Made by a program: the position numbers and the translations under genes
Sequence record: NC_018854.1
Length of the DNA stretch: 64,000 nucleotides
Direction: 5' to 3' (one strand)
Source: Escherichia phage ECBP1
Shown: positions 1 to 64,000 of the stretch, piece by piece
How positions within the stretch are numbered: the first letter of the stretch is position 1
Layout: the number at the start of each line of letters is the position of its first letter
The notes under the pieces: model-generated
The model's database searches: none
What the model was told of the DNA's origin: nothing
What the model saw: the letters and a program-made list of their open reading frames with translations, nothing else

Positions 1-137
1 TTAGCAAAGATGCTACCGTAAGGAATAGTAGTGGTAATCCTAACCATCCGGACTATTACTCTAGTATAGCACGCATCATCACCAGAAAGCCCCATCTTAC
101 AGGATAACTTACACAATTAAGCTCTTAAGGATATTAA

Positions 138-464
138 ATGAAACTTACTAAGATAGGTTATGCTGATGGACCTATTTCCACTACCCATACAACCTTACAA
201 GACCTTGTACCTGGTAGACTCACTCCTATTATCCTAGTACCAGATGATCAGACTCTACACGAAGTTAAAGGATTAGCTTTACTACTAAATAAGGTGACTA
301 TTGTAGAAGTTCTTGAACCAGGAAAGGAATTACCGTGGTCCTCCTACATGTACTCCCCCTGGCATGTGAATACGGATAAGTACACTCTTACCTTTGGTAT
401 TACCAGTGAACTGCAAACTCCTCACTTGGTATATGCTTCCTCCTATTTAACTGCTTATAAGTAG
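138..464 (+). CDS. hypothetical protein (weak call; may be non-coding leader)
   Basis: 108-aa ORF from the track; unusual composition; no recognisable motif; repeat-rich non-coding DNA follows at 480-660. Confidence 0.25.
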   Translation: MKLTKIGYADGPISTTHTTLQDLVPGRLTPIILVPDDQTLHEVKGLALLLNKVTIVEVLEPGKELPWSSYMYSPWHVNTDKYTLTFGITSELQTPHLVYASSYLTAYK

Positions 465-665
465 GATAGCTATCATATTTTTGCATATGAAAAGTAGCAT
501 AGTTATGTATGGCTACAGTGGTGTGGCTGGGGCTACACCCTTACACTCAACCATCCCCCCCGGTATGTTGACGGTGTAGCCACTACCCTACCCCACCTTA
601 CACGTTACACATGCTCCGCATGTTATGGACATGTCGTCCTATCATCAACTATTGGAGCTATCATC

Positions 666-989
666 ATGACTACTCAAGCTACTGTACGTATGACCGCAGG
701 AACTTTACTTGGTACTGTTAACTCAGCTGCTACTACTGTTGCAGATACATTCGGTACAGCAACTAAAGCAGTAGGTATGCTTAATTCATATGTTAGTACG
801 ATGGCAGAGAAACAAGCCATTCGTACTAAATTAGAAATGCATACCTTTGTTAATAAACTGGCAGAGGAAACAGCTATGACTGAGACTCTGCGTAAGAAAA
901 GTATCGAGGAATTCTGCAAGGATTCAGAGAACGCTCGAATCTATAACGCAGAATATTCCAAAGTAATTGACATCCTGACTAAAGACTAA
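666..989 (+). CDS. hypothetical early protein
   Basis: 107-aa ORF; intrinsic terminator immediately downstream (998-1023). Confidence 0.5.
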   Translation: MTTQATVRMTAGTLLGTVNSAATTVADTFGTATKAVGMLNSYVSTMAEKQAIRTKLEMHTFVNKLAEETAMTETLRKKSIEEFCKDSENARIYNAEYSKVIDILTKD

Positions 990-997
990 GTCACATA

Positions 998-1023
998 GGA
1001 GACTCTTCGGAGTCTCCTTTTAT
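998..1023 (+). terminator. intrinsic terminator
   Basis: Stem ggagactc / gagtctcc with ttcg loop, followed by ttttat. Confidence 0.6.
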
Positions 1024-1076
1024 AAACATTAGATAGATAGTCAAAAGTAGATAACTATCTACTTTGGAGATAGATA

Positions 1077-1415
1077 ATGGCTAAGTACATTTGCATAAAA
1101 TCATTAACTAAAGATGTTCCTGTAGGAACAGAACTGGTAGGAAAATACCACTCACCAGGAAGATTCATTCTTACTGAAGATAGTAAATTAAAGTGTGTAT
1201 CAGGAACAGGACCACGTTGGTACAAAGATGACCAACTACCTCTTGCAGGTGCTTTATGGGTATGGCAATGCCAAGACCCTATTAAAGCTTTAGAACGCTA
1301 TGAGAAAGCTGTTCGTGCCCATGAAATGCTTGGTGCTCAAGACCCGGAAGATTGGCCTGGAATTGAGAAAGAGTATGAATCTGCTAAGGCAGAATTGCTT
1401 AATCATTTGTATTAA
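1077..1415 (+). CDS. hypothetical early protein
   Basis: 112-aa ORF; palindrome gtagat-aact-atctac just upstream; hairpin 1432-1450 downstream. Confidence 0.5.
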   Translation: MAKYICIKSLTKDVPVGTELVGKYHSPGRFILTEDSKLKCVSGTGPRWYKDDQLPLAGALWVWQCQDPIKALERYEKAVRAHEMLGAQDPEDWPGIEKEYESAKAELLNHLY

Positions 1416-1431
1416 AAACCAAGACCGCAGG

Positions 1432-1450
1432 CGTTGTCTGCAAGACAACG
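1432..1450 (+). promoter_or_regulatory. 8-bp stem / 3-nt loop hairpin (candidate N4-type vRNAP promoter hairpin or terminator-like element)
   Basis: cgttgtct-gca-agacaacg perfect inverted repeat; no T-tract after it. Confidence 0.3.
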
Positions 1451-1570
1451 ACGCTCCGCGTCTTATGGATGATGTAAATGCATCCACTAATCATTGAACT
1501 TTTATCCCTTTGTTTGGGTGTTCTCACCGACGAGTTCACCCGTAAATCACATAAATCTGGAGAGTACAAA

Positions 1571-1951
1571 ATGTCTATTCAAAAATTCACTTTCGGTCAA
1601 TCTAACACTGCTGCTTCTACTGCTAAAACTGATAAACCAAAAGCTCAGTTCTGGCTGAACATTGGTTATGTAGCTAACGAAGGCTCTGATGATGAGAAAT
1701 TCATCTCTCTGCCTACTGGTATTCCACTGGATACTCAGGAGCCACTGCCTACTAATAGCAGCAATGCTGACTTCCGTGCTATGCGTTGTGCACAGAACGA
1801 CTTGCTGGAACAGTTAATTGAGTATGCTCAGAACCTGGAACCAGGTGAAGAAGGTATCATAAACCTGCAAGTTCAACTTCGTCGTGTGAAAGCAGAGGCT
1901 GCTGACATCCCAGCAGACGAGAATAAATATGCTCGTAAACTGACTTTCTAA
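1571..1951 (+). CDS. hypothetical protein (alternative upstream start at 1478)
   Basis: ATG at 1571 preceded by GGAGA; terminator follows at 1961-1990. Confidence 0.5.
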
Positions 1952-1960
1952 TCAACCAAT

Positions 1961-1990
1961 AGACTCCCTTCGGGGAGTCTTTTATTTTTA
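1961..1990 (+). terminator. intrinsic terminator
   Basis: agactccc-ttcg-gggagtct followed by ttttattttt. Confidence 0.65.
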
Positions 1991-2091
1991 ACTAGACGAT
2001 AAGCTATTTCTACTTTTTGAGTATCTTTAGACGAAGGGTACTGAAACAGTAACCAGATAGATATAGATTTATATTAGAAGAGGAATTAACC

Positions 2092-2280
2092 ATGTTAGAC
2101 TTCATCGCTTTCTGTGTAATCTTCTACTTTCTGGGTTGGAAGTTACGTCATAAATGGTTGCTTATTGCTAAACTGCCATTCGTTACTATCGAGTGTCTCA
2201 TTGCTAGTATTAAACACAAGAAAGCAATGACTCAGTACTACAAGCAACAAGCAGAAGAGTTTGCAAAGAGGAACCAGTGA
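2092..2280 (+). CDS. small membrane protein
   Basis: 62-aa ORF with hydrophobic N-terminal segment (FIAFCVIFYFLGW). Confidence 0.4.
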   Translation: MLDFIAFCVIFYFLGWKLRHKWLLIAKLPFVTIECLIASIKHKKAMTQYYKQQAEEFAKRNQ

Positions 2281-2459
2281 TATTCACTAACATAGATGAT
2301 GCCATTGAAGAATGTATCTTTCGTAGGTATCACACTGGTGTACAGAAACGACACTATGGTGTTGTACAACTCAATGGCTATCAAATGGTTGTAAGAATTG
2401 TACGTAAGAATAAACCTTTTAACTTTATGTGGAGTACTAAATCATGCGTAAATCATTAA
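2277..2459 (+). CDS. hypothetical protein
   Basis: 60-aa ORF; start overlaps upstream stop. Confidence 0.35.
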   Translation: MIFTNIDDAIEECIFRRYHTGVQKRHYGVVQLNGYQMVVRIVRKNKPFNFMWSTKSCVNH

Positions 2460-2572
2460 TCATGGGAACCAGAGAAGACGTGCAAAAGATGAAAGAACGT
2501 CTGGTTGCTAAGAAACAGACGTCTGAACCAGTACGTAAGATTGTTACCTTCAACCATTCATGTATCAAGTAA
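2444..2572 (+). CDS. small ORF (42 aa), low confidence
   Basis: ATG-initiated basic ORF below the track threshold, ending just before terminator 2576-2610. Confidence 0.2.
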   Translation: MRKSLIMGTREDVQKMKERLVAKKQTSEPVRKIVTFNHSCIK

Positions 2573-2575
2573 CTA

Positions 2576-2610
2576 GGAGTCCTCCATTAGGAGGGCTTCT
2601 ATTTTTTATT
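2576..2610 (+). terminator. intrinsic terminator
   Basis: agtcctcc-atta-ggagggct followed by tctattttttatt. Confidence 0.6.
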
Positions 2611-2650
2611 CCTGAATAGTTAGATATGTATTTAAATAGGAGAAATAACC

Positions 2651-2959
2651 TTGAATGAAATTGTTTGTATACTTCCTCAATCAGCTAAGATAGCTGACAG
2701 GAATATCCGTATCCACTTACCCTTTCCATTAAGTAATCCATTCACTCGTAATGAAAGAACCACAGTAGAAGATGTAGAGGTAGCTTATGAAGCTTACCTC
2801 CGTAATCGTCTTATTAGTGGGGACAAACTAATTACAGCAGAGATGGAAAGGATTGCATCCTTTGTAACAGATAGTACAGGCAAGCCTGTTGGCTTAATTG
2901 GTACAGAGTCTGATGTTAACGTTATTCGTAAAATATTAATGGAGGCATTAAATGGCTAA
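2651..2959 (+). CDS. hypothetical protein, DUF4326-like paralog lacking the Cys/His motif (TTG start)
   Basis: SNPF...VEVAYEAYLRNRL resembles GNPF...VIAKYKVWLQEQI of ORF 4159-4539. Confidence 0.4.
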   Translation: MNEIVCILPQSAKIADRNIRIHLPFPLSNPFTRNERTTVEDVEVAYEAYLRNRLISGDKLITAEMERIASFVTDSTGKPVGLIGTESDVNVIRKILMEALNG

Positions 2960-3182
2960 ATATAAGGTAATACGCTTTGCAGATAATGAACGTGGTATTG
3001 GTGCAGAAGTAGAGAAAAAAACATTCTTTGGAACCAGTACATGGGTAAAAGTTAGTACACATGGACACAGTGAGTGCTTCGATAAATGGGTTAATAAAGA
3101 AACCGGTGTATCCGGTTATGCTGATACTACCCAATCAGAGATTAATGACTTCTATACTGCCAATCACATTACTAAGGAATAA
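2952..3182 (+). CDS. hypothetical protein
   Basis: 76-aa ORF; start overlaps upstream stop. Confidence 0.4.
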   Translation: MAKYKVIRFADNERGIGAEVEKKTFFGTSTWVKVSTHGHSECFDKWVNKETGVSGYADTTQSEINDFYTANHITKE

Positions 3183-3187
3183 ACAAA

Positions 3188-3409
3188 ATGTTGTTCAGCA
3201 CTAATTATGGTATTTGCCCAATTTGCAATAAAGGAAGAGGAGTTGCTAATCATAAGAAGTGTAGTCGTATATTACAGAAACAACGGAATCAGAAAGAATG
3301 GGATAAGGTGCTGAATAATCAGCATAAAGAAGAGAATCAACAGATGGCTGTTAAAGCATCTACTCAACGTATTCGCCGTATTAACTATATACAGGGGTAT
3401 CAGAAATGA
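3188..3409 (+). CDS. small basic zinc-ribbon-like protein
   Basis: CPIC...KKCS cysteine pairs; K/R/Q-rich. Confidence 0.4.
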   Translation: MLFSTNYGICPICNKGRGVANHKKCSRILQKQRNQKEWDKVLNNQHKEENQQMAVKASTQRIRRINYIQGYQK

Positions 3410-3663
3410 TTATTGCATATCCTACAGGCAAGACTGTGGAATATATGAAGCATACTATTCAAGTGCCTCACTGGGTTAAGTATATAGCATTACTACCTCG
3501 TCAATATAAGAGTGCTAATACCTCACTAATAGGATTCTCTAAAAAACCTAAGCTAACAGAAAACAATATCTGGGTATCCTCTGGGAGACAAGAAGAGATT
3601 GGTTTTTGTGATTTGAGTATTGTCAATAATAACGTTTACCTAACGCTGGAGAAAGTAGCATGA
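3406..3663 (+). CDS. hypothetical protein
   Basis: 85-aa ORF with ATGA-type overlap to neighbours. Confidence 0.4.
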   Translation: MIIAYPTGKTVEYMKHTIQVPHWVKYIALLPRQYKSANTSLIGFSKKPKLTENNIWVSSGRQEEIGFCDLSIVNNNVYLTLEKVA

Positions 3664-3851
3664 ATATTGAAAATTATGAAATCACTTTAGTAACAGCAGA
3701 CAGTAAAACTGTGATTAACAAACAATTAAATAATGACCCTGAGATGCTTAACTGGGTTGCAGAGCAATTTGCTGATGTTAACTCAGCACAGGTAACCCTA
3801 CGGAATATGTCAGGAAAAGTAGTAGCATTTACAGGCAAGGAGCCAGTATGA
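3660..3851 (+). CDS. hypothetical protein
   Basis: 63-aa ORF in a tightly packed operon. Confidence 0.35.
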   Translation: MNIENYEITLVTADSKTVINKQLNNDPEMLNWVAEQFADVNSAQVTLRNMSGKVVAFTGKEPV

Positions 3852-4162
3852 AAACTATTCTAGTAATCCATGATTCTACGTTTACTGATGTAGATAAGAT
3901 GATGCGTAATATTGATTATGTATCTCAGACAAGCCAAGCATTCAATGAAGAGTTTACTCTGTACTGCAATGCTGAATCTCCTCTGGTTCCTATCCTTAAG
4001 GAATCAGGTCTACCATTCTCTACAGAGAACTTCCCGGAAGAACCAGACTATGTAATCTCATTTATCTATGACTTACATGATGGTTCTGAAACTAGTGAAT
4101 TAGCTATGAACCAGTGGCGTAGTAAACGTCCTGTGTTTGCATTTCAGGTACTTAAACCATGA
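3848..4162 (+). CDS. hypothetical acidic protein
   Basis: 104-aa ORF with overlapping start and stop. Confidence 0.4.
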   Translation: MKTILVIHDSTFTDVDKMMRNIDYVSQTSQAFNEEFTLYCNAESPLVPILKESGLPFSTENFPEEPDYVISFIYDLHDGSETSELAMNQWRSKRPVFAFQVLKP

Positions 4163-4539
4163 AGATTATGTCATTAGGTGATGACACCAATGCTTTACTT
4201 GGTGTATCTGCACGTCCAATTATCATTGTTAATAAACATCACGGTAAATCCGGTGAGTATATTGGGCGTGGCTCACCATTAGGCAATCCATTCGTCATTG
4301 GTAAACATGGAACCAGAGAGCAAGTAATTGCTAAGTATAAAGTCTGGTTACAAGAACAGATTGATAAAGGTAATCCAGTTGTACTGGATGAACTTAATCG
4401 TCTGGGTAATAAAGCCATTGATGAGAAAGGATTAGCCTTACAGTGCTTCTGTTATCCAAAACCATGTCATGGTGAGGTTATTAAAGAGAAGCTAGTAAAG
4501 GCTATGTATAACTACTTTGTAGAAAATCTAAAAGGATAA
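4159..4539 (+). CDS. DUF4326-like protein
   Basis: Motif GRGSPLGNPF plus C-terminal CFCYPKPCHG, as I recall for DUF4326; not verified by HMM. Confidence 0.5.
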   Translation: MKIMSLGDDTNALLGVSARPIIIVNKHHGKSGEYIGRGSPLGNPFVIGKHGTREQVIAKYKVWLQEQIDKGNPVVLDELNRLGNKAIDEKGLALQCFCYPKPCHGEVIKEKLVKAMYNYFVENLKG

Positions 4540-4542
4540 TTT

Positions 4543-4893
4543 ATGAAAGAAATCTTAGTATTCACTACTAATGTACTTGGACAGCATAACAATGCTGCTG
4601 CCAAATTAGCTTATAAGAAACACGGTGCTCGCTGGGGCATGGCCTATGGTCATTATGGTAATAGCTTTGCCATTCCAGTAAAGGATGGTTATGGTAACCG
4701 TATTAAAGAAGGTGCTATCTATGGCTTCATTGAAGGCTTTATTGCATATGCATCTTCTAATCCACAATGGGATTTCAAAGTAATGGGAGATAACTTTCTG
4801 GACCCATACCTGTTCAATAATGTCACTGGCAATGTGCTATTGCCAGAAGCATGGCATAAATACTTAGGTAATGCTTACAACTATTGGAGTTAA
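4543..4893 (+). CDS. hypothetical protein, possible Rossmann-like fold
   Basis: ILVFTTNVLGQHNNAAAKLAYKKHGARWG...FAIPVKD strand-loop-helix pattern; 3 nt after the DUF4326-like gene. Confidence 0.45.
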   Translation: MKEILVFTTNVLGQHNNAAAKLAYKKHGARWGMAYGHYGNSFAIPVKDGYGNRIKEGAIYGFIEGFIAYASSNPQWDFKVMGDNFLDPYLFNNVTGNVLLPEAWHKYLGNAYNYWS

Positions 4894-5156
4894 TAATGAC
4901 TTATGAAGAACTATGGTCTGCTCAAGTCAGAGCCAGAGCACTCACACGACACGATATCTATTGTGCATTACAGAACGAATTAAAGAGTCGTACTAAGCTG
5001 GGTCACATATCCGGCTTAGTTAAAATACCTATGACTAGCCTAGTCTGGCCTTATCAGAAGAAAAGTAATGAGTTTAATGGTAATGGTCTGCATGTACGCA
5101 TCGACTACATCGGTAATGAAAACAGTATTCGTATTACCTTTTGGACTAAGCGTTAG
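4884..5156 (+). CDS. hypothetical protein
   Basis: 90-aa ORF. Confidence 0.4.
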   Translation: MELIMTYEELWSAQVRARALTRHDIYCALQNELKSRTKLGHISGLVKIPMTSLVWPYQKKSNEFNGNGLHVRIDYIGNENSIRITFWTKR

Positions 5157-5209
5157 TTAATGGCTGCTCCGCAGCTTTTGGTTATTAATCACATTTAGGA
5201 GAATAAGCG

Positions 5210-6028
5210 ATGTACTCATCCATTGAACATCAGAAGCAACTCGAAAAACTATTCAATAAAAATCAGCTCTTGCCTCGCATGAGGAAGGAATTCGAGGACT
5301 CCGAAGAAATTGACTTTAAGGCATTCGCTGCCTATTTAGAAATTGATTATAAGCTGCTCATTGATGCAATGGTGCAGATTGCCCTACATAAACGTGCTGA
5401 CATCCAAACTATGATTGGTTCTCTAATGAGTCACTCAGATGATGCTCAGTACATCGCTGACTGTCTGTATAAGATGGCAGAGAATGACTGCTTCAACTAT
5501 GACCCTACCATCGACAAGTTCGGTGTTATCTATGAGATTAGTGAAGATGTACAGATGGAACTGGAAGCATTCCAGTACCCATTACCTATCGTAAGTGCTC
5601 CTAAGCCTGTTAAGTGTAACCGTGATACTGGTTACTACGAAAGCAGAGGTAGCATCATACTTAAGAAGAATCATCATGAGATGGATGTCTGTCTTGATCA
5701 CATCAACCGCATGAACAATCAACGTCTCTGCATTAACTGGGACGTTGCTAACTACGTAAAAGACTCCCGTCCTAACATGGATAAACCCAAAGAGGGTGAA
5801 ACCCGTCAGGACTATGAGAAGCGTGTTAAAGCCTTTGAGAAGTACAGCCGTACAGCTAAGGAAGTAATGGAGTTAGTGACCAAAGAAGGTAATAACTTCT
5901 CACTGGCTCACAAATATGACAAACGTGGGCGTACATATGCCTGTGGCTACCACATCAACTATCAGGGAACCAGTTACAACAAAGCTGTACTGGAGTTCGC
6001 TGATAAGGAGTTAGTAAATGAAGACTAA
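5210..6028 (+). CDS. N4-type RNA polymerase II small subunit (N-terminal part of a split T7-like RNAP)
   Basis: 272 aa directly upstream of the RNAP catalytic-motif subunit; size and synteny match N4 gp15/gp16 as recalled. Confidence 0.6.
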   Translation: MYSSIEHQKQLEKLFNKNQLLPRMRKEFEDSEEIDFKAFAAYLEIDYKLLIDAMVQIALHKRADIQTMIGSLMSHSDDAQYIADCLYKMAENDCFNYDPTIDKFGVIYEISEDVQMELEAFQYPLPIVSAPKPVKCNRDTGYYESRGSIILKKNHHEMDVCLDHINRMNNQRLCINWDVANYVKDSRPNMDKPKEGETRQDYEKRVKAFEKYSRTAKEVMELVTKEGNNFSLAHKYDKRGRTYACGYHINYQGTSYNKAVLEFADKELVNED

Positions 6029-6179
6029 CATTGGCTCATATGAGCTATGGGTTAATGAAGAATGCGTTTACTCCGGTACATATGTGAAGTGCTTATACTT
6101 TGAAAAGCTTTACAAGCTTCAAAACCCTGAGAGTAAAACCATTATTTATAAACTATCTGCCGACGTAGTAACTGGCTAA
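6018..6179 (+). CDS. small ORF (53 aa) between the RNAP II subunit genes
   Basis: ATG overlaps the upstream stop (aATGAag); fills an otherwise empty 209-nt gap; below track threshold. Confidence 0.3.
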   Translation: MKTNIGSYELWVNEECVYSGTYVKCLYFEKLYKLQNPESKTIIYKLSADVVTG

Positions 6180-6236
6180 TCCATCCAATAAGCAGGCTCT
6201 CCATAGTGGGGAGCCAAGAAGCAAAAGGAACATAAA

Positions 6237-7454
6237 ATGCAACTGTTAACCGCTAAACAATACCTGAAAGTAGATATCGCCAATAACTATGGTCTGGATA
6301 AAAAGACATGGGATGAGCGTATTGCCTGGTTCGATGAGAACGAAGCTAACCTGCTTAATCTGGTAGATGAAGCTGAAGATTCTGCACTGTTCTATGCTGG
6401 TGTAAATGCATGGAAAGATATGAAAGCAGGTAAGCCTATTGGTTATGCCGTAGCTCTGGATGCTACATCATCTGGCTTGCAATTACTGGCTTGTCTGACG
6501 GGTGACCGCTCTGCTGCTGAACTGTGTAACGTAGTTAATTACATGGGTGAGAATGGTAAGCCATTACGTCGTGATGCTTATACAGTCATCTATCACAAGA
6601 TGTTGGACATCCTTGGTGAAGCATCTCGTATTAAACGTAGTGACACTAAGCAGGCAGTTATGACTGCGTTCTACGGCTCAGAAGCCAAGCCTAAAGAAGT
6701 ATTCGGTGAAGGTATTCGTCTCAAGACTTTTGAGAATGTAATGGAAACTGTTGCTAGTGGTCCTTGGGCATTGAACAAGTTCTTACTGCAATGTGGTAAT
6801 CCAGATGCCAACCGTTACATATGGATACTTCCTGACAACTTCCACGCTGTCATTAAGGTCATGGTTCCAGAAGTACAGACTGTTAACTTCTTAGGCAAAC
6901 CGTTCGACATTACTCGTATGGTTCAGGGTACTGAAGAGAAGACTCGTATGCTCTCTGCTAACATCACCCACTCTATTGATGGGATGGTGGTACGTGAGAT
7001 GCTGCGTCGTTGTAACTTCGACCGTGACTTAGTGGAAGCTGTGCGAGAACTCTGCGATGAAGGTCCATCAGAATATGGGGAGATTGCAGGTAATCTGGAG
7101 AAGGTACAAGAGCTATGGAGCCATTATGAGAAGTCTGGCTTCTTATCTTTATCCATCCTGGACTATCTTGACCCATGTACTATTGCTTATGTAGACCGTC
7201 AGGTAGTAGCAGATATGATTGACACTCTGCCTAAGAAACCATTCCCTGTAATGACTGTACATGACTGCTTCCGTTGCCATCCTAACTACGGTAATGACCT
7301 GCGTCGTCAGTACAATCAGATCCTGTCTGATATTGCTAAGAGTGACCTACTGGGCTTCATCCTGTCTCAGGTACTGGGGCAAGAGTTCTCTGCTGGTAAG
7401 CTGGATGACAGCCTCTGGCAGGACATTCTTGAAACAGACTATGCGTTGAGTTAA
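6237..7454 (+). CDS. N4-type RNA polymerase II large subunit (T7-like single-subunit RNAP catalytic domain)
   Basis: Motif B-like KQAVMTAFYGS and motif C-like VHDCF. Confidence 0.75.
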   Translation: MQLLTAKQYLKVDIANNYGLDKKTWDERIAWFDENEANLLNLVDEAEDSALFYAGVNAWKDMKAGKPIGYAVALDATSSGLQLLACLTGDRSAAELCNVVNYMGENGKPLRRDAYTVIYHKMLDILGEASRIKRSDTKQAVMTAFYGSEAKPKEVFGEGIRLKTFENVMETVASGPWALNKFLLQCGNPDANRYIWILPDNFHAVIKVMVPEVQTVNFLGKPFDITRMVQGTEEKTRMLSANITHSIDGMVVREMLRRCNFDRDLVEAVRELCDEGPSEYGEIAGNLEKVQELWSHYEKSGFLSLSILDYLDPCTIAYVDRQVVADMIDTLPKKPFPVMTVHDCFRCHPNYGNDLRRQYNQILSDIAKSDLLGFILSQVLGQEFSAGKLDDSLWQDILETDYALS

Positions 7455-7461
7455 TAAACTA

Positions 7462-7495
7462 GCCTCATTCCTTCGGGAGTGAGGCATATTTTTTG
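7462..7495 (+). terminator. intrinsic terminator
   Basis: gcctcattcc-ttcg-ggagtgaggc followed by atatttttt. Confidence 0.65.
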
Positions 7496-7694
7496 CTTGG
7501 AGGTAACAACTATGCTAATCCCTTTTGAAGTAATCTCTCAGTTAATACTGATAGTTTTATCTGTACTGGTTCTGTCTACAATAGTTCATGCCCACAAATC
7601 TAAGTTTGCTTATTACTACTATGGAGCATACTCACTAGGCTGCTTTGTAATGGCAGGATGGATAGCTTTTGCTATCTACTGTGTAAACAACTAA
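7479..7694 (+). CDS. small membrane protein
   Basis: 71 aa with two hydrophobic segments. Confidence 0.4.
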   Translation: MRHIFCLEVTTMLIPFEVISQLILIVLSVLVLSTIVHAHKSKFAYYYYGAYSLGCFVMAGWIAFAIYCVNN

Positions 7695-7721
7695 CCCTCC
7701 TAACGGAGGGTTTATTTTTTT
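7695..7721 (+). terminator. intrinsic terminator
   Basis: ccctcc-taac-ggaggg followed by tttattttttt. Confidence 0.65.
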
Positions 7722-7768
7722 ACATGTCATGTATACTAACTCTGCTATTTACTTATGAGGAAATTGAT

Positions 7769-8602
7769 ATGCCAACTTTGAAAGTAGGTTTTAACAAAAC
7801 CACTAATGTTGCAACTGTACTGGATGCCAGTGGTTCTATCCCAGGTGGTTCCGTAGAAGTAGGAACCTTTGTACACCCAGATGCCACTTACCCTGATAGC
7901 TTAGTTATCTTCCATGGTGTTCGTGACCTGCTGTATAAACGCTCTGCTAAAGATCCTTCTAAAGAAGGCTTCTGGCCTAACAACATCGTGGATATGCAGT
8001 CTATCTCTATTGATATGAAAGCTACTCCACGACTGACTATTGCTACCAAACTGCCTCGTGTAGTCTCTACTATCGAAGGTGAAGACATCAACTGGCACGT
8101 TGATGTAGCAGGTGGGAAAGCACCATTTACTTATAAATGGCAATTCAAAGCTGATACTGCTGGAGCAGCATTCGCTGATATTGATTCAGGTGAGAACGAA
8201 TCCGCTGCTACTGCAACACTGACTCTTAATGACGTAACAGCTACTTCTGCTGGTACTTACAAAGTGATTGTTACTGATGCTAATGGAACCACGGTAGAGG
8301 ATGAGTCACTATTAGCTGTAGGCTATTACGAAGCAAGTTCACTGGTAGCTACTCCTGATTCGCTGGCTCTGTCTGTTGCTGCTGATACAACTGCTGGTAA
8401 GACTGTAACAATTGTTGCTATGCCTGTTGGTTCATCTTCTGGTGCTTTATCTATCAAGACTGCTCCAGATTCTGGTCGTGCTACGGCTACCATTGCTGGT
8501 AACGTACTGACAGTTAAGCCAGTGGCTGCTGGTGATACTACTTCTGTAGTAGTTACCAATGGTACGGTAGATATAACTATCCCTGTTACTGTTGCAGAAT
8601 AA
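7769..8602 (+). CDS. Ig-like (Big_2-like) tandem-domain protein
   Basis: Start moved from track 7658 to ATG 7769 (GAGG RBS; track start runs through a terminator); beta-rich T/V/A repeats such as TVTIVAMPVGSSSGALSIKTAP and VVVTNGTVDITIPVTV. Confidence 0.5.
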   Translation: MPTLKVGFNKTTNVATVLDASGSIPGGSVEVGTFVHPDATYPDSLVIFHGVRDLLYKRSAKDPSKEGFWPNNIVDMQSISIDMKATPRLTIATKLPRVVSTIEGEDINWHVDVAGGKAPFTYKWQFKADTAGAAFADIDSGENESAATATLTLNDVTATSAGTYKVIVTDANGTTVEDESLLAVGYYEASSLVATPDSLALSVAADTTAGKTVTIVAMPVGSSSGALSIKTAPDSGRATATIAGNVLTVKPVAAGDTTSVVVTNGTVDITIPVTVAE

Positions 8603-8652
8603 GGGTATTCTTTGTTTGGGGTTATAAACCCTGAGATAAAACCCTCAAGTTT

Positions 8653-8682
8653 GACCTCCCTATTGAAGGGAGGTCTTTTTTT
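8653..8682 (+). terminator. intrinsic terminator
   Basis: gacctccc-tattgaa-gggaggtc followed by ttttttt. Confidence 0.65.
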
Positions 8683-8707
8683 GACTTAAGCATCCTGGAG
8701 CCAGGAA

Positions 8708-8896
8708 ATGTACAAAGAAATTGCATTCTTCTCATTCTTATTAGGTGGTTTAATAGGTGCAGGATTTGTAGCTATTTCTAATACCTACTTTGGTTCTACT
8801 CCAAATTCTGTAACGCAAACCCTCAAGCATGAATGTGAATTGAATATTCCTCGTAATCAAAACTGTGTAATGCAGTTCGTACCGGAGAAGAAATGA
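8708..8896 (+). CDS. small membrane protein
   Basis: 62 aa with N-terminal hydrophobic segment (FFSFLLGGLIGAGFVAI). Confidence 0.35.
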   Translation: MYKEIAFFSFLLGGLIGAGFVAISNTYFGSTPNSVTQTLKHECELNIPRNQNCVMQFVPEKK

Positions 8897-9153
8897 ATAT
8901 CCACAATCTACATTTGGTTGAGAAACTGTATGAAGAATACAACAACAACCGACAACAATTAGCTAGTTTGAAGAAGTCACCACATATGGTGAAAGTATCA
9001 TTCAATGGTACGGATTTAGGACCACAAGCCCGTACAAGAATACTTCCTGGACTACTGTCCTTTTATCAAAGGAGGGTTGCTGTTTTAGAGAAACGCTTTG
9101 AACATTTAGGTGTAGATTTATCACCACTTCCAGATGAAGGAGAAGAGGGATGA
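8893..9153 (+). CDS. hypothetical protein
   Basis: 86-aa ORF. Confidence 0.4.
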   Translation: MNIHNLHLVEKLYEEYNNNRQQLASLKKSPHMVKVSFNGTDLGPQARTRILPGLLSFYQRRVAVLEKRFEHLGVDLSPLPDEGEEG

Positions 9154-9359
9154 AAGTAACAAATCGTTCTGAGAACAATGAGGTAACTTTCGGTGATGTG
9201 GAGCCTGCTAATGGTTTTATTTATAACCAGACAGTGTGTTTAAAGATTCACTTACCTGATGGTAAACCTGCTGCTGTTGCTGTAGAAACTGGTAAATCAT
9301 TCTGTCTATCTGCAAGTACATTCGTAACACCAATAAACCTGGAAGGATATTACCTTTGA
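9150..9359 (+). CDS. hypothetical protein
   Basis: 69-aa ORF. Confidence 0.4.
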   Translation: MKVTNRSENNEVTFGDVEPANGFIYNQTVCLKIHLPDGKPAAVAVETGKSFCLSASTFVTPINLEGYYL

Positions 9360-9541
9360 AATTAACACAGTCCCAAGCAATCTTCCTTCGTATGGTTCAA
9401 GGTGGCTCTGCCACCAGCAACCGTAATAACAAAACCGCACAGTCTCTTAAGAAGCTGGGCTTAGTACAGTTCAATGCTGGTCTTGGGTGGTCATTAACCC
9501 CTATCGGTGTACTTAAACTCAATGAATTAAAAGGTAACTAA
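9356..9541 (+). CDS. hypothetical protein
   Basis: 61-aa ORF. Confidence 0.4.
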   Translation: MKLTQSQAIFLRMVQGGSATSNRNNKTAQSLKKLGLVQFNAGLGWSLTPIGVLKLNELKGN

Positions 9542-9871
9542 ATGAAAACTTTATTTAAAGGTATTGCAGTAGCTGCACTGATAGCTTTGGCTCCAAATGC
9601 ACAAGCTATTGAACCAGAACCAATTTTGGAAGGTGCTCAGGCTTATCTGGACAACACCCATGATGAGTTCGGACAAGGATTCTTCATGGGCAGTATGATC
9701 TCTTACATCGAGAACACAAATAACTGTGTTCCAGATGGTATGAAGTATTCAGACATTCTACCTAAGATTGCCAAAGTAGTTATTTATGACTCTGCAATCC
9801 TCAAACTGAAGAATACATCTCAAATTGTTGTGTACTCAGTACACAAGGCGTATCCCTGCACTAAATCTTAA
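9542..9871 (+). CDS. secreted/periplasmic protein with cleavable signal peptide
   Basis: MKTLFKGIAVAALIALAPNAQA|IEPEP: n-h-c regions with an AQA cleavage motif. Confidence 0.5.
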   Translation: MKTLFKGIAVAALIALAPNAQAIEPEPILEGAQAYLDNTHDEFGQGFFMGSMISYIENTNNCVPDGMKYSDILPKIAKVVIYDSAILKLKNTSQIVVYSVHKAYPCTKS

Positions 9872-9905
9872 TCAGTAATCCCATTAGCTTTAGGAGAGTA
9901 AGTAA

Positions 9906-10958
9906 ATGGCAAGCATTGACTCCTTGACTGTATGTAATTCACGTCAAGCTCGTAACTTTATTATTCGTGCCCTGAAAGCAGGTAACGTACCATTCCTGAC
10001 TTCATCACCTGGCATGGGTAAATCTGCAATCATTCGTTCTATTGCAGAAGAATTTGGTATGAAGTTGATAGATCATCGTCTGTCTACTTCTGCCCCAGAA
10101 GATCTTTCTGGTCTACCATTCCGTAATGGTGACCGTGCAGAGTTTATTCCATTCGCTGATTTATTCCCTATTGAAGGGGATGAAGTACCAGAAGGTTATA
10201 ATGGCTGGCTCCTGTTCCTTGATGAGTTCAACTCAGCTAAGAAAGAAGTAGTAGCTGCTGCATACAAACTAATTCTCGACCGTATGACTGGTCAGAAAAA
10301 ACTTCATCCTAATGTGATGATTGTCTGTGCTGGTAACAAAGCTACTGACCGTGCCATTGTTAATCCTCTGGGTACTGCAATGCAGTCTCGTGTGGTTCAC
10401 TTTGAAATGGAACTTAACTTCGACATCTTTGTTGAAGATGTAATGATTCCTCAACAATGGGATGAACGTCTGGTTGCATTTCTACATGCTAACCCAGGTT
10501 ATCTGCATGACTTCGACCCAGCCCATAAGAACAAAACATTCTGTTGCCCTCGTACTTGGGACTTTGTTAACAAAGACCTTAAGAATCAGCCGGAAGGTGC
10601 TCTTCCTGATGAAGATTCTATCTACTATGCAGGTCACGTTACTGCTGGTAAGGCTACAGAATTTGTTCAGTTTACCCAGGTATATAATCGTATGATTACG
10701 ATTGAGAAGGTAGTCAAAGACCCTATGGGTTGTGCACTACCAGAAGATAACAACCTGTGTTGGGCTACCGTTAACCATCTAGCTAACAAAACTACTGAAG
10801 AGAACTTCGCTGATGTTCTTCAGTACATCGAACGCTTTAAAACGTTCACCCATAAGATTCTGTACTTCCGTACAGTAGGCAGAACATTACCAGAACTTCA
10901 GGCTACTCCTGAATGGCGTAAGGCTGCTGCTAATATCTCTCGTTACATTCACGGATAA
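9906..10958 (+). CDS. AAA+ ATPase (MoxR-like; N4 gp24-like)
   Basis: Walker A SPGMGKSA and Walker B-like LLFLDEF; immediately upstream of a vWA protein. Confidence 0.65.
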   Translation: MASIDSLTVCNSRQARNFIIRALKAGNVPFLTSSPGMGKSAIIRSIAEEFGMKLIDHRLSTSAPEDLSGLPFRNGDRAEFIPFADLFPIEGDEVPEGYNGWLLFLDEFNSAKKEVVAAAYKLILDRMTGQKKLHPNVMIVCAGNKATDRAIVNPLGTAMQSRVVHFEMELNFDIFVEDVMIPQQWDERLVAFLHANPGYLHDFDPAHKNKTFCCPRTWDFVNKDLKNQPEGALPDEDSIYYAGHVTAGKATEFVQFTQVYNRMITIEKVVKDPMGCALPEDNNLCWATVNHLANKTTEENFADVLQYIERFKTFTHKILYFRTVGRTLPELQATPEWRKAAANISRYIHG

Positions 10959-10962
10959 AACA

Positions 10963-12138
10963 ATGAACCAATTTCCTCAGCACACACTTAGTGATGAACA
11001 ACTCATGCGCGAATATGACCGTATTCAGGCGCAGGCGTTTCTCGGACGCAGTGCTGCCTTCTTTGGTTCATTACTATGTAGTCTTAAATTCTCATGGAAA
11101 CGTGAGGATTGTCCCACTGCATGTACTGATGGGATAGAACTCCATTTCAACCCAGACTTCTTTATCTGGATGTGTCCAGATGCAAGGGAAACAGTATTAA
11201 TGCATGAACTATGGCATGTGGCATATCTACATGACATCCGTCGTGGAAGCCGTGACCCGGAAGTCTGGAACCAGGCATGTGACCACTTCATTAACCTTCA
11301 GTTAGAGGAGGATGGTTACAAGTTCACTGGTATTAATGAAGGCATTTGCAAAGACCCTCAATATAAAGGATGGGTCGAAGAAGACATCTACGATGACCTG
11401 ATGAAGAACCCTCAGAAAAGGCAGAAGCCGTCAGGGGGTGCTGGAGCAGGTCTTGCTGGCGACATGAAATCCCCCACTTCGGGACAGTCCCAGGGTGCTG
11501 TCGTCAACAACGTAGTACGTGCAATGCAGAGCCAGAAGATGGCTGGTGGAACAATGCCCGGTAAGGGTGCTGGTCGTATGGAAGAGGTTATTACCCAATT
11601 CCTTAAACCAGTGGTTCCATGGCAAGAAGTACTCATGAACTTCTTTACCGACATTGATGACACTCACTATACGTGGGCCAGACCTAACCGTCGTTACACT
11701 GACATTTATCTACCTTCCCTGGAAGATGATGAAGGACGTCTACGACACCTAGCCTACTTTGAGGATGTATCTGGTTCTATTAGTAGTGCTGACTCTCTGC
11801 GTTTTAACTCAGAGGTTGCCTACGTTAAGAGTCAATTCAATCCTAAGAAGATGACCCTAATCACCTTCGACGATGTTATCCAGGAAGAAATAGACATCAC
11901 TGAAGAAGATACTTTCGAAGAGATTAAGATTACTGGACGTGGTGGTACAAACCTGGAACCAGTACGCGAATGGATTATTAAGAATAAGCCAACCGCTGCA
12001 ATCATATTCTCTGATATGTATGTTCGTCCAATGGAAGAATTGCCATTTGATATTCCTATCATCTGGTGTGTTCTGAATAATCCTAATGCTACCGTACCTT
12101 TTGGGGAGGTAGTTCATATCCCTAAAGGAATGAAATAA
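10963..12138 (+). CDS. von Willebrand factor A domain protein (N4 gp25-like)
   Basis: MIDAS-like DVSGSIS; zinc-metalloprotease-like HELWH in the N-terminal part. Confidence 0.6.
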   Translation: MNQFPQHTLSDEQLMREYDRIQAQAFLGRSAAFFGSLLCSLKFSWKREDCPTACTDGIELHFNPDFFIWMCPDARETVLMHELWHVAYLHDIRRGSRDPEVWNQACDHFINLQLEEDGYKFTGINEGICKDPQYKGWVEEDIYDDLMKNPQKRQKPSGGAGAGLAGDMKSPTSGQSQGAVVNNVVRAMQSQKMAGGTMPGKGAGRMEEVITQFLKPVVPWQEVLMNFFTDIDDTHYTWARPNRRYTDIYLPSLEDDEGRLRHLAYFEDVSGSISSADSLRFNSEVAYVKSQFNPKKMTLITFDDVIQEEIDITEEDTFEEIKITGRGGTNLEPVREWIIKNKPTAAIIFSDMYVRPMEELPFDIPIIWCVLNNPNATVPFGEVVHIPKGMK

Positions 12139-12644
12139 TGGTTGTTAATGGTAATTCTCTATATCGTTCATCTCAGTTGCTGGATGTCCCAGACCGTAAG
12201 ATATCCGAGCATGGTGTAAGCTATGGATTAGGTGAAGCTGGTTATGATATTCGTATCAAACAGGATATTACCTTCTATCGCTTATTTGGGTTGATTCCAA
12301 TGGTGAAAGTCGTTGATGGAGGTCAAGTATCACGCCATCTAGGTAAGTTCGCGTTGGCATCTGCAATTGAGAAGTTCAACATGTCCCCATCCTGTGTAGC
12401 TATCGTTCACGATAAGTCTACATGGGCAAGACGTGCATTATCTGTGTTCAATACCGTAATAGAACCAGGATGGAAAGGGTATTTGACTCTTGAACTGGTC
12501 TATCATGGTCGTAAGAAACTACATATCCCGGCTGGTGCTGGGATAGCTCAAGTATTATTTCATCTGGTTCAGGAACCTGCTAATTACAATGGCAAGTATA
12601 TGAACCAGGAAAACAAACCAGTGGCTGCTAGACCTTCAAAATAA
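12138..12644 (+). CDS. dCTP deaminase/dUTPase-fold protein
   Basis: EPGWKGYLTLEL resembles the dCTP deaminase IDPGFRG..TLE motif; GYDIR earlier. Confidence 0.5.
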   Translation: MVVNGNSLYRSSQLLDVPDRKISEHGVSYGLGEAGYDIRIKQDITFYRLFGLIPMVKVVDGGQVSRHLGKFALASAIEKFNMSPSCVAIVHDKSTWARRALSVFNTVIEPGWKGYLTLELVYHGRKKLHIPAGAGIAQVLFHLVQEPANYNGKYMNQENKPVAARPSK

Positions 12645-12674
12645 AAGGCTATCCGGCTTAATCAAGGAAACAAC

Positions 12675-12884
12675 ATGTCAGTATTTCAAGTAACTCATGC
12701 AACCTCAAATCTACGTTTAACCATTAATGCTGCAAATGTAGTTGCAGTGGAACAGATTCCACTGTCTGATTGTGCACGTATTACGCTTGTAAATGAAGGT
12801 ACTTTGGATACCAAAGAAAGCTATCGTTCAGTACGCAATTACCTGAAAAAAGCTCTTGCTCCTGCAAGCAAAGACGCTGAGTAA
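12675..12884 (+). CDS. hypothetical protein
   Basis: 69-aa ORF; hairpin after its stop. Confidence 0.4.
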   Translation: MSVFQVTHATSNLRLTINAANVVAVEQIPLSDCARITLVNEGTLDTKESYRSVRNYLKKALAPASKDAE

Positions 12885-12894
12885 GTAGCTGCCT

Positions 12895-12921
12895 AAATAG
12901 CCCAGCATAGTTGGGCTATTT
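12895..12921 (+). terminator. hairpin, possible terminator
   Basis: 10-bp stem aaatagccca / tgggctattt with a 7-nt loop; no strong T-tract. Confidence 0.35.
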
Positions 12922-12957
12922 GAGAAGAAACTAACTCAACCTCACATAGGAACCATC

Positions 12958-13200
12958 ATGGAATCTTTAGCAGCAATCCTTGTTTTCTTATTCATATTAG
13001 CTGTATACCTTATCCCTACTATCATTGCTTTTGCACGAGGCCATGCCTCTAAGTGGGGTATTGGTGTACTCAATATCGTATTAGGCTGGTCATTAGTATT
13101 CTGGGTAGTAGCACTGATTTGGGCACTGTCTAATAAAGGTCAGAATCAAGTTACAAACGTAACTGTTGTTCAAACCAATAGTGGCAGTAAAACAGAGTAA
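12958..13200 (+). CDS. superinfection-immunity-like small membrane protein
   Basis: IPTIIAFARGH...LNIVLGWSLVFWVVALIWAL matches the recalled Imm-superinfection family signature; two TM helices. Confidence 0.55.
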   Translation: MESLAAILVFLFILAVYLIPTIIAFARGHASKWGIGVLNIVLGWSLVFWVVALIWALSNKGQNQVTNVTVVQTNSGSKTE

Positions 13201-13276
13201 CTAACCTAAGCATCATTGCATAGTGGTGCTTGTGGAAGTTACTTCCAGCTCATTGCTTATCCATCTCCTAACCCAA

Positions 13277-13305
13277 GCCCACCTAACCCGTGGGCTTTTT
13301 TATTT
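13277..13305 (+). terminator. intrinsic terminator
   Basis: gcccac-ctaaccc-gtgggc followed by ttttttattt. Confidence 0.6.
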
Positions 13306-13320
13306 ACAGGTACTCTTATG

Positions 13321-13704
13321 TCAAGCAGACAAAATGGTAAGTCTATCCTGCAAGGACTGGACTTAAGTAAGCTGGAACAAACTGCAATGCTTACTTTAGG
13401 TAAAACCATACATGACCAAGTGGAAATGGATGGGATTAGTTCTGATGTCTATGCAAAAATGCAGGCTCTTATTCAGAAAGGATGGCCCAGCAGAGTATTT
13501 AATATACCTACATACATTCCCCCAGAACCCCATCTGAAATCTAAGGTAGACCGAATCATAGATAAGTTCTGGCTTAACCCATGTGGAGATGACATGCATC
13601 TTTACCTGGCTCAAATACAAAAGAATCCTCGTACTAAGGATGTGTTTAAAAGTAAGAGCACTACCCATCACTACCCATGGTATAGAAGGGGTAGTAAATA
13701 CTAA
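13321..13704 (+). CDS. hypothetical protein
   Basis: Start moved to the ATG after the terminator (track start 13216 would read through it). Confidence 0.45.
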   Translation, partial: SSRQNGKSILQGLDLSKLEQTAMLTLGKTIHDQVEMDGISSDVYAKMQALIQKGWPSRVFNIPTYIPPEPHLKSKVDRIIDKFWLNPCGDDMHLYLAQIQKNPRTKDVFKSKSTTHHYPWYRRGSKY

Positions 13705-14147
13705 TGCGTATCCCATTCCTAAGAAAAAGGGAACGAAATCCTGTTCTTTATAATAAAGGCATAGAGGATGAGTATGAACTCAACCGTAAAGCTCGTTCCT
13801 ACACAACAAAACTATTCATGGGGACTAACAACCCTGATAGATTATTGGACTTTGTTTTTGAACAAGTCTTTATCATATACAGCTTAGCTATGTCTGCTGG
13901 TTCACGAGAAGTAAGTGATAAGGCAAGACATGCTCTCTGTATGCTCCGTAAAGAGTATGAAGCCCTCATGTATGAAGACTTGTACTCCTTTAAAGAAGAA
14001 ACCGCTGTAGCATGTTCTGTGGCTCTTACTGAAGGTGTAGCAGTATTACAAGAACTACCCCGTAGTGAGTTTAAGCTGGTATACGTTCAGGTTAAGAGAA
14101 TCACAGAGACAAGAAGTGGTATCACTAACTATCTAAGGTCATTCTAA
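13704..14147 (+). CDS. hypothetical protein
   Basis: 147-aa ORF; stop/start overlaps. Confidence 0.45.
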   Translation: MRIPFLRKRERNPVLYNKGIEDEYELNRKARSYTTKLFMGTNNPDRLLDFVFEQVFIIYSLAMSAGSREVSDKARHALCMLRKEYEALMYEDLYSFKEETAVACSVALTEGVAVLQELPRSEFKLVYVQVKRITETRSGITNYLRSF

Positions 14148-15091
14148 TGATTAAGGCATCAGTAATTGCAGATTCCGTTCATCCAGAAACAGGAACCCGT
14201 ATCACAACCTTTGAATTGGTTTATCCCCGATTCATTCACAGTGAGTTTATGACTCACCGTGTATTCAACCGCAATGCTTCAAGTAGCCGTGCTATTCCTA
14301 CCTCTAAGTTAATCGAACAGGTTCGCAATGAACCAGTGATGCCAAGTCACTGGGGCAAGAACCAGAAAGGTATGCAAGCAGATGGAGAACTCACTCCTAT
14401 GGAGATTGAGGATGCTAAGTTTATCTGGGATAACGCTGCATCTGCTGCTGCTGTGTATGCTGAACAGCTACGCCGTGGGCAAGTACATAAACAGATTGTT
14501 AACCGTATTCTGGAACCCTTCACACATATCCGTGTAGTGGTAACCTCAACTAGCTGGGCTAATTTCTATGGACTGCGTGACCACAAAGATGCACAACCGG
14601 AGATTCGTGAACTGGCTCAAGCAATGCGTAAGGCACATGAAGAAAGCACACCAAGAGCATTACCGTATGGGCAATGGCATTTGCCATATATTGCTCATAT
14701 TGACCGTGTTGGGGCTTACAATTTCTGCAAACGTAATCGAATTACACGCGATGAACCAAGTGATGCAGAAGTGCATGGACTACTTCTCAAGGTAAGTGCT
14801 GCACGCTGTGCTCGTGCTTCCTATAACAACTTTGAGGGACGTCCCTCTACTATCGAAGAAGATCTTGGCTTATTCGCTAAGTTAGTGGAAAACCAACCTA
14901 TTCATGCTTCACCAACGGAACATCAAGCTACGCCTATGAACCTTGGTGAGAAGTATGTGAATAACATGAACCCAGTTACCTGGGAACAAGGTGTTACATC
15001 CATGGATAAAGAAGGGAATCTGTACTCAGGTAACCTGCTCCACTTTATCCAATTCCGTAAATTAATTCCTGGTGAGACTATTACTGAATGA
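14147..15091 (+). CDS. thyX: flavin-dependent thymidylate synthase
   Basis: ThyX-type motif THRVFNRNASSS (RHRxxxxxxxS-like). Confidence 0.7.
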   Translation: MIKASVIADSVHPETGTRITTFELVYPRFIHSEFMTHRVFNRNASSSRAIPTSKLIEQVRNEPVMPSHWGKNQKGMQADGELTPMEIEDAKFIWDNAASAAAVYAEQLRRGQVHKQIVNRILEPFTHIRVVVTSTSWANFYGLRDHKDAQPEIRELAQAMRKAHEESTPRALPYGQWHLPYIAHIDRVGAYNFCKRNRITRDEPSDAEVHGLLLKVSAARCARASYNNFEGRPSTIEEDLGLFAKLVENQPIHASPTEHQATPMNLGEKYVNNMNPVTWEQGVTSMDKEGNLYSGNLLHFIQFRKLIPGETITE

Positions 15092-15327
15092 AAAAACTAG
15101 CTCTATACGCAATGCTAATTAGTACCCTACTAACACTGACCTACGCATACAAAGTTGCCTTTGTCGTAGAAACAGATATGCAGTTCATTCGAGCTAGTAT
15201 TCTGTTCTTTGTAAGCGAGATTGGTTTATGGTGTGTTTACTACTTTGCTCGTGACTACGAAGCAATTCGTGAGCAAGAAGAAGTGAAAAAACAAATGATA
15301 CGATTTGTAGAACAAAATCGTAAGTAA
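15088..15327 (+). CDS. small membrane protein
   Basis: 79 aa with two hydrophobic helices. Confidence 0.45.
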   Translation: MKKLALYAMLISTLLTLTYAYKVAFVVETDMQFIRASILFFVSEIGLWCVYYFARDYEAIREQEEVKKQMIRFVEQNRK

Positions 15328-15333
15328 ACCTAA

Positions 15334-15358
15334 GACCTCCTCCGGGAGGTCTTTTTTT
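15334..15358 (+). terminator. intrinsic terminator
   Basis: gacctcc-tccg-ggaggtc followed by ttttttt. Confidence 0.65.
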
Positions 15359-15387
15359 GGTTTCAATTAACTCTTTCAGGAGGGCAT

Positions 15388-15600
15388 ATGCCTGCTAAAT
15401 ACCGTATCAAAGACACACCCGTAATGTGTGAGGGTGAGAAGGGCGACATTGTATATGCCTGTATCCAGGATGATTTCAATGCTGCTCAGATGCTAACCCA
15501 AATGACAAATACACTGCATGTGTCAGTAACACTGGACCCTACCGGTGACTATCCATGCTTCCCTATTCCTGCCCATAACCTGGAGCAAATCCATGATTAA
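15388..15600 (+). CDS. hypothetical protein
   Basis: 70-aa ORF. Confidence 0.4.
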   Translation: MPAKYRIKDTPVMCEGEKGDIVYACIQDDFNAAQMLTQMTNTLHVSVTLDPTGDYPCFPIPAHNLEQIHD

Positions 15601-15919
15601 CCCTGAAGTAATTCATAGTAAAACCGGTAAGGCTGTCCCACTCAGTGAGATTGCAGTAACTGGTGATATTGCTGCTTGTCCAGCTAACATTGCCTCTCTA
15701 TGCATATGCATCGCTGCACTAGCAGAGGAACGTAAGTTATGGCTGGAACCAAGCAAGGAAATGATTCAGGCTGGTTTAGCTGAAGTACAAAACACGTTAG
15801 ATAACTGGGAAGAGAACGGCCCACTACCATATGGAACGGTCAACGATATAACAGATGACATGGCATCAGATATGGCTGTGTTTGTATTACAAGCAATGGC
15901 AGGTAAACGCAATGGCTAA
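15593..15919 (+). CDS. hypothetical protein
   Basis: Start chosen at the ATG overlapping the upstream stop (track start 15545). Confidence 0.4.
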   Translation: MINPEVIHSKTGKAVPLSEIAVTGDIAACPANIASLCICIAALAEERKLWLEPSKEMIQAGLAEVQNTLDNWEENGPLPYGTVNDITDDMASDMAVFVLQAMAGKRNG

Positions 15920-16103
15920 TGTAAATATCGCCTCAGAGAAAACGTATAGCATTCAGATTAATGGTTTAACCGAGTATCAGGTCTTATTCCTAATGAATGC
16001 TTTTCAAAATAGTCCTGTAGGTCACCATCCTAATGATGAACCACGGGAAGAAGCTGAACTTCGTAAAGCTATTTTTGATAAGTGTAAACAAGTTCTAATG
16101 TAA
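15912..16103 (+). CDS. hypothetical protein
   Basis: Start chosen at the ATG overlapping the upstream stop (track start 15855). Confidence 0.35.
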   Translation: MANVNIASEKTYSIQINGLTEYQVLFLMNAFQNSPVGHHPNDEPREEAELRKAIFDKCKQVLM

Positions 16104-16130
16104 GCAACATTTAATCTGGAGAGTAAATAA

Positions 16131-18698
16131 ATGTTAGTTGCAGATACCAACGAAATAGCTACCTCAGCGACACTGGGTGGCAAAGAAACAATTGCCTTTG
16201 GCATCTCAGATGACTCGGCATTCTTCCATGTATTAAGTACTTCCCTGTATAACAATCCTACTCTGGCAGTAGTTCGTGAGACTATATGTAACAGCTGGGA
16301 TGCTCATATTGAGGCAGGTAAAACTGATACCCCTATTCGTATCACCATTGATACAGACAACTTTATTACCTTCCGTGATTACGGTAGTGGTATTCCAGAT
16401 GAACTCATTGGTTCCATTTATGGTGTCTATGGTGCATCTACTAAGAAAGCCAACATTAGTGTTACTGGTGGCTTTGGTCTGGGATGTAAATCTCCATTCG
16501 CTTATACAGATAGCTTCCAGGTTACTTCATGGAACCAAGGAAAGATGTCTGTATATAACGTAGCTAAGGCTGCGATTGAGAATGATGGTAAGCCGGGTAT
16601 TGTCCCTATTGTTACCAATATACCTACTGAGGAATCCGGTCTGGAAGTTAAATTCCAGTTAGGCAAACATGATTTAAATACCTTTATTCATTACATCAAG
16701 TCAATCGTATTTAACGGTGAGATTAAAGCTGAGCTTAGTATCCCTAAACTCGTTAAAACAGAAGAAGGTAATAGTATTCAACAAGGTGACTACACTTTAC
16801 TGAATACGCTGGGCATGTCATTTGAACCTGGTTCATATGATATGTCTGATAGATGGTATCAGGGCTATATGGGTAGCAGTAACATATACGTTCGCTACGG
16901 TAATGTAATGTACCCAATTGTATCCAGCCCAGCTAGTGAAGAAGCTGTAGGTCTTATCCTCAACTTCATGAATATTATTGGTGCTGGCAATTTAGTAGTT
17001 CAGGCTGCACCAGACACCTTAGCTATTGCTCCTAGTCGAGAAACACTGTCTAACCAGAAGTTAACCGACGATGGTATTACTACTCTATGCGTAGATTTAG
17101 TAGACCGTATGGAGAAAGAGATTAAGGCTAAGATTCCTGAAGCCATTAAGCAGGTTGAAGAATATGCCTCTAAATCCTCTACTCGCTTTTGGGAATATCC
17201 ATCTTTCTTGGGTGCTGTTACAGATAGAACTGTTCAACGCTATATGTCTTCTAGTTTATGGACTAAACAACGTAAGCATCACATAAAGCACTGGCGTAAC
17301 TTATCCAATAAGGCGTTATTAGCTCGTCCTGAATATGCAGGTCTTAAGAAGCTGTATGGTAAGGCTATGCATGCTCTTAAGGATACTCGTGAGGAAAGTA
17401 CATACTCCCCATTCTCAGAATTAGTATATCGCCATCTGCATTTACCTCGGCTTGCTGCTTTAAAAACCTCTGGTATTAAGTGGTCTGGTTACATAATGAA
17501 TCAAGGCAACCGTGTTGACTTGGTAAAAGGTAAACTTACTGACTACTTTAGGATATACAATAACTCTCACCAAAGTATTGGCATATTTACTACCAAGAAC
17601 GTTGTAGTTACCCGACGTTTATCTGACTGTGCAGACTCTTTCTCATACTTCCCTGAATACAATCGAGGTGACCTGGAGCGTACAGCTTTTGTTCATGTCG
17701 TTGGTCCTAAGAAAGGTGCAGCAGAGGAAGCTGTAGCTAAGTTCACTGCTATGGGTTATCGGGTGATTGACCTTACTCAATATAATGAGTGGGACAAACC
17801 AACTAACTTCCGCAGGGAACAAGCTAAGATAGCTGCTGAGAAACGAGCCAAGACAATAGCTGCCAATAAAACCAAAGCAGGTGGTAAAACCAATGCTCTG
17901 ATTTCATTGAATGCAGTTCTTGGTGCTACCCAGGTACGTAATAAAAATGGGGATTGGGAACCCAGGCCGTATATTCAGAAAGAATTTGCTGACCCAAGTC
18001 GTCATGAGAAATATGGTTTCGTTGAGATAGAACAGCCTAAGTACTACGTACTAGCCAATCAGGTTGGTTCTGGTAGTCCTGTAACTGCTCGAATTGGAAC
18101 CATGTGGAAATGGTATGAGTTGCCTGATGAGATGAAAGCAGAGACTGTTGTCTGTCGTAATCAAATCGAAGCTAACAAGGCCAAACGACGAGGTGCTATC
18201 CACATTGATGATGTTCGCTTTAGTGAATTGATGTCTGTTATTACCAGCAAAGGCTTCAAGAAATATGTTACTGAACATCGCATCGGTATTCTTGAATACG
18301 TAGGACTGGATGACAGGGAATACTGGGAAATTCTAGACATACTGGGTCTAACCTTCAAACCCTTACAGAATCTGATTTTCAAACCAGAGTATGAATGGGC
18401 ATATGACTTTTTACGAAATCGACCACACGACAACAAAGAAAAACTTGTTGAAATGGGTTGTATTAAGTCAGTTGATGACTTAGAGCCATATGTAAAACTG
18501 GTTAATCCCCGTAACCATAAGTACTTTAAAGTACTTAATGATTACAAAGAATTATTCAGTTATAGCTGGAATAAAAATGACATCCTACAGACGCTGGACT
18601 TAGGTAGTTTGGTCAAACACCTTAAGAAGAATCCAGAGGATATTCCTGGGTTTAAGTCCCTCTACCGTAATCGTCTAAATAAACTGAAAGGTAACTAA
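16131..18698 (+). CDS. rIIA: rIIA-like protein with N-terminal GHKL-type ATPase fold
   Basis: N-box-like ICNSWDA and G1-box-like DYGSGIP; large protein before an rIIB-sized partner. Confidence 0.5.
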   Translation: MLVADTNEIATSATLGGKETIAFGISDDSAFFHVLSTSLYNNPTLAVVRETICNSWDAHIEAGKTDTPIRITIDTDNFITFRDYGSGIPDELIGSIYGVYGASTKKANISVTGGFGLGCKSPFAYTDSFQVTSWNQGKMSVYNVAKAAIENDGKPGIVPIVTNIPTEESGLEVKFQLGKHDLNTFIHYIKSIVFNGEIKAELSIPKLVKTEEGNSIQQGDYTLLNTLGMSFEPGSYDMSDRWYQGYMGSSNIYVRYGNVMYPIVSSPASEEAVGLILNFMNIIGAGNLVVQAAPDTLAIAPSRETLSNQKLTDDGITTLCVDLVDRMEKEIKAKIPEAIKQVEEYASKSSTRFWEYPSFLGAVTDRTVQRYMSSSLWTKQRKHHIKHWRNLSNKALLARPEYAGLKKLYGKAMHALKDTREESTYSPFSELVYRHLHLPRLAALKTSGIKWSGYIMNQGNRVDLVKGKLTDYFRIYNNSHQSIGIFTTKNVVVTRRLSDCADSFSYFPEYNRGDLERTAFVHVVGPKKGAAEEAVAKFTAMGYRVIDLTQYNEWDKPTNFRREQAKIAAEKRAKTIAANKTKAGGKTNALISLNAVLGATQVRNKNGDWEPRPYIQKEFADPSRHEKYGFVEIEQPKYYVLANQVGSGSPVTARIGTMWKWYELPDEMKAETVVCRNQIEANKAKRRGAIHIDDVRFSELMSVITSKGFKKYVTEHRIGILEYVGLDDREYWEILDILGLTFKPLQNLIFKPEYEWAYDFLRNRPHDNKEKLVEMGCIKSVDDLEPYVKLVNPRNHKYFKVLNDYKELFSYSWNKNDILQTLDLGSLVKHLKKNPEDIPGFKSLYRNRLNKLKGN

Positions 18699-18702
18699 TC
18701 TG

Positions 18703-20751
18703 ATGAAAATCGAACTGATTTCTATCATCGCACTGGCAGTTGACAGTCGTAACCTTACATTGTGGAAGCCCGATGGCTCCACGATTGTATATCCTCAGAG
18801 CGACCCACGGGTTGCTCGCATTGTATCTGAAGCTCAAACTAAAGGTCTGGGAACTACCAAAGACCAAATAGAAGTAAACATCGCACCAGAAGTAAACCTG
18901 CGTACTGAATATCTGGAAGCAGAGAAGAACACTAACGGATTCGTCCGTTTCTTCAAGGTAGCTAAAGCTAAACTCAAAGAGTTCTTTCAGGATGGTACAG
19001 GTGTTCCACCTGACCGTATTATTTCTGATATTAAGCTGGGTAATCCTACTAAGACACTGGTGTCTAAAGCTATGGATACCTTTCTGGCTGTACAGGCCAA
19101 TGAACCAGAAGTAACTGTAACAGATGGTTGTTATGACAAACGTGACAATCTGATGTGGGTTACTGGCTGGGACAAAGACCATAACCATCCTGCACTGGTT
19201 CGTTTTATTAACGACGTAATGGGTTGTGGGTATGAATATACTAACACCATGCTCAAACAGGAATGGCCTGTTGCAGTTCGTGCAGTATCTGATGATGAAA
19301 TGGGTGAGTTTGCTAAACAAGCCGAACACATCAAAGGGGTTCATGTTGTATTCACCAGTCGTAAACATACCCCACCACCTTACATTGAAGTAACTAAAGT
19401 TACGAACCAGGATAAGCTGGCTGCTGCCTCGGAGAAACTAGCTGCATTGGGTGCTATTAGTACTGATGACGCTAACTTCCACACCGATGTGAAGGAAGAT
19501 GAAGTGGTTGTTGCTGTTACCAACAATGGGGTTATCCCCGGAGTTGAGAACCTGCAACGTCACTTACGTCAGTCTGCCAAGCTGAAAGACTACAAGGGCT
19601 TTACTAAGTTCCTTGAACGTCTGGCTCCGGTTATTAAAGACCGTCTGCACTCAGTAGAAGACCTGATGAAGTTCATGGAAACTGCTGAACTGCCTATTGC
19701 CGATGATGGTTCAATCCTGTTCCTCAAACGCCTTAAGTCTAGTGGTATAGAAAACGGTAAACGTGTATTCGTTGACTGTCACTCGGGTAACATTCGTCAA
19801 TGGGTAGGCTGTAAAGTGCAGGTACGCGAAGACCTGGTAGACCCTGACCGTCGTCAGGATTGCTCTAACGGTCTGCACGTAGCATCCATGAGCTATCTAC
19901 GTGGCTTCGGTGGTAATGTGACCATCCTTGGTAAAGTAGCACCGGAAGATGTATTTGCTGTTCCTCAGTACAGCACCAATAAAATGCGTGTATCTGCATA
20001 TCATATTATTGCTGAACTACCGGAAGAGGAACGTAATAATGTTAATAATGGTATCTACCTGTCTAAGACAGAAGTAGGTAAGAAATTGCTTAATGATGCC
20101 ATCGTTGGGAACCATAGCTCACCTACCACACTTATTATGGTTGGGGGTCATTATGGTACTAACCTCAAATACACTAATCTCACATCTGGTTCTGTAGAAC
20201 AATTCCGTACAGTTGCTAGCAAAGAAGCACTGAACATGGAAGAGTCACTGAATGAAGCTGTAGCTGCTGAACCAGTGAAGGCTACTGACCTTAAACCTGT
20301 TATTAAGAAGGCTCCTACTGTGAAAGAACAAATCCAGGAACTGGTCAAAGAGTTCCTTACTGCAACAACCCCAGAAGATAAGTTAGCTGCTGCTGACCTT
20401 CTGGTAGAACTGCGTGGTAAAGCTCGTAAGCCTTGGGCTGCATTCGATGTGGGTAATGATGTAGTAGCTAAGATTGCTGATGTACGTGCTACCTATACAG
20501 CTAAGCCTATTGGTAAACCTAAAGCTGTTAAGCAGGATAAGACAGTTAAACCTACTAAATCTAAGCCTGCTATTAATAGTACTAATGCCAACATCATCAG
20601 AGGTTATCTAGCAGATAGTGGTATGTCTGATTATCAGAAAGCCCACTCCATTCATGACCTGAAACGTGCAGCTAAGAAGTCTTATGCTGCTATGGGTCTT
20701 ACTGAAGAAGAGTGCAAAGCCATTGATAAGCTGAAGCACCACCTTAAGTAA
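18703..20751 (+). CDS. rIIB-like protein (assignment by position only)
   Basis: 682 aa directly downstream of the rIIA-like gene; K/A-rich C-terminal tail. Confidence 0.4.
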   Translation: MKIELISIIALAVDSRNLTLWKPDGSTIVYPQSDPRVARIVSEAQTKGLGTTKDQIEVNIAPEVNLRTEYLEAEKNTNGFVRFFKVAKAKLKEFFQDGTGVPPDRIISDIKLGNPTKTLVSKAMDTFLAVQANEPEVTVTDGCYDKRDNLMWVTGWDKDHNHPALVRFINDVMGCGYEYTNTMLKQEWPVAVRAVSDDEMGEFAKQAEHIKGVHVVFTSRKHTPPPYIEVTKVTNQDKLAAASEKLAALGAISTDDANFHTDVKEDEVVVAVTNNGVIPGVENLQRHLRQSAKLKDYKGFTKFLERLAPVIKDRLHSVEDLMKFMETAELPIADDGSILFLKRLKSSGIENGKRVFVDCHSGNIRQWVGCKVQVREDLVDPDRRQDCSNGLHVASMSYLRGFGGNVTILGKVAPEDVFAVPQYSTNKMRVSAYHIIAELPEEERNNVNNGIYLSKTEVGKKLLNDAIVGNHSSPTTLIMVGGHYGTNLKYTNLTSGSVEQFRTVASKEALNMEESLNEAVAAEPVKATDLKPVIKKAPTVKEQIQELVKEFLTATTPEDKLAAADLLVELRGKARKPWAAFDVGNDVVAKIADVRATYTAKPIGKPKAVKQDKTVKPTKSKPAINSTNANIIRGYLADSGMSDYQKAHSIHDLKRAAKKSYAAMGLTEEECKAIDKLKHHLK

Positions 20752-20763
20752 TAGCCTGTTCAA

Positions 20764-20794
20764 ATAGCCTCACTTATAATAAAGTGAGGCTATC
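20764..20794. promoter_or_regulatory. perfect 31-bp palindrome centred on TATAAT
   Basis: atagcctcactttat-a-ataaagtgaggctat read directly; sits between the rIIB-like stop and the HTH gene. Confidence 0.4.
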
Positions 20795-20813
20795 TTTGAA
20801 GAGGAAATAAGCT

Positions 20814-21209
20814 ATGTCTAAAGTATTCAGAAGTAATCGCAAAGCAACTGATGAAGACATCATTCGTATGAATGCTGTTGGTCTGTCCCTCGCAACTATC
20901 GCTAAGACGTTGGGGGTTCACCCAACCACAGTCACTTTGCGATTGCGTTCTCTAAACATTGAACCAGCCGACACACGTCGGACGTTCATGGAAAACGTAT
21001 TACGACCTTTACCAACCCATGTGGCTGATTGGCTGTCAGAACAAGTTGGTCCTGCTTATGAGATTCGCTCATATGTAAGAGACTTGATTCTGGAGGCATA
21101 TAATAATCGCCACCTTAACCAAGAGAGTGAGCATGACAAGTTCATCCGTTTGTACGCTGGCAAATACGGAAGCCTGGTTCCGGAAAGCAGTAGCAAATCC
21201 AACAAGTAA
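20814..21209 (+). CDS. helix-turn-helix DNA-binding protein
   Basis: LSLATIAKTLGVHPTTVTLRLRSL resembles an HTH. Confidence 0.45.
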   Translation: MSKVFRSNRKATDEDIIRMNAVGLSLATIAKTLGVHPTTVTLRLRSLNIEPADTRRTFMENVLRPLPTHVADWLSEQVGPAYEIRSYVRDLILEAYNNRHLNQESEHDKFIRLYAGKYGSLVPESSSKSNK

Positions 21210-21594
21210 GAATATTAGTACCCAGATTGGTTGTCATCTGGAAGAAGTATGTGAAATGTTAGATGAGTTGACCCCATCCTGTGAGGATAGTATGCAAGTA
21301 TTAGCCGATGCACAGGCTGCTTTGAGTAAATTATCTCTGCTGATGAAAACAAATCACATGGCTATTTTCCCAGCGAATAGCAATCGCTTAGCTTTGCTGG
21401 ATTCACTGGCAGACCAGATTGTTACAGCAACTGGAGTCGGTACTTTTCTTGGGATGAATGTCCCTGGAGCATTGGCTGAAGTCAATCGCTCAAACTATTC
21501 TAAGTTTGAAGATGGAGAACCTGTCTTCAATGGGAACATGAAAGTTATGAAAGGGAAAGACTACACTCCCCCGGATTTAACCCCTTACATCTAA
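21127..21594 (+). CDS. hypothetical protein, possibly MazG-like; start uncertain
   Basis: LEEVCEMLDEL resembles the MazG EExGE motif; track start overlaps the upstream gene by 83 nt. Confidence 0.3.
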   Translation: MSMTSSSVCTLANTEAWFRKAVANPTSKNISTQIGCHLEEVCEMLDELTPSCEDSMQVLADAQAALSKLSLLMKTNHMAIFPANSNRLALLDSLADQIVTATGVGTFLGMNVPGALAEVNRSNYSKFEDGEPVFNGNMKVMKGKDYTPPDLTPYI

Positions 21595-21615
21595 CCCTCT
21601 ACGGAGGGTTTTTTA
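21595..21615 (+). terminator. intrinsic terminator
   Basis: ccctc-tacg-gaggg followed by ttttttac. Confidence 0.6.
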
Positions 21616-21627
21616 CTGGAGATTTTA

Positions 21628-22938
21628 ATGTTTTCCAAACCTACCAAAGCCCCACTGAACAAGGGGCAAGAAGCGGTTGCGAAGGAGTTCTTCGACTTCC
21701 TGCTCGACCCTAATGCTACCGAATTCAATATTAGTGGCCCAGGGGGAACTGGCAAGACATTCCTGATGTCGCACCTCATTGATGACACTATGCCTGCATA
21801 TATGGAAACTTGCTCCCTTATGGGAACCAAGCCCCTATATAACGAAGTTGTTATGACTGCGACCACGAACAAGGCTGCTGAAGTTCTGGCTCAAGCTACT
21901 GGGCGTCCAACATCTACCTATCATTCCTTCCAGGGATTGATTGTTAAGAATGACTTTAAGACTGGTGAGGCTAATGTCGTACCGTCCAAATCATTCAATA
22001 TTAAGAAGAACAAAATCATCTTCGTAGACGAAGCATCCATGATTGACCGTCAGTTACTTAAGTATGCTCGTGAAGGTACTCACCAGTGCAAACTGGTATT
22101 TGTAGGCGATGCTTCTCAGCTTCTGCCTGTTAAAGAGAATAAGTCTCCAGTGTATGCAGGTAATATCCCAACACACTATCTGACTGAACAGATGCGTACC
22201 GATGCACCGGAACTTAAAGCATTGCACCAGCAATTGCGTGATACGGTAGAAGGTAAGACAGGCTTCCTGCCTATTAAATGTATTCCAGGCATCATTGATT
22301 GGGTACAGGGGGAAGAGATGGAGAAACTGGTTCTCAGTCACTTCACTCAACCTACTAATAGCCGTATTGTTGCTTACACAAATGACCAGGTTATTAATTA
22401 CAATAACTACATTCGTGAAGCTAATGGCTACGTGGGTGAGTACTCCATTGGTGAACAGCTAGTCTCTAACTCTGCTATTCGCTTAGGTGTGGATAATCGT
22501 CTGTCTATCGAGCAAGACGTAAAACTCATTGACCAGGATAGCAGTACTCGCATGATTCCAGTTACAGATGACCTGGAACTGGAAGTTCGTGATAGTACTC
22601 TGGACCTTGGTTATGGTGGTATTGTAAGTGAAGTCCCAGTACCTACCGACCCAGAATACTTCAACCGTTTGGTTAAGTGGCTAGGTAAAGAGAAGAACTG
22701 GGAACCCTACTTCCGTCTTAAAGAAACCATTCCAGACCTACGTGCTACTCATGCATGTACTGTCCATAAATCACAAGGCTCTACTTACGACACAATCTTC
22801 ATTGATGCAGATGACCTCTCAAGCTGTCGCCAACCTGATATGGTTGCCCGTCTGCTTTACGTCGCTGTGTCTCGTGCCCGTAAGCGAGTAGTGTTTTATG
22901 GCAATCTTGCCAGTAAGTATGGTGGTCTAACTTTCTAA
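21628..22938 (+). CDS. SF1 DNA helicase (Dda/RecD-like)
   Basis: Walker A GPGGTGKT; Walker B-like IIFVDEASM. Confidence 0.7.
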   Translation: MFSKPTKAPLNKGQEAVAKEFFDFLLDPNATEFNISGPGGTGKTFLMSHLIDDTMPAYMETCSLMGTKPLYNEVVMTATTNKAAEVLAQATGRPTSTYHSFQGLIVKNDFKTGEANVVPSKSFNIKKNKIIFVDEASMIDRQLLKYAREGTHQCKLVFVGDASQLLPVKENKSPVYAGNIPTHYLTEQMRTDAPELKALHQQLRDTVEGKTGFLPIKCIPGIIDWVQGEEMEKLVLSHFTQPTNSRIVAYTNDQVINYNNYIREANGYVGEYSIGEQLVSNSAIRLGVDNRLSIEQDVKLIDQDSSTRMIPVTDDLELEVRDSTLDLGYGGIVSEVPVPTDPEYFNRLVKWLGKEKNWEPYFRLKETIPDLRATHACTVHKSQGSTYDTIFIDADDLSSCRQPDMVARLLYVAVSRARKRVVFYGNLASKYGGLTF

Positions 22939-22948
22939 GGGAGGATAT

Positions 22949-23479
22949 ATGCCTCAGATTGGTTCAGCGACTATTGGTCAGGTTGCCAATAGCAGTGAGA
23001 TAGTCAAACACCTGTTCTTAGCAGAACTGGTTCGTCTTGATAGTGTGTTAAACGGTATCATTGATAAGAACGACCGTATCAATGGTATTGATATATCGGC
23101 TGGATTTCTTTATCAAGGGGAGTTCTATCAGCGTTCTAATGCTGCCAGACCTCCAACCTACGGTGAACGATTAACACTTAATCCAGAACTTTGGCCTGCA
23201 ATGGACAAGTATCTGAAAGCCTCCAGTCGCCTGATTATGGAAGTACACCTTGTGAACCAGACTGTATATCGCCTGGTTCGTGGTTGTATGTCCTATCAGG
23301 ATGTACGTGATGCTTTACCTGAATGCCTGGTAGCCCAGGACCAGACTGGTAAGTACAAGGAACTGCCACGTACTCGTGAAGCAGCCTGGACACTTGCTGG
23401 TGATCCTATGGCAATAAAACAGTATGAGAAGATTCTTCCCTCTATTGAGTACTATGCAGCTTCCCATCTGATTTTCTAA
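22949..23479 (+). CDS. hypothetical protein
   Basis: 176-aa ORF between helicase and polymerase. Confidence 0.45.
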   Translation: MPQIGSATIGQVANSSEIVKHLFLAELVRLDSVLNGIIDKNDRINGIDISAGFLYQGEFYQRSNAARPPTYGERLTLNPELWPAMDKYLKASSRLIMEVHLVNQTVYRLVRGCMSYQDVRDALPECLVAQDQTGKYKELPRTREAAWTLAGDPMAIKQYEKILPSIEYYAASHLIF

Positions 23480-23488
23480 GGTAAGGCT

Positions 23489-26068
23489 ATGCGTTACATC
23501 ACCTCTCAGGATACGGGTAAGTATCCTATTGCTATCCTCGGTCATCAAATCCGAAGGGAGGAGATGATTAAAACCTACCTGCTGCCTAATGACCTAAGCA
23601 TGGAAGATTTCATCTTCATCGAACTTCATTCTGCCCCCGGCAAGAAGAAGACTCCTGCAAGGGAGATTAAGGAGTTCATACAGCAGGAGTTGCAACAAGT
23701 ACTGGACGATGCAGAGACTCAATACATTATCTGTACCGATTCTGACTACTTCAAAATACTGACTAAAGAAGCAAAAGCAGAGGCTAACCTCGGCTACGTT
23801 TGTGATTCAGTATGGGGTAAGCAGAAGGTTATCTATGCACCTAGCTACAGACAGGTCTTTTATGACCCTCCTGTAGTGAAATCTAAGATTGCTCAGGGTA
23901 TGGATGCATTACTTAACCACATACGTGGGCAGTATGCAGAACCAGGTCAGGGAATCATTGAGTTTGAGGCTTATCCAGATACCCCAGAGAAGATTAAAGC
24001 CTGGCTAGACCAGTTGCTTGAGATGAATAAGCCATTGGCTATAGACATCGAGGCATTCGGTTTAAAGCACTATAACGCAGGTATAGGAACAATTACGTTC
24101 TGTTGGAGTAAGACACAAGGCATAGCCTTTAATGTGGACTACGAGCCGATTCCTGGAGCTACTGAAGCACCATACGGGCGTATCAACAGAAATGATGTTG
24201 TTCGAAATCTTCTTCGTGAGTTCTTCATTAAGTACACTCAACGGCAGATGTATCACAACATTAGCTACGACGTGTATGTGCTTATCTATCAATTATTCAT
24301 GGATAACCTGATTGATACAGAAGGCTTACTGCATGGTATGGAAATCATGCTACGCAACTGGGACTGTACTAAGTTAATCACCTACCTGGCTACTAACAGT
24401 TGTGCTGGTAATCACCTTAGTCTAAAAGACCAGGCTCAGGAGTATGCTGGTAACTATGCTCAGGATGACATTAAAGACATTCGTCTTATTCCTAATGAGC
24501 AACTCTTACGTTACAACCTCATTGATGGTTTATGTACCTGGTACACCTATGAGAAACACTGGGATACTCTCATTGCTGATGACCAACTAGATGTTTACAA
24601 CAACATCTTTAAGCCAGCCTGTGAAGATATTATCCAGATGCAGTTAACTGGTATGCCCATGAATATGGATACCGTTAACCAAGTAGCTAAGGAGATGGAA
24701 ACTGACAGGAACCAGGCTCTGAAAACTATTCGTGAGTCTAAGCTCATGAAGAACTTTACCCTGATGCTTCGTCAGGAATGGGTAGATGATAAGAATGCTA
24801 AGCTCAAGAAGAAGCAGGTAACACTTGCTGACTGTGATATCGAGTTTAATCCTAACTCCGGTCCACAACTACAGAAGCTATTATTTGACTATATTGGCTT
24901 ACCGGTTCTTGGTCTTACTAAGAGCAAGCAACCTGCTACTGACGGTGACACTATTAAAGCACTGCGTACACACACGCAGAGCGAAGATGTTAAGGAACTG
25001 CTCAATGCACTTATCGACTATAAGCTCGTGGATAAGATTATCACTTCATTCATCCCGGCTTTCCGTAATGCACAACCGGGACCAGATGGATGGCACTACC
25101 TATTCGGCAACCTCAATCTGGGGGGAACGGTTTCTGGTAGATTATCTGCCTCTGAGCCAAACCTGCAAACTATTCCGTCTGGCTCCAAATACGCCAAGAA
25201 GATTAAGAAATGCTTCGAAGCACCCCCAGGTTGGATCTTTTGTGGACTGGACTTTGCAAGCCTTGAGGACCGTATCTCAGCTTTAACTACTAAAGACCCT
25301 AATAAATTGCGTGTGTATACTGACGGGTTCGATGGGCACTCCCTCAGAGCTAAATTTTATTTCGGCGAGCAAATGCCGGATATAGATGATTCTGTGGAAA
25401 GCATCAACTCTATTCAGAAAAAATATAAAGCCTTACGTAGTGAATCGAAAGCTCCCACTTTCTTATTGACTTACGGTGGGACTTATATGGGCTTGATGAA
25501 AAACTGCGGTTTCCCGGAAGGGAAGGCTAAGTTAATCGAATCCAGATACCATGAAATGTATACGGTTAGTGATGCCTGGGTTCAAGCTAAGCTAGACGAT
25601 GCTGCCAAAACTGGTTATGTTACTGCCGCATTCGGTTTGAGAGTGCGTACTCCTTTACTGGCTCAAGTATTACGTGGGACATGTAAGACTCCGTATGAAG
25701 CAGAAGCAGAAGGCAGAACTGCTGGTAATGCTTTAGGGCAAAGCTGGTGTCTACTAAATAACCGTGCTGGTTCAGAGTTTATGCGTAAAGTCAGAGCCAG
25801 TGAGTTCAGGTTAGATATTCGTCCTAGTATTCATATTCATGATGCTCAGTACTTCATGATTCGTGACAACATGGATACTTTGCAATTCACGAACAAGCAC
25901 TTGGTTGAAGCCGTTAACTGGCAAGACCATCCTGATATTGCTCACCCAGAAGTTGGTTTGGGTGGGGAACTATCCTTGTTTTACCCAACGTGGGCTAACG
26001 AGATTGAAATTCCAAATCACGCTACCCCAGAAGAAGTTCATCAAATAATTCAAAAGGCATTCGCATGA
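23489..26068 (+). CDS. family A DNA polymerase with 3'-5' exonuclease domain
   Basis: Exo I-like LAIDIEAFG; motif A-like GLDFASLEDRI; motif B-like RSESKAPTFLLTYGGTYMG; motif C-like IHIHDAQ. Confidence 0.85.
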   Translation: MRYITSQDTGKYPIAILGHQIRREEMIKTYLLPNDLSMEDFIFIELHSAPGKKKTPAREIKEFIQQELQQVLDDAETQYIICTDSDYFKILTKEAKAEANLGYVCDSVWGKQKVIYAPSYRQVFYDPPVVKSKIAQGMDALLNHIRGQYAEPGQGIIEFEAYPDTPEKIKAWLDQLLEMNKPLAIDIEAFGLKHYNAGIGTITFCWSKTQGIAFNVDYEPIPGATEAPYGRINRNDVVRNLLREFFIKYTQRQMYHNISYDVYVLIYQLFMDNLIDTEGLLHGMEIMLRNWDCTKLITYLATNSCAGNHLSLKDQAQEYAGNYAQDDIKDIRLIPNEQLLRYNLIDGLCTWYTYEKHWDTLIADDQLDVYNNIFKPACEDIIQMQLTGMPMNMDTVNQVAKEMETDRNQALKTIRESKLMKNFTLMLRQEWVDDKNAKLKKKQVTLADCDIEFNPNSGPQLQKLLFDYIGLPVLGLTKSKQPATDGDTIKALRTHTQSEDVKELLNALIDYKLVDKIITSFIPAFRNAQPGPDGWHYLFGNLNLGGTVSGRLSASEPNLQTIPSGSKYAKKIKKCFEAPPGWIFCGLDFASLEDRISALTTKDPNKLRVYTDGFDGHSLRAKFYFGEQMPDIDDSVESINSIQKKYKALRSESKAPTFLLTYGGTYMGLMKNCGFPEGKAKLIESRYHEMYTVSDAWVQAKLDDAAKTGYVTAAFGLRVRTPLLAQVLRGTCKTPYEAEAEGRTAGNALGQSWCLLNNRAGSEFMRKVRASEFRLDIRPSIHIHDAQYFMIRDNMDTLQFTNKHLVEAVNWQDHPDIAHPEVGLGGELSLFYPTWANEIEIPNHATPEEVHQIIQKAFA

Positions 26069-26370
26069 CCAAAAGTACTAAAGAAACTGTTGTCAGAAAA
26101 TATCATTGGATGGTAGCAGCACAGGTAGTATTCCAACTTCCTAAAGTGGATGATGGTTCCCTGCTTACCATGAACACAATGTTGCTCACAGATGAACCTT
26201 ACGTGACCTATAAAGATTTGGCTCGTGCCAATCACTCTCTGAAAATCAGTCTGGACCAGCGTTTCGACACTTCAGTTGACTTGAAAGACATCGTTTATCT
26301 GTCTCTTAGCAACCTGGGTCTGATGTCTGAACCAGAGTTCCAGGCAAACATGATTCCCAAGGAGAAATAA
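26065..26370 (+). CDS. hypothetical protein
   Basis: 101-aa ORF. Confidence 0.45.
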   Translation: MTKSTKETVVRKYHWMVAAQVVFQLPKVDDGSLLTMNTMLLTDEPYVTYKDLARANHSLKISLDQRFDTSVDLKDIVYLSLSNLGLMSEPEFQANMIPKEK

Positions 26371-26846
26371 TGGCTAAGCTCTCCGGTGGATTGAATAACT
26401 GGTATGTAGTACCAGTTAAGCACCCTCAACGGAAAGAGCAAGAGCCATACCAAGCAGAGTGTGAGGATATTATCCAAGCACTGGGCATGACCTTCGATGA
26501 AGGTTGTGCCTTTAAAGCTCTATGGCGAAATGCTGCTGCCCGTATGGGTAATGGTAAACCTGGAAACACTGCTGTTTACGATGCAGAGAAGCTGGTTCAT
26601 TATGCTAATCGTATTCTTGCTAAGGAGAAGTTAGCTAGTGAGTTATTTCCGGATCCTGCTACGAATGTAAATACCGTTGGTAGTTATTGGCACCATACAA
26701 ACAATGGTAAACCTCACTTCACTAAAGAATTTTCATTCATTGAGATTGTTTATAAAGATGAACGAGATGAAATTTACTCGTATAACTTCAATCAGCTAAG
26801 TGAAATTAAGTGGAACTGGGTTCACAGATACAGGATTACTTACTAA
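26370..26846 (+). CDS. hypothetical protein
   Basis: 158-aa ORF. Confidence 0.45.
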   Translation: MAKLSGGLNNWYVVPVKHPQRKEQEPYQAECEDIIQALGMTFDEGCAFKALWRNAAARMGNGKPGNTAVYDAEKLVHYANRILAKEKLASELFPDPATNVNTVGSYWHHTNNGKPHFTKEFSFIEIVYKDERDEIYSYNFNQLSEIKWNWVHRYRITY

Positions 26847-26911
26847 TGAAGATAACCAACAACCATGATGTATCACTGGCCCTGGCTGTATGGCTATTGC
26901 ATGACGAGTAA
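26846..26911 (+). pseudogene. 21-codon diverged duplicate of the 5' end of the nuclease gene at 27412
   Basis: Translates MKITNNHDVSLALAVWLLHDE versus MKLTNKHDVSLALAVWLVTDD of the intact gene. Confidence 0.45.
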
Positions 26912-26917
26912 CTAATT

Positions 26918-27415
26918 ATGAAACAGAGGATTGCCCATGACAGGCTTTTACAGCTTGTTAGTTATGACCCTATTTCCGGGATTTTTACTCGTAGGAATAC
27001 CGGAAAGGTATCTGGTTACCTAATGAAGAGTGGTTACGTTCAACTCCGTGTGGATAGTGTGTTGTACTATGGGCATATCCTTGCATGGTTCTATGTGCAC
27101 GGTGTATGGCCTACGGATAGAATTGACCATAAGGACAATATTCGCCATCACAACTGGATAGATAACCTCAGAGAAGCGACCCACAAGCAGAATAACCAGA
27201 GTGCTGTTTTATCTAAAACAAACACATCTGGATTTAAGGGGGTATCCTTTTCAAAGAATTTAGGTAAATACAGAGCAACTATTTGGGTTAACAGTAAACC
27301 AATTACATTAGGTTTTACAGATGACCCAAGAGAAGCTGCTGTTCTCTATGATGAAGCTGCTATAACTCATTATGGTGAGTTTGCTAAAACTAATAAGCAA
27401 TTGGGACTGTTATGA
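26918..27415 (+). mobile_element. HNH-AP2 homing endonuclease gene
   Basis: HNH-like HKDNIRHHNWIDNLREATHKQN followed by AP2-like GFKGVSFSKNLGKYRATI...FTDDPREAAVLYDEAAITHYGEFA. Confidence 0.65.
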
Positions 27416-28392
27416 AACTTACCAACAAACACGACGTTAGTCTTGCACTAGCTGTATGGCTTGTAACGGATGATTATGATTATGTAGACAATCCTAAGTA
27501 TCTGTCTGTTACTACCTTGCTTAAGCCCATTAAGCAAATAGTCATGAAGCATCGTGTAGATCTTAGTGACCAGTCAATTGATGTTATGGATTTCGTCTCC
27601 ACATCAATGGGTACTGGTTTACATGATTCTATCGAGAAGGCCTGGAAGCTGGGTCATAAGACTGCATTGAAAAAGTTGGGTTATCCTCAACGAGTAATTG
27701 ATGCAGTAGTCATTAACCCAACCAAAGCAGACTTTGATGCTAACCCTGACCTTATCCCAATCTACATTGAACAGCGTGGAACCAGGATAGTTAAGGGTTG
27801 GACTATCGGTGGTAAGTTCGACATCGTAACAGAAGGTCTGCTGCAGGACTTTAAGTCTACCTCAACCTATTCCTGGGTTGCTGGTTCCCGTGATGATGAA
27901 CATAAGATGCAAGGCAGCTTGTATCGTTGGATTCACAACGACATCATTACCGAAGATGTAATCCGTATTAACTACATCTTCACTGACTTCATGAAACACA
28001 TGGCTAATAGCAATCCGAACTATCCTGCTAATCGTATTATGCATAAGGATATTCCGTTGCTATCTGTCGAGAAAACTGAACGTTGGGTAGAAGAGAAGAT
28101 TCACCTCATTGAAAAGTACTGGAATGCACCTGAAGAGGAAATTCCTGAATGTACTGATGAGGAGTTGTGGCGAACAGAGCCACAGTTCAAATACTTCTCT
28201 GATGCTTCTAAGGTAGATGTACCTGGAGCCAGAAGTACCAAAAAATTTGACGATATGGCATCTGCTCGTATCTTCATGGCTGAAAAAGGTGGCAAGGGTG
28301 CTATCAAGGTCGTGGAGGGGCAGGTTAAGCGTTGTCTATACTGCCCTGTCGCGTCCATTTGCAAACAAAGAGAGAGATATTTTCCATCATGA
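27412..28392 (+). CDS. PD-(D/E)XK nuclease with C-terminal Cys cluster (Cas4/RecB-like)
   Basis: GGKFDIVTEGLLQDFK (D...E.K pattern) and C-terminal RCLYCPVASIC. Confidence 0.5.
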   Translation: MKLTNKHDVSLALAVWLVTDDYDYVDNPKYLSVTTLLKPIKQIVMKHRVDLSDQSIDVMDFVSTSMGTGLHDSIEKAWKLGHKTALKKLGYPQRVIDAVVINPTKADFDANPDLIPIYIEQRGTRIVKGWTIGGKFDIVTEGLLQDFKSTSTYSWVAGSRDDEHKMQGSLYRWIHNDIITEDVIRINYIFTDFMKHMANSNPNYPANRIMHKDIPLLSVEKTERWVEEKIHLIEKYWNAPEEEIPECTDEELWRTEPQFKYFSDASKVDVPGARSTKKFDDMASARIFMAEKGGKGAIKVVEGQVKRCLYCPVASICKQRERYFPS

Positions 28393-30542
28393 GTATTGAC
28401 CTGACCGGAGTCACTCACCACCCTGCAATTGAAGAAATTGTAGACGTGCTGTGTAACAAGACACAAAACAACGACAGAGGATTCTTCCGTGTCGAAGTAG
28501 CCTACTTCCTGGCTAAAATGGCATCCTGCATGGGTGCAACCATTGTCACTAAAGACCGTGGTGACTTACCAGTCAACATTTACGCTATGGCATTAGCAAC
28601 GTCTGGCTTCGGTAAAGGTCACTCGGTAAATATTATTGAAGACGGCTTCATGACTGGCTTCCGTAAACGTTTTATGGAAGACACCATGCCCGTCATTGCA
28701 AATGACCGTTTATGGAAGATTGCTAACGAACGTGCTGCTCGACAAGGTACAGACCAGAATGATGAGTTTGATAAAGTCGAAGCAGAGTATAAACGTGCTG
28801 GAGCATATCCGTTTACGTTTGACTCTGGTACTCCACCAGCAGTTAAACAGCTACGACATAAGCTGTTAATGGCTGGGTGTGGTTCAATCAACCTACAGAT
28901 TGATGAAATTGGTTCAAACCTGTTGGCTAACACGGATGTATTAACTCTGTTCCTGGAATTATATGACCAGGGTAAGGTTAAACAGAAGTTAACCAAGAAC
29001 ACTGCTGAAAGTGTTCGTGGTGAAGAACTGGATGGTAAGACTCCAGCTAACCTGTTGCTGTTTGGCACGCCAAGTAAGCTACTAGATGGTGGTCAGACCG
29101 AAGACCAGTTCTATGACTTTCTGGATACAGGGTATGCACGTCGTTGCTTATTTGCCATTGGGCATTTAGATAAACGAGCACATGCAACAATGTCCCCAGA
29201 AGAAATCTACCGTAACCTGATTAAGCAGGATAACGTACAGTCTCTGGGTAAGTGGGCTAATCACTTCCACAGTCTGGCTGATCCAAACTTGTTCGGCTTT
29301 AAGATGGTTGTAGAAGATGCTGTGGGTATTGCTCTGATTACTTACAAGATCGATTGTGAGAAACAAGCAGAAGCTATGGCTGACCACGAAGAAATTCGTA
29401 AGGCTGAAATCTCCCACCGTTACTTTAAAGCTCTTAAGCTGGCTGGAGCACTGGCATTTGTTGACCAAAGTTCATTCATTGAAATGTCTCATCTTAAACA
29501 AGCAATCTTGCTTGTAGAAGAATCCGGGGCAGCATTCCAGGGTATTCTCAATCGTGAGAAAGCCTATGTGAAGCTGGCTAAGTATATCGCTTCTGTAGGT
29601 AAAGAAGTGACTCATGCTGACTTACTGGAGTCGTTGCCGTTCTATAAGAGTGGCAATGCAGCTCGTAATGAGATGATGACTCTTGCTACAGCATGGGGAT
29701 ACAAACAGCACATCATCATTAAGAAAACTTTTAATGAAGGTATTGAGTTCTTCCGTGGAGAGACTCTGAAAGAGACTGACATCAATGAGATGATAGTGGC
29801 CTATAGTGATAGCTTTGCTTATGACTACATTGGTGAACGTGTACCGTTCGACCAGTTGCATGTATTAACCCAAGCTCCCGGTATGCACTGGGTAAACCAT
29901 CACATGAAGAACGGGCATCGTTCCGAAGAGAACGTTATTCCAGGATTTAACATGATTGTTATTGACTGTGATGGTGGAGTACCACTGCATACGTGCCATG
30001 AACTGATGAAGGAATATAAGTTCATGACCTATACCACTAAACGTCATTCTGATGAAGAGAACCGCTTCCGACTGATTATTCCAATGAACTATGAGTTACA
30101 CCTCGACACTGAGGAATACAAAGAGTTTATGAATAACGTTATGTCTTGGCTACCGTTCGAAACGGATGAATCTGCTAACCAGCGAGCCAAGAAATGGATG
30201 TCCTGTGAGACTGGTTCCTATCATTACAATCTTGAAGCAAATCTGTTGGACGTGCGTGACTTTATTCCTCGTACTAGTAAGAACGAGCAGTTCCAGAACC
30301 AGATGAAGGAAGTACAGTCGTTGGATAATCTGGAGCGTTGGTTCGCTAGTCGTATTGCTACCGGTAATCGTAATAATCAAATGATTAAGTACGCACTGGC
30401 ATTGGTTGACAGTGGTTGGGATTTTGCCCAAGTACAGCAAGCCGTCCACTCATTCAATAAGAAACTGGCTAATCCATTACCAGATGATGAATTGAATGCA
30501 ACCGTAATGGTCACCGTGGCTAAACGCTTCGCTGGCAAATAA
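28389..30542 (+). CDS. DNA primase-like replication protein (N4 gp43-like by position)
   Basis: Start set at the ATG overlapping the upstream stop (track 28332); VIDCDGG acidic motif; size and synteny. Confidence 0.45.
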   Translation: MSIDLTGVTHHPAIEEIVDVLCNKTQNNDRGFFRVEVAYFLAKMASCMGATIVTKDRGDLPVNIYAMALATSGFGKGHSVNIIEDGFMTGFRKRFMEDTMPVIANDRLWKIANERAARQGTDQNDEFDKVEAEYKRAGAYPFTFDSGTPPAVKQLRHKLLMAGCGSINLQIDEIGSNLLANTDVLTLFLELYDQGKVKQKLTKNTAESVRGEELDGKTPANLLLFGTPSKLLDGGQTEDQFYDFLDTGYARRCLFAIGHLDKRAHATMSPEEIYRNLIKQDNVQSLGKWANHFHSLADPNLFGFKMVVEDAVGIALITYKIDCEKQAEAMADHEEIRKAEISHRYFKALKLAGALAFVDQSSFIEMSHLKQAILLVEESGAAFQGILNREKAYVKLAKYIASVGKEVTHADLLESLPFYKSGNAARNEMMTLATAWGYKQHIIIKKTFNEGIEFFRGETLKETDINEMIVAYSDSFAYDYIGERVPFDQLHVLTQAPGMHWVNHHMKNGHRSEENVIPGFNMIVIDCDGGVPLHTCHELMKEYKFMTYTTKRHSDEENRFRLIIPMNYELHLDTEEYKEFMNNVMSWLPFETDESANQRAKKWMSCETGSYHYNLEANLLDVRDFIPRTSKNEQFQNQMKEVQSLDNLERWFASRIATGNRNNQMIKYALALVDSGWDFAQVQQAVHSFNKKLANPLPDDELNATVMVTVAKRFAGK

Positions 30543-30598
30543 GCAAACAGGAGTCTTTCTTTGGTTTGAAGGACTCCTAAATTAAATGAGGAAAAATA

Positions 30599-31351
30599 AT
30601 GTCCGAAGTAATTCCCAATGATATGAACACTCAGCTAATCCTGATTGCAGGATTCTCAGCGAGTGGTAAATCAGCATCACTGCGTAACATCAGGAACCAG
30701 GAACGCTGGCTCTATCTGAACACTGAGGCAGGTAAACGTCTACCTTTCCGTAACAAGTTCAATACCTACAACATCGAAGACCCATACCAAATCTGGGAAG
30801 CATTTGATGTTGCATCTCCTGGTGGAGAAATGGCAGATGATGTTGATGGTATCATCATTGACTCAGCAACTTTTATGATGGATATGCTGGAATCCCAGTA
30901 TGTTCTGCCTTCTGCAAACACGCAAAAGGCATGGGGGGATTTTGCACAGTTCTTTAAGATACTGCTGCAACAAAAAGTCGTTAAGTTTGGTAAGCCAGTA
31001 ATCATTACTGCTCATGCTAAAGACGAACTGGATGAAGCTGCTGGTGTGATGAAAACGTTCATCCCAGTGAAAGGCTCTCTGAAGAATAACGGGCTTGAAG
31101 CCTACTTCTCTACAGTGGTTTACGCAGAACGTGTAGACATTAAAGAACTGGAGAAGTATGGAAACAAGATGCTTGAAATTACGGAGGAAGAACGTGATTT
31201 AGGCTATAAACATGTATTCCAGACCCGTCCAACCAAGAAGTCTGTTGGTAAACGACTTCGTTCTCCTATGGGTATGTTCGATAAGTCCGAGACTTACATT
31301 GATAACGATGCCCAGAAACTCTTAGACCACCTGGCTGAATACTACGCTTAA
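30599..31351 (+). CDS. P-loop ATPase (RecA/Sak4-like)
   Basis: Walker A GFSASGKS; Walker B-like IIIDSAT. Confidence 0.5.
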   Translation: MSEVIPNDMNTQLILIAGFSASGKSASLRNIRNQERWLYLNTEAGKRLPFRNKFNTYNIEDPYQIWEAFDVASPGGEMADDVDGIIIDSATFMMDMLESQYVLPSANTQKAWGDFAQFFKILLQQKVVKFGKPVIITAHAKDELDEAAGVMKTFIPVKGSLKNNGLEAYFSTVVYAERVDIKELEKYGNKMLEITEEERDLGYKHVFQTRPTKKSVGKRLRSPMGMFDKSETYIDNDAQKLLDHLAEYYA

Positions 31352-31390
31352 GCGTTTGTCTGGTTGTTAATCACTTATTAGGAAAATCAT

Positions 31391-32194
31391 ATGTCATTGT
31401 TCAGTAATCTGAAAGAAAAAACCAAAAACGTTGAAGCTGCTAAAGACTCTCTAGGTGGTGGTGGCTTCGGTGCAAAAGAAACCGATATCTACACTGGTAC
31501 TGTAAAAGTAGCTTACGTAGGCAAAGCTGATTCTGGTGCAGACTGGATGCAGTTAATTATTGAAGACCTGAAAAACTCTGATGGCGTGCCTGCTGGCGAG
31601 TTCCGTGCTCAGGTGTACTTCACTTCTGGTAATGCTAAAGGCAACAAGCCGACTTACGAGAAAAATGGTAAAGAGTACTTCCTGCCTGGCTACACTGTCA
31701 TTAACGACATGATGCTGATGGCTACTGGTACTGAACTGCCTGAAGCAGACTTCGAAGAGAAGATTGTTAAAGTCTACGACTACGACGCTAAAGCAGAAGT
31801 TAATAAATCTGTCATGGTTCCAGTTGACCTGGTAGGCCAGACTGTTACCTTCGCTCTGGAAAAAGTTCTGGAAAACAAGCAGGTTAAAGGCGACAACGGT
31901 TATGTAGACTCTGACGAAACTCGTGAAGTAAACGAGATTCAGAAAGTGTTTCACCCGGAACTGCTGGTCACAGTCGTCGAGGCTCAGGAAGCAGAGAAGG
32001 CTGAAAAAGAACTAACCCCAGAACTGGCTGTATTCTATGCAGCATGGCTGGAAAAGAACAAAGGCAAAACTCGTGACAAGACTAAGAGTTCTGCTGGTGG
32101 TAATGGTAAAGGTGGCTTGCCTCCTAAACCAGGTGCAGGTGCTGGCACGGGTACTGCTCCTGCTGGTGGTAAATCACTGTTTGGTAAACGTTAA
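31391..32194 (+). CDS. single-stranded DNA-binding protein (by synteny and size)
   Basis: 267 aa with Gly-rich flexible C-terminal tail; position matches N4 SSB as recalled. Confidence 0.4.
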   Translation: MSLFSNLKEKTKNVEAAKDSLGGGGFGAKETDIYTGTVKVAYVGKADSGADWMQLIIEDLKNSDGVPAGEFRAQVYFTSGNAKGNKPTYEKNGKEYFLPGYTVINDMMLMATGTELPEADFEEKIVKVYDYDAKAEVNKSVMVPVDLVGQTVTFALEKVLENKQVKGDNGYVDSDETREVNEIQKVFHPELLVTVVEAQEAEKAEKELTPELAVFYAAWLEKNKGKTRDKTKSSAGGNGKGGLPPKPGAGAGTGTAPAGGKSLFGKR

Positions 32195-32748
32195 TGAAAA
32201 TCCCAATTGTCGGTGCAGACATTAGTCTCCGCAATTGGGGTTTAGCTCGTGGGATGCTGGACATTGAGTCCGGCGTCTTCGAGCAGGTCGAACTTAAACT
32301 GGTTCAAACTGAAGTTGACCACAACAAACAAGTTCGAACCAACTCCAAAGATATACAAGCCGCTCACGATTTGTTTCTTGGTTGTGAGGAATGGTTACGG
32401 TCTGCTAAAGCAGTATTCGTAGAAGTACCAGTAGGCTCTCAGTCTGCTAACGGTATGAAATCCTATGGCGTATGCGTAGGATTAATAGGTGCATTTCGTG
32501 CATTGGGTTGTCCAATCTTTGAAGTATCCCCAATTGAAAACAAACTTGCACTGGTCGGTGATAAAACTGCATCTAAGGACACGATGATTCGTGCTGCTCA
32601 TGCCATCTATCCTGAAGCCAACTGGCTCACAGATAAGAAGGGCAAACTTCTGAATAAGAATGAGCACTTAGCTGATGCAATCGGTGCAATCCATGCTGGT
32701 GTAAATCTCCCAGCTTTCCAAAACCTCCTTAATTTAATAAAGGCATAA
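32194..32748 (+). CDS. RuvC-like Holliday junction resolvase
   Basis: N-terminal MKIPIVGADISLRNWGLA resembles the RuvC-family start. Confidence 0.4.
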   Translation: MKIPIVGADISLRNWGLARGMLDIESGVFEQVELKLVQTEVDHNKQVRTNSKDIQAAHDLFLGCEEWLRSAKAVFVEVPVGSQSANGMKSYGVCVGLIGAFRALGCPIFEVSPIENKLALVGDKTASKDTMIRAAHAIYPEANWLTDKKGKLLNKNEHLADAIGAIHAGVNLPAFQNLLNLIKA

Positions 32749-32749
32749 C

Positions 32750-33190
32750 ATGCAAATCATTTTGAACCAGTCCGAAGTAGAAGCTGCTGTACAGGCTTAT
32801 GTCGATGATCAAATCAATCTTGCTGGTGACATCAATATTGTCATCAATGCAGACGGTACAGCTTCCGTTGGTATCAACGAAGAGGTTCATGAAGATACTC
32901 CACCCGTGGGAGTAGAGAAGAAAACTCGTCGTTCTCGTAAGAACCCACAGGAAGCTAAACATCGTCCGGTAGAACCAGAGCCGGAAGAAGTAGTTGAAGA
33001 GGTAAAGGTAGAAGAAACCCAGACCTCTACTGGTGGTCAGAACGAGAGTTCTACGCCGGAACCTGAAGAAGAAGCAGTATCTGAACCAGAAGCACAAGAA
33101 GAAGTTGTGCAGGAAGAGGCTAAGGCTGAAGAACCAGCAGAGAAACCTGCTACTAAGCCTTCACTGTTCGCTGGCCTTAAACGTAGTTAA
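32750..33190 (+). CDS. acidic low-complexity protein
   Basis: Ordered N-terminal 45 aa followed by an E/P-rich tail (PEPEEVVEEVKVEE...). Confidence 0.5.
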   Translation: MQIILNQSEVEAAVQAYVDDQINLAGDINIVINADGTASVGINEEVHEDTPPVGVEKKTRRSRKNPQEAKHRPVEPEPEEVVEEVKVEETQTSTGGQNESSTPEPEEEAVSEPEAQEEVVQEEAKAEEPAEKPATKPSLFAGLKRS

Positions 33191-33421
33191 TCTGGTAGGT
33201 GGCTCAGAAGCTGCTGCTAGGTGTGGTAGTGTTTATAGTCCTGATGCTACTACTGGTCAGGATTATAGACGTGTCGGCTCCATACATAGCTTTTATCATC
33301 ACTGTCATTATCCTGTGGAAATGCAGTGGTAAACACGGTGGTGACAAGCCGCCAGAGTAACAACAACCGAACCAGTGTGCAGGAATACTCTCCCCTGTGC
33401 ATTGGTTCAACTGAGGCTAAT

Positions 33422-33592
33422 ATGAACAAATTTACTATTCACTGGCTCAATGGAAAGGTTAGTTCTTTCATGGGTGGAGAACCCGTTGAAGGAAAGAAAG
33501 CATTTCACATTGAATCGGAAGGATGCAAAATCTTAGTACCGTATGCTTGGTATAAAGAAGGTGAAGTAGAAGCATTAAAAAAGAGTAGTTAA
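33422..33592 (+). CDS. small hypothetical protein
   Basis: ATG preceded by GAGG; track start 33326 is probably over-extended. Confidence 0.3.
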   Translation: MNKFTIHWLNGKVSSFMGGEPVEGKKAFHIESEGCKILVPYAWYKEGEVEALKKSS

Positions 33593-34010
33593 TATCGTGA
33601 AGGGTTCTGTTAGAATCCTTTGAGATAGGAACTCCTATCATAACCTTTCTTATCTTAATCTTTGCCGTATGGCACTGACGCTAGGGTTTATGCCCATCCG
33701 TCAGGTAGACTATTTTAAGAATGGGTTATCACAGAAAATGTAAAGCAACATTCGGGTTAATCAATGGCCTCTCCCTATAGGGGCCATTTCTGAATGATAG
33801 GCTATATCCCAAAGGTTAGTATCTTTGGGATAAGGCTTCAGATCCCTTATCAAACTAACCTCTCAATGTTGAGCATTTTAATCACATAAGCCCCTATATG
33901 GGCTGGGTTAAATGTCGGATAGCATAGCTACCTACAGCATCGAATTGTTAGGTCTTACATGCAACATAGGGTATAAAGGGAGGACTCGTCCCCTCCCTCC
34001 TATTATAATG

Positions 34011-34080
34011 GTCGAGGTAGCACGTAGGCATGTGCAGATGGTCGCTACTTCTCTCGCTGGTTCGAATCCAGCCCCCGACC
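34011..34080 (+). other. tRNA-like element (T-arm and acceptor present; no canonical anticodon arm)
   Basis: T-arm gctgg-ttcgaat-ccagc; 6 of 7 acceptor pairs; D-arm-like gcac-gtaggcat-gtgc; preceded by TATAAT. Confidence 0.3.
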
Positions 34081-34371
34081 TATTGACATCCTATCAATGA
34101 GTACATTAAGCTAACGTGCGGAGGTTTACACTATAGCTGGTGTAGGTGGAGAAGACGGCAGGGTAGCTACCTGTGCTTAGTGTACTCTTTGATAGTTTTC
34201 GTAAGCGATTATGCGGTTTTTTAGAAACGAACCAATAACATAAATGCAAACGATGATGTTGTTCTGATGGCAGCCTAATAAGCCAAGCGTCAGTCGGGAG
34301 TGAGTCGTCCTGATTATCAAACGACCATGGAGTGTCCTCGTCCGTGTATTAGAAACGGGGAGTTAATCAAT

Positions 34372-34450
34372 GGTGTGTGATAGCTCAAATAGGTAGAGCG
34401 TGAGGCTACAGTGCTGAATGGTTTGTGGGTTCGATTCCCACCCATGCCTA
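34372..34450 (+). other. tRNA-like element (D-arm and T-arm present; anticodon arm not foldable)
   Basis: D-arm tagctcaaataggtagagc; T-arm gtggg-ttcgatt-cccac; acceptor 6 of 7 with wrong spacing. Confidence 0.3.
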
Positions 34451-34516
34451 CAGTCCAGACGATATCTGAGTGACTATAAAAACAGATGGAGCCAGGTGGA
34501 ATCCCTGGCAATTAAT

Positions 34517-34582
34517 TCCGGTGTAGGTACTAGTGTCGTGCACGGCATAAGTGTTCTGGTTCGAGTCCAGACGCCGGAACCA
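34517..34582 (+). other. tRNA-like minihelix (acceptor + T-arm + encoded CCA; body too short)
   Basis: Acceptor tccggtg / cgccgga; T-arm tctgg-ttcgagt-ccaga; CCA encoded; only 31 nt between acceptor and T-arm. Confidence 0.3.
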
Positions 34583-34584
34583 AT

Positions 34585-34708
34585 TATCAGTTGCACGAGA
34601 TGGCTTGATATGTTCAAGTTTGGACTAAGTGTGACACCGCTAGATTGGAGAGCTGCTGCGGTAAGCTATAGACTCCAACCGGGGGTTCGAATCCCTCACT
34701 GATAACCA
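34585..34708 (+). other. tRNA-like element, about 121 nt with encoded CCA (too long for a canonical tRNA)
   Basis: Perfect 7-bp acceptor tatcagt / actgata; T-arm ggggg-ttcgaat-ccctc; CCA encoded. Confidence 0.3.
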
Positions 34709-35153
34709 ATTCAAAGTAGCATTGCACTAATCCATCCCGGAGTTCAAAGGCCAAACATGGAGCAGTGCTACTTTGAATTAGAAAGATTATGGGGGTAAGT
34801 CGTAACCATACGACGGCGTAAGTACCAGATGAGACTTCTGGACGCCCCTACCAGATTTGGGGTGTAACAGTTAAATCCAGTTGCCGGAAGTGCTATTCTA
34901 GATACGCTGCCAATGTGTGAACGGTAAGGCTGTACAGGACTCGGACTCCCGCCTCAAACCAAAGTCGCCAGGTACTTATGGCAAACGGGTAGTAACGAAC
35001 TAGTCATTCGTCAAACGCCCACCCTATTATGAGTCAGCAAGAACGCCTTCACTTAAACTTAAACAATATAAGCTTAACGCAATAATTATGTAGGGGTATG
35101 TAAGGATTGCGAAGAAGGAGCCAGTTAAAGTCTGGCATGACTCACTCATTTAT

Positions 35154-35227
35154 GCCCACTTAGCTTAGACGGGGAAAGCAACCGACTAATAATCGGAAGG
35201 TCACTGGTTCAAATCCAGTAGTGGGTA
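35154..35227 (+). tRNA. tRNA, canonical 74-nt cloverleaf; anticodon reads AAU (Ile) by standard numbering, unusual A34
   Basis: Acceptor gcccact / agtgggt; D-arm gctt-agacgggga-aagc; anticodon arm accga-ctaataa-tcgga; T-arm actgg-ttcaaat-ccagt. Confidence 0.6.
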
Positions 35228-35454
35228 CTTATTAATAGAGAACATAGTCCTGATTGCATTGCACTCTAAAGACAATGCCGGTGAGACAGTCCGGCACTCT
35301 AATTATTGAAAACATACCTAACGGTGTGAGTATGAGCAGACTATAATGCTCAATTACAGTTAACTATTATCGGACTATCAATCCTGTTTGCTGGTACAAG
35401 CACCGGTGGTAATAGTTAACTGGCCTAGCCTCGTTAGCTGCGTTAAAGCTACTA

Positions 35455-35484
35455 AGTCCCTCTTCGGAGGGACTTTTTTATTTG
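35455..35484 (+). terminator. intrinsic terminator ending the tRNA island
   Basis: agtccctc-ttcg-gagggact followed by ttttttattt. Confidence 0.65.
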
Positions 35485-35531
35485 AGTATTGATGAACGCA
35501 ATCATGCTTAAGTACAAATTCAAACCACTCT

Positions 35532-35924
35532 ATGAGGCTAATAATGGCAACAGTAAGTAAAGAAGCAATCGAAGCTAAGATTAAGAGCGTTTACTATTTT
35601 AATGGTGCTGATGCAGTGAAATCTGCATTCGTTGATCCTTCTGCACTCCCGGCAGATGATTTGGCTAACCTGGGTCTGGTAACCTATTGTGTTATCATTC
35701 TGGAAAACAATTTTAAAGTTGAAGGTGTATCTGCTTGCGTAGACCCAACTATCTATGATGAGCAGTTAGGTCGCCAGTATGCATATGAAAATGCATTCAA
35801 TAAGATTTGGGAATTAGAGGGCTACCTACTACGTCAGGCACTGCATGAGAAGGAAGAGACTGCTAAAGCTTTGGCTTCCTTTGCAGAAAACAATACCTGT
35901 GATGGTGGTGGTTGTACAATTTGA
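35532..35924 (+). CDS. hypothetical 130-aa protein (possibly the N4 gp49 family, by position and size)
   Basis: Last-but-one plus-strand gene before the vRNAP; family assignment from memory only. Confidence 0.45.
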   Translation: MRLIMATVSKEAIEAKIKSVYYFNGADAVKSAFVDPSALPADDLANLGLVTYCVIILENNFKVEGVSACVDPTIYDEQLGRQYAYENAFNKIWELEGYLLRQALHEKEETAKALASFAENNTCDGGGCTI

Positions 35925-36043
35925 TTCAAAGGTGTATGGTAGTTTTTACCGAAAGGTACTGAACTACCCGACAAAGTAGTAAGGCTCATGAAGCCAAAAC
36001 AAAACAAGCCCTCCTAGTGAGGGCTTTCTCATTTGAGGTAGTT

Positions 36044-36535
36044 ATGTCAGAAGAAATTAAAGTCCATTTCACCAACTACATTGGAACCAAGTGTGTAAAT
36101 GGTTTTCCGATGAGCAAAGAAACATACTGCAAACTTCGTGGTTGGGATGTACCAGCAGATGAAGACCCGCTAGAAGAAGGCTACTTAGTCGAGTATCCAG
36201 ACTCTAAGTCCAACCATCCCCAATTCCGTGGCTATATTAGCTGGTCACCTAAAGCTGCATTCGAAGCTGCATACCGTGACGTAGAAAAAGGTTGTACCTT
36301 TGGTCATGCAGTAGAGCTTCTCAAATCAGGCTTTAGAATGACCCGTAAAGGTTGGAACGGAAAAGGAATGTATATCACCTTAGTATCTGGTGAAAATTGG
36401 GCCATGGATAAACATGAAAATACCGTTTGTGAGAAACGGGATTGGCTGGGTATTAAAACCGTTGATAACCAGTTTATGCCATGGGTTCCATCTCAATCAG
36501 ATGTATTAGCAGAAGATTGGGTGTTAGCTCAGTAA
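36044..36535 (+). CDS. DUF2829 (Tad2-like) protein with about 90-aa N-terminal extension
   Basis: C-terminal half GHAVELLKSGFRMTRKGWNGKGMYITLV...FMPWVPSQSDVLAEDWVLAQ matches the recalled DUF2829 pattern; ATG start chosen (track GTG start lies inside a hairpin). Confidence 0.5.
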   Translation: MSEEIKVHFTNYIGTKCVNGFPMSKETYCKLRGWDVPADEDPLEEGYLVEYPDSKSNHPQFRGYISWSPKAAFEAAYRDVEKGCTFGHAVELLKSGFRMTRKGWNGKGMYITLVSGENWAMDKHENTVCEKRDWLGIKTVDNQFMPWVPSQSDVLAEDWVLAQ

Positions 36536-36542
36536 AAATAAA

Positions 36543-36571
36543 AGCCCCTCATTAGAGGGGCTTTTTCATTT
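36543..36571. terminator. bidirectional intrinsic terminator between the converging plus and minus blocks
   Basis: agcccctc-atta-gaggggct with an A-tract upstream and T-tract downstream. Confidence 0.65.
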
Positions 36572-39500
36572 AGTTAGTAAGGTTGAGCCAAGGGTTCAGG
36601 TTGTGGGCACGTAAGCCTTGACCGAAACCGAAGGAGTAACCGAGATTTCCCTGTGCAGCAATACTAAAGATGTTGTCCTGAATAGGCAGACCAACGTTAC
36701 CAAACATGGTAGGGGTTGGAGCCAACATAGCCATAGCAGCATGGACTGGGTTATTACGAATCATGGACACTGCAACTTTTGCAGAACGAATCTTAAAGTT
36801 ATAGAACCACATCAGACCAACACTTTCCATATACCCACGGAATCGACCAGGCAGACGGTCATAGTTAATGAACTCTTCCGTTACACGCCCCAGTGCTTCT
36901 TCACGAGTCTTACCTTTACGCTGAGTCAGTTCATCATAGATGATTGCTTTAGCAATAAAGTCAGAGTACTCAACCGTCTTCTGAATACCCTGGAAGAGAG
37001 CAGTATCCTTAGTGATAAGTGCATAGCGACCTGCGTTACGAACAGACTTAGGCAGCTTATCAGCCAGCTTTTCCATGTATTCGTGGAGTTTACCTTCAGT
37101 AATCAGGATGTCATCACGACCAATACCAGCATCTGCAATTGAAGAGAACTCACCAGCTTCCAACAGAGGCCAGATACTCAAACGTTTATGGCTATCAGAG
37201 ATGGACTGAATCTCAGCCTTGAGTTTACGAATCTGGTTCGGGTTAGTAGCTGCACGTAATTCTGCTTCTGCATCTACCTGACGCAGACGAGATTTCAGGT
37301 ACTGGTTAATCTCAGCAGTCTTCTGTGAAATGCTCTTAGCAATGTTCTTAACCGGTACACCACGAGCAACCATCTGATAAAGGTTAGCCAGGAAGTTAAC
37401 AGCAGGTACGACTACTGACTTAACCACAATCAGAGTCTTAGCTTCTTTAACTAAGTTCTGAACCAGGTTCTCACCACCCATTACATACTTATAGGCACGG
37501 TTGCCAAAGACACCCAGCATAGCTTTCTTGAAGGTATCCAGTGTTTCTGGTGACCAACGGGAATTACCAGACCAGGCATCACCTACAGAAGCTGCACGAT
37601 AACCCAGAGCATCGTTGAGCATGTCACGACGTACCCATAATTCACCCGGACCAAACAAACTTTCTGCTTTCTGACGGGTTTCACTGTTCATCAGCTTAAG
37701 TGCATCGGCAGTTACTGGGTCCAGTTTAGAACCAAGAAGGTTAACGTACTGGGACTTATTAGAAGCAGACATCTTAATGTCGTTCTCATACATGCTATGC
37801 AGGTTTTCAATCAGCATATCGTTGAATCGCTGAGCCTTAGCTTCTTCCACCTGACGACCACGCCATACACCGATTGCACGAGCAAGATGGTTCTCACCTT
37901 CAATGTGCTTCAGCATGTTAGGGTCAATGGATTGCTCATAAGCAACCACATTACCATTGGCATCATATACAGGCAGCAGTGGTTCATTACCACGTTCACC
38001 ACGAGCCAGTGCTTTAGTGATACGGTCTACGGAAGGCTTGTCAGTGATACGACCAGCTACCATGGTTCCCATAGTAAAGCCCGTACCGAGATCTACACCA
38101 CCAGCAGTATTACGAACGTTCTGTAAGATACCTTGCGAGAAAGGAGCCTGTGCCTGTACTGGTGCAAAGTAGTAGCTACGTGCTGGTCCACGATTAGCAG
38201 AGCTACCCTGATAAGTACCAAGACGTACATAGGATTTCTCAATCAAATCAGCAAACTGACTATCTTCAGCAACAATCAGGTTAACACCCTGCTTGTTCTC
38301 GCTAGGGATATACCCTTTGTACTGGTTCAAGGTTGCACGACTATCAGACTTAGCTTTAGCCATTTCATCTTTACGCTGACCAACCAGATAAGAAGTAGCA
38401 AAGTCCATGCCTTCAATTTCTGTCTGAGCCAGTGAAGATAACATCTCACGGTCAGTCTTATTCATTGCTTCCAGTGCATACAAAGTAATCAGTTTATCCA
38501 ACTGAGCTACATCTACAACAGAACGTGTAGTCTTACGTTCACCCAGTAAACGAGAAATTGCAGTAGCATTACGTAGCAGGTTGTTACCAACCGTACCTTT
38601 AATCATGTACTGAGCCAGTTGCTTAGATTTACGATTAATCAGAGGCCAGTTTCGTCCAGCTTGTTTCTGCAAATCTGCTTCCAGTTTATTAACCTCACGG
38701 TCAACAATCTTTTGGTCAGTCAGCAAGTCACGGATTTCATCCAGAGACATAGTGTCACGCAGAACAGCTAAGTCAGTTTTACCCATACCAGTATGCATTG
38801 CTTTCCACTCTTCATTAGTCAGCTTACGGCTGAACTTAGATGCGATAGTGGTAGGCAAGTGTTCACGGAACTGTTGACGGTCAGCCTGTACCTGTGCACG
38901 TACTGCCTTAATCAAATCATATACAGAAGCATTGCTCTTAGTACGTCCGATTATGTCATTAACCAGGTCATGGAAAGGTTGCCATACTTTACCCTGGTTC
39001 ATTGCAGCCATAACACCTTCGGCTACGATTGCACCATTCTTCTCTGTAGCAATAGCAGCTACCAGTTGTGCAGCATGAACAGCACCTTTGACCAATGGAT
39101 TCTTGGTATTAGCTGCAATTTCACGAGCACCTTCTAAAGCACGGGTAGACAATGCATCAATAGAGTCCACCAAATACTGGTTAGCACGGTCGATAGCATT
39201 ACCGGTAGGAGTAGCAACGGAATCATAGAAGGATTCTGCGTTAAGACTGGTCTGCATGATTGTCTGAGCTAATGCATCCATACCTTCCTGTACGTTAGTG
39301 GCTTTAGTATCACCTGCTACACGAGCGTTCAGACTAGCCATTGCAGCAGTACCGATGTTAGTCAGCATTGCATCAACAGTATTGCCGGATTTCTTATCTG
39401 CTTTCATGACAGGAATATCAGCCAGTACCTTACGTACCTCTTCACTTACCATTGCCAGACCAACAAAGGTAGGTAATAAGGAAGAGCGACCTTGAGCATC

Positions 39501-42500
39501 AAACTCAATGTTATTAGCACCCATGATGGTATCGAACTTCTGCTGTGCATAATAACGGTCAGCAGGGTTAGTACTATCCGGGTCAGCCATAAAAGCTTCA
39601 ACAGTCAGGTTCTTAGTAACATGTGTGTAGTATTCCTGTGCACGAGCCATAGCAGCTGGGTTAATAGCAGCCTCAGTAGCCAGTGCAGCAACAATGTTAG
39701 TAAAGAGGCGTTGTTCCTGCATATTCATGGTGAAGCCATGAGCCTGAACATCACGAGTTACTTTAGTTGCATTCACTACTGCATCAGAAAACTTACCTTT
39801 TCGAATTACTTGCTGTACTGGTTCTGAACCGATGTAGTCAGTAATCAGCTTATCAAAAGTCTTACCTAACTCTTCCAGACGAGTATTGTCACCATATGCT
39901 TTGTTATGGAACAGGGTAGTGTCTTTGGCCACAGCAGCAGTAGGAGCTTGTCCACGCATTACTACAGCAGAGTTAAACAGTAGGCCAGAGAACATATCAT
40001 CTGCATTAGCCGGAGCTTTCTTACGTCCAAATACCAGACGCTTGATTGCTTCATATACAGCCTGAACCATAGCTTTAAGTGCAGTGGTTTTCTTCTGCTT
40101 ACCAATCAATTCACGGTTGGTTAAGCCCCATGCCATGTACTCATTCAATGCAGCAGCTTTAGCCATTGCTGGTTCAATGAAGCCATTAGACAAATGACCA
40201 TTAATGGTATTGAGAGCATCAGCATATGCTTCACGTACTGCCGGGGGTTCATTCTTAACATCCAGAGTACGGAACTGGTTCATCAGGTCTTCAATGTTCT
40301 GGACTGCTTCATTAGGAGTGCCTTCATAGTGAGCCAGTACAGATTCAAAAGTAGAAGCATGAACCAATTCATGAACCAGAGTCTCTAAAGAAGGAGTAAC
40401 TAAATAGATGGTCTTATCATCAAAGTTAGTCCAGCCGTATGCATTACCTGCTTCAGCAGCTTCAATATCTTCCGGTGCTGGGCGAGTAATATTCTTCTCA
40501 ATAGCGTAGGCATCCAGTTGAGAAGGCGTACCATAAACAACCTTGTAGTCTTTAGCAGCAAGGGATTTCTGTACTTCTTTCAATACTGCTTGCTGTTCTG
40601 GAGACATCTCTTTAGCCAGCTTAGTGATAGCAGTATTGGACAACAGACGTACACCAGACTTCAGTACACGACCAACCTGTTCCATTGCCGGTACTTCTTT
40701 AGCTGGTTCTGCTTTAGCAGCACGTACTGCATCACGACGCTTATTTAATTCAGCATCAAACAGTTCGTTCAGCTTTGCTACTTGCTGGTCTACAGTCAGA
40801 CCTTCAAGAGAAATTTTACCGTCGTTCACATATGGAGCACCAACAGCAGCCATCTGGTCAACAGTGACTTGTACCTGGTTCATTACCTTGTGGCGAATAT
40901 CTACACCCAGAGCAATGTTACGCAGGTTACGTTCAATCTGTTCAGCACCAACACGTAACAGGTCATCAGTAGCACCTTCACGCTGGTCATATTCCAGAGC
41001 AGACTTAGCGATAGCCTGTTTGGTTTTATCAGACAGTTTGCTGAAGTCTACATTCTTCATGAACTTAGCGTAGGAGTCATAAACATTCTTGATAGGGTTA
41101 CCCTGCCAGGAAGTATATACAGCCTCATTAGCTTTACGACTTGCATCAGTAATGTCATTGATACCAATGTTCATACCATCAAAGATTTTCAGGGTATTCT
41201 TCGGAGCACCTTTCATAGTAGAAAGGGTCTGCATCATCATGCCATCACCAGTACCGATGGTCATAAATGGAATACCTGCTACACCTGCCTGTGAAGGAGC
41301 ATAGATGCTCATTGGCACACGCATACGGTCATCTAAGTTGGTAGCCAATACTTGGTTAGCAACATCAGTATTCTCACTACCAGCAATGTAGAAAGTCTGG
41401 GAACCAGTCTCAATCATTGGAGCCAATGGAGATAATGATTCCTGGATTTCATTCAATTCTTTCTGTGTTAAAAAATCACCCTTCTTCCATGTTGGGTCTT
41501 TTTCTTTTTCTGCCAGTTTCTCCTGAACACGTTGCTGGAACATGTCTTGCAGAACCAGAGATTGAATCTGGGTAGCTTTCTGCAAGTTCTCAGTAGAGTA
41601 CATCAGACCTTCACCCACGGTATTTCGGATACCAGTACGCATTGGTTCAACGAACAGATGGAGCATATTCTCCTGCAAGTTCTTCAGAGCATTACCTGAT
41701 ACAGTAAACTTCTGAGGGTCTAACTTACCAGTCAGAGCACCATCTACCTGCTGAATAGACAACTCACCTTTACGCATAACCGGAACATTACCAGTTAGTG
41801 CTTCCATAGAAGTAAGGAAAGTATCCAGCATAGCCTGAGCATCAGCCTCAGACGCAGCCTCCTTACCAAACATAGCCATAGCTGGGGAAATGCTAGGGTC
41901 AGCAGCACGGGCTTGTAGAACGTCACTGAATCGTTCATAGATGACATCAGTAATTGCACTAACCATTTTGCCTGCAATACCACGAGCACCAGAACCATAG
42001 ATGGTAATAGTCAGTGGGTTTTTAGCGATACCACGTTTCAGGTCCAGAGTACCATCTTCATTCAAATTAAAGTCTTTAATGAACAGGTCCATTAACTTCT
42101 GGAGATGGTTCATCTGGTTCATAACAGGAACGTTGTTACGGTAAGTACTACGTAATTCATTCAGTGCTTGTTGCAGACCATTAGTGGATGCTTCATACAG
42201 GTCAACGCTGTCCTCATGCGAATGATGCTCGTTCATGGTCTTACCAGCTTTACCGAAGAACAAACCACCTTTGGCAGTATTCTTAATCCAGTCTGGGGTG
42301 AACTTACCACCAGTCATTAATACCATTGCGTTGATTGGTCCGTTGGTTACACCATCAGCTTCAACGTACAGTGGGGTATTAAAGTTGGTACGGTCATCAC
42401 TGTTAAGGTAACGGGCATATTCCATCAGAGCCATAAGAGCTACGAATGATTTATCACTACCCAAAGAAGTCTTCAGAATATCCACTGCATCGGCAGGTAA

Positions 42501-45500
42501 GTGTCCAGACTTATCAAATTCAACCATCATATCAACGGCAGGTTTAAGTTTGCCTTCCAGAGCTTTAGTCAGCTCATCTGACATAACTTCACGGGACATT
42601 TTATGAACTTTGATACCCAATGCCTGAGCCAGTCCAAGCTGGAAGTCAGAGAACGTTTGACTGTTTTCATTACTTAAGTCGATGGTAGAGAAGGTTGGAA
42701 GGATTGCTTCACGAACCAGCTTACTGGATTGTGGGTTGTTCTTACCAAGCATCTGCATACGACCTACACGGGTCATGTTGTAGCCGTAGTGAATAGGTGT
42801 ATCCAGTCCATTCTCCTGTTCCTTAATTTGATTGATTACACCAAACAAGGAATCATACGCCATGGACACGGACAGGTTTTTACCTTCCAGAGACTTAGCA
42901 GTATTCACATTCAGCAATTCTGGATTAAGAGCACCAGCACCCATTAACTCCAGAATGTTGTCACAACCCAATGCTTCATAGAAATTAACCATCGGCATAT
43001 GTACACGAAACTCAGTAGCTTGTTCTGCTTTGAGAGCAGCTTTCTGTTCCGGGGTATTCTTAACAGCCGGGTTACGTAACTGAGTTTGAGCCACGGAAGG
43101 AATGTCATCACCCAGATACAATTTCTCTACTGGTTCTAAAAGGACAGTTTCCTCAATAGCAGTAGGGAATTTATTAATGGCATCGTTATCATCCAGCTTC
43201 TCAATGGTATACAGACCAACAGTCTTATTAGATTCTGGGTCAATCTCAGACACATCTAACATGGACTCTTTAACTTCACCCATCTCAATAAGGGAAGACA
43301 GAATCTCTGTAGCCATTGCCATTGGGATACCCTTGGTATACCCCAGAGGTGCATTAGGATTACGATTCAAACCCCAATAGGATTCAATCTTTTGAGCCAG
43401 TGAGTTAGTAGCTTCAACCAGGGTCTGAGCATTCTCGAAGTCAGCCAGAATACCTTCTGGTAGCAGAGATGCTTCCACACCAGTAATAGCAGCTACGTCT
43501 TTCATGTCTTTAACAGCAGCATTCTGTGTAGCAGTCAATCGCCATTGCAGACCAGCAAGTACAGCAGTTTCTAATAGCTGGTCATTGAACTTAAAGGTGT
43601 CACCATCTTTCTCTACGATGTTAAGTAACTTACCACCTACCCAACGGTTAGCCTCAGTACCTTCCGCAAAACGTTTACCAACGTTCTTGTTAGCAAGGAA
43701 CTTAGCCAGACGGTCAGACAGAGTAGTCTTCAGAGTTTCACCAAACTCAAATAAGTCCTGATAACGCTTAATCACATCACTTGTGAGAGCGTTATTTTCT
43801 TTTTGAGTGAATGCTTCAAAGCGAGCAGCAGAAGACAGTGCTTTCTTAACATCAGTCAAAGGAGATTCAGAACCAATGGTACGAGACTTAGGCTCTTCTG
43901 GTAGGGAAAATGCTTTAAGGAACTGGTTTGGTGTCTTATCATTATTATAGACAGGGAACACTGTTTCCATTTCCGATAAAGGTTTACCACCAACGGTATA
44001 GTCTGCTTTCAGTTGAGCCAGTGATACTTCTTCCTTCTCAACGTTATTGGTATTACGTTCAGACGTATCTACACCAATCTGAATAAGTGCATTGTTTGCT
44101 TCAACGAAAGATTGAACAGTATTGAATTGTTCAGCAGTCAGTTTCTGATTATCAAACAGTTGCAGAGATACAAATGGTTGCTCACTACCTTTATAGAAGG
44201 TAGAGCGAATAGCACCAGTATCCAGAGACATATCACGATAACCATCATGCCCAAATACGTCGGACAAGCTGATATGGTCGCCATTAGAACCAACCACAGT
44301 ACCATCAGCAAACAACCAAGGGCTTTCTCTACGGTCACCATTCTTATTAAGAGTTTCCTGTGAAATAGTATTTTCTTTCACATAAGCATCTCTTTCAGAT
44401 TCAGTAGTAGAGACTTCTTCTGCTTTTGGACTAGTCTCTTTAGTAGGAGCAGTCTTATTTTCTACCACTGGTTTATCTTTAGGCTGTACAGTAGTGGTGT
44501 CCTCTTGCACTAGTGCAGGAGTTTCATCAACCTGATTCACTGGTTCATTAGTCTGTTGAGACTGAGTGGCATCAAGACCACCTTGACGGAACTCTTTAAC
44601 TACCTGGGCAGCTGGCTTGTTCAGACGTGAATCCAACGAGGTAACTTTCACATGAGAAACATTAAGCTCCGGGTAAGCCGTAGCAAGTGCGTTAGCAATG
44701 TCAGCTACGGTCTTAGCTTCCAGTGCTACTTGCTGGGCAAACTTAACAGACTTGGTATCGTAAGGATTGACACCGAGGCCAGTACGACTACGTACCCATT
44801 CACGGGAAGGCGAGAGAGCCTGATAATGAACAGACTTATTCTTATCCGCATTCCCCGAAATCAGATGCTCATTCAACGCTCCGACCTTATTCTGCATGTG
44901 CTGGGCGAACTTCATAAAATCGCTCAGATAAGCGGAGGCCAAATCGAAGTTACCAGAGTTATACGCAGAACGAATGCGTTTCGCATGTTGCAACGCAGAG
45001 TACTGTCCTTCATTAGAACGAGACTCATCGGTTTTAATTTGTTTACTAACAATGTCTTGAGGACGTAAGCCTAGTTCTTCTGCTTTAGCGTCGAACTCTC
45101 GTGCACCCTGTAATAAGGCAGCAGCAGATTGCAGGGCAGCACGTTGACGATTCCCCAGTGTAATCTTACCTTCACTTGCATGTTTCAGAACCATGTTCAC
45201 TGAATCTGCATCCAGCACTTCTGGAGATACATCAGCAGCCATAGCAATGTTGTTTGCTTGGGCTTGATTAGCTTCTTCAGTAGCTTTCAGCTTACCCGCT
45301 TCAGCCTGTTCCTGAATCATGGAATGGATGGCACGAAATGCACGGAGTACTTTAGGGGTATTCTGTACGTTAGCCATCAGGCCGGAGAATTGGTCTACGA
45401 TTGCAGCAGCAGGGGAATCTTGTTCCAGATTAGCCAAAGCACCCGGGTCACGGTTAATGAAGCTATCCATAGACATGATATTGTCATACATCTGGATTGC

Positions 45501-47300
45501 AGCTTCCATTTGAACGTTAGGGTCTTCGGCAGTATTAACCAAGTCAGCCATCTTCTGAATAGCTTCTACACGGTTAGTGGAACCAGAAACAGCTTCACGG
45601 ATTGCTGGGTTAGTTTGTTCCAATTCTACCGGGTCAAACTTCATTGCTTGAGTTAAGTCAGCAGCATACTGGGTAGCAGCAGCTTTCTCTTCTGGAGAAA
45701 TATCCATTGCATCCACTGCTTCCTGAACAGTTGCTTGAGCTTGTTCTGCCTGAGCAGTAGCTTCTTGTGCAGCAGCGTTAACCGTAGCATCAGATACGGG
45801 GGATGCTTGTTCATTACGCTTAGCAACTTCTTCCCCACGTTGAACCAGGATGTTAGTAATAGGAGAAGCTACTTTTGCTAGTGCCTTACCAGCCAAAGAA
45901 GCACCAGCCAGGGTAGTACGTACAGCAGGACCAACGGCAGCACCAGCAGCCTTAACAGTTGCACCAGGAGCTTGAGCAACTCCAGCAGAACCGAAGCCAT
46001 ACAATGCACCAAGACCGGTTTGTTCACCCACACCTTTAAGCAAATCACGCTTAGCATCTACATTACCTTGAATTGCCTTGTTCTGTGCAAACTGACTTGT
46101 ACCAGACTGGATACCTTCTTCTACAGTCTCACGCAGCATGTTAGAACCAGCACCAGCCAGTGAACCTACCTTAAGTGGATTAAGTTCAAACTTGGATACC
46201 AGTGGACCAGTAAGAGCAGCAACCGGAGCAGTTAAGCCAGCAGCAGTAATACCCGTTTCAGATGCAGTCTGGCGACGTGCTTCTTCAGGAGATAAACCGT
46301 CTTTAATATGCTGTTGGTATACAGGAGATTTAGCAGCCAATTCACTGAATGGCATTTCCATAATTTCATTAGCAGTCTGTTGGTATGCACCACCAGCTTC
46401 CATACCACCAATTGCTATAGCAGGTGCAGCAACACGACCAGTAGCTAATGCAGTACGTGCAGGACGTGAACCTAACTCAGCAGCTAAGGTAATGCCTTTA
46501 ACAGCTTTATCACCACCTACCATTACTTTACCGAGTGCAGATACACCACGAATCAATGGACCGCCGGTAAAGAGAGAACCAACACCCTCAGCCAGACCAT
46601 CAGTAGCAGCCATGCCATTGGACAAGGTGTTAGCAACAGAATCGTAAGCATCTCGACCAATGCGAGACAGGGAAGCAACGAGATCACTTTCTCCTTTAGC
46701 AATATCCTGCTTATAGAGTTTCTCGTTTTCCTGTGCAGATATTACGTTCTGGTTCTGTACTACATTACGACGAGCATTTAATGCATCAGACTGTAGGTTG
46801 TGTACACCTTTATTCAACCAGTCAAGACCGGAAGCAATGGTTGCCCCGGCATTATCATTGACCAAGCCTGTACCAAGAGCAGCAATGCCCCCAAGAGTAT
46901 TAGCAACACCAAGACCAACACCAGAAAGGGTATCACCAAGTGCTTCACCATATGTACGACTCTTAGTTAAATCACGACGAACAGCATTAGCTGCATTGAC
47001 ACGAGCATTGAGAATGTCCATTCCTTGCTCATTGCCATACTTGTTTATGATTTCAAGAGGAGAGGCATTAGTAAAATCTGCCTGAAAAGAACCTGGGTCA
47101 AATGCACCAGCACCTAAGTTACCAGCACGGCCTGCCTGTAATTGGTAAGCGTTCTGTGGGGTTAGTTGGAAGGGGCTTTGCCCTTGTTCAGCTTGTTTCC
47201 GAGAGGTTGCAGTAGAGACATCGACTTGCTTAGCAGTAGTGATGCTGTCTGCGAAACCTGCCAGACGGTCAAATGTTGACATAGCATGATTCCTGTTCAA
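36570..47300 (-). CDS. virion-encapsidated RNA polymerase (N4 gp50-like giant vRNAP)
   Basis: 3576 aa; T7-like RNAP motifs LYVEADGVTNGPINAM, TITIYGSGARG and KIFDGMNIG in the central region. Confidence 0.85.
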   Translation of the reverse strand: MNRNHAMSTFDRLAGFADSITTAKQVDVSTATSRKQAEQGQSPFQLTPQNAYQLQAGRAGNLGAGAFDPGSFQADFTNASPLEIINKYGNEQGMDILNARVNAANAVRRDLTKSRTYGEALGDTLSGVGLGVANTLGGIAALGTGLVNDNAGATIASGLDWLNKGVHNLQSDALNARRNVVQNQNVISAQENEKLYKQDIAKGESDLVASLSRIGRDAYDSVANTLSNGMAATDGLAEGVGSLFTGGPLIRGVSALGKVMVGGDKAVKGITLAAELGSRPARTALATGRVAAPAIAIGGMEAGGAYQQTANEIMEMPFSELAAKSPVYQQHIKDGLSPEEARRQTASETGITAAGLTAPVAALTGPLVSKFELNPLKVGSLAGAGSNMLRETVEEGIQSGTSQFAQNKAIQGNVDAKRDLLKGVGEQTGLGALYGFGSAGVAQAPGATVKAAGAAVGPAVRTTLAGASLAGKALAKVASPITNILVQRGEEVAKRNEQASPVSDATVNAAAQEATAQAEQAQATVQEAVDAMDISPEEKAAATQYAADLTQAMKFDPVELEQTNPAIREAVSGSTNRVEAIQKMADLVNTAEDPNVQMEAAIQMYDNIMSMDSFINRDPGALANLEQDSPAAAIVDQFSGLMANVQNTPKVLRAFRAIHSMIQEQAEAGKLKATEEANQAQANNIAMAADVSPEVLDADSVNMVLKHASEGKITLGNRQRAALQSAAALLQGAREFDAKAEELGLRPQDIVSKQIKTDESRSNEGQYSALQHAKRIRSAYNSGNFDLASAYLSDFMKFAQHMQNKVGALNEHLISGNADKNKSVHYQALSPSREWVRSRTGLGVNPYDTKSVKFAQQVALEAKTVADIANALATAYPELNVSHVKVTSLDSRLNKPAAQVVKEFRQGGLDATQSQQTNEPVNQVDETPALVQEDTTTVQPKDKPVVENKTAPTKETSPKAEEVSTTESERDAYVKENTISQETLNKNGDRRESPWLFADGTVVGSNGDHISLSDVFGHDGYRDMSLDTGAIRSTFYKGSEQPFVSLQLFDNQKLTAEQFNTVQSFVEANNALIQIGVDTSERNTNNVEKEEVSLAQLKADYTVGGKPLSEMETVFPVYNNDKTPNQFLKAFSLPEEPKSRTIGSESPLTDVKKALSSAARFEAFTQKENNALTSDVIKRYQDLFEFGETLKTTLSDRLAKFLANKNVGKRFAEGTEANRWVGGKLLNIVEKDGDTFKFNDQLLETAVLAGLQWRLTATQNAAVKDMKDVAAITGVEASLLPEGILADFENAQTLVEATNSLAQKIESYWGLNRNPNAPLGYTKGIPMAMATEILSSLIEMGEVKESMLDVSEIDPESNKTVGLYTIEKLDDNDAINKFPTAIEETVLLEPVEKLYLGDDIPSVAQTQLRNPAVKNTPEQKAALKAEQATEFRVHMPMVNFYEALGCDNILELMGAGALNPELLNVNTAKSLEGKNLSVSMAYDSLFGVINQIKEQENGLDTPIHYGYNMTRVGRMQMLGKNNPQSSKLVREAILPTFSTIDLSNENSQTFSDFQLGLAQALGIKVHKMSREVMSDELTKALEGKLKPAVDMMVEFDKSGHLPADAVDILKTSLGSDKSFVALMALMEYARYLNSDDRTNFNTPLYVEADGVTNGPINAMVLMTGGKFTPDWIKNTAKGGLFFGKAGKTMNEHHSHEDSVDLYEASTNGLQQALNELRSTYRNNVPVMNQMNHLQKLMDLFIKDFNLNEDGTLDLKRGIAKNPLTITIYGSGARGIAGKMVSAITDVIYERFSDVLQARAADPSISPAMAMFGKEAASEADAQAMLDTFLTSMEALTGNVPVMRKGELSIQQVDGALTGKLDPQKFTVSGNALKNLQENMLHLFVEPMRTGIRNTVGEGLMYSTENLQKATQIQSLVLQDMFQQRVQEKLAEKEKDPTWKKGDFLTQKELNEIQESLSPLAPMIETGSQTFYIAGSENTDVANQVLATNLDDRMRVPMSIYAPSQAGVAGIPFMTIGTGDGMMMQTLSTMKGAPKNTLKIFDGMNIGINDITDASRKANEAVYTSWQGNPIKNVYDSYAKFMKNVDFSKLSDKTKQAIAKSALEYDQREGATDDLLRVGAEQIERNLRNIALGVDIRHKVMNQVQVTVDQMAAVGAPYVNDGKISLEGLTVDQQVAKLNELFDAELNKRRDAVRAAKAEPAKEVPAMEQVGRVLKSGVRLLSNTAITKLAKEMSPEQQAVLKEVQKSLAAKDYKVVYGTPSQLDAYAIEKNITRPAPEDIEAAEAGNAYGWTNFDDKTIYLVTPSLETLVHELVHASTFESVLAHYEGTPNEAVQNIEDLMNQFRTLDVKNEPPAVREAYADALNTINGHLSNGFIEPAMAKAAALNEYMAWGLTNRELIGKQKKTTALKAMVQAVYEAIKRLVFGRKKAPANADDMFSGLLFNSAVVMRGQAPTAAVAKDTTLFHNKAYGDNTRLEELGKTFDKLITDYIGSEPVQQVIRKGKFSDAVVNATKVTRDVQAHGFTMNMQEQRLFTNIVAALATEAAINPAAMARAQEYYTHVTKNLTVEAFMADPDSTNPADRYYAQQKFDTIMGANNIEFDAQGRSSLLPTFVGLAMVSEEVRKVLADIPVMKADKKSGNTVDAMLTNIGTAAMASLNARVAGDTKATNVQEGMDALAQTIMQTSLNAESFYDSVATPTGNAIDRANQYLVDSIDALSTRALEGAREIAANTKNPLVKGAVHAAQLVAAIATEKNGAIVAEGVMAAMNQGKVWQPFHDLVNDIIGRTKSNASVYDLIKAVRAQVQADRQQFREHLPTTIASKFSRKLTNEEWKAMHTGMGKTDLAVLRDTMSLDEIRDLLTDQKIVDREVNKLEADLQKQAGRNWPLINRKSKQLAQYMIKGTVGNNLLRNATAISRLLGERKTTRSVVDVAQLDKLITLYALEAMNKTDREMLSSLAQTEIEGMDFATSYLVGQRKDEMAKAKSDSRATLNQYKGYIPSENKQGVNLIVAEDSQFADLIEKSYVRLGTYQGSSANRGPARSYYFAPVQAQAPFSQGILQNVRNTAGGVDLGTGFTMGTMVAGRITDKPSVDRITKALARGERGNEPLLPVYDANGNVVAYEQSIDPNMLKHIEGENHLARAIGVWRGRQVEEAKAQRFNDMLIENLHSMYENDIKMSASNKSQYVNLLGSKLDPVTADALKLMNSETRQKAESLFGPGELWVRRDMLNDALGYRAASVGDAWSGNSRWSPETLDTFKKAMLGVFGNRAYKYVMGGENLVQNLVKEAKTLIVVKSVVVPAVNFLANLYQMVARGVPVKNIAKSISQKTAEINQYLKSRLRQVDAEAELRAATNPNQIRKLKAEIQSISDSHKRLSIWPLLEAGEFSSIADAGIGRDDILITEGKLHEYMEKLADKLPKSVRNAGRYALITKDTALFQGIQKTVEYSDFIAKAIIYDELTQRKGKTREEALGRVTEEFINYDRLPGRFRGYMESVGLMWFYNFKIRSAKVAVSMIRNNPVHAAMAMLAPTPTMFGNVGLPIQDNIFSIAAQGNLGYSFGFGQGLRAHNLNPWLNLTN

Positions 47301-47341
47301 ACTTATATCGTATAAGAAGATTCACTGTACAGTAAGTGAAT

Positions 47342-47368
47342 GTAAGAGAAAAGCCCCGGATGGGGCTT
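47342..47368 (-). terminator. hairpin terminator/attenuator upstream of the vRNAP gene
   Basis: aagcccc-ggat-ggggctt; on the minus strand followed by ttttctctt. Confidence 0.45.
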
Positions 47369-47385
47369 TATTAGTATGTAAGATT

Positions 47386-49332
47386 TTATCGAGGTTGCAT
47401 ATAGGGAGGTAAACCCTCTGCTAATTTTCGATAACGTTTAGCTCGTTCTTCATCTTCACGACTACGTTCACGTTCTACTGAAGCATTAGAACGGAAGTTC
47501 TGTGGAACCAGATTTCCCTGGTCAGCTACCACAGTATTAACAGCAGCATCTAATGCAGCTCGTGCCCTTGCTAACTCAGCCTCACGAGCAGGGATAGTAG
47601 CAGCAAGCCCGCTTTGCCCAGCAGCTACACGACGACGAGTATCAGCAAGTAAGGCTTCTGCTTGTGTTACCTGGTTCTGAGCATTAGCAATATTACCCTG
47701 TACCTGGGTAAGAACATTATCACGAGCAGTAGCTTCAATGCCTTCCCCACGACGTACTGAACGTGCTAGTTCTCTGGCAACGGTATCATCAATACGAATA
47801 CCTCCACCACCTTCATTGGAGATGAACGGATTAAGTGCATCAAGTGCTCGACTAATCATACCTTCCGGTACGTTGGTAGTAGACTGCTTAAGAATCTCAG
47901 CAGCTACAGCAGGAGACTGCCCGGATTCTTGCATAACATCATTGAGTCGAGCAATCATCCATCCTTTTTCAGAACCTTTAAAAGCATCCTTAAGAAGACG
48001 GTCTGCTACTTCACCAATAGTAGAGTTGTCACGTAATGCACGAGCATAATTAGCAGTAATGGTTCCAGTGTTATCTTCAGACTGACGTGCAGCAACTGTA
48101 TTGCCTGCCATGTTTGAGACTACTTGCTGAGTCTGTAACTGATCAAGGGGTGCTCCTACTTCTGCCTGTGCAATTAACTGGCGTGCTTCACTCCACGGCA
48201 TATCCTTATAACCACCTACACCTAAGTCAGGCAATGCAGCCCAGGTCTTAGAAAGGTTACCATTCTTACGGTCATTGAAGATTGCTTCTGCTATTTTGTC
48301 CTGTACTTCAGGAGTCATTTGCTGATTACGCCAATCTGAACCAAGCACTTTAGGGGCATAGTCTTCCAGAGTAGCTTTATTAATCTGAAATGCACCTACA
48401 GGAGAATGACCTTGTGACGGGTTATTAATCATACTCTGTTGATGATTAGTAACCTCACCTAGTGTCATCTCAGTAATAGGCTTATCAGTAGCAGCAAAGG
48501 TATAGGTTGCATCATAAGGAGAACCAGAACGAGTACCAGCAGTTCCCGGAGCAGAGCCAGAAGGAGACGTAGCGTAAGTACCTGGGAATCTCTGGTTTAC
48601 ACCTCGCATGATTGCAGCACGTACACCTGGAGAAGCATTCTGCATAGCAGACTCTGCCAATGTAAGAGCATCCATAGGAGTGGAAGCACTACGGAAAATA
48701 TCCGTCAGTATACCGGATGCAGCTTGTGAATCAGCATCATTACGTTGAGCCACACCCAAATCAAAGCGGTTCTGTGCTTGGTTAATAGCCTGACCACCTT
48801 GCCCTTGAAGACGGCTCAGCATATCCAGTTGTTGGTCGGCAGGGAGTGCAGATAATGCATCACGGGTTTGGTCCAATGCAGTATTAATACGGTTCTGGTC
48901 ACCAGACTGATAAGCCTCAGACAATAAACGAATAGCTGGAGAAGCATTATCTAATGCAGAGTCAGTATTCTGTAAACGACCAAAACGATAAGCATTGTAG
49001 TCATTAATTCCCTGCTGACCTTGTTGAGTCAGAAGAGTACTTGCTCGCTCATCCAGATTCTGCAGGGTATGTTGGTTTACGAGTGAAGGGTCAACCCCCT
49101 GGAACAATGCACCGGATGCCAGAGCATTACGATACTCAGTAGGGTCTTGATACTGCATAGCATTCATCATGACGGCATTGCCAGCCTCCTGCTTGGCAGC
49201 GTTCTGGAAGTTACCCAGTGCATCACTTAAGCCGGAGGTGGCGTTACCAATCATGTTGCCAAATGTGCGAATGCTGTCACCAACTCCAGAGAAGTTAGGT
49301 GCATCAACATTACGCCATGTAATTTGAGCCAT
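47386..49332 (-). CDS. virion protein (N4 gp51-like by position)
   Basis: 648 aa directly upstream of the vRNAP in the late operon. Confidence 0.5.
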   Translation of the reverse strand: MAQITWRNVDAPNFSGVGDSIRTFGNMIGNATSGLSDALGNFQNAAKQEAGNAVMMNAMQYQDPTEYRNALASGALFQGVDPSLVNQHTLQNLDERASTLLTQQGQQGINDYNAYRFGRLQNTDSALDNASPAIRLLSEAYQSGDQNRINTALDQTRDALSALPADQQLDMLSRLQGQGGQAINQAQNRFDLGVAQRNDADSQAASGILTDIFRSASTPMDALTLAESAMQNASPGVRAAIMRGVNQRFPGTYATSPSGSAPGTAGTRSGSPYDATYTFAATDKPITEMTLGEVTNHQQSMINNPSQGHSPVGAFQINKATLEDYAPKVLGSDWRNQQMTPEVQDKIAEAIFNDRKNGNLSKTWAALPDLGVGGYKDMPWSEARQLIAQAEVGAPLDQLQTQQVVSNMAGNTVAARQSEDNTGTITANYARALRDNSTIGEVADRLLKDAFKGSEKGWMIARLNDVMQESGQSPAVAAEILKQSTTNVPEGMISRALDALNPFISNEGGGGIRIDDTVARELARSVRRGEGIEATARDNVLTQVQGNIANAQNQVTQAEALLADTRRRVAAGQSGLAATIPAREAELARARAALDAAVNTVVADQGNLVPQNFRSNASVERERSREDEERAKRYRKLAEGLPPYMQPR

Positions 49333-49344
49333 GATGGTTTCCTA

Positions 49345-49809
49345 TTAACGAGTTAGCTTATTAGCTGCAATGTAAGCATCAGCTGAAGACTGGTCACGGT
49401 TCTCTGCAACAGCACGACTACGAGCACGGTCTTCCAGTGCAGTGTTATAAGACTTAATCTGGTTGTTCAGGTTAGTGTTAGTAACACTCTTAGCAAAGTT
49501 CAACTGGTCTTTGGCTAACTTATTGGCCTGGAAACCACTATAGATACCAGCTAAGGAACCAAGTGCACCGAGTCCTAGTTGGAAGGTGGGTACATTCATA
49601 CCCAACTGATTAGCTGAACCAGACAAGAAGGAAGTAGGGGAGGCTACTCCTGTACCTGCATTCATACCAATAGCTGCACCCGGATTGTAGTTCATAGCTG
49701 GGGTATTAAAATTCTGATTGTTATTAGACATCCAAGACATAGCAGCTGGCTGTGGGGTTTGGTTGCCTGTTAAGAATGACAAATCCATAGGGATTCTCCT
49801 GTTAAACAA
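49345..49809 (-). CDS. small virion protein (N4 gp52-like by position and size)
   Basis: 154 aa; N/Q/G-rich. Confidence 0.45.
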   Translation of the reverse strand: MFNRRIPMDLSFLTGNQTPQPAAMSWMSNNNQNFNTPAMNYNPGAAIGMNAGTGVASPTSFLSGSANQLGMNVPTFQLGLGALGSLAGIYSGFQANKLAKDQLNFAKSVTNTNLNNQIKSYNTALEDRARSRAVAENRDQSSADAYIAANKLTR

Positions 49810-52456
49810 GGTCAGTATTAAGAGTCATATCAGAGTAGCTTCCAATCATGTTTAAAGACATGTCAGCTATATCCGAACCAGTCATGAGAGTACGTGAGAG
49901 GAAAGAATCCATCGACTCCATTGACACAAATTGCATAGGGTCAATTACACCCTGCCCAGCAGTACCAAACATCTCTTCATACTGCTTATTGATTGCCATC
50001 ATATCAGTATTGTACTGCTGCATTACTTTCTCTGCTTTCTGAATAGTAGCAGCCGTAGATGCATTAATATACTGGCTAATACCATTACCTACTGAACTGG
50101 TAAGCTGCATGATGTTCTGAGCATTCATCATTTCACTGGCTAAGGTAGATAAGGATGAACCAGTAGATAGAGCAGTACCAACATTCATAGCTACCATTGA
50201 AGCAACAGCAGTAATGATAAAACCTAGCTTATCACCAAAGAGTGAAGTGGATACTTTAGTGATAATAGATACCAGAATCATTGCAGCAATGGCGTTTGCT
50301 ACAGCACCTACTATTACAGCAGCTAATCCAACAAAACCGAGTGACGCCCCAACTGCTCCATATGCCCCAAGTATACCTGCACCACCAGTACCCATAGTGA
50401 ATACGGATACAACGACAGCAACCACAACAACCACAATCTTAAAGGCAGATGTTTGATACCACTTCTGCTTAACCTTCTTATATGAGTTCATCACTAAGTA
50501 GGAGCAGGCAGTGGATAGCTGAGTACTTCGAATCAGTGACATTGAACGATAGATGTTAGTATGTAGTGGAATAATGAACCCACTCTCCTCTGCATCACCC
50601 ATTGCTTCGGCAACATCAATATGCACTGACTTATTCTTATATACCCTGTTATTGTGATTTAGACCCAGTACTCTAAGTTTACGGTAAGTGTTATTACCAT
50701 CCTGCCAAAGCAGTTCATACTCCTGCATAGAATAGAATGTAGTGGTAACCTCTAACTTCTTAGCTGAACCGGAGTTACTAGCAGTTCGTATGTTCTTGCG
50801 AGTAAGAGTTATATCCCCTGCATACCTGGCTCGAAGTTGTCCTTGCTTAGCACCAGACCATGCTTGCCCTGAGTGGGTAGTTTCAGATACGTAATTCCAA
50901 CCAATGGTCATGTCATACTTGTAATGCTTATTACTATGTACCCTAAATTCTCTCTTAGGTATGACTGGGTATTCTGGCAGTGGTGGAGGAGTTCCAATAG
51001 TGTGCCCTTCAGTCCTATTCCACCATTCTACATATGCATCAACTGCATCATTAGCTGCCTGATAACCTGCAATCACTGCCTCCAAGGTTGGATAGGTTGG
51101 GTCAGGTGGGAATGCTTCAGTAGCCATCTGAAAGAAACGGTAGATGTATTCCTTAGCAGTATCTTCAGGAGTATTAAGAGATACGCCAAATGTGCCATAA
51201 ATGTACTGAATATCACCTATATCATCATTCTTCTTAAGCTCTGTTACTACCTTATCAATTTTTCCACCGGTAGCTTTATAAAGAGCTTTCTTACAGTATG
51301 GATAGATTGGGTCATTCTCTACCCATTGTTTATCGTTCCTGATTGGAATAAATGGATAGAATCGATTATCGGTAGCCTCAGTATCGAACAGTGAGTCTAG
51401 TGCAACGTTACCAGAGTTCTGCTTATAGATAAGCATCTTAGGTGTACCAACAGCAGTCATCTCTGTATCTGTACGAGTAGTCTGGGAGGAATACTTACGA
51501 ACCAGTGTCTCTGTGGTTGTAGTAATTGTATCAGTACGAGTAACACCACCACCTATATCAACTACGTTGGTAGTTACAGTAGTGCTGGATTGAATCTCAC
51601 CAAACTTTTTATGAGTCATTACCCTGTCAGATACAACTACAGTTACATCATCGGGTTTCTCAGTGAATCCTTTACGGTAAACCTTAACGTAAGAGTTCCA
51701 GTTATCCACACTTGGTTCAGTGACAGTATTGTCTTCATCTGGTCTACCATCAGAGTAAACAGAGTGAGTATGTATGGTCTTAGTAAGGTTAGTTGTATTA
51801 GCTGTTGTATCACTTGATATGGTAGTCCATAGCAAAGTGGAAGGTAAGTCACCCTCACTATCATAGACAGTAGTCGGTCCTACTACCGGTGGATTGGTAG
51901 AGGGAGATTTATAGAAAGAGTAATCAGCATAGAGATACAAAGCACCTGGTTCAAAGTTAGTAGGTGTGAATTTAATAGTAGAACCACCATCCAGGGAGGT
52001 CATAGTAATTTCATTAGTATCTTCATTGATGTCTATGTCGAATCGTTCCATGATTCGACTAGGAGCATTTTCATAAAGATATTGGGCACACCATTGCTCA
52101 AAGTCAGCAAAGCCAATTTCTGCTGCCTGAACATAGACAGACTCTCCAGCAGGTGGTGTAATTTGACCCTCTATAACAGTAGGGTCAATCTTAGCCAATA
52201 CACCCAACGAAGAACCAGCCATACCAACTTCTGAATCATAGTGGTTCTTACTCCAGCTGGAGAACAATCGCATACGAATACCAGGTCCATTCAGATAACT
52301 ATCAGAGATAGTGTCTGCCATAGTGAATCCTGTATTGGAAACAATGTTACCGATGACTACAGTCTTCATATAGTTAGGACGTTTGTGTATATCCCCTGCC
52401 ATGTTATAGACAGAGGATGCTACGTATACTTTAGTCTTCCCACTGAATAAGCCCAT
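49802..52456 (-). CDS. large virion protein with C-terminal Gly/Ala/Val-rich hydrophobic region
   Basis: 884 aa; VVVVVAVVVSVFTMGTGGAGILGAYGAVGASLGFVGLAAVIVGAVANAIAAMILVSIITK. Confidence 0.5.
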   Translation of the reverse strand: MGLFSGKTKVYVASSVYNMAGDIHKRPNYMKTVVIGNIVSNTGFTMADTISDSYLNGPGIRMRLFSSWSKNHYDSEVGMAGSSLGVLAKIDPTVIEGQITPPAGESVYVQAAEIGFADFEQWCAQYLYENAPSRIMERFDIDINEDTNEITMTSLDGGSTIKFTPTNFEPGALYLYADYSFYKSPSTNPPVVGPTTVYDSEGDLPSTLLWTTISSDTTANTTNLTKTIHTHSVYSDGRPDEDNTVTEPSVDNWNSYVKVYRKGFTEKPDDVTVVVSDRVMTHKKFGEIQSSTTVTTNVVDIGGGVTRTDTITTTTETLVRKYSSQTTRTDTEMTAVGTPKMLIYKQNSGNVALDSLFDTEATDNRFYPFIPIRNDKQWVENDPIYPYCKKALYKATGGKIDKVVTELKKNDDIGDIQYIYGTFGVSLNTPEDTAKEYIYRFFQMATEAFPPDPTYPTLEAVIAGYQAANDAVDAYVEWWNRTEGHTIGTPPPLPEYPVIPKREFRVHSNKHYKYDMTIGWNYVSETTHSGQAWSGAKQGQLRARYAGDITLTRKNIRTASNSGSAKKLEVTTTFYSMQEYELLWQDGNNTYRKLRVLGLNHNNRVYKNKSVHIDVAEAMGDAEESGFIIPLHTNIYRSMSLIRSTQLSTACSYLVMNSYKKVKQKWYQTSAFKIVVVVVAVVVSVFTMGTGGAGILGAYGAVGASLGFVGLAAVIVGAVANAIAAMILVSIITKVSTSLFGDKLGFIITAVASMVAMNVGTALSTGSSLSTLASEMMNAQNIMQLTSSVGNGISQYINASTAATIQKAEKVMQQYNTDMMAINKQYEEMFGTAGQGVIDPMQFVSMESMDSFLSRTLMTGSDIADMSLNMIGSYSDMTLNTDLV

Positions 52457-52457
52457 A

Positions 52458-53300
52458 TTAGTTCAGCCCGTTGTTAGTCTTCAGCTTGGTCAAAATGGTA
52501 TCAATACTTGCGTTAGTGAAACCATTAGGAGGATTCAAGCCTTCATCAATAGTCTTCTGTGTAATCCATGCATCAGTAAACAACTTAGATGCTTTGACTT
52601 CTGCATCACGTTGGTAAGAAGTAATCTGTTGAGAGTACAACTCTTTCTGTTTACCTACAGAACCAGTAACAGTAGCACCATCACTACGAGTATCCAGTGT
52701 CTGTGCACGTTGTGCTTCTGTCTGCTCAGTAAGCAATTTAAGCTGTTGAGGTAACATCTGATTAGCATTAAACAATGCAGCACAATACGTCTCAGACTCA
52801 GTAGCAATCTTCATCTTAGTAAGAGCGTATTCACTCTTAGCAGACAATGCCTGAATCTTAGCCAGTACAAACTGAGCCTTAGAAGTAGCCAGTTGAACAC
52901 GAGCAGTAACTGCCTGAATCTGTGCCATAGCAGCAGCCCAGTATGCCTGGTCACGTCCAAGTAAGAACTGAACAGCATTACTCATGCATGATTCCATCAT
53001 AGCAATGTATGCTTTGGTATATTCACCACCAGTAATACGGTTAGCTTTAAACTCAGCTTTAAGGTGATTGTGAGCAGATTCCATTAATGCATCAAACGTA
53101 CCACTGCCTCCTACTTCACGGGTAGTAAGAGATTCATTGGTTATTTTAGTAATAGCCCCAAAGATTGGAGAATCATCTCCACCAGGGATATCCCATTCAG
53201 GACCAGACATATCAATATCAGGAAGGGTAAAGTCATCACCCTTAGTTAACTCTTCTAGGAGTCGGTTAGCTTCTACCTCAGCAGAACAAGACATAATCAT
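52458..53300 (-). CDS. virion structural protein
   Basis: 280 aa in the late operon. Confidence 0.45.
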
Positions 53301-53370
53301 TCCTCTTGGTTCAAAAAGAAACGGCCCACGGAGTTACCCCAGTGAGCCGTGTTGAACTGTAGCTTATACG

Positions 53371-54012
53371 TTAATCGTTAAGGCTACCAGCAGCAATCTG
53401 TGCTTGAGCCAGCTGAGCCAATTCAGCTTCAGTCAACGGAGGCAGTACTTCAATGGAGAACTCACGTGCTTCTGTTGCACGAATGTCCGGTAAGCCATTC
53501 TTACCTTTACGAGTAGTAATGTTAATGAACTTACGTTCTTTAAGGAACTCGTAGATACAGTACGGAATATGATAACCATTGTCGGTTACTTCACCGAACG
53601 GAACAAACTTACGTACAGTACCCATATATTCGTTAGCTACGGTGATAATTTCACCCGGCAGGTCTTTCTTCTTAGGGTCAAGGTTCTGGATACGTACACG
53701 AATCAGTCGAGTCTGTTCTGCACGAATCTTCTGACCCAGGGTCATCTTCTTAACACCAGCTTCCTGCTTAGCACCCAATGGGTTAACAGCAGCTTCTTCT
53801 ACTACTGGTTCATCTTTTACTTGTGCAGCTTCAATCTTCTCACGAAGCTTTTCAACGGAAATGTTGTTAGAGAACTTAATATTCATCAACGTTGCACGTT
53901 GCTTAAGAACTTCAAGTTCGCTAGGCATTGCAATATCGTTAACGGTATCTTCGTTGCCCTGTACGTTCACTTCTACGTCAGTGGTCGGTTTATCGTTAAT
54001 GCTCATGTTCAT
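53371..54012 (-). CDS. virion structural protein
   Basis: 213 aa immediately downstream of the capsid gene on the minus strand. Confidence 0.45.
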   Translation of the reverse strand: MNMSINDKPTTDVEVNVQGNEDTVNDIAMPSELEVLKQRATLMNIKFSNNISVEKLREKIEAAQVKDEPVVEEAAVNPLGAKQEAGVKKMTLGQKIRAEQTRLIRVRIQNLDPKKKDLPGEIITVANEYMGTVRKFVPFGEVTDNGYHIPYCIYEFLKERKFINITTRKGKNGLPDIRATEAREFSIEVLPPLTEAELAQLAQAQIAAGSLND

Positions 54013-54079
54013 ATTTCCTGTGGTTCATTTAGTTTTATTAAGAGGGGGACTTATGTCCCCCTTGTTTTATTTCGGACTA

Positions 54080-55282
54080 TTACAGAGGAGCAACAGTCTT
54101 AATCAGAGCCAGACGTTCTGGACGTTTAACCAGGATACCATAGTACCACTTGATAGAACTGAAGCCAGTTTCGCCATACGGGTCATTACGGTCAGCAGTT
54201 TCTTTACCCGGCATCTTAGTCATGATGGTGAACTTAACAGACTTACCATCAGTCTGGAAGCCAATGGTAGAGAAGGAGTCATCACCAACTACCAGCATCG
54301 GGAATACGTCGTAGTGTTCCTGACCAGATACCATAGAGGTACGGTAACCCGGGTTAGTAGTAACCTGAGCACCAGCACCTGCCCAATGCAGCATCTCTGG
54401 AACCTGGATGATACGGAACTTATCAATACAACCAATTTCACCATTCATCAGAGTACCAGCATCAGCATAGTGCTGAACTTCGATGAATGCTTTATTACCA
54501 AACAGGTCTTTCATCGCTTTCAGTTCTGGAACCAGTTCAGAACCAACGTACATTACACGAGTACCACCGAGTACTTTGGTATCTGTCAGTTTAGAACCAG
54601 TGATGATAGTAGTCTGGGTCGGGGTACGGTTCTCAGTAAGAATCTGGTCAAGACGCATCAGGTTCTTATAAGAAACTACAGACGGGGTAGAACCTTCACC
54701 AGTAATGGTAGCATCAGAGACGGCAGCACCTGCATACAGTACAGTACCAGCAGCAGCCAGCAGGTCTTTCTGGAGAACAGCTTCAGTCAACTGTACAGCA
54801 CCGTTCATCAGTTCACGAGACAGGTGTTCTTTCAGTTGGTCATCAGAATCAAAGTCCAGGGACTCTTGAGTAAATTCGTAGAAGAAGCCGAATTTATGAA
54901 TAGAGCCTTCACGAGCCAGACGAGTAAAGCCTACACGGTTAACACGACCACCATTCTCTGACAGCAGAGGCAGTTTAGAAGTGATGTTACCAACGTCTTT
55001 GGAAGAGCCATAAAGGTTACCGTTAACGATGGTAGCACCATTAGCATCAATACCCTGGTCGTTAATGTTCTTATCGTCGAGCAAAGGAACATACTCGTAC
55101 ACCTTAACAGTCTTACCGTAGTTCTTCGGCATGTTAACGGTGTTAGCCAGAGGCATAAAATACTGGTCTTTACGAGACTGAATAATAGCCTTCTTCAGCC
55201 AGTAATAGGTATTCATCTGGTCGGAACCAGCACCATCAATGCTAGATTTCTGACCGTCAATTGGAGCGTTATAGTTTAACAT
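54080..55282 (-). CDS. major capsid protein (by size and synteny)
   Basis: 400 aa, matching N4 major capsid size as recalled; follows an acidic scaffold-like gene. Confidence 0.6.
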
Positions 55283-55298
55283 ATCATCTCATTCCTGT

Positions 55299-56519
55299 TT
55301 AAAGACTACCCGGTACTGGGAGTTTAGCGAAATCTTCATCACTCATAGCGAGTGGGTTTACAATAGGCGTTGCTTTACGTGTAGCAGCCCGATTAAGGGA
55401 AGCTGCTTTAGCTTGCTCACTGTTAGCCAGAGTCTGCTTAGGTTGTGCTACACGCACTACCGGCTGAACTGCTGGTTTAACTGCTTGTACTGGTTCAGGC
55501 TTAGACACTTGGTTAAATGCTCCCTGCTGTGCAAGAAGGTTACCAACGTAGTTATAAGCCTGAATAAACGGAGTACCTACCGGAATCTGACCTAACACCT
55601 GAAGACGATTCACTTCATTAGCAATGGTGTCATAAATACCATTCTCACGCTGTTCGTGAATGGTGTGGAGTAAGCCACGATTCTGATAAAGAGCATCTTT
55701 ACTGGCAGCATCCCATGTCGAGCTAATAACACCTAATGTAGCTTGTCCTTCTTGAGTAGACTTTAAGTCGTCAATTTCGGTTGCAAAATCTGCTTCGGTG
55801 TCTGTAACACGGTGTTTGCCACCCTGGTAGTTAATTTCCTCTTCCGGATTAAAGTCCAGAGGATCTGTACCAGAGTCTTTCAACAACTTTTTAATGGCTT
55901 CAGGATTCTTCTTATCCAGGTCAATCAGGAAAGAAAGTTTTTCCTCATCCATTAAACCGTTGTTCTGTAACATCAGCATTACCTTACGGTACGGCTGAAG
56001 TTCTTGCATCTTACGAGTATAGTTAGCACCCATCTGCATCAGGCTAATGGCCTCCTCCGGTGAACGGGGAGTAATCATTTTGCCGTTAGCTTTAAAAGGA
56101 GCCATCAACTTCTCATAACCTTCCTTATAGTTGAAGTCAGCAGGCAGACCTTCAGACTGTTTGCCTTCTTCTTTCTGTTCCTGGCCTGGTTCAGCAGTAG
56201 AAGGTTCAGCTTCAGTAATCGGCTTACCGTTACTATCAACTTCTGTGTCAACAACTTTATCATCAACTTTATCAGAAGTTAAAGAATTTGCTGAATCATC
56301 TTCATCTGCGTCAGTTTCGGGGGAGGTTTCTTCGGTTGGTAGGTCTTCAACAGCAGGGGTGTCAATTTCTTCATCAGGAGTCTGTACGCCATTGGTTTCT
56401 GGGTTGTTCTGAGTGGAAGTATCTTCCTCAGCAATAATAGCTGGGGCTTCCATATTCAGAATCTCATCATCCGACATTGCGAGAATGTCGGAAGCTGTGG
56501 TTGCAGCTTCCGTAGTCAT
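55299..56519 (-). CDS. acidic scaffold-like/assembly protein
   Basis: 406 aa with highly acidic N-terminal third; between portal and capsid. Confidence 0.45.
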   Translation of the reverse strand: MTTEAATTASDILAMSDDEILNMEAPAIIAEEDTSTQNNPETNGVQTPDEEIDTPAVEDLPTEETSPETDADEDDSANSLTSDKVDDKVVDTEVDSNGKPITEAEPSTAEPGQEQKEEGKQSEGLPADFNYKEGYEKLMAPFKANGKMITPRSPEEAISLMQMGANYTRKMQELQPYRKVMLMLQNNGLMDEEKLSFLIDLDKKNPEAIKKLLKDSGTDPLDFNPEEEINYQGGKHRVTDTEADFATEIDDLKSTQEGQATLGVISSTWDAASKDALYQNRGLLHTIHEQRENGIYDTIANEVNRLQVLGQIPVGTPFIQAYNYVGNLLAQQGAFNQVSKPEPVQAVKPAVQPVVRVAQPKQTLANSEQAKAASLNRAATRKATPIVNPLAMSDEDFAKLPVPGSL

Positions 56520-56538
56520 AGGAAATATCTCCGGTTAA

Positions 56539-56883
56539 TTATTCGTCTTCGGGTTCAGCACGAACTGCATCGAGTTCTTCTTCTACCTGAAGAATAACGT
56601 CAGCTTCATTTTCACCCATACGAATGGCGAGGTCGAGCCAACGACGTAAGTGACCAGCAGCTTGAGCCATGTTAAGTGCATCTGCACGGTTATTCGGTTC
56701 AAGCAGTGGGTCACCAGACTCCTGCACGTAACGTGCACAATCTTCTACACAGAACTGTCGAAGGATTACTTTACGGAACAGTGGATTCTCCAGAAGTTTA
56801 CGTACATCCTCTGCGTGTGCAACTGCACCTTTAGCAGCTTCCAGTCGATGTTCCAGTCCTGCGATTGTTGATTCTTTACTCAT
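56539..56883 (-). CDS. hypothetical virion assembly protein
   Basis: 114 aa between portal and scaffold-like genes. Confidence 0.4.
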   Translation of the reverse strand: MSKESTIAGLEHRLEAAKGAVAHAEDVRKLLENPLFRKVILRQFCVEDCARYVQESGDPLLEPNNRADALNMAQAAGHLRRWLDLAIRMGENEADVILQVEEELDAVRAEPEDE

Positions 56884-56896
56884 GTGAAGGTCTGCC

Positions 56897-59167
56897 TTAT
56901 AAGTTCATACCAAGAGCCGATGCTGGGTCTTGGCTAGGGTCATAAAATTGGGAACTAAGAGAATAAGTCGGGTCTTGCTGTGCAGCTAAGTCACGTTCCT
57001 GTAAAGAGTTCCCGTTAGTCAAAGCGTTATATCCGACAGCAGCAGATATGTTGGGGGTAGTTTCACCTTCTTTAGTAGGTGTTGTCAACGCCTTAGTTAT
57101 TTGAAGGTTCTGGTTTCCTTGAGATTGTGCTTTTTGTTTTTCCATATCACGAGCATGTTTAGTACCAGATTCCTGTTCCAGATAATCCAGGTCTTTAAGG
57201 TCACCACTAGAAATAGCTTCTTTAGCCTTAGCATTATTGAGTGCAATCTTACTTTTCAACTCTTCATTCTCAAGCTGTGCTTTTTGAATTGCCAATTGCT
57301 TAAGCTGTTCTTCCATAGGGTCTGGTTGTGGTCGCCAGGTACGTAATTCATGAGCAAGGTCTGGCATACGCTTAAGTTCTGCAATTTTAGCTACGAGAGA
57401 TAATGTAATAGTCTGGTCAACTGTATTACCTAACGTTTGAACCATGAAGCTCAAGTCCTGAGATTTCTGGTTATCAATTTCAGCAGTATTAATATCAACC
57501 TCAATATCGAAATTACCTTTAAGGTCTTCACGGTTAATTTCTACGTACTGTTCATTGGTAATACGTACTACTTCCTTCTCAGATAAGAATACGGCATTCA
57601 TTGCACAAATCTTAGTACCAATGTCTGCCATACCCTTAGCTAATCGACGAAGGATTGCCATCTCACGTTTGGATGCTGCATCGAGTGCACCACGAATACC
57701 AGCAGCCACATCTCCATAAGCTGCACCAGTTACACCTCCAGAGAATGCTTTAACACCAGTTAGTGCTTCTGCTTCCTGGTTCTGCATCTGAGTCATAACT
57801 ATTGCCGACTGAGGTAACTCAGGGAACTTATGTTCCATAATGGCCTGACTAGGGTTGCCCTGCATTGGGTTATACTCATAGTCTTGTCCGTCATCATATC
57901 GACGTCGGTTCAGAGTATCTAACATCCCTTTAGGATAACCACGCTGCCCGTTTGCACTTCGACCTAACAGGTCAATCATCCCACGCATAGTTGCACCAAG
58001 AATTGCTTGGTTATCTCCTAACAATTCTGCATCTGCTTCACCGTAGAGTTCACGTTTACGTGGCATGTATGGAACAACTACCAAAGGTAACTTACCATCA
58101 GGGAATGGGTTCTTCTCCATACGAATAAGAGTAGAACCAATCCAGGTAGCAACAATCGGTTCCAGTGAACCATCATCATTAATGTCGTAAAATCCCCAGT
58201 ATTCATAAGCGACTACTTTCTTACGTAGTGCATCTTTAAACTGGAAGTCACCAGGAGTTTTACTTTCATGGTCTGGGTCAGTCATAGGACTGGAACTTTC
58301 CCAGTCAATCTTATCCAAATTGTGATAACGGTCTTTGTTCTTCATGAGGTCTGCTTTGCACGTCTCAAACGAGATAACTGCATACAGAGCCTTGTCCAAA
58401 TCACCATTACAACTCGGGTCAATAACTACGTTATTAGGATTAAGCATTTCAACAGTAGGTCTGTTAACCAGTGCCTTCTCTACCTCTACCTCAGTAACTC
58501 CAGTCTGGATTGCATAAGTAGCTTCTCCAGTTTCATTGAAGTAGTTAACAGCTTCCTTAATATCTTCCGGCATTGTTTCGTCATACTCACGGGGATTTTC
58601 TGCCTGAAGCTGTAAAGCCTGCTGAAGAATATCTGCTTGTTCCTGGTTCTCAATTGGATACAACTGGAAGACTGGTGTTTCTGTTTTAATCTTAACGGTC
58701 TTACGTTCCCAACCAATACGGGCAATACCAGTACCATCATCTACGACACTATGTACGTAATCATCCACCAGTTTTACTTTATTAAGCTGGGTACGGAATT
58801 GGTAGTTAAGAACTAATTCATTCTGTCGTGCAGCTAACTCATCCTCAAAAGTAACAGGGGTTACCTTAAAGAGTTTATTAGATGAGAGAAATGGTTCAGA
58901 TAATGGTGCATAACGCCACTCTGCCTGACGGCGAACCAGTCTAGGTTGGACTTGTGAGCGTCCTTTAACCTTTGGGGGTTTAGCCTTGCCTTTGACTTCC
59001 ATCAAGTCATTCCACTCACGAATCTGAGCCATGATTGCATCGTGAGCAGGTTTAGCTGATTCCAAATCACCCTTCAGTAATTGGATACTTGGTTCCTTCT
59101 TCCAGTCCGTTAACTTCTCTGATTGAGCCGGGTCTGGTAAAGGCTTAAAAGTGTCTTGGTGTTCCAT
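56897..59167 (-). CDS. portal protein (by size and synteny)
   Basis: 756 aa; sits between the lysis cassette and the capsid module. Confidence 0.6.
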
Positions 59168-59169
59168 AG

Positions 59170-59697
59170 TTATTCCTGTTCAAAAAGTTTACGGTCAGCC
59201 TGAATCTGTTTACCCAACTCAATTAGTTGGCTGTCACGGAGTCTAACAGTTGCCCGGAGTTCTTCAACCAAACGTCTGCCTTCTTCAAGACTGTTGTCGA
59301 GTCTGGCTGCATGGCTTGCAAGACTTCTGCACTCAAAGGTTCCGGCTTCGGCTTGACGTTTATATACCGATGCTCGTCTTTCAGACTGTTGCATCCGGCT
59401 GTCATAATCACTGCTAACGCGAGCAAGCTCGCTTGCGTAATTACTCTCAGCCGTCTGCAACCGGGAAGTGAGTAACCCGACTTCGTAACTATGGTTTCTT
59501 TGGAGAGCATTGTATTTGTCCTGTAATTTTTGTAGTGCCTTCTGATCTTCAACCTTTTGGGCATCCCACTTCTTTTGAACAGTAGACTGTCCATTGGAAT
59601 TACCCCAAAAGTAAATGGTGGCCCCGAGGACCACCACCAGAAGATAAGGCCAACCTTTAGAGATTAGCATCTTCATTACATGCCTCCAGTGGCACAT
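59170..59697 (-). CDS. i-spanin (Rz-like)
   Basis: N-terminal TM helix then coiled-coil-like sequence; start may be at an internal Met. Confidence 0.5.
59223..59510 (-). CDS. o-spanin (Rz1-like lipoprotein) embedded in the +1 frame of the i-spanin gene
   Basis: [12 protein letters not shown] lipobox-like segment, then Pro-rich KPKPEP; start uncertain (track ORF 59223-59594). Confidence 0.4.
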   Translation of the reverse strand: MLSKETIVTKSGYSLPGCRRLRVITQASLLALAVIMTAGCNSLKDEHRYINVKPKPEPLSAEVLQAMQPDSTTVLKKADVWLKNSGQLLDSVTAN

Positions 59698-60292
59698 TGC
59701 CTATTCGGTTAGCTACCCAACCATACGTAAAGTCTGGCATGTTTAATGAGGTGTAGTGGTTAAGTTGTTTAGCATCAAGTAACTTAATCATTACCTGACA
59801 TGCTGCAACTTTGCCTCGTTTTTTCTGTAATGCTTTATATGCATTAACAGTACTTGTACCGACTTTACCATCAACCTGTATTTTAGGGTAGTCTTTGCCA
59901 TCACGGGACATTTCATTAAGAGATTGCTGCAACCACTTAGCCGGACGGGTTACACCCGTATTAACACCAGCATCTACCAGCTTATGTGTTACAGCAGGAG
60001 ATATATCAGCGAAGGCTACGAAGTTAGGCTTAAGTACGTAATCATCAATGTATATCTCAGCAGCCATCTCTTTAGATAAACCCTTCATAGAACCATCCCA
60101 GCCATACTCAGTAGCCAGAACTTCTTTGTGAGATTTAGCTACAGCTTGGGTAATACCATGATTGGTTTCACCACCTGGGTCACGAGGATTATTTACATAT
60201 CCCCCTTCCATATAAAACACTGCCCCCAGGATAGCAGCGACAACTCCTCCCACTGCACCACCTTTCGTAGCAAGTTTCTGTTTAGCTTTCAT
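59657..60292 (-). CDS. signal-anchored (SAR-type) endolysin, GH108-like N-acetylmuramidase
   Basis: N-terminal GGAVGGVVAAILGAVFY then EGGYVNNPRDPGGETNHGIT. Confidence 0.6.
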   Translation of the reverse strand: MKAKQKLATKGGAVGGVVAAILGAVFYMEGGYVNNPRDPGGETNHGITQAVAKSHKEVLATEYGWDGSMKGLSKEMAAEIYIDDYVLKPNFVAFADISPAVTHKLVDAGVNTGVTRPAKWLQQSLNEMSRDGKDYPKIQVDGKVGTSTVNAYKALQKKRGKVAACQVMIKLLDAKQLNHYTSLNMPDFTYGWVANRIGNVPLEACNEDANL

Positions 60293-60542
60293 GTGAATCT
60301 TCCTTTGATCGGAATCGTATTAATCTGCCTACAATATTTAAGGCAAACAGCGCGATTGCAATATTGGAACCATGGGGAATATCTTCCAGGATGTGACGAG
60401 GTAATCCTGTCAGCATTGGTTGAATGATATCTATGGTAGAAAACATAATTAACCCGAGCGTACTAATCTGGATGGATGCCCACTTCCAGCATCTTTTCCA
60501 GTTAGGTACTAACTCTACTTTTCTTTTTAGCCTGCGAACCAT
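60282..60542 (-). CDS. holin-like membrane protein (two TM segments)
   Basis: ISTLGLIMFSTIDII and IAIALFALNIVGRLI with charged C-terminus; start at internal Met (track 60282-60608). Confidence 0.35.
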   Translation of the reverse strand: MVRRLKRKVELVPNWKRCWKWASIQISTLGLIMFSTIDIIQPMLTGLPRHILEDIPHGSNIAIALFALNIVGRLIRFRSKEDSHES

Positions 60543-60856
60543 GCGAATATCTCCCGTCTTGCAGCAGCCAATACACCAATAATTGCACCTGCCCCAGCCC
60601 ACACCCACTTACCAAAAATTCCAGCACCAACAACTTTATGCTTAATGGTGATGAACTCTTCAATAGTAGGTTCATTCTTAGCTAAGCTATCCTCCACATT
60701 TTTTAGTCTATTGCCTATGTCATTGATTGAATCCCGTAGTTCTACCAGAGTTTCCTCCAGCTTCTCACGATCCTGCCTGTCCCTTGTCTGGTTCTCAAAC
60801 AGAGTCTTCAATCGTTCCTCCAGTCTGACTAGAAGCAGTTCACCTGATTCATTCAT
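60527..60856 (-). CDS. coiled-coil protein with C-terminal TM anchor (possible lysis regulator)
   Basis: Charged helical N-terminus then GAGIFGKWVWAGAGAIIGVLAAA. Confidence 0.4.
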   Translation of the reverse strand: MNESGELLLVRLEERLKTLFENQTRDRQDREKLEETLVELRDSINDIGNRLKNVEDSLAKNEPTIEEFITIKHKVVGAGIFGKWVWAGAGAIIGVLAAARREIFAWFAG

Positions 60857-61068
60857 AAAATTACCGTAGTGATGTAGTTAGATTCCCCAACAGGGCCATA
60901 TCATAAGATGACTCTTAGATAATACTTAGTATGATGGGATACATCCAGACATAGTGTCTGGTAGCAACCCATGGTGGATGGTATTCAGTTAGGTATGTTT
61001 AACATATCCGGGCAAGTAATTACCCTAACAGCAGTATCGGTTAGGGTAATGCAAACAGTAACTCTATA

Positions 61069-61092
61069 TAAGAAAAGGCCCAAACTGGGCCT
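61069..61092 (-). terminator. intrinsic terminator after the tail gene
   Basis: Minus strand reads ggccc-agttt-gggcc followed by ttttctt. Confidence 0.5.
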
Positions 61093-61101
61093 TAGTTTTA
61101 A

Positions 61102-63216
61102 TTAAATCAATCCGTAAACTGCATTGTGTATTACGACGCCCCCAACAACTGAAGAAACATTAAAATTAATTTCAGCTTTGTAGGCTCCTTGTGGAACGCA
61201 ATCCACCAAAGCATAAAAGTTGAACGTGTTTACCACTGGGATGATATATCCTATGGAATCCGCAACAGCATTTCCTTGCTGGTCCAGGAATCTAATTGAC
61301 GCCAGGGTGGTTGTTGTATTTTTAGCCCAAAAACCAAGCTGAAAATAACGACCCGGTTCACAATCAATGATTGTTTGAGTGAAGTTAGCTGCTGCATCTG
61401 CTGATGGTACAGATAAAACAAAAGAAGTTGTAAACATTAAATCGTTAGGAACATCGTTTGCTGTAGTAGCAGTGACAGCACCTGTTCCAGTTTGAGAGAG
61501 TGTCCAGTTAGATGTATTTCCAAACTGTCCTGAGCCATTGCTAATACTATTAATATAAGGGCTTACAATGCTTCCTAGATTCCAGTTAGTTGTAATAAAG
61601 CCTGCACGAGGGAAGCACCCTCTAGACATTACTTTCTTGCTAGAGCCACCTATCAACTGTCTTGTGGCAAATCCAGTAGCAATCGTTGTGTTACCGTAGA
61701 GGGGCAATGAGCAGTTATTTAAACTAACTACCCCGTCACCATTACTAGCAATAGGCACTGTACTGTAGCCTTCCGGAAGCAGAATAGTAGAATCTTTAAT
61801 ACTGAGGCGTGAGCTTCCACTCACAGTAAAGCCTACAAAGCTCTGCCCAGGTTGATACTCAATATTACCGTTAGCAAATACTAGGGTAGCATTATCACTT
61901 AATGCCACTGCTGGATCGAAGTAGCCTGCCTTTTTACCTGCTGGTAATGAGCATGAATCAAAGATGAACTGCCCATTCTCAAAAGTAAATGGACCCCCAT
62001 TATCAACCATCCAGCAGTGGTTGAATTTTATAACCTCACCAGTATTAGCCGGGGAATTAAAGATTACAGAGTTAGTAAAACTGCGAGAAATAGTGCACTT
62101 ATCAAATAGAATACGGTATGCATTATCTTTAAACTCAATACCTGCGGTAGATATAAACCCACAGTTAGATATACGTAATTCTGCTATCTCCCCTCCAGTA
62201 CTACTACCCAAACACATCTTTCGAGTACCTTTACCTACAAAGGAAATACCTGTTAATAGGGCAGTAGCATTAATGGCATCACGAGCTGTGTAATCCGTAT
62301 TAGAGTTGATTATGGTTAAGTAATACTCTCCTGTTACACCTTCCAGTTCCGTAAGGGTACACTTATTAGCTCCTACTAAAGCCCCCTTAGCTACATCCAG
62401 TAAGATAGGTGTACTGATAGTCCCTGATGTAGGTACAAGACAATCGTAACCGGCAGAGTTTACCTTGTTAATGAATGGGGCAATATCCCCCGTACCAGTA
62501 TAACCTGCATCATATACCGTAGCAGTACCTTCAAAGAACTTACGCTTCCAGACCACACCTGCACCGGTGAAAGTTACAACTTCATCTACAGGAGTAGTAT
62601 TAGGAACCGCAATCATAATACCCCCACCAACGGAAGAGCCTGAGTATGAATCTAGCATTACACTAGACCCTACTGTTGCTCCGACAGAAGCCAGGGCAGT
62701 TACGTCAGGTACACTACCAATTAAGGTCATACCATCCTGAGATGCCAACTGAGCACGCAAATTAGGATCCGTTTGAGACTTCCAGTCCGTGTTGCCAACA
62801 GGGTTGGTCCCTTCAACAATAGTTACGGGTAGAGAACCTAAGTAGGTATAACCAATACCATTATGCATCAAAAGCTCATTTCGAGTATTTACTACTAAGC
62901 CCGTAGTAAATGAATCAGATAAGCATACAAACTCTCTACGTGCAGCAGCCAGTTCACCCAAATCAACTGTACCTGCTGAATGAACCAAGACTGCATGTTC
63001 ACTGAGACTTACAGCAATGGTTCCTGCTGGAAGTACAGGCAATGAGTAAGCACGTTGAGTAGTCTTGTCATAAATGACTTTGTATCCACCCAAGTCTACT
63101 CCTACAGAAAAGTAGACCACTTCATTCTGCTTAATACCAAACTTACGGGCAATGGCTTGCTTGTTGGTAAGAATACCAGTGGAACCTTTACCGCCTTGAC
63201 TGAACATCTCGTTCAT
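61102..63216 (-). CDS. tail fiber/tailspike-like protein with probable beta-helix
   Basis: 704 aa; repetitive G/S/T/N-rich beta strands (ISNCGFISTAGIEFKDNAYRILFDKCTISRSF). Confidence 0.5.
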   Translation of the reverse strand: MNEMFSQGGKGSTGILTNKQAIARKFGIKQNEVVYFSVGVDLGGYKVIYDKTTQRAYSLPVLPAGTIAVSLSEHAVLVHSAGTVDLGELAAARREFVCLSDSFTTGLVVNTRNELLMHNGIGYTYLGSLPVTIVEGTNPVGNTDWKSQTDPNLRAQLASQDGMTLIGSVPDVTALASVGATVGSSVMLDSYSGSSVGGGIMIAVPNTTPVDEVVTFTGAGVVWKRKFFEGTATVYDAGYTGTGDIAPFINKVNSAGYDCLVPTSGTISTPILLDVAKGALVGANKCTLTELEGVTGEYYLTIINSNTDYTARDAINATALLTGISFVGKGTRKMCLGSSTGGEIAELRISNCGFISTAGIEFKDNAYRILFDKCTISRSFTNSVIFNSPANTGEVIKFNHCWMVDNGGPFTFENGQFIFDSCSLPAGKKAGYFDPAVALSDNATLVFANGNIEYQPGQSFVGFTVSGSSRLSIKDSTILLPEGYSTVPIASNGDGVVSLNNCSLPLYGNTTIATGFATRQLIGGSSKKVMSRGCFPRAGFITTNWNLGSIVSPYINSISNGSGQFGNTSNWTLSQTGTGAVTATTANDVPNDLMFTTSFVLSVPSADAAANFTQTIIDCEPGRYFQLGFWAKNTTTTLASIRFLDQQGNAVADSIGYIIPVVNTFNFYALVDCVPQGAYKAEINFNVSSVVGGVVIHNAVYGLI

Positions 63217-63263
63217 ACGAACCTCTTTGTTTTTCTATTAAAGGTCACTTAGTGACCCTTTGC

Positions 63264-64000
63264 TTAAATAATGTTAATTGGAATAAGGGAAACTGTAATG
63301 TTACCCGGAACGTAAGTGAGTAAATCCCCTACTACAGATTTAATTCTGACATTAGTTGGTAGTGTAGGGAGCTTGTATGACTTCTGCTGAGAAGCTACAT
63401 ACACAACCACTTTACCATTCAAGTAGGTAACAGTATCCGTATCTAAAATTATCTCAGAATCCCGTAAGTTGAATCCGCGAGCTACTTCCTGGATTGTTCT
63501 ATCAGAAACATAAATTATTTCTTGATTGCCCCCAATAGTAATAATTACCCTATCATCGGTTACAAGTGGTTCTGTCAGGAAGATTCTCTTATTCTCTGCA
63601 TCGACAGTGTATGACTTATTGGGCAAACCTTTATACAATCTTGCCCCATTCTTATACACAGCAGGTACATCAATGAAAGCGAATGGGATATCTATAACCT
63701 GCTCACCTCCTACAGCATTACCAAAATTGTATAACCAGTTAACAACCTTCCAGTTATCAATAGCAACAGTATCTGGGGAAGCAGGCACACCTGTAAGGAA
63801 CATAATAACTTCGTCACCTTCTTCCAGTTCCTGAGCTAATTTAATCTCAGTATCACCAGTAGAATATGTGAAACCCTTCCCATTGAGCTGTGTGAATCCC
63901 CCTACTGTAATAAAAGGTATGCCAACGGTATCAAACTCAACTGGTATAGAAGTTTCCCCTCCAGCAGAGGTATACCCAACAACTATATAGGTATTTGTAT
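63264..64000 (-). CDS. tail-associated structural protein, 5'-truncated by the window end
   Basis: Minus-strand frame stays open from 63264 to the window edge; track Met at 63803 is internal. Confidence 0.45.
   Translation of the reverse strand, partial: TNTYIVVGYTSAGGETSIPVEFDTVGIPFITVGGFTQLNGKGFTYSTGDTEIKLAQELEEGDEVIMFLTGVPASPDTVAIDNWKVVNWLYNFGNAVGGEQVIDIPFAFIDVPAVYKNGARLYKGLPNKSYTVDAENKRIFLTEPLVTDDRVIITIGGNQEIIYVSDRTIQEVARGFNLRDSEIILDTDTVTYLNGKVVVYVASQQKSYKLPTLPTNVRIKSVVGDLLTYVPGNITVSLIPINII

What the first reader, a model, noticed from the sequence alone, without database searches (positions are those of the whole stretch)
34705..34870. Nested long inverted repeats suggesting a structured non-coding RNA
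attcaaagtagcattgc pairs with gcagtgctactttgaat across about 38 nt (one mismatch). Just downstream is a cluster of short hairpins (gtcgta-acca-tacgac; ggcgt...ccaga-tgagact-tctgg...acgcc). This dense structure lies between the tRNA-like units and the intact tRNA and has no coding potential.
Basis: seen in the sequence. Interest (0 to 1): 0.45.

Follow-up and report, generated by a model that had tools for sequence, protein, structure and literature searches.

The report
Structured RNA modules in phage tRNA array
The flagged stretch of this N4-like coliphage is real structured non-coding RNA, but it is two separate cassettes (a long hairpin with a three-way junction, and a 63-nt tRNA-like mini-RNA ending in CCA) sitting in the phage's tRNA gene array, next to a third, much more widespread RNA that also occurs in the leader of the phage lambda N gene.

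Summary
The window is a Gamaleyavirus (N4-like; 99.5% identical to phages Bp4 and PD38). The finding lies in a 1.5-kb non-coding tRNA array between the gp47 and gp48 homologues. The array is read on the + strand and ends at a terminator at 35454-35485.

They do not form one nested RNA. They belong to independently assorting modules:

- **M1 (34708-34779):** an 18-bp basal helix capped by two small hairpins. This shape is kept in three sequence types.
- **Spacer (34780-34790):** contains the recurring leader AUUAU.
- **M2 (34791-34853):** an acceptor-type stem, two hairpins, a discriminator A and an encoded CCA. It has no anticodon arm and is not recognised as a tRNA.
- **M3 (34856-34964):** only its first 15 nt fall inside the finding. 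It belongs to an RNA family absent from Rfam, with very strong covariation. The family occurs in tRNA arrays of unrelated phages and in the lambda/434 N leader.

Most likely these are co-transcribed with the tRNAs and cut out by host RNases, like the T4 species 1 and 2 RNAs. M1 would be a processing hairpin and M2 a tRNA mimic. Their downstream function is unknown. The M1+M2 finding itself is of moderate interest; the neighbouring M3 family and a tmRNA-like tag frame are of higher interest.

The parts
34584..34708 (+). Upstream tRNA-like unit U4. It has an 8-bp acceptor-type stem (UUAUCAGU/ACUGAUAA), a T-arm (GGGGGUUCGAAUCCCUC), a long insert, and ends in an encoded CCA at 34706-34708. It sets the 5' boundary of M1.
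   Evidence: Sequence; T-arm repeat family D1/D7; fold; ACCA|AUU boundary shared with unit U3 (D4).
34708..34779 (+). M1: long hairpin with a three-way junction.
- Basal helix: 34708-34725 with 34762-34779.
- Hairpin a: AAUCC (34729-34733) with GGAGUU (34739-34744), loop AUCCC.
- Linker: CAAAGG.
- Hairpin b: CCA (34751-34753) with UGG (34758-34760).
34780..34790 (+). Spacer AGAAAGAUUAU. Its AUUAU directly precedes the first G of M2, as UUUAU precedes the first G of tRNA-Ile. Inferred to be a 5' leader or processing site.
   Evidence: ATTATG occurs 4 times in 34000-35250, against 0.43 expected from the window-wide frequency, each time just before a unit.
34791..34853 (+). M2: 63-nt tRNA-like mini-RNA.
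- Acceptor-type stem: GGGGGU (34791-34796) with GCCCCU (34844-34849).
- Hairpin 1: GUCGUA-ACCA-UACGAC (34799-34814).
- Linker: GGCGUAAGUA.
- Hairpin 2: CCAGA-UGAGACU-UCUGG (34825-34841), a 5-bp stem and 7-nt loop in the T-arm position.
- Discriminator A at 34850 and encoded CCA at 34851-34853.
   Evidence: The MFE of the isolated 63 nt is exactly this fold, -22.3 kcal/mol. Pair counts. CM R2 scores 95.6 bits.
34856..34964 (+). M3: member of a widespread phage RNA family. Only 34856-34870 lies inside the finding.
- P1: UUUGGGGUG (34856-34864) with CGCCUCAAA (34951-34959), followed by CCA at 34960-34962.
- Invariant core: CGGAAGUGC ... GCUGCCAAU.
- Side hairpin: GGA-CUCGGAC-UCC.
   Evidence: CM R1 gives 109.3 bits, E 4e-29, and it is the only hit in the window. 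Covariation. Homologues.
35154..35228 (+). Intact tRNA-Ile (anticodon AAU). It fixes the strand of the array.
   Evidence: ARAGORN; Rfam tRNA at 64.8 bits.
35454..35485 (+). Intrinsic terminator (a 9-bp GC-rich stem followed by a T-run) that closes the non-coding array on the + strand.

Best explanation
The interval 34705-34870 covers two separate cassettes of a punctuated, tRNA-array-type non-coding transcript of an N4-like phage, plus the start of a third.

**Shown:**
- M1 is a 72-nt element with a long basal helix closed by a three-way junction.
- M2 is a 63-nt tRNA-like mini-RNA: an acceptor-type stem, two hairpins, a discriminator A and an encoded CCA.
- Both lie on the tRNA strand, both keep their fold across related phages, and they assort independently.
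- Units in the array are separated by recurring ...ACCA|AUU... and ...AUUAU|G... boundaries.

**Inferred:**
- The whole array is transcribed as one precursor that ends at the terminator at 35454-35485.
- Host enzymes cut it into small stable RNAs, as happens for the phage T4 tRNA cluster and its species 1 and 2 RNAs.
- RNase P would cut at G34791 of M2. RNase E or exonucleases would trim the A/U-rich spacers.
- M1's long helix brings the 3' end of unit U4 next to the 5' leader of M2. It would serve as a double-strand processing or protection hairpin, most likely an RNase III site.
- M2 would then behave as a tRNA mimic that cannot decode, being a substrate for RNase P and for CCA maintenance. 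What it does after that (for example acting as a decoy for tRNA-directed host factors) is speculation.
For: **Context**
- The window matches Bp4 and PD38 at 99.4-99.6%.
- N4 has the same gp47-gp48 non-coding gap, holding four tRNAs.
- The tRNAs and T-arm repeats are on the + strand and the terminator is at 35454-35485.

**M1**
- The inverted repeat is confirmed, with z = -6.1.
- Types B and C fold as a basal stem plus two hairpins as their minimum-energy structure.
- A hand-made structural alignment of 11 sequences shows 6 pairs with changes on both sides. One pair of hairpin a appears as U-A, G-C and A-U in the three types.
- Within the three types, 13 of 22 variable columns fall in the 23% of positions that are unpaired (binomial p = 3e-4).
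- There are more G.U wobbles than A.C mismatches on the + strand reading, 19 against 10 cells.

**M2**
- The tRNA-like fold is the minimum-energy structure of the isolated RNA.
- 99.4-99.5% of cells are paired. G4-C to A4-U is compensated in three phages.
- The IMG/VR contig L144 supplies three further compensated pairs in hairpin 2. Its hairpin-1 sequence also differs throughout yet still appears to form a hairpin by eye; this was not quantified.
- None of 500 shuffles reach the observed covariation.
- The 5' and 3' ends are shared with the alternative cassette X, whose genuine T-arm occupies the position of M2's second hairpin.

**Punctuation**
- ATTATG is enriched about 9-fold, and four units end in ACCA|A.

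**Independence**
- In E20 and K57alpha1.2, M2 follows a tRNA-like ACCA end directly, with no M1.

**Precedent**
- T4 rnaC and rnaD are annotated as small stable RNAs in the T4 tRNA cluster.
- RNase III positively regulates lambda N mRNA (PMC9032294). The neighbouring family M3 is that lambda N-leader element.
Against: - There is no expression or cleavage data of any kind.
- M1's lower stem carries uncompensated A.C mismatches: basal pair 7 is unpaired in 8 of 11 sequences.
- The M1 structural alignment is hand-made, so it leans towards the proposed structure.
- M2 homologues are 92% identical on average, so covariation is thin. The competing GGCGU/ACGCC stem is equally compatible with the data.
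- M2 lacks a canonical T-loop and D-loop, so recognition by RNase P is not assured.
- Many related phages lack M1, M2 or both, so neither is essential.
- Neither shows homology to T4 rnaC or rnaD beyond 10-13 nt.
- RNase III specificity cannot be predicted from sequence.
Confidence: 0.6

Rival explanations
1. These are decaying remnants of tRNA genes and spacers with no function of their own. The hairpins are leftovers that persist because the array turns over by cassette loss and gain.
For: - The array is highly mosaic, and M1, M2 and M3 are each missing from several close relatives.
- M1's lower stem has uncompensated A.C mismatches.
- M2 looks like a stripped-down version of cassette X and shares its ends.
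- ARAGORN and Rfam call degenerate tRNA-like units nearby.
- Published N4-like genome papers list odd or undetermined tRNAs here.
Against: - Substitutions avoid stems (p = 3e-4).
- M2 keeps 99.5% of its pairs, with four compensated pairs.
- M1 keeps the same three-helix shape through about 72% sequence identity, with compensatory changes.
- The encoded ACCA and the AUUAU leader are retained.
Confidence: 0.2
2. This is the first reader's view: the whole 34705-34870 interval is one structured non-coding RNA built from nested inverted repeats.
For: - The modules are contiguous and sit on the same strand.
- The joint fold has z = -4.3.
Against: - The modules assort independently, and M2 is replaced by cassette X.
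- M2 is closed by its own terminal stem and ends in ACCA.
- The 3' end of the interval belongs to a separately defined family, M3.
- The predicted inter-module hairpin CGCCCC/GGGGUG is broken in ST4 and PGN829.1 (sequences).
Confidence: 0.07
3. M1 acts at the DNA level. It would be a palindrome serving as a protein-binding or recombination site, a cruciform, or a hairpin promoter of the N4 type, rather than an RNA structure.
For: - The 5' arm is invariant in all 11 variants while the 3' arm drifts.
- Module boundaries sit at or near the arms.
- N4 biology uses DNA hairpin promoters (from memory).
Against: - U.G pairs in the structure are mismatches in DNA.
- The inner hairpins covary.
- There is no second copy in the 64-kb window.
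- N4 virion-polymerase promoters are 5-7-bp stems with 3-nt loops at the genome's left end (from memory), which is unlike an 18-bp helix with a 36-nt interior.
Confidence: 0.05
4. M1 is a transcription terminator or attenuator within the array.
For: It is a very stable hairpin (-28.7 kcal/mol).
Against: - No U-tract follows it; the next bases are AGAAAGAUUAUG.
- The terminator scan finds none here, but finds a canonical one at 35454-35485.
- A tRNA gene lies downstream on the same strand.
Confidence: 0.03

Closest known systems
Phage T4 small stable RNAs: species 1 (rnaC, 139 nt) and species 2 (rnaD, 119 nt)
   Same: - They are non-tRNA structured RNAs encoded inside a phage tRNA cluster, on the tRNA strand and directly abutting tRNA genes.
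- rnaC has a T-arm and an acceptor-like end, like unit U4 here.
- Their function is still unknown (from memory).
   Different: - There is no sequence homology. The best matches are a 13-nt T-loop and a 10-nt GGTAAGTCGT.
- M1 has no CCA end, and M2 is half their size and has no canonical T-loop.
- Expression of M1 and M2 has not been shown.
RNase III processing hairpins (T7 early-region sites, lambda N-leader site)
   Same: - M1 is an 18-bp near-perfect RNA helix with an interior junction.
- It sits in a spacer between units of a polycistronic RNA and brings the flanking RNA ends together.
- The neighbour M3 belongs to the same family as the lambda N-leader element. By my recollection that element holds the RNase III site. 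PMC9032294 confirms only that RNase III positively regulates N mRNA.
   Different: - Cleavage has not been tested.
- Types B and C carry A.C mismatches in the helix.
- M1 has no sequence similarity to the lambda element: R1 finds only M3 in the window.
tRNA (RF00005), tRNA minihelices and the tRNA-like domain of tmRNA
   Same: - M2 has a terminal 6-bp stem followed by A-CCA.
- A 5-bp/7-nt hairpin lies next to the 3' strand of that stem, with U at loop position 1 and A at position 5, as in a T-loop.
- Its 5' leader resembles that of the adjacent tRNA-Ile.
   Different: - It has no anticodon arm, no D-loop GG and no GTTCRA T-loop.
- tRNA models do not detect it, even at E up to 10.
- G3.U70 is absent, apart from one variant.
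The M3 family (lambda/434 N-leader element and its copies in phage tRNA arrays)
   Same: - It is adjacent to M2, on the same strand, in the same array.
- It is likewise closed by a terminal helix followed by A-CCA, and bounded by CCA|AAUU-type junctions.
   Different: - M1 and M2 are confined to Gamaleyavirus-like phages.
- M3 is found in Schitoviridae, Certrevirus, Gelderlandvirus, other 150-170-kb phages and lambdoid prophages of 530 of 5426 E. coli genomes.

Membership tests
tRNA (Rfam RF00005 / ARAGORN) | Detected by a tRNA covariance model or ARAGORN as a four-arm cloverleaf with an anticodon loop | tested here: not met
   ARAGORN calls nothing in 34705-34870. Rfam gives no tRNA-clan hit there, even at E up to 10.
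tRNA (Rfam RF00005 / ARAGORN) | Acceptor stem followed by a discriminator base and CCA | tested here: met
   M2 has GGGGGU/GCCCCU followed by A and CCA (34844-34853). Pairing is kept in 98.7% of cells, with a compensated G-C to A-U change. M1 has none.
tRNA (Rfam RF00005 / ARAGORN) | T-arm with a GTTCRANNC loop, and a D-loop with GG | tested here: not met
   M2's second hairpin has a 5-bp stem and a 7-nt loop, but the loop reads UGAGACU, UGAAACC or UGAGACC. There is no D-loop.
T4 species 1/2 stable RNAs (rnaC/rnaD) | Encoded within a phage tRNA cluster on the tRNA strand | tested here: met
   (T4 annotation), and the array map.
T4 species 1/2 stable RNAs (rnaC/rnaD) | Sequence homology to T4 rnaC or rnaD | tested here: not met
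   blastn with word size 7 finds only 10-13-nt matches, with E of 0.008 or higher.
T4 species 1/2 stable RNAs (rnaC/rnaD) | Accumulates as a discrete, processed, stable RNA in infected cells | not testable with these tools
   No expression data are available.
RNase III processing hairpin | A continuous or near-continuous RNA helix of roughly two turns within a precursor | tested here: inconclusive
   In type A, M1 has an 18-bp helix with one U.G, plus a possible 5-bp extension. Types B and C have one or two A.C mismatches.
RNase III processing hairpin | Cleaved by RNase III | not testable with these tools
   This needs an enzyme assay or RNA-end mapping in an rnc mutant.
Intrinsic terminator | GC-rich hairpin followed by a U-run | tested here: not met
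   The scan reports no terminator at M1 or M2.
M3 family (CM R1: lambda N-leader-type element) | Match to CM R1: terminal helix P1, helices P2 and P3, the invariant core CGGAAGUGC/GCUGCCAAU, and a side hairpin | tested here: not met
   R1 has a single hit in the window, at 34856-34964. M1 and M2 do not match. The last 15 nt of the finding belong to that hit.
Dispersed repeat / MITE | Multiple copies in the genome | tested here: not met
   Only the two arms of M1 match, allowing up to 3 mismatches in 64 kb.

The most novel reading that the evidence does not exclude
The gp47-gp48 array of N4-like phages may not be a tRNA supplement with debris. It may instead be a toolkit of translation-machinery mimics:
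- tRNA-like mini-RNAs ending in CCA (U3, U4, M2 and cassette X);
- a tmRNA-like tag-coding RNA whose peptide is conserved (ANDDVVLMAA / ANEEAYLMVA);
- the M3 element shared with the lambda N leader.

On this reading, M1 and M2 are functional parts that are released by host RNases. They would then act as decoys or competitors for host tRNA-directed enzymes or defence nucleases.
Probability: 0.15. Interest if true: 0.8.

Novelty: new variant of a known kind. Interest (0 to 1): 0.5.

Why it matters
Annotated N4-like genomes list only two or three odd tRNAs in this 1.5-kb gap. In fact the gap is filled end to end with conserved, punctuated RNA modules.

If M1 and M2 are processed RNAs, phage tRNA arrays beyond T4 carry non-tRNA passengers. 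These would be cheap to test with one RNA-seq experiment and three RNase mutants.

Following this finding also exposed two further things:
- An RNA family absent from Rfam 15 links the classical lambda N-leader structure to tRNA arrays of at least four unrelated phage groups.
- A conserved tmRNA-like tag frame lies in the same array.

Both would change how these regions are annotated and what the lambda N leader is thought to be.

Tried and rejected
- **Rfam.** Scans at gathering threshold and at E up to 10 gave nothing for M1, M2 or M3. The only hit was a chance mir-228 hairpin match at E 0.07.
- **tRNA detection.** ARAGORN finds no tRNA or tmRNA in the interval.
- **Homology to T4 rnaC/rnaD.** Rejected.
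- **IMG/VR scan with the 14-mer arm.** It returned almost only chance hits, which wasted a scan.
- **Gapped two-arm scan.** It found no M1 type beyond A, B and C. An M2 pattern scan added one sequence.
- **RNAalifold on the MAFFT alignment of all M3 relatives.** It recovered only the invariant core and the side hairpin, because the subfamilies are out of register. This was solved with a hand-drawn structure on a subfamily plus a covariance model.
- **MAFFT alignment of M1 (A5).** The three types come out in different registers, so the tool-based pair count was not used. A hand alignment was counted instead.
- **Micro-ORF idea for the recurring AUUAUG.** Rejected: the frames differ in length (10, 10, 18 and 1 codons) and the M2 frame is broken by a 2-nt indel.
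- **The third hairpin of the MFE fold (CGCCCC/GGGGUG).** It is not conserved.
- **Terminator and dispersed-repeat readings.** Both rejected.
- **Literature.** Searches for the lambda N-leader RNase III site coordinates, and for any description of these modules, found nothing usable beyond a citation of Kameyama et al. 1991.
- **The tmRNA-like piece.** Its architecture could not be resolved.

Full report
**Where this is.** The 1.8 kb around the finding is 99.4-99.6% identical to Escherichia phages PD38 and Bp4 (Gamaleyavirus, Schitoviridae). It lies between the homologues of N4 gp47 and gp48, upstream of the convergent giant virion RNA polymerase gene at 36570-47300 on the minus strand. Phage N4 has the same 1.5-kb non-coding gap, holding four tRNA genes. 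In the window, ARAGORN calls three tRNAs on the + strand (34010-34081, 34373-34451, 35154-35228). Only the last, tRNA-Ile(AAU), reaches the Rfam threshold. Five T-arm-like GGTTCGAATCC motifs are spread over the array (D1/D7). A canonical + strand terminator sits at 35454-35485. The finding therefore lies inside a + strand, non-coding, tRNA-array transcription unit. Published descriptions of N4-like genomes mention only the tRNAs.

**The observation.**
- The long inverted repeat has arms at 34708-34725 and 34762-34779, 18 nt each, 36 nt apart. Its one non-Watson-Crick position is U.G in RNA.
- The arm occurs nowhere else in the window; 0.07 matches are expected by chance.
- The region folds far better than shuffled controls (z = -4.3). 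M1 alone gives z = -6.1.
- No + strand ORF of 25 aa or more overlaps it.

**It is modular, not nested.**
- blastn against 50,697 phage records splits the 200 nt into pieces that occur separately: 34700-34791, 34788-34855 and 34855-34900.
- A presence/absence table over 20 related phages (sequences) shows the pattern. M1 occurs without M2 in 24-32N, EC1-UPM, U1G, pSb-1 and phi G17. M2 occurs without M1 in E20. M3 is absent from EC1-UPM, U1G, phi G17, Jgk1 and Kpn16-P2.
- M2 is never found together with a 115-nt cassette 'X'. Cassette X occupies the same slot and shares M2's first and last 9-10 nt.
- Boundaries fall at recurring short motifs. Units end in ACCA followed by A(A)UU, and units begin after AUUAU. 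ATTATG occurs 4 times in 1.25 kb, against 0.43 expected.

**M1 (34708-34779).**
- Three sequence types exist (A, B and C). Their interiors are only about 72% identical, yet types B and C fold as their minimum-energy structure into the same shape: a long basal helix plus two hairpins.
- In type A, the substitutions seen among four phages fall in the loops of the same three-way-junction model. They do not fit the alternative UCCAU/AUGGA extension.
- In a hand-made structural alignment of 11 sequences, six pairs change on both sides and stay paired. One pair of hairpin a appears as U-A, G-C and A-U in the three types.
- Within types, 13 of 22 variable columns lie in the 23% of positions that are unpaired (p = 3e-4).
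- Against a strict structural constraint, basal pair 7 is A.C or A.A in 8 of 11 sequences. The 5' arm is invariant while the 3' arm drifts.
- G.U pairs outnumber A.C mismatches on the + strand reading, which matches the orientation of the tRNAs.
- No U-tract follows the hairpin, so it is not a terminator.

**M2 (34791-34853).**
- Taken alone, the 63 nt have as minimum-energy fold a terminal 6-bp stem (GGGGGU/GCCCCU), hairpin GUCGUA/UACGAC and hairpin CCAGA/UCUGG, followed by A-CCA.
- Among 11-13 homologues, 99.4-99.5% of cells are paired.
- Five of the six terminal-stem pairs vary and stay paired. G4-C69 becomes A4-U69 in three phages.
- The divergent copy in L144 supplies three compensated pairs in hairpin 2. 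By eye, its different hairpin-1 sequence also still forms a hairpin.
- None of 500 shuffles reach the observed covariation. These alignments are shallow, and A6 is fitted to the model.
- The GGCGU/ACGCC stem is also fully compatible with the data, but shows only wobble-type changes. The two may alternate.
- The second hairpin (5 bp, 7-nt loop, U at loop position 1 and A at position 5) sits where cassette X has a true GGTTCGATTCC T-arm.
- The leader AUUAU|G resembles UUUAU|G before tRNA-Ile.
- M2 is not a tRNA by any detector.
- Its covariance model finds it only in Gamaleyavirus-like phages, with a weak echo in unit U3.

**M3 (34856-34964), the neighbour that the finding's last 15 nt belong to.**
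- blastn with this piece hits N4 at 98%. It also hits Certrevirus phages between tRNA-Glu and tRNA-Asp, and Gelderlandvirus S16-type phages directly after tRNA-Gln.
- A pattern on the invariant core (CGGAAGTGC, 8-16 nt, GCTGCCAAT) retrieved about 40 true copies from IMG/VR. These included lambdoid prophages.
- The prophage form maps to the lambda/434 N leader and is present in 530 of 5426 complete E. coli genomes, unannotated.
- With a hand-drawn structure, 94.6% of cells pair and 17 of 28 pairs have compensatory changes, against 32-43% pairing when the partners are slid.
- Covariance model R1 finds exactly one copy in the window (109 bits, E 4e-29). It also finds all the other types, including lambda itself at 35382-35495 on the minus strand. 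That lies between nutL and the N coding sequence, which by my recollection starts near 35360; the J02459 record instead annotates an older 133-aa N frame from 35438 that overlaps the element (33.8 bits).
- On the model-based alignment, 23 of 28 pairs show compensatory change.
- No Rfam family covers it.
- By my recollection this lambda structure is the RNase III site of the N leader (Kameyama et al. 1991). PMC9032294 confirms only that RNase III positively regulates N mRNA.

**Mechanism.**
- *Shown:* structure, strand, conservation pattern, modularity and punctuation.
- *Inferred:* co-transcription and cutting by host RNases into small RNAs, by analogy with the T4 tRNA cluster. That cluster carries the annotated stable RNAs rnaC and rnaD.
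- M1's helix joins the CCA end of unit U4 to the leader of M2, just as P1 of M3 joins its own flanks. This is the geometry of an RNase III processing hairpin.
- M2 has the minimal features of an RNase P and CCA-enzyme substrate, but cannot decode.
- I put 0.6 on this reading as a whole. That breaks down as about 0.8 that these are selected RNA structures in the array transcript, about 0.5 on the named enzymes, and 0.15 on a decoy-type function.
- The main rival is tRNA-derived debris without function (0.2).

**Verdict.** It is a new variant of a known kind, namely non-tRNA passengers of phage tRNA clusters. The finding itself is of moderate interest. The adjacent M3 family and the tmRNA-like tag frame are of higher interest.

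Noticed in passing
window 34856-34964 (+); lambda J02459 35382-35495 (-); L125 2495-2603; L126 2510-2618: An RNA family that is absent from Rfam. It has an invariant core (CGGAAGUGC ... GCUGCCAAU), a terminal helix followed by A-CCA, and a side hairpin. It occurs in tRNA arrays of N4-like, Certrevirus, Gelderlandvirus and other 150-170-kb phages, and as the N-leader structure of lambda/434 (530 of 5426 E. coli genomes). Covariation is very strong: 23 of 28 pairs are compensatory.
   Followed up: yes
window 34247-34282 (+), with a hairpin over the stop codons up to about 34300: A tmRNA-like tag reading frame, GCAAACGATGAT...GCAGCCTAATAA = ANDDVVLMAA**.
- It is conserved as a peptide despite many nucleotide changes: ANDDVILMAA, ANDDVVLMVA, ANEEAYLMVA and ANNETYLMVA. 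In unrelated ~155-kb phages it reads ANDDVVLMAA or ANDNTFLAVA.
- It is nearly always preceded by AUAAAU.
- Rfam tmRNA_permuted scores 33 bits against a threshold of 47.
- ARAGORN calls no tmRNA.
- The architecture is unresolved.
   Followed up: partly
window 34091-34111 / 34175-34195: A second long inverted repeat: 21-nt arms, 90% complementary, 63 nt apart. It lies just upstream of the tag frame. It is present in PGN829.1, U1G, pSb-1 and AN24P2 at 94-98% identity. It may be a counterpart of M1.
   Followed up: no
window 34519-34585 and 34584-34708: Two tRNA-like units (U3, U4), each with a long acceptor-type stem, a T-arm and an encoded ACCA, but no anticodon arm. The 34450-34585 stretch containing U3 is 96% identical (U3 itself 99%) between N4 and this Gamaleyavirus. 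A spurious 94-aa ORF at 34418-34702 runs across them.
   Followed up: partly
L199 1587-1702 (phage 24-32N); also L201, L202, L203, L005, L192: Cassette X is a ~115-nt element with two GGTTCGATTCC T-arm motifs. It replaces M2 in the same slot and shares M2's terminal-stem sequences. The two are mutually exclusive across 20 phages. ARAGORN and Rfam do not call it a tRNA.
   Followed up: partly
window 34208, 34786, 35026, 35085 (ATTATG); 34231, 34579, 34705, 34958 (ACCAA): Recurring punctuation of the array. AUUAU|G precedes units, about 9-fold more often than the window-wide rate. ACCA|A ends units. These are probably processing signals.
   Followed up: partly
L125 2546-3127 (S16 gp75); L218 1-1927 (K57alpha1.2): Public annotations place protein-coding features over these RNA elements. 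Examples are 'hypothetical protein gp75' in Salmonella phage S16, and pseudo 'virion structural protein / tail spike' features in K57alpha1.2. These are probably mis-annotations.
   Followed up: no
window 34373-34451 and 35154-35228: The phage tRNAs are predicted with A34 anticodons, Cys ACA and Ile AAU, which are unusual for bacteria. The 'tRNA-Cys' and the 'tRNA-Ala' at 34010-34081 do not reach the Rfam tRNA threshold.
   Followed up: no
L214 422-535 (lambda): Lambda's own copy of the M3 family is slightly degenerate. The core reads CCGUAAGUGC instead of CCGGAAGUGC, and the side hairpin is weakened. It scores 33.8 bits, against 56 bits for the 434-type prophage copy.
   Followed up: partly

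Follow-up and report, generated by a model that had tools for sequence, protein, structure and literature searches.

The gene at positions 35544..35924 (+ strand) of the analysed window, a stretch of 64,000 nucleotides of phage DNA, encodes a member of Pfam family PF13876 (Phage_gp49_66) which has the Acb4 fold and is the ortholog of phage N4 gp48, a gene found at the same genome position. We consider it highly probable that the product is an Acb4-family sponge, so that a real but ordinary counter-defence gene, here called acb4, has been identified. The window represents a Bp4/PD38-like, and thus N4-like, genome of the genus Gamaleyavirus. The 1.4-kb region surrounding the gene shares 99.4% identity with PD38 and Bp4, two N4-like Escherichia phages of the same genus (Schitoviridae). 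The Acb4 family, this exact protein (as a listed homolog), the activity of the N4 ortholog and the genomic hotspot in which the gene resides were already known.

A first-pass annotation had described an open reading frame at 35532-35924 (+). This ORF exists and the peptide quoted from it is indeed encoded there, but the product had been given as 130 residues starting at 35532. Judged from sequence, the most likely start is the ATG at 35544, resulting in a protein of 126 aa (MATVSK...). The assignment is based on three points. Full-length homologs nearly all have 121-126 aa (106 clusters, obtained in a search of 5.8 billion proteins) and, when aligned, start with M-[AT]-T-V, i.e. at the methionine encoded by ATG 35544. 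A Shine-Dalgarno sequence, GAGG (35534-35537), is placed 6 nt 5′ of this ATG. Finally, one relative (L005) has ACG in place of the ATG at 35532 while GAGG and the downstream ATG are retained. The 5′ leader of acb4 extends from 35486 to 35543 (+), and its last 50 nt or so are shared by Gamaleyavirus relatives, as seen in a comparison of upstream regions. The protein had also been said to end in CDGGGC, while its actual end is CDGGGCTI. The impression that certain aromatic and cysteine positions look conserved was confirmed: C49, N55, G61, G76, A84, W89, E92, G93, and Y94 show no variation among 33 diverse homologs.

Membership in the family named after N4 gp49 had been guessed correctly from size and position. 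In the profile search suggested for this guess, PF13876 matched with 89.8 bits (E = 1.7e-25) over profile positions 2-82 of 82, the curated cut-off being 27 bits, and the domain is present in all 106 database homologs. The protein also matches PHROG 322 (E = 4.7e-45), which is listed as "unknown function", and NCBIfam contains no model that matches the acb4 product or the neighbouring protein. Homology to a housekeeping phage protein with a structural or replicative role, which had been named as contrary evidence, was looked for and was not found. When the single sequence was compared to PDB by phmmer, only marginal matches were obtained (Acb4, E = 0.96), and a match to peptide deformylase (E = 0.47) was judged spurious. 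For this reason a profile was needed, and with a profile of 33 homologs the sole significant match in PDB is Acb4 (9E4W, E = 9.6e-7).

The AlphaFold2 monomer model (pLDDT 87.1) has strands at residues 13-20, 46-53, and 58-64 and a helix at 73-114. It reproduces the monomer fold of Acb4 in 9E4W, which consists of a three-stranded antiparallel sheet, N-terminal helices and a long C-terminal helical region. When the model was compared to PDB by Foldseek, the first 13 matches were all chains of 9E4W, with a probability of 1.00, target-normalised TM scores of 0.63-0.72 and modest E-values of about 2e-3; the best match after these chains has E = 0.24.

The first-pass annotation had considered the function of the family as not known. 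However, PF13876 has been published as the Acb4 anti-CBASS sponge family and has been known under this name since December 2024 (Chang et al., bioRxiv 10.1101/2024.12.30.630793). In that study, Acb4 of phage SPO1 was found to be a tetrameric sponge which defeats CBASS and which has four 3′3′-cGAMP molecules bound in the structure (9E4W). All eight of the other purified PF13876 homologs bound 3′3′-cGAMP, those from phages of Gram-negative hosts bound 3′3′-c-di-AMP (3′3′-cAA) as well, and the AlphaFold3 models were tetrameric for all eight homologs examined. The 126-aa protein described here is identical to UniProt X2KY41 from phage Bp4, which is included in the homolog table (Table S3) of the same paper. 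As N4-like phages were absent from the set of phages used in its lysate screen, this screen says nothing either way on the N4-like clade.

For the N4-like clade, evidence is available from N4 itself. N4 gp48 shows 47% sequence identity to the window protein from end to end, including the C-terminal tail. It has been named Acb4 and was reported to be both necessary and sufficient to activate the Panoptes system (Nature 2025, PMC12657230). Knockdown of gp48 restored plating of N4 on Panoptes, and expression of gp48 alone caused Panoptes toxicity, which is what a cyclic-nucleotide sponge would be expected to do (PMC12657230). The genome position is also equivalent: in both phages the gene follows a non-coding/tRNA stretch and is located directly 5′ of a DUF2829 gene and of the convergent virion RNA polymerase gene. 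In the N4 records (EF056009, NC_008720), the gene at the acb4 position is gp48 while its DUF2829 neighbour is gp49. The family name is thus misleading: the PF13876 ortholog is gp48, whereas gp49 represents the DUF2829/Tad2-like protein. Compared to the N4 records (N4 33632-34485), the number in the Pfam label "N4 Gp49" is too high by one. The proteins from N4 and from the window differ in the insert at residues 21-44 and at four pocket-equivalent positions (L45/T42, K58/T55, Y71/F68, D72/N69, window protein first).

By analogy to SPO1 Acb4, to its eight homologs, to N4 Acb4 and to the Acb4-Sequestin protein of Pseudomonas phage Ab09, the protein is expected to form a homotetramer with four deep pockets at the subunit interfaces. 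During infection, these pockets would bind and sequester the cyclic dinucleotides made by host CD-NTases, namely 3′3′-cGAMP and, as in the homologs from phages of Gram-negative hosts, c-di-AMP. With the signals soaked up, CBASS effectors would stay off and the phage could complete its cycle. The strategy itself is shared with the sponges Acb2, Tad1, and Tad2, which likewise act as small homo-oligomers and trap immune nucleotide signals in pockets between their subunits, while their folds are unrelated to that of Acb4.

With SPO1 Acb4 (9E4W) the window protein shares the Pfam family, the fold and a conserved core motif, but sequence identity is only 17-20%. In addition, it carries a 24-aa insert between β1 and β2 and a C-terminal extension of 26 aa in which two cysteines are conserved. 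According to the residue map, stacking or hydrophobic ligand contacts are kept (F48→F57, F62→Y71, L89→L96) and two further contacts show conservative changes (N63→D, I66→L). The other SPO1 contacts are replaced (K36→L45, E49→K58, V56→C65, Y57→V66, T70→Y79, K81→E90), so that the base-specific and phosphate contacts made by K36, E49, Y57, T70, and K81 are not conserved. Because the ligand contacts have changed, specificity cannot be transferred from SPO1 Acb4. Pocket conservation was not reported in the founding study for its ligand-binding homologs. The variable insert (aa 21-44; 35604..35675, +), defined from the alignment and from the secondary structure of the model, is missing in the short family members as seen in the alignment consensus, and the guanine-reading K36 of SPO1 aligns to L45 (35676-35678), which is just one residue past the insert.

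It is therefore conceivable, although we consider it rather unlikely, that this Acb4-fold sponge has a main ligand other than 3′3′-cGAMP, such as c-di-AMP isomers, cUA, cyclic trinucleotides or an ADP-ribose-derived signal, and that it counteracts another CBASS type or another signalling system. Such a shift would fit the replacement of the guanine-reading K36 and E49 and of the phosphate contacts Y57, T70, and K81, as well as a variable insert whose last residue directly precedes the K36-aligned position. Among characterised relatives, homologs from phages of Gram-negative hosts bind 3′3′-cAA in addition, N4 Acb4 acts on a 2′3′-c-di-AMP pathway (PMC12657230), and the Ab09 Acb4-Sequestin protein binds cGAMP weakly. 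However, 8 of 8 diverse homologs in the founding study bound 3′3′-cGAMP, and the aromatic stacking residue is conserved in the window protein.

As the Acb4 fold is derived from that of double-stranded-RNA-binding domains (dsRBD), the protein might instead bind dsRNA and act on phage or host RNA. The Acb4 monomer does resemble dsRBD proteins, and some phage dsRBD-like proteins retain the basic "KR motif" needed for dsRNA; in 11 of 26 aligned tail-bearing sequences, a lysine at position 75 leads to a K-G-R/K pattern. The motif itself, [KR]-x(1,3)-[KR] at the start of the second helix, is however absent from the window protein, which has L75-G76-R77-Q78 and thus a single basic residue. With PF13876 membership alongside proven sponges and an N4 ortholog which is sponge-like in vivo (PMC12657230), dsRNA binding is considered very improbable, and sequestration of nucleotide signals remains the preferred reading. 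Position 75 corresponds to I66 in the adenine pocket of SPO1 Acb4.

The C-terminal extension (aa 101-126; 35844..35921, +) is specific for a clade and ends with the C-x4-C motif CDGGGCTI (35898-35921). N4 gp48 ends with CEGGGCKI, so that the consensus of the two is C(E/D)GGGC(K/T)I, while that of the tails in general is C-x(2-4)-C-x-[IL]. The motif was found in 95 of the 106 homolog clusters, and both cysteines are retained in 95 of the 96 clusters with a tail, at identities as low as about 46%. In contrast, only 35 of 1,331 published family members carry the tail. The tail is present in 99 records of the phage collection, and all but one marginal case are phages of Enterobacterales of about 70-76 kb, named or sized like N4-like phages, with Escherichia, Pectobacterium, Klebsiella, Enterobacter, Kosakonia, Shigella, and Erwinia as hosts. 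The tail alone has no match in Pfam and is modelled by AlphaFold2 at low confidence (pLDDT 47-58). Chang et al. mention that some homologs have "additional extensions", and the tail does not have a role in the published mechanism.

We tentatively raise the idea, which we regard as improbable, that the C-x4-C-x-I tail, found so far only in Acb4 from enterobacterial N4-like phages, is a functional add-on which possibly confers a ligand spectrum or a second activity that differs from SPO1 Acb4. Such a clade-specific change might result from the tail acting together with the variable β1-β2 insert and with the replacement of base-reading residues. One possibility is that the tail cysteines form a metal or disulfide clasp between protomers and so stabilise or gate the tetramer.

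Downstream of acb4 is a gene for a protein of 163 aa (36044..36535, +), the ortholog of N4 gp49. It consists of an N-terminal domain (aa 1-84) and a Tad2-like/DUF2829 domain (aa 85-163). As it has both a profile match to Tad2/DUF2829 (PF11195) and the Tad2 fold, it is a Tad2-like (DUF2829) anti-Thoeris protein. For residues 1-83, no Pfam family was found at E-values up to 10. Sequestin (PF21825) was considered for the N-terminal domain and was rejected, since there is no profile match and since the model consists mostly of beta strands while Sequestin is described as alpha-helical. The next gene is that for the virion RNA polymerase (3,576 aa; 36570..47300, - strand), which is supported by the ORF and by the annotation of Bp4 and N4 and which represents the right-hand boundary of the hotspot. 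In N4-like phages, a hotspot for anti-signalling genes has been described in the interval flanked by the primase-polymerase/SSB genes and by that for the virion RNA polymerase; it may contain Acb4, Tad2, Tad3, Sequestin, and Bes1/2, and RuvC-like Bes1 orthologs are found in most of these hotspots (10.64898/2026.06.04.730250, 2026). As acb4 and the Tad2-like gene reside in this published hotspot, the term "accessory cassette" used in the first-pass annotation is apt. Two ORFs that are gp46- and gp47-like (32194-33190, +), located after SSB and before the tRNA region, have no match in Pfam.

Tad2-Acb4 fusion proteins are common, and one of them blocks both Thoeris and CBASS. In Pasteurella phage Pm86, the same sponge domains are joined in an Acb4-Tad2 fusion, whereas here Acb4 and Tad2 are encoded by separate adjacent genes and the Tad2 domain is instead fused to the uncharacterised N-terminal domain. 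In Pseudomonas phage Ab09, the Acb4-Sequestin protein (gp59) combines sponge domains against two defences, and its gene lies in the corresponding hotspot of this N4-like phage. The Ab09 protein bound cGAMP weakly, and its single deletion did not result in a CBASS phenotype, owing to redundancy. The adjacent Tad2-like protein described here is expected to sequester the TIR-derived ADP-ribose signals of Thoeris in a likewise manner, so that the two genes together would provide cover against two signalling defences.

The homologs in phages 24-32N (Gp52, PV933157) and Mimir124 (PQ310662) are annotated as anti-CRISPR proteins, a function which, if correct, would replace that of a sponge. Apart from these labels, it might be invoked that the Tad2 domain of the neighbour shares its fold with AcrIIA7. 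However, the three papers found to name PF13876 do not link it to CRISPR inhibition, no solved anti-CRISPR structure was matched by sequence or by fold (PDB searches, Foldseek), and PHROG 322 is assigned "unknown function". An anti-CRISPR function is thus extremely improbable. The label was most likely spread from the DUF2829/AcrIIA7-like neighbour or by an automated pipeline, while Acb4 remains the assignment that we prefer.

The suggested check of whether acb4 always co-occurs with DUF2829 genes gave a negative answer. A Tad2 domain is found within 5 kb in 10 of 80 Acb4 loci from IMG/VR, which is a lower bound at the sensitivity of tblastn. N4-like markers (virion RNA polymerase, SSB, gp46) are in the vicinity of 7 of these 80 loci, which shows that the Acb4 family is not tied to the N4-like hotspot. 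Relatives of Acb4 were found in 894 records of the phage collection, compared to 394 for relatives of the neighbour. Even tail-bearing homologs with 67-70% identity occur at other loci without a DUF2829 partner, as in Pectobacterium phage CB1 (Cbunavirus) and in Enterobacter phage SABI. The CB1 homolog, gp89 (70648-71040), is encoded between the portal gene and gp67-like/terminase genes, beside a gene for a MazG-like pyrophosphatase, and the SABI homolog is located after a tRNA cluster. The placement of CB1 gp89 in a different island indicates that, within Schitoviridae, acb4 is mobile as a single-gene cassette. For the window, signs of recent foreign insertion were not detected: a compositional anomaly was not found (GC content 0.40-0.44 at the acb4 region, 0.42-0.48 nearby), nor were meaningful direct repeats that flank acb4 and the Tad2-like gene.

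The hotspot shows gene turnover between relatives. In phage 24-32N, acb4 is directly followed by an inserted 82-aa ORF and the Tad2 gene by another one, and the relatives E20 and KP8 have further small ORFs in the hotspot. These extra ORFs (about 42-97 aa) were located at 1930-2178 and 2822-3055 in the 24-32N locus (L083), at 2559-3289 in L084, and at 2872-3027 and 3530-3991 in L087. Being placed around acb4 and the Tad2-like gene, they are candidates for additional counter-defence genes.

The two genes had been described as a single unit bounded by terminators. Both bounding hairpins are present, but the notion of a single unit is only partly correct, due to an internal terminator-like hairpin (36006-36026), overlooked in the first-pass annotation, and because the pairing of the two genes is not obligate. 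The upstream terminator-like hairpin (35454..35485, +) has a stem at 35454-35475 (AAGTCCCTC-TTCG-GAGGGACTT) followed by a T-run. It is specific for the Bp4/PD38 lineage: in PhAPEC5-like relatives this position is occupied by unrelated sequence, while the leader of about 50 nt is kept. The second, bidirectional terminator-like hairpin (36540..36565) separates the Tad2-like gene from the convergent gene for the virion RNA polymerase and is conserved in N4 and in PhAPEC5-like relatives. In the 4-kb region, 13 terminator-like sites were counted, compared to 3.6 +/- 2.0 in shuffled sequences. A scan for sigma-70 promoters did not reveal an excess (6 found, 6.7 expected), and we therefore do not claim a promoter for the cassette.

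Between acb4 and the Tad2-like gene is a structured spacer of 119 nt (35925..36043, +) with three hairpins: GGTAGTT..TACC-GAAA-GGTA..AACTACC, which has a GNRA loop; GGCT-CATGA-AGCC; and the terminator-like AAGCCCTC-CTAGT-GAGGGCTT at 36006-36026, which is followed by a T-rich tail. The sequence GAGG at 36032-36035 serves the Tad2-like gene. This spacer, with its three hairpins and a length of 118-119 nt, is conserved across Gamaleyavirus, while in N4 a spacer is lacking and gp48 overlaps gp49 by one base. It may represent an RNA processing or stability element. Upstream of acb4, the 1.9-kb stretch at about 33.6-35.5 kb does not contain a convincing protein gene. ARAGORN reported three tRNA genes at 34010-35228 (+), with the unusual anticodons Ala-cgc, Cys-aca, and Ile-aat, two of which are annotated in the Bp4 record. 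A perfect 13-nt inverted repeat (35357-35369/35410-35422; CAGTTAACTATTA / TAATAGTTAACTG), with 40 nt between its arms, is found just 5′ of the acb4 terminator hairpin.

The assignment of acb4 does not introduce anything conceptually new. It does, however, provide a mechanism for a gene which in public records of Bp4-like phages is still called "hypothetical" or, wrongly, "anti-CRISPR". With this assignment, a candidate therapeutic phage would carry adjacent sponges against CBASS and Thoeris, which would affect its host range. This protection is predicted to come at a cost, as removal of cyclic nucleotides is expected to set off the decoy-signal system Panoptes in the same way as N4 Acb4 does, and an Acb4 sponge thus predicts sensitivity of the phage to Panoptes-type decoy systems.

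Follow-up and report, generated by a model that had tools for sequence, protein, structure and literature searches.

A two-module protein of an N4-like coliphage that joins a Tad2-family domain to a widespread, unnamed phage domain

Escherichia phage ECBP1 carries, within the 64,000-nucleotide stretch of DNA that was analysed as a whole (the window; NC_018854.1), a short gene whose product appears to consist of two parts, and the locus raises the question of what each part contributes. An earlier note made from the sequence had assigned the C-terminal half to DUF2829, the family of the Thoeris anti-defence protein Tad2, and had set apart an N-terminal part that it did not recognise. From sequence comparisons and predicted structures, we consider it probable that the product is a bipartite anti-signalling protein, in which a Tad2 sponge is joined to an N-terminal module (the N-module) with a likely activity of its own, encoded beside a homolog of the sponge Acb4.

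The open reading frame named in the earlier note was confirmed as a gene running from ATG to stop, and the following features define it and its borders.

36006..36026, no strand assigned: terminator-like hairpin with a weak U tract in the gap between the Acb4 homolog and the target gene (−14.7 kcal/mol, z −2.45)
36035..36039, plus strand: Shine-Dalgarno sequence GAGGT, 4 nt 5' of the ATG, read directly from the sequence
36044..36535, plus strand: gene of the 163-aa two-module protein, from open reading frame and translation (ATG at 36044, stop at 36533–36535)
36540..36565, no strand assigned: strong bidirectional intrinsic terminator (11-bp stem, −19.6 kcal/mol, z −5.2 / −7.1, U tracts on both strands)

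A longer open reading frame from GTG 36017 was rejected, and the start was placed at ATG 36044, because GTG 36017 lies inside the upstream hairpin and the homologs begin with MSEEIK. Terminators are annotated at the position equivalent to this hairpin in PhAPEC5 and PhAPEC7, and the downstream terminator stands between the rightward block and the vRNAP/late block, which runs leftward and converges on it. The proposal that the gene occupies a terminator-flanked slot was thus borne out by hairpins on both sides, the upstream one weak in its U tract and the downstream one strong. The source phage is a Bp4/PD38-like N4-type coliphage. The gene is 99% identical in nucleotide sequence to its counterparts in PD38 and Bp4 (the Bp4 ortholog is orf32, YP_009031998.1) and is the ortholog of N4 gp49, with 91% amino-acid identity. 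PHROG 872 was matched over the full length of the 163-aa protein (E 5e-67), and the dN/dS values against N4, 24-32N, and Moonfish (0.07–0.24) indicate purifying selection on both halves. Relatives in GenBank are already labelled DUF2829 or Thoeris anti-defense 2-like; our literature search on the function of N4 gp49 found nothing relevant, including no published test of gp49 or its orthologs.

The surroundings of the gene were compared with the accessory hotspot described for N4-like phages, which extends from the primase to the virion RNA polymerase (vRNAP), has SSB and RecA-like genes interspersed, varies in content, and carries Tad2, Tad3, Acb4, and Sequestin as cargo (bioRxiv 10.64898/2026.06.04.730250).

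28332-30542: primase, in the left part of the interval
30599-31351: AAA_24 gene, between primase and SSB
31391-32194: SSB ortholog, preceding the accessory interval that runs up to vRNAP
35544..35924, plus strand: Acb4-family sponge homolog, ortholog of N4 gp48 (PF13876, which is Acb4, E 1.7e-25; 47% identical to N4 gp48)
36570..47300, minus strand: vRNAP, 3,576 aa, from the open reading frame, the right-hand boundary of the slot and of the hotspot

The target gene lies directly after the Acb4 homolog and before the vRNAP gene, as expected of this hotspot, and the gene content of the slot varies in 24-32N, Moonfish, and phiEaP8. The accessory position claimed for the gene is therefore that of the published N4-like hotspot between primase/SSB and vRNAP. 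Its description as lying between a tRNA island and the late block needs correction on the tRNA side, where the Acb4 homolog intervenes. ARAGORN made three tRNA calls, and only one of the three (35154-35227) exceeded the Rfam tRNA threshold. The N4 ortholog of the Acb4 homolog, gp48, is Acb4N4, which triggers Panoptes.

The C-terminal part of the protein was examined by profile searches, structure prediction, and structure comparison.

36293..36532, plus strand: Tad2-like (DUF2829) sponge domain, residues 84–163, from PF11195, phmmer on PDB, Foldseek, and AlphaFold (AF2) topology

The sequence attributed to DUF2829 in the earlier note corresponds to residues 87–163, and the Pfam profile PF11195 (Tad2-like) matched residues 85–161 with high significance (E 9.4e-24; 84.2 bits, the gathering threshold being 25), covering positions 2–72 of its 73. 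A phmmer search of PDB matched the solved Tad2 structures ModTad2, Tad2, and SPO1 Gp34.65 with E values of 7e-17 to 6e-15. The AF2 model (pLDDT 89) shows the Tad2 topology; residues 84–163 are predicted to follow the published order of helix-strand-strand-helix-strand-strand-helix-strand (H86-94, E99-101, E110-114, H123-126, E134-138, E144-146, H151-155, and E159-161). When this predicted model was used as a Foldseek query against PDB, the best 24 matches were all Tad2 structures, with 40–45% identity and target-normalised TM values of 0.59–0.87, and included the SPO1 Tad2 and ModTad2 crystals. The sequence matches and the predicted fold give good support to residues 84–163 being a bona fide Tad2-family domain, as the earlier note had proposed.

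We mapped the residues that contact 1''-3' gcADPR in SPO1 Tad2 onto the protein, in which the equivalent positions are W104, N105, I137, T139, D141, M145, W147, S150, S152, and D153.

36353..36358, plus strand: codons of W104-N105, equivalent by residue mapping to SPO1 Tad2 W25/N26 and HgmTad2 W21/N22, which make the core contacts with the ligand
36482..36502, plus strand: codons of W147..S150..S152-D153, equivalent by residue mapping to SPO1 W73, S76, T78, and D79, which form the other half of the gcADPR pocket

Eight of the ten contacts are identical (W25, N26, I63, T65, D67, W73, S76, and D79 in SPO1 numbering), one is replaced conservatively (T78 by S), and one is changed, the water-coordinating H71 being M145. 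In the alignment of 62 homologs, the retained contacts coincide with the invariant columns. W104-N105, whose counterparts in SPO1 Tad2 and HgmTad2 have described roles as ligand contacts (bioRxiv 2023.05.01.538930; 2023.11.15.567273), were invariant in 62 homologs, and W147 and D153 were invariant in the alignment designated A1. The β2-β3 loop is short in the AF2 model, comprising about 19 residues (115–133) between the strands at 110–114 and 134–138, whereas the HgmTad2/SptTad2 subgroup that binds cyclic dinucleotides carries an insertion of 35–41 residues; the extra cyclic-dinucleotide pocket of that subgroup is therefore not expected here. A cyclic ADP-ribose-type signal is the likeliest ligand. 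Members of the family differ in ligand, since ModTad2 takes His-ADPR, the signal of type II Thoeris, and not the type I signal, and cyclic ADP-ribose is therefore not certain.

The N-terminal part that the earlier note had left unrecognised proved to be a distinct domain of about 83 residues.

36044..36292, plus strand: N-module, residues 1–83, an unnamed widespread phage domain (motifs GTK..PM, RGW.VP.DE, EGYLVEY, and GYISWSPK..FE.AY)

It had no match in Pfam (searched with the target protein and 64 family members), NCBIfam, or PADLOC, and a PDB sequence search with a 64-sequence N-module profile gave no match at E ≤10. PHROGs returned families of "unknown function" only, so that no named family could be assigned; PHROG 872 and the N-terminal part of PHROG 9467 correspond to the N-module family. 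Known sponges were considered as relatives and rejected. When hhalign was run against Tad2, the neighbouring Acb4 homolog, and a Sequestin domain, the probabilities were below 1%. Three further sponges differ from the N-module in fold or distribution: Lockin forms hexamers and does not occur in model phages, Acb5 is tetrameric and enriched among phages of Streptomyces, and TadIV-1 is a helical protein of T4-like phages. The N-module is homologous to residues 1–70 of CB1 gp68, the protein RyR Tad (hhalign 97.8%, E 7e-13), with which it has the motifs K..V.A.PM, EGYLV.Y, and Y.SWSP..F in common. A June 2026 preprint describes the N-terminal domain of RyR Tad as being of unknown function, reports that its crystal is a β1-swapped dimer with a five-stranded sheet, and found that gp68_N (1–86) was inactive against type I Thoeris and that both gp68 domains contribute to dimerisation (bioRxiv 10.64898/2026.06.04.730250). 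The AF2 models of the N-module contain three to four strands and two helices, with strand 1 in the full-length model only.

The N-module family comprises 2,881 clusters at 50% identity and occurs in phages of Clostridium, Vibrio, Pseudomonas, Rhizobium, and E. coli. Polar and aromatic residues of the module are conserved irrespective of the fusion partner, and the polar residues K16, R32, E40, E50, N57, S66, and S68 are near-invariant, although these conservation figures are inflated because they were drawn from the best-scoring 150 representatives of the 2,881 clusters. The gp68 N-module does not have the family-conserved equivalents of R32, G33, W34, P37, E40, E50, N57, G63, K70, and Y77. 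By hand count the module is acidic overall, and its acidic loop PADE[ND]P is conserved. Pfam identified as fusion partners among the best 150 representatives 43 Tad2, 41 Sequestin, 13 Acb4, and at least 6 Acb2/Tad1-hairpin domains; the Pfam counts were used because our local partner-domain HMMs were less sensitive (24+ against 41 for Sequestin). With RyR-Tad, the module is fused to at least five sponge families. Although it is N-terminal in most representatives, the orders N-Tad2, Tad2-N, Seq-N, Acb4-N, Acb4-N-Seq, N-Seq-Acb4, N-Acb2/Tad1-Seq, and N-Acb4-Seq were all found. It is also often encoded by a free-standing gene of about 75 aa, in some cases with no sponge gene nearby, and one stand-alone gene was split off directly beside Acb4. 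The N-module is accordingly an independent, mobile module. Canonical stand-alone copies include gp22 of Erwinia phage phiEaP8 and P0152. Further fusion partners without annotation were seen in P0210, P0256, P0257, P0291, P0297, and P0305, and a WDGH domain is another partner. The published screen for sponge fusions used Pfam families only (bioRxiv 2025.07.12.664507), to which a module without a Pfam entry was therefore invisible.

Two alternative readings concern the Tad2 domain. That it is tuned to His-ADPR of type II Thoeris or to another nucleotide signal, and not to gcADPR, is unlikely. The best PDB sequence match, ModTad2, was solved with His-ADPR, and Tad2 homologs can bind cGG or cGAMP too; however, every hydrophobic or polar contact that SPO1 Tad2 makes with gcADPR, H71 apart, is kept, most tested Tad2 homologs inhibit type I Thoeris, and the loop that carries the cyclic-dinucleotide pocket in HgmTad2 and SptTad2 is too short here for their insertion. 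It is barely credible that the protein is an anti-CRISPR of the AcrIIA7 type, as which it is entered in some GenBank records of relatives ("anti-CRISPR protein"). AcrIIA7 does fall within DUF2829 and was among the PDB matches, but it resembles the protein less closely (E 3e-10, in two fragments) than the Thoeris sponges do, and AcrIIA7 (HgmTad2) has itself been shown to be a gcADPR/cGG sponge, a mechanism against Cas9 never having been demonstrated. We also know of no type II-A Cas9 in the E. coli hosts. The anti-CRISPR identity was rejected on these grounds, and a gcADPR-type ligand is retained as the preferred reading of the Tad2 domain.

For the N-module, the shuffling with at least five sponge families together with the free-standing genes leads us to infer that it most likely has an anti-signalling activity of its own, rather than merely holding the sponge. 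Known sponges are short homo-oligomers with a conserved, positively charged pocket at the protomer interface and are often fused (bioRxiv 2025.07.12.664507). The N-module is phage-borne, about 75 aa long, fused to five sponge families, and dimeric in one homolog, whereas its net acidic charge is a point against an activity of its own. That it is the first of a new phage anti-signalling family, either a sponge or a small enzyme, directed at a signal beyond those of its partners (e.g., His-ADPR, N7-cADPR, cyclic tri- or oligo-adenylates, or cCMP/cUMP) is a tentative proposal. It is rather unlikely that the module serves only for assembly, as a strand-swapped dimeriser without a ligand of its own that cross-links or stabilises the sponge oligomers and raises avidity or builds higher-order lattices; the protein would then be a Tad2 sponge with a structural appendage. 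The β1-swapped dimer of the RyR Tad domain, where both domains mediate dimerisation, agrees with such a role, as do the inactivity of isolated gp68_N against Thoeris I in the sole experiment on a homolog, the loss of the first strand when the N-module is modelled alone, which is expected of a swapped element, and the N-terminal placement in most representatives. On the other hand, Tad2, Acb4, and Sequestin oligomerise unaided, the free-standing genes are common even where a sponge gene is absent, the domain order is shuffled as freely as in sponge-sponge fusions, and near-invariance of seven polar residues across partners is unusual for a generic dimeriser. Furthermore, the tested gp68 fragment is from an atypical homolog that lacks most of the conserved polar residues. 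Some inhibitors of Thoeris and CBASS are known to act by binding immune proteins, and the module, being acidic and carrying a conserved acidic loop, would be a good match for a basic surface on a protein. Nevertheless, we regard it as improbable that the N-module binds a protein, whether to inhibit an effector or an enzyme of the TIR or CD-NTase type, or to shield the sponge from host surveillance. A single conserved host target is hard to picture across phages of such different hosts. Moreover, N4 carries the module on gp49 and is still restricted by Panoptes through Acb4; the N-module is therefore not protective against sponge surveillance, and an anti-Panoptes role was judged unlikely.

With the N-module taken as a second anti-signalling unit, the protein may act as follows. 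The gene would be expressed from the rightward (early/middle) block, and with the adjoining Acb4 homolog it would form a compact two-gene countermeasure against several signals. Residues 84–163 would assemble as a homotetramer, as the SPO1, Hgm, and Mod Tad2 proteins do in their crystals, and the inter-protomer pockets would enclose a TIR-made, ADP-ribose-derived alarm molecule through W104, N105, I137, T139, D141, W147, S150, S152, and D153. This ligand would most likely be the 1''-3' or 1''-2' gcADPR of type I Thoeris and possibly the His-ADPR of type II; the signal would be kept from the ThsA effector, and infection would therefore go on. The N-module would probably dimerise by swapping its first strand, as does its homolog in the RyR Tad crystal, and would add a second, autonomous activity by binding or breaking down a different immune signal. 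A Tad2-type tetramer would then bear two such dimers.

The Tad2 assignment alone adds little, since DUF2829/Tad2 is already annotated in N4-like phages. The added value is the N-module, a very large and strongly conserved family without a name that is fused to sponges in any order and also stands alone, which is the same signature that led to Sequestin (bioRxiv 2025.07.12.664507). If the module has its own ligand, it would bring the sponge-type families to six or seven, gp49 of N4 and the orthologous proteins would each inhibit two signals, and the model phage N4 would provide a ready genetic system. If it founds a new family, its unannotated fusion partners would mark further undiscovered anti-defence modules; even a pure scaffold would account for the way in which multi-sponge particles are put together by phages.

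Among known systems, SPO1 Tad2 (Gp34.65; PDB 8SME/8SMF/8SMG; PF11195/DUF2829) is 40–45% identical to the C-terminal 80 residues and has the helix-plus-five-strand topology predicted here, the W-N-G and W..S.(T/S)D motifs, and a short β2-β3 loop. It differs in its length (about 89 aa against 163 aa) and in having H71 where the present protein has M; the latter also carries an unrelated 83-residue module before α1, the tetramer-core helix of Tad2, and comes from a podovirus of a Gram-negative host. ModTad2 (Myroides odoratus prophage, PDB 8V3E/9EIB) is the best PDB sequence match (E 7e-17), with the same fold as predicted here, but it is a single-domain protein with five more residues after strand 2 and sequesters the His-ADPR of type II Thoeris. 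AcrIIA7/HgmTad2 (PDB 8KBI-8KBM) has the DUF2829 core and the W21/N22-type gcADPR contacts in common with the present protein, whereas its 41-residue insertion, which forms the cGG/cGAMP pocket, compares with about 19 residues here, and its match is broken into two fragments.

RyR Tad (Pectobacterium phage CB1 gp68; bioRxiv 10.64898/2026.06.04.730250) also places a gcADPR sponge behind an N-module and lies in the same N4-like hotspot. Its sponge domain, however, is all-helical and RyR Repeat12-like (PF02026) and not Tad2, and its N-module is degenerate, with about ten family-conserved residues missing. The sponge-sponge fusions (Acb4-Tad2 of Pasteurella phage Pm86, Tad2-Sequestin, and Sequestin-Acb4; bioRxiv 2025.07.12.664507) likewise join Tad2 to a small, shuffled module that also stands alone. 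Both modules of those fusions are proven sponges, whereas the partner module of the ECBP1 protein, which has no Pfam entry, is a candidate for such an activity.

The 163-codon ORF that the earlier note placed at 36044-36535 was present, with an ATG start and a GAGGT ribosome-binding site. The window shared 99.3-99.4% nucleotide identity with Escherichia phage PD38/Bp4 over 35400-36700 and, judged by sequence, is essentially PD38/Bp4 (Gamaleyavirus, Schitoviridae). The counterpart of the target in Bp4, orf32, is labeled "DUF2829 domain-containing protein" in RefSeq, and some related records carry the labels "Thoeris anti-defense 2-like protein" or "anti-CRISPR protein". The dN/dS values of the target against N4, 24-32N, and Moonfish (0.07-0.24) indicate purifying selection on both halves.

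Features around the target gene (positions in the window)
28332-30542, primase (PriCT_1)
30599-31351, AAA_24 protein
31391-32194, SSB ortholog
32194-32748, plus strand, N4 gp46-like protein, 184 aa
32750-33190, plus strand, acidic ORF (Bp4 orf35), 146 aa
about 34010-35228, tRNA region
34010-34081, plus strand, ARAGORN tRNA call, Ala-CGC
34373-34451, plus strand, ARAGORN tRNA call, Cys-ACA
35154-35228, plus strand, ARAGORN tRNA call, Ile-AAU
35544-35924 (ORF callable from 35532), plus strand, Acb4 homolog (PF13876, E 1.7e-25)
36006-36026, moderate hairpin 5' of the target (-14.7 kcal/mol)
36035-36039, ribosome-binding site GAGGT upstream of the target ATG
36044-36535, plus strand, target ORF
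36540-36565, strong bidirectional terminator 3' of the target (-19.6 kcal/mol, z -5 to -7)
36570-47300, minus strand, vRNAP gene

N4-like phages possess a conserved "anti-signalling hotspot" with Tad2, Tad3, Acb4, Sequestin, and RuvC-like Bes1 genes (bioRxiv 10.64898/2026.06.04.730250), and the interval from the primase to vRNAP is the hotspot defined in that preprint. The Tad2 call itself adds nothing new: relatives carry that annotation already, and loci of this type have been published. The terminator-flanked slot described previously was observed, with a moderate hairpin upstream and a strong one downstream, the latter lying between the target and the convergent gene for the 3,576-aa virion RNA polymerase. 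Relatives vary in the small ORFs inserted on the two sides of the target, which confirms an accessory slot, as the earlier note had proposed. Its placement of the gene between a tRNA island and the late block holds on the vRNAP side; on the other side the gene at 35544-35924 intervenes, and only the third of the three tRNA calls reached the Rfam gathering score. In the Cys and Ile calls the anticodon starts with A34, which is unusual in bacteria, and the Ala and Cys calls may represent degenerate or non-canonical tRNAs.

The intervening gene is homologous to N4 gp48 (Acb4N4), a demonstrated trigger of the Panoptes counter-sponge system. Its position next to the Tad2-type target gives, by homology, an anti-CBASS and anti-Thoeris gene pair. 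The locus is mosaic relative to N4: the target is identical to its ortholog gp49 at 144 of 159 residues (91%), whereas the Acb4 homolog and gp48 share only 47% identity, a contrast pointing to separate exchange of the two neighbors or to very different constraint on them. The N4 gp46-like protein gave no Pfam match and no PDB sequence match; its local alignment with CB1 gp74 spanned 140 aa at 35% identity. The position of the N4 gp46-like protein and an "IVGADIS..NWG" motif near its N terminus point to the RuvC-like Bes1 class, for which a 2026 report described blunting of CBASS and Thoeris by a mechanism that is unknown. The ORF at 32750-33190 is very acidic and of low complexity, with E/P/V-rich repeats, and matched no Pfam family.

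Residues 1-83 of the target (the N-module), which lie within the 90 residues that had been set outside the DUF2829 domain and not recognized, matched nothing in Pfam, NCBIfam, or PADLOC. Likewise, 64 family members gave no match in Pfam, and a profile built from the 64 sequences had no PDB match at a cut-off as loose as E<=10. The N-module profile retrieved 2,881 clusters at E<=1e-3 (1,370 at E<=1e-10) from 1.84 billion cluster representatives, and tblastn located the module in 121 phage genomes, with hosts including Escherichia, Vibrio, Klebsiella, Pseudomonas, Rhizobium, Acinetobacter, and Clostridium. K16, G46, L48, V49, E50, Y64, W67, S68, and P69 were invariant, and P22, M23, Y28, R32, G33, W34, P37, E40, Y47, Y51, N57, S66, K70, F73, and Y77 were at least 90% conserved.

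We examined the partners of the N-module by Pfam on the best 150 of the 2,881 representatives. The partners were Tad2-like (PF11195, 43 of 150), crAss001_48 (PF21825, 41), Phage_gp49_66 (PF13876, 13), and the Acb2/Tad1 hairpin (PF24729, 6, and at least one more, P0311, scoring below the cut-off). The other matches, one each, were WDGH on one protein and HNH_3 and AP2 together on another. In the literature, PF13876 is the Acb4 and PF21825 the Sequestin sponge family (the latter, bioRxiv 2025.07.12.664507), sponges being phage proteins that sequester immune signals. The N-terminal domain of CB1 gp68, the "RyR Tad" gcADPR sponge (bioRxiv 10.64898/2026.06.04.730250), was homologous to the N-module in hhalign (probability 97.8%, E 7e-13). 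Together, these matches indicate that the N-module is joined to five distinct sponge families, and domain order around it is free.

Domain orders (P numbers are representatives of N-module protein clusters)
N-Tad2: target gene
Tad2-N: P0245, P0288
Sequestin-N: P0225
Acb4-N: P0331
Acb4-N-Sequestin: P0322
N-Sequestin-Acb4: P0296, P0238
N-Acb2/Tad1-Sequestin: P0319
N-Acb4-Sequestin: Pseudomonas phage inbricus
N-Sequestin: Klebsiella phage pKP-BM327-1.1

The 232-aa inbricus protein (MG018928, L006:2492-3190) is encoded near a terminase gene, not vRNAP. In P0260 (354 aa, metagenomic, N-module-Tad2), a homing-endonuclease-like segment (HNH_3 and AP2 together) splits the Tad2 domain, an arrangement that may reflect either insertion of an endonuclease into a sponge gene or gene-call read-through. 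About one-third of the best 150 proteins have partner regions of 45-160 aa without a Pfam match (P0210, P0256, P0257, P0291, P0297, P0305, and P0302 among them), and one protein has a WDGH domain (PF25311). Among these partner regions, some resemble frameshifted Tad2, and others stand apart and may be additional anti-signaling modules not yet recognized.

The N-module also occurs as free-standing genes of approximately 75 aa. One is followed 3 bp on by a separate Acb4 gene, and two others have no recognizable sponge in the neighborhood. In Erwinia phage phiEaP8, another N4-like phage, the slot of the target is occupied by a lone 78-aa N-module, gp22 (L005:2504-2740), which adjoins the vRNAP gene and offers a ready natural test of the N-module by itself.

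We tentatively favor the reading that the N-module is an autonomous second anti-signaling activity, since it behaves genetically just like the sponges (it is small, confined to phages, shuffled without fixed order, and often found by itself) and its invariant polar and aromatic residues are kept whatever the partner, as seen among the best-scoring members. The main rival, a pure dimerizing scaffold, is consistent with the strand-swapped dimer of the RyR Tad homolog and with the inactivity of the isolated gp68 N fragment against type I Thoeris, and we consider it only slightly less likely. Equivalents of R32, G33, W34, P37, E40, E50, N57, G63, K70, and Y77 are missing from the gp68 module, and type I Thoeris was the sole assay reported for the isolated fragment; the negative result is therefore weak evidence on the canonical family. 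On sequence grounds, the N-terminal modules of N4 gp49-type proteins and RyR Tad are one very large family; both this unity and the systematic link of the family to five sponge families appear unreported in the searchable literature. The fusion screen that found Sequestin queried Pfam families only (bioRxiv 2025.07.12.664507) and thus could not have picked up the module. The N-module offers a testable lead to a possible further anti-signaling activity.

The C-terminal half bore out its earlier assignment as Tad2-like. Residues 85-161 matched PF11195 (E 9.4e-24), and phmmer against the PDB retrieved ModTad2 (9EIB), Tad2 (8V3E), and SPO1 Gp34.65 (8SME, 8WJE) at E 7e-17 to 7e-15, with weaker, fragmented matches to AcrIIA7/HgmTad2 and SptTad2. 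The AlphaFold2 model (mean pLDDT 89.3, alignment of 62 homologs) predicted a helix, two strands, a short helix, two strands, a short helix, and a strand over residues 86-161, the element order of the published SPO1 Tad2 topology. All 24 significant Foldseek matches in the PDB were Tad2 structures (target-normalized TM 0.59-0.87). In sequence and predicted fold, the target thus agrees with the Tad2 family in every respect testable here. By homology, the protein would tetramerize and prevent ThsA activation by sequestering an ADPR-derived signal of TIR origin, with gcADPR the most likely candidate.

The published 1''-3' gcADPR contacts of SPO1 Tad2 (W25, N26, I63, T65, D67, H71, W73, S76, T78, and D79) correspond, in order, to W104, N105, I137, T139, D141, M145, W147, S150, S152, and D153, and W104, N105, T139, W147, and D153 were invariant across the 62-sequence alignment. 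The strand 2-strand 3 segment of the target has approximately 19 residues, against 24 in SPO1 Tad2, and falls well short of the 35-41 residues inserted in HgmTad2 and SptTad2, where they build the cGG/cGAMP pocket. The target is therefore expected to lack a second pocket for cyclic dinucleotides, and it is outside the cyclic-dinucleotide-binding Tad2 subgroup. Tad2 members differ in ligand, and we strongly infer a TIR-derived ADP-ribose signal for the target. [quoted passage not shown]

Follow-up and report, generated by a model that had tools for sequence, protein, structure and literature searches.

A conserved terminator-type hairpin, probably leaky, downstream of the major capsid gene of the N4-like phage ECBP1

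In Escherichia phage ECBP1, the gene encoding the major capsid protein (MCP) is followed by a perfect hairpin that we regard, with a probability of about 60%, as a leaky and probably bidirectional element of the intrinsic-terminator type, forming or protecting the 3' end of the capsid mRNA. The first-pass annotation of the window, a stretch of 64,000 nucleotides of ECBP1 DNA (NC_018854.1), had proposed a partial terminator at this site that boosts capsid transcripts over those of the downstream genes. This proposal draws support from the position of the hairpin, from terminator T56 at the orthologous site of phage LUZ7, from the presumed use of the host polymerase and from the apparent need for read-through into the next gene.

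Results

Genomic context

The 2-kb stretch around the hairpin shares 99.9% identity with Escherichia phage Bp4, 93 to 97% with G7C-like phages (Schitoviridae, Enquatrovirinae, Gamaleyavirus), and about 83% with phage N4. By sequence comparison, the window is that of an N4-like coliphage of the genus Gamaleyavirus. ECBP1 (at 60857-61101) lacks about 536 bp present in Bp4 (16558-17338) between the gp63-like and tailspike genes and is therefore a close relative of Bp4 but not Bp4 itself. The segment missing from ECBP1 encodes the plus-strand hypothetical gene orf14 in Bp4.

The late genes are encoded on the minus strand and follow the N4 gene order. The portal gene gp59 (56897-59167; Pfam SU10_portal) is followed by gp58 (56539-56883) and gp57 (55299-56519), both assigned by gene order, and by gp56 (54080-55282), which encodes the 400-amino-acid MCP. 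The assignment of this upstream gene to the capsid, made in the first-pass annotation, is confirmed by matches to Pfam Phage_capsid_4 (E = 1.6e-8) and to the PHROG major head protein (E = 6e-151) and by orthology to N4 gp56. Further downstream are a gp55-like gene (53371-54012), which matches a PHROG of unknown function, and, by gene order, gp54 (52458-53300) and gp53 and onward (49802-52456 and beyond). No Pfam match was obtained for gp55; neither gp55 nor gp57 has a relative of solved structure, and the literature on their function was uninformative.

The gp56 stop codon TAA (54080-54082) is followed by an in-frame TAG, and the gap from this stop to the first ATG of the gp55 open reading frame spans 54013-54079. 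This mechanically assigned ATG at 54012 directly abuts the Shine-Dalgarno sequence AGGAAA (54013-54018). The real start of gp55 is probably the in-frame ATG at 54006 (MSINDKP...), since it gives AGGAAA a normal spacing and agrees with the annotation of N4 and Bp4.

Two further features were observed in this region. The motif TGAACCA(A/C)AG(A)GGAA occurs on the minus strand upstream of the gp55 and gp54 start codons (54013-54027 and 53301-53313) as well as in many relatives' loci; a similar motif, UUUUUGAACAGGAA, precedes the portal gene, and in relatives the post-capsid hairpin has a lower stem formed by GAACCAAGG...CCUUGGUUC. Because GAACCA is a very common hexamer in the ECBP1 genome, this motif is left as an aside. 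A perfect 9-bp hairpin, CGGAAGCUG-CAACCA-CAGCUUCCG (56489-56512, minus strand), starts within the gp57 reading frame, 7 nt from its beginning, and could modulate initiation of gp57 translation.

Structure of the post-capsid hairpin

Inspection of the sequence, RNAfold, and a scan for perfect hairpins all identified the minus-strand hairpin A-GGGGGAC-AUAA-GUCCCCC-U at 54043-54062. Its stem comprises eight perfect base pairs including the closing A-U pair, six of them G-C, and encloses the 4-nt loop AUAA (54051-54054). In full, the minus strand reads ...CUG UAA UAG UCCGAAAUAAAACA-A GGGGGAC AUAA GUCCCCC U-CUUAAUAAAACUAAAUGAACCACAGGAAAUAUGAACAUG. The first-pass annotation had located the hairpin within the correct interval but parsed it inaccurately as ggggga-cataa-gtcccccc; the loop has 4 nt rather than 5, and the 3' arm contains five C rather than six.

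The hairpin alone has a free energy of -15.3 kcal/mol, and it is both the minimum free energy and the centroid structure in an RNAfold prediction of the surrounding 91-nt region (-19.8 kcal/mol; z = -2.82; 0/200 shuffles fold as well). It starts 17 nt past the gp56 stop codon and ends about 24 nt ahead of the gp55 Shine-Dalgarno sequence, which is unpaired in the fold. The stem is G-C-rich and the single-stranded flanks are AU-rich. Both the stem-loop dimensions and the location 3' of a stop codon agree with those of intrinsic terminators (stem of about 5 to 14 bp, loop of 3 to 8 nt). An Rfam search of 53200-54300 on both strands yielded no match with an E value of up to 1. The hairpin is excluded as an RNase III processing site: T7-type sites need a duplex of some 20 bp or longer, commonly interrupted by an internal loop, whereas its stem has only 8 bp and its flanks show no extended pairing.

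Tails on the two strands

On the gene strand, the hairpin is followed by the degenerate U-tract CUUAAUAAAACU (54031-54042, minus strand), as judged from sequence and tail score. Including the closing U, this tail reads UCUUAAUA and contains four U in eight positions, one below the at least five in eight directly 3' of the stem that define a U-tract; it is broken after UCUU, so that by consensus the hairpin is an incomplete ('I-shaped') terminator on this strand. The "weak T-tract" of the first-pass annotation was thus described correctly (UCUUAAUAAA, four U in ten). A consensus terminator scan of the minus strand called nothing at the hairpin. Standard predictors miss the site in Gamaleyavirus genomes: the ARNold-based annotation of PhAPEC7, which carries an identical hairpin, marks only the terminator after gp55, and the Bp4 record annotates neither of the two.

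On the other side of the stem (54063-54073), the sense strand carries a run rich in A, which on the plus strand becomes a T-rich one (GTTTTATTTC). Here, the scan called a plus-strand terminator consisting of GAGGGGGACTTATGTCCCCCTT and GTTTTATTTC, with nine pairs and a complete consensus. In the plus-strand reading, GAGGGGGAC-UUAU-GUCCCCCUU is followed by GUUUUAUUUC. The opposite strand thus has a good U-tract (UUGUUUUAUUUC), unlike the sense strand (UCUUAAUA), which the first-pass annotation had overlooked; its presence in the genus Gamaleyavirus is a mildly new point. Tail scores were 1.98 in the sense and 3.68 in the antisense orientation, compared with 3.2 to 5.1 for the functional terminators of ECBP1 and 0.25 to 2.9 for their reverse, non-functional orientations. 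As this score is sensitive to the first base and reaches only about 2.4 (hand calculation) for the clearly canonical terminator after gp55, U counts are given alongside. We expect termination in the sense direction to be low to moderate and predict that it would rise sharply if UCUUAAUA were repaired to UUUUUUUA.

Enrichment and selection

Perfect hairpins of at least 7 bp with at least five G-C pairs are about 9-fold enriched in the window, which has 22 entries (about 15 sites), whereas dinucleotide shuffles give 2.4 +/- 2.0. With few exceptions, they are intergenic and located just after genes, and three large gaps in the late block (47301-47385, 53301-53370, and 54013-54079) contain one hairpin each. 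The intergenic hairpins of the late region at 47350 and 61075 have T-rich tails on both sides; the former (47350-47369) lies between gp51 and the gene for the 3,576-amino-acid virion RNA polymerase. An 11-bp bidirectional terminator was observed at 36540-36565, exactly where the plus-strand (early/middle) and minus-strand (late) blocks converge.

The 16 stem positions are the same in nine Gamaleyavirus sequences, as opposed to variation at 135 of 400 third-codon positions (34%) in the adjacent MCP gene, which gives a probability of about 0.001 for an invariant stem. In the same nine sequences, all four loop positions vary, against 7/47 in the rest of the spacer. Five loop forms occur at 54051-54054 (ATAA, GTAA, TTAT, TAAT, and TAGT) among phages that are 93 to 99% identical around the loop. 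Of these forms, ATAA is the exact inversion of TTAT, and the stem never changes. Such variation points to a free loop or, alternatively, to template-switch mutation associated with the hairpin. A fixed stem combined with a free loop is, in this comparison, the pattern of selection on pairing and not on sequence.

Conservation of the hairpin among relatives

From IMG/VR, 70 loci carrying the capsid protein (at least about 65% identical) were fetched, representing 55 distinct downstream sequences. In all 55, a hairpin with a free energy between -13 and -33 kcal/mol lies no more than 25 nt from the MCP stop; when the 60-nt windows of each locus are ranked by perfect stem, this hairpin is among the top 2% in 53 cases. 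The rank test replaced a free-energy comparison of the best hairpin of up to 50 nt with random coding windows, which proved to be a poor control (control mean, -12.9; observed, -21.1 kcal/mol). Ten more distant Schitoviridae (Pollock, EK8, CB4, Ruegeria V17, Acinetobacter At2, Vibrio JA-1, SBP1, 1.261.O, Salmonella As2, and KpCHEMY26) likewise have a hairpin at this site, mostly with a textbook U-tract. Together with LUZ7, a strong hairpin occupies the same place, 0 to 25 nt past the MCP stop, in all 66 distinct relatives' loci, a count that overstates independence, as do the 55/55 result and the Wilcoxon P value given below, because the sequences are phylogenetically related. The gene order around the hairpin, a gp56-like gene followed by a gp55-like gene, is the same in the relatives, including N4, and the record of the N4-like phage Jura annotates a terminator in the post-capsid gap. 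The presence of a post-capsid hairpin in all Schitoviridae examined appears to be a mildly new point.

The stems are wholly different between genera (GGGGGAC/GUCCCCC, GGGGAGG/CCUCCCC, GGGAAGGGG/CCCCUUCCC, and GAACCAAGGGG/CCCCUUGGUUC). In N4, GGGGGAGG-GAAA-CCUCCCC is followed by UUACUUUAU. Frequent tetraloops in the relatives are of the GNRA type (GAAA, GUAA) or UUCG. A MAFFT alignment of the spacers moved the N4 hairpin by one column, and a second alignment shifted 9 of 34 apical 20-mers; pair types were therefore counted on loop-anchored 20-mers. Pairing is maintained at all eight apical pair positions through four to six pair types, which, as the 20-mers were selected for pairing, demonstrates sequence turnover and is not an unbiased covariation test. 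The purine-rich 5' arm (86% versus 13%) was rejected as strand-specific evidence, because the arms of a perfect inverted repeat read identically on either strand.

Contigs unrelated to N4-like phages also carry these arms: exact copies of AAGGGGGAC/GTCCCCCTC were found in about 60 IMG/VR contigs, mostly with CGAA or TTTC loops (corresponding to UUCG or GAAA in one of the two orientations), and the T-tract usually lies on a single side. The GGGGGAC/GUCCCCC stem is a generic terminator stem that has been widely reused.

The orthologous terminator of LUZ7

In the N4-like Pseudomonas phage LUZ7, orf79 (major head gene) and orf78 (gp55-like gene) are separated by a gap containing GGGGAGG-GAAA-CCUCCCC-UUUUUU. 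The minus-strand terminator T56 maps exactly to this orthologous hairpin, with a termination efficiency of 0.65 at 20 min (PMC9163698; bioRxiv 10.1101/2022.03.18.484859, Tables S2-S4). T56 was classified as intrinsic by TransTermHP and ARNold and leaves a 3' untranslated region of 35 nt after orf79 (PMC9163698). The validated late promoter PL23, inside the gp57-like gene, gives rise to TU70, a monocistronic MCP mRNA ending at T56, and to TU71, a read-through RNA that adds orf78 (PMC9163698). On the plus strand, T57 maps to the same hairpin with an efficiency of 0.39 to 0.44 despite having no U-tract, and it ends the 214-nt TU69 that starts at the antisense site PL22 inside orf78 (PMC9163698). 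More than 60% of the LUZ7 termination sites are leaky, which the authors liken to T7 (PMC9163698). The 3' ends determined by ONT-cappable-seq do not separate termination from processing, so that the 65% may include trimmed ends.

A second terminator after gp55

Downstream of gp55, a canonical intrinsic terminator, CGGCUCAC-UGGGGUAACUCC-GUGGGCCG followed by UUUCUUUUUG, is located at 53312-53349 on the minus strand; it was recognized from sequence and is annotated in PhAPEC7 (by ARNold) and in Jura. Phages of several genera (N4, KP8-like, and Achromobacter phages) share its stem sequence, and this terminator likely represents the strong end of the MCP-gp55 transcription unit. Since gp55 starts about 35 nt past the post-capsid hairpin, which leaves no room for a promoter, its transcription would need read-through of the hairpin.

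In the 51 distinct loci in which both sites could be scored, the post-capsid tails are U-poor (mean of 3.9 U in 9; at least 6 U in 7/51, with U underestimated in a few loci where it was absorbed into the predicted stem), whereas the post-gp55 tails are U-rich (mean of 6.2 U in 9; at least 6 U in 37/51). A paired Wilcoxon test supports the difference (P = 2e-5), with the reservation that these related sequences are not independent samples. Among the closer relatives sampled, the combination of a leaky post-capsid hairpin with a full stop behind gp55 is thus a recurring design, which is also mildly new.

Discussion

How the hairpin might act can be outlined from N4. N4 late genes are transcribed by the host sigma70 RNA polymerase, activated by N4SSB (PMC4496689), and host-type intrinsic terminators are therefore the relevant signals. 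If the same applies to ECBP1, the host enzyme would transcribe gp57-gp56 on the minus strand late in infection; a scan for promoters upstream of the MCP gene found nothing above chance. The 8-bp hairpin would form in the nascent RNA 17 nt beyond the capsid stop, and a fraction of the polymerases would be released. Transcripts ended or cut further downstream may be trimmed back to the hairpin, which would block 3' exonucleases, and the hairpin-capped capsid mRNA would accumulate above the mRNA for gp55 and beyond. The remaining polymerases would run through gp55 to the canonical terminator at 53312-53349. Given the degenerate tail in the sense direction (UCUUAAUA), the efficiency of true termination probably falls well short of the 65% of LUZ7. 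Conversely, the good U-tract on the opposite strand makes an antisense stop probable: the same hairpin probably also stops plus-strand antisense transcripts before they reach the capsid gene, as its LUZ7 orthologue does.

Part or all of the effect may be exerted through protection of the 3' end, with weak true termination. A pure mRNA-stability element, at which termination is negligible, is a possible reading to which we give limited credence. Transcripts would then end after gp55, or RNase E would cut the AU-rich spacer, and the hairpin would block 3'-to-5' exonucleases, so that the capsid segment outlives the gp55 segment, as with intercistronic REP and puf-type stabilizers. The degenerate sense U-tract is consistent with this, as are the perfect, G-C-rich stem flanked by AU-rich single strands and the generally U-poor post-MCP tails of close relatives, in which the next terminator is canonical. 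The apparent efficiency of 39 to 44% at LUZ7 T57, which has no U-tract, moreover indicates that 3' ends defined by a hairpin alone accumulate in vivo. However, four U are still present in the first eight tail positions of ECBP1, and in distant family members and LUZ7 the site has a textbook U-tract, is predicted as an intrinsic terminator and, in LUZ7, was measured as one. The presence of a U-tract terminator at the same position in these phages indicates that termination is the ancestral or general role, and the two mechanisms are not exclusive. We consider it doubtful that the Gamaleyavirus terminator has switched polarity, losing the sense U-tract and gaining an antisense one, so that it would act as an antisense shield and exonuclease stop and the effective end of the unit would have moved to the terminator after gp55. 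That the hairpin is mainly an antisense terminator, with any sense effect incidental, is unlikely. It would stop plus-strand RNAs before the capsid gene, be they spurious or regulatory antisense RNAs from within gp55 or read-through from the early/middle block. The sole canonical U-tract (GTTTTATTTC) and the called 9-bp terminator are indeed on the plus strand, the plus-strand tail, at 3.68, scores like those of the functional ECBP1 terminators, unrelated contigs with the same stem often have their T-tract on the equivalent side, the hairpins at 47350 and 61075 are also T-rich on both sides, and in LUZ7 an antisense RNA from the gp55-like gene (PL22, TU69) ends at the hairpin (T57). Yet the late block has no plus-strand genes, the long plus-strand open reading frames upstream are unconserved shadow frames with no family matches, and a plus-strand promoter scan in gp55 gave nothing convincing (best match, 8/12 to consensus, not above chance). 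Part of the A-rich stretch reflects the stop codons and the AT-rich spacer. Outside Gamaleyavirus, the antisense tail is U-poor and at least 12 lineages have sense U-tracts, which argues for a family-level constraint on the sense orientation.

A signal acting at the DNA level, such as a promoter hairpin of the type used by the N4 virion RNA polymerase or another cruciform, is highly improbable. The promoter hairpins of this polymerase have a short stem of 5 to 7 bp and a 3-nt loop. In PMC4496689, extruded DNA hairpins are described as early promoters of N4-like phages, which lie upstream of early genes and are contacted at the -11 purine, -10G, -8G, and +1C. The exact inversion of the loop between close relatives (ATAA versus TTAT) is a change typical of DNA hairpins. 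Against this stand the 4-nt loop of free sequence in ECBP1, the location at a gene 3' end in the late block, and the U-tract and mapped RNA 3' end that follow the hairpin in relatives; in a search with the core of the N4 P2 promoter, the only match was at chance level. Owing to the size and free sequence of its loop, its late position, and the absence of the motif, the hairpin was rejected as a promoter of this kind. A chance inverted repeat without function is similarly very unlikely. The stem is short, and one or two 8-bp repeats of this kind would be expected per 64 kb, but its invariance against a synonymous background that is 34% variable, the freely varying loop, the universal occurrence of a hairpin at this site with compensatory sequence turnover in the family, and the experimentally observed activity of the LUZ7 orthologue all speak against chance.

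We thus favor the leaky terminator-type hairpin, an ordinary and known kind of gene-dosage signal. It would explain how an N4-like phage relying on the host RNA polymerase makes far more mRNA for its capsid protein than for the neighbors without a dedicated polymerase. The data are also compatible with a broader reading, in which the U-poor hairpin after the MCP gene and the U-rich terminator after gp55 form a conserved module of many N4-like phages that is tuned to set a ratio. Annotation and phage engineering may benefit from the comparative result. The finding opens no new question, considering that placing a terminator behind a capsid gene is an established design and that the LUZ7 orthologue has already been measured.

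The closest known counterpart is the hairpin of LUZ7 T56 and T57, which lies at the same position between the gp56-like and gp55-like genes and is likewise a G-rich/C-rich tetraloop hairpin. Stem and loop differ, with GGGGAGG-GAAA-CCUCCCC in LUZ7 and N4 and GGGGGAC-AUAA-GUCCCCC in ECBP1. At T56, transcription stops in part (65%) and otherwise runs on into the gp55-like gene, and by analogy we propose the same role for the ECBP1 hairpin. LUZ7 has a perfect UUUUUU tail on the sense strand and no antisense U-tract, whereas ECBP1 has a degenerate sense tail and a good antisense U-tract. LUZ7 furthermore lacks a canonical terminator directly after the gp55-like gene, its next termination site being the non-intrinsic T55, 172 nt downstream, whereas ECBP1 has one.

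A strong terminator just after the capsid gene has been described for T7 and LUZ100 (PMC10134795). As with T7 T-phi, located after gene 10, a local terminator follows the structural gene whose product is most needed, and an incomplete stop balances downstream expression (PMC10134795, PMC9163698). These phages employ their own single-subunit RNA polymerases and strong terminators with full U-tracts; the ECBP1 element would in contrast act on the host enzyme and is weak by sequence criteria. With canonical bacterial intrinsic (Rho-independent) terminators, including bidirectional ones, it shares a G-C-rich stem of 7 to 8 bp, a tetraloop, and an intergenic location after a stop codon. It also resembles the REP hairpins of malEFG and the hairpins of the puf operon, stable stem-loops that lack a U-tract, cap the more strongly expressed upstream cistron at its 3' end, and bring about differential mRNA abundance. 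However, the ECBP1 hairpin bears no sequence relationship to these elements and is present as a single copy, and its relatives show descent from true terminators.
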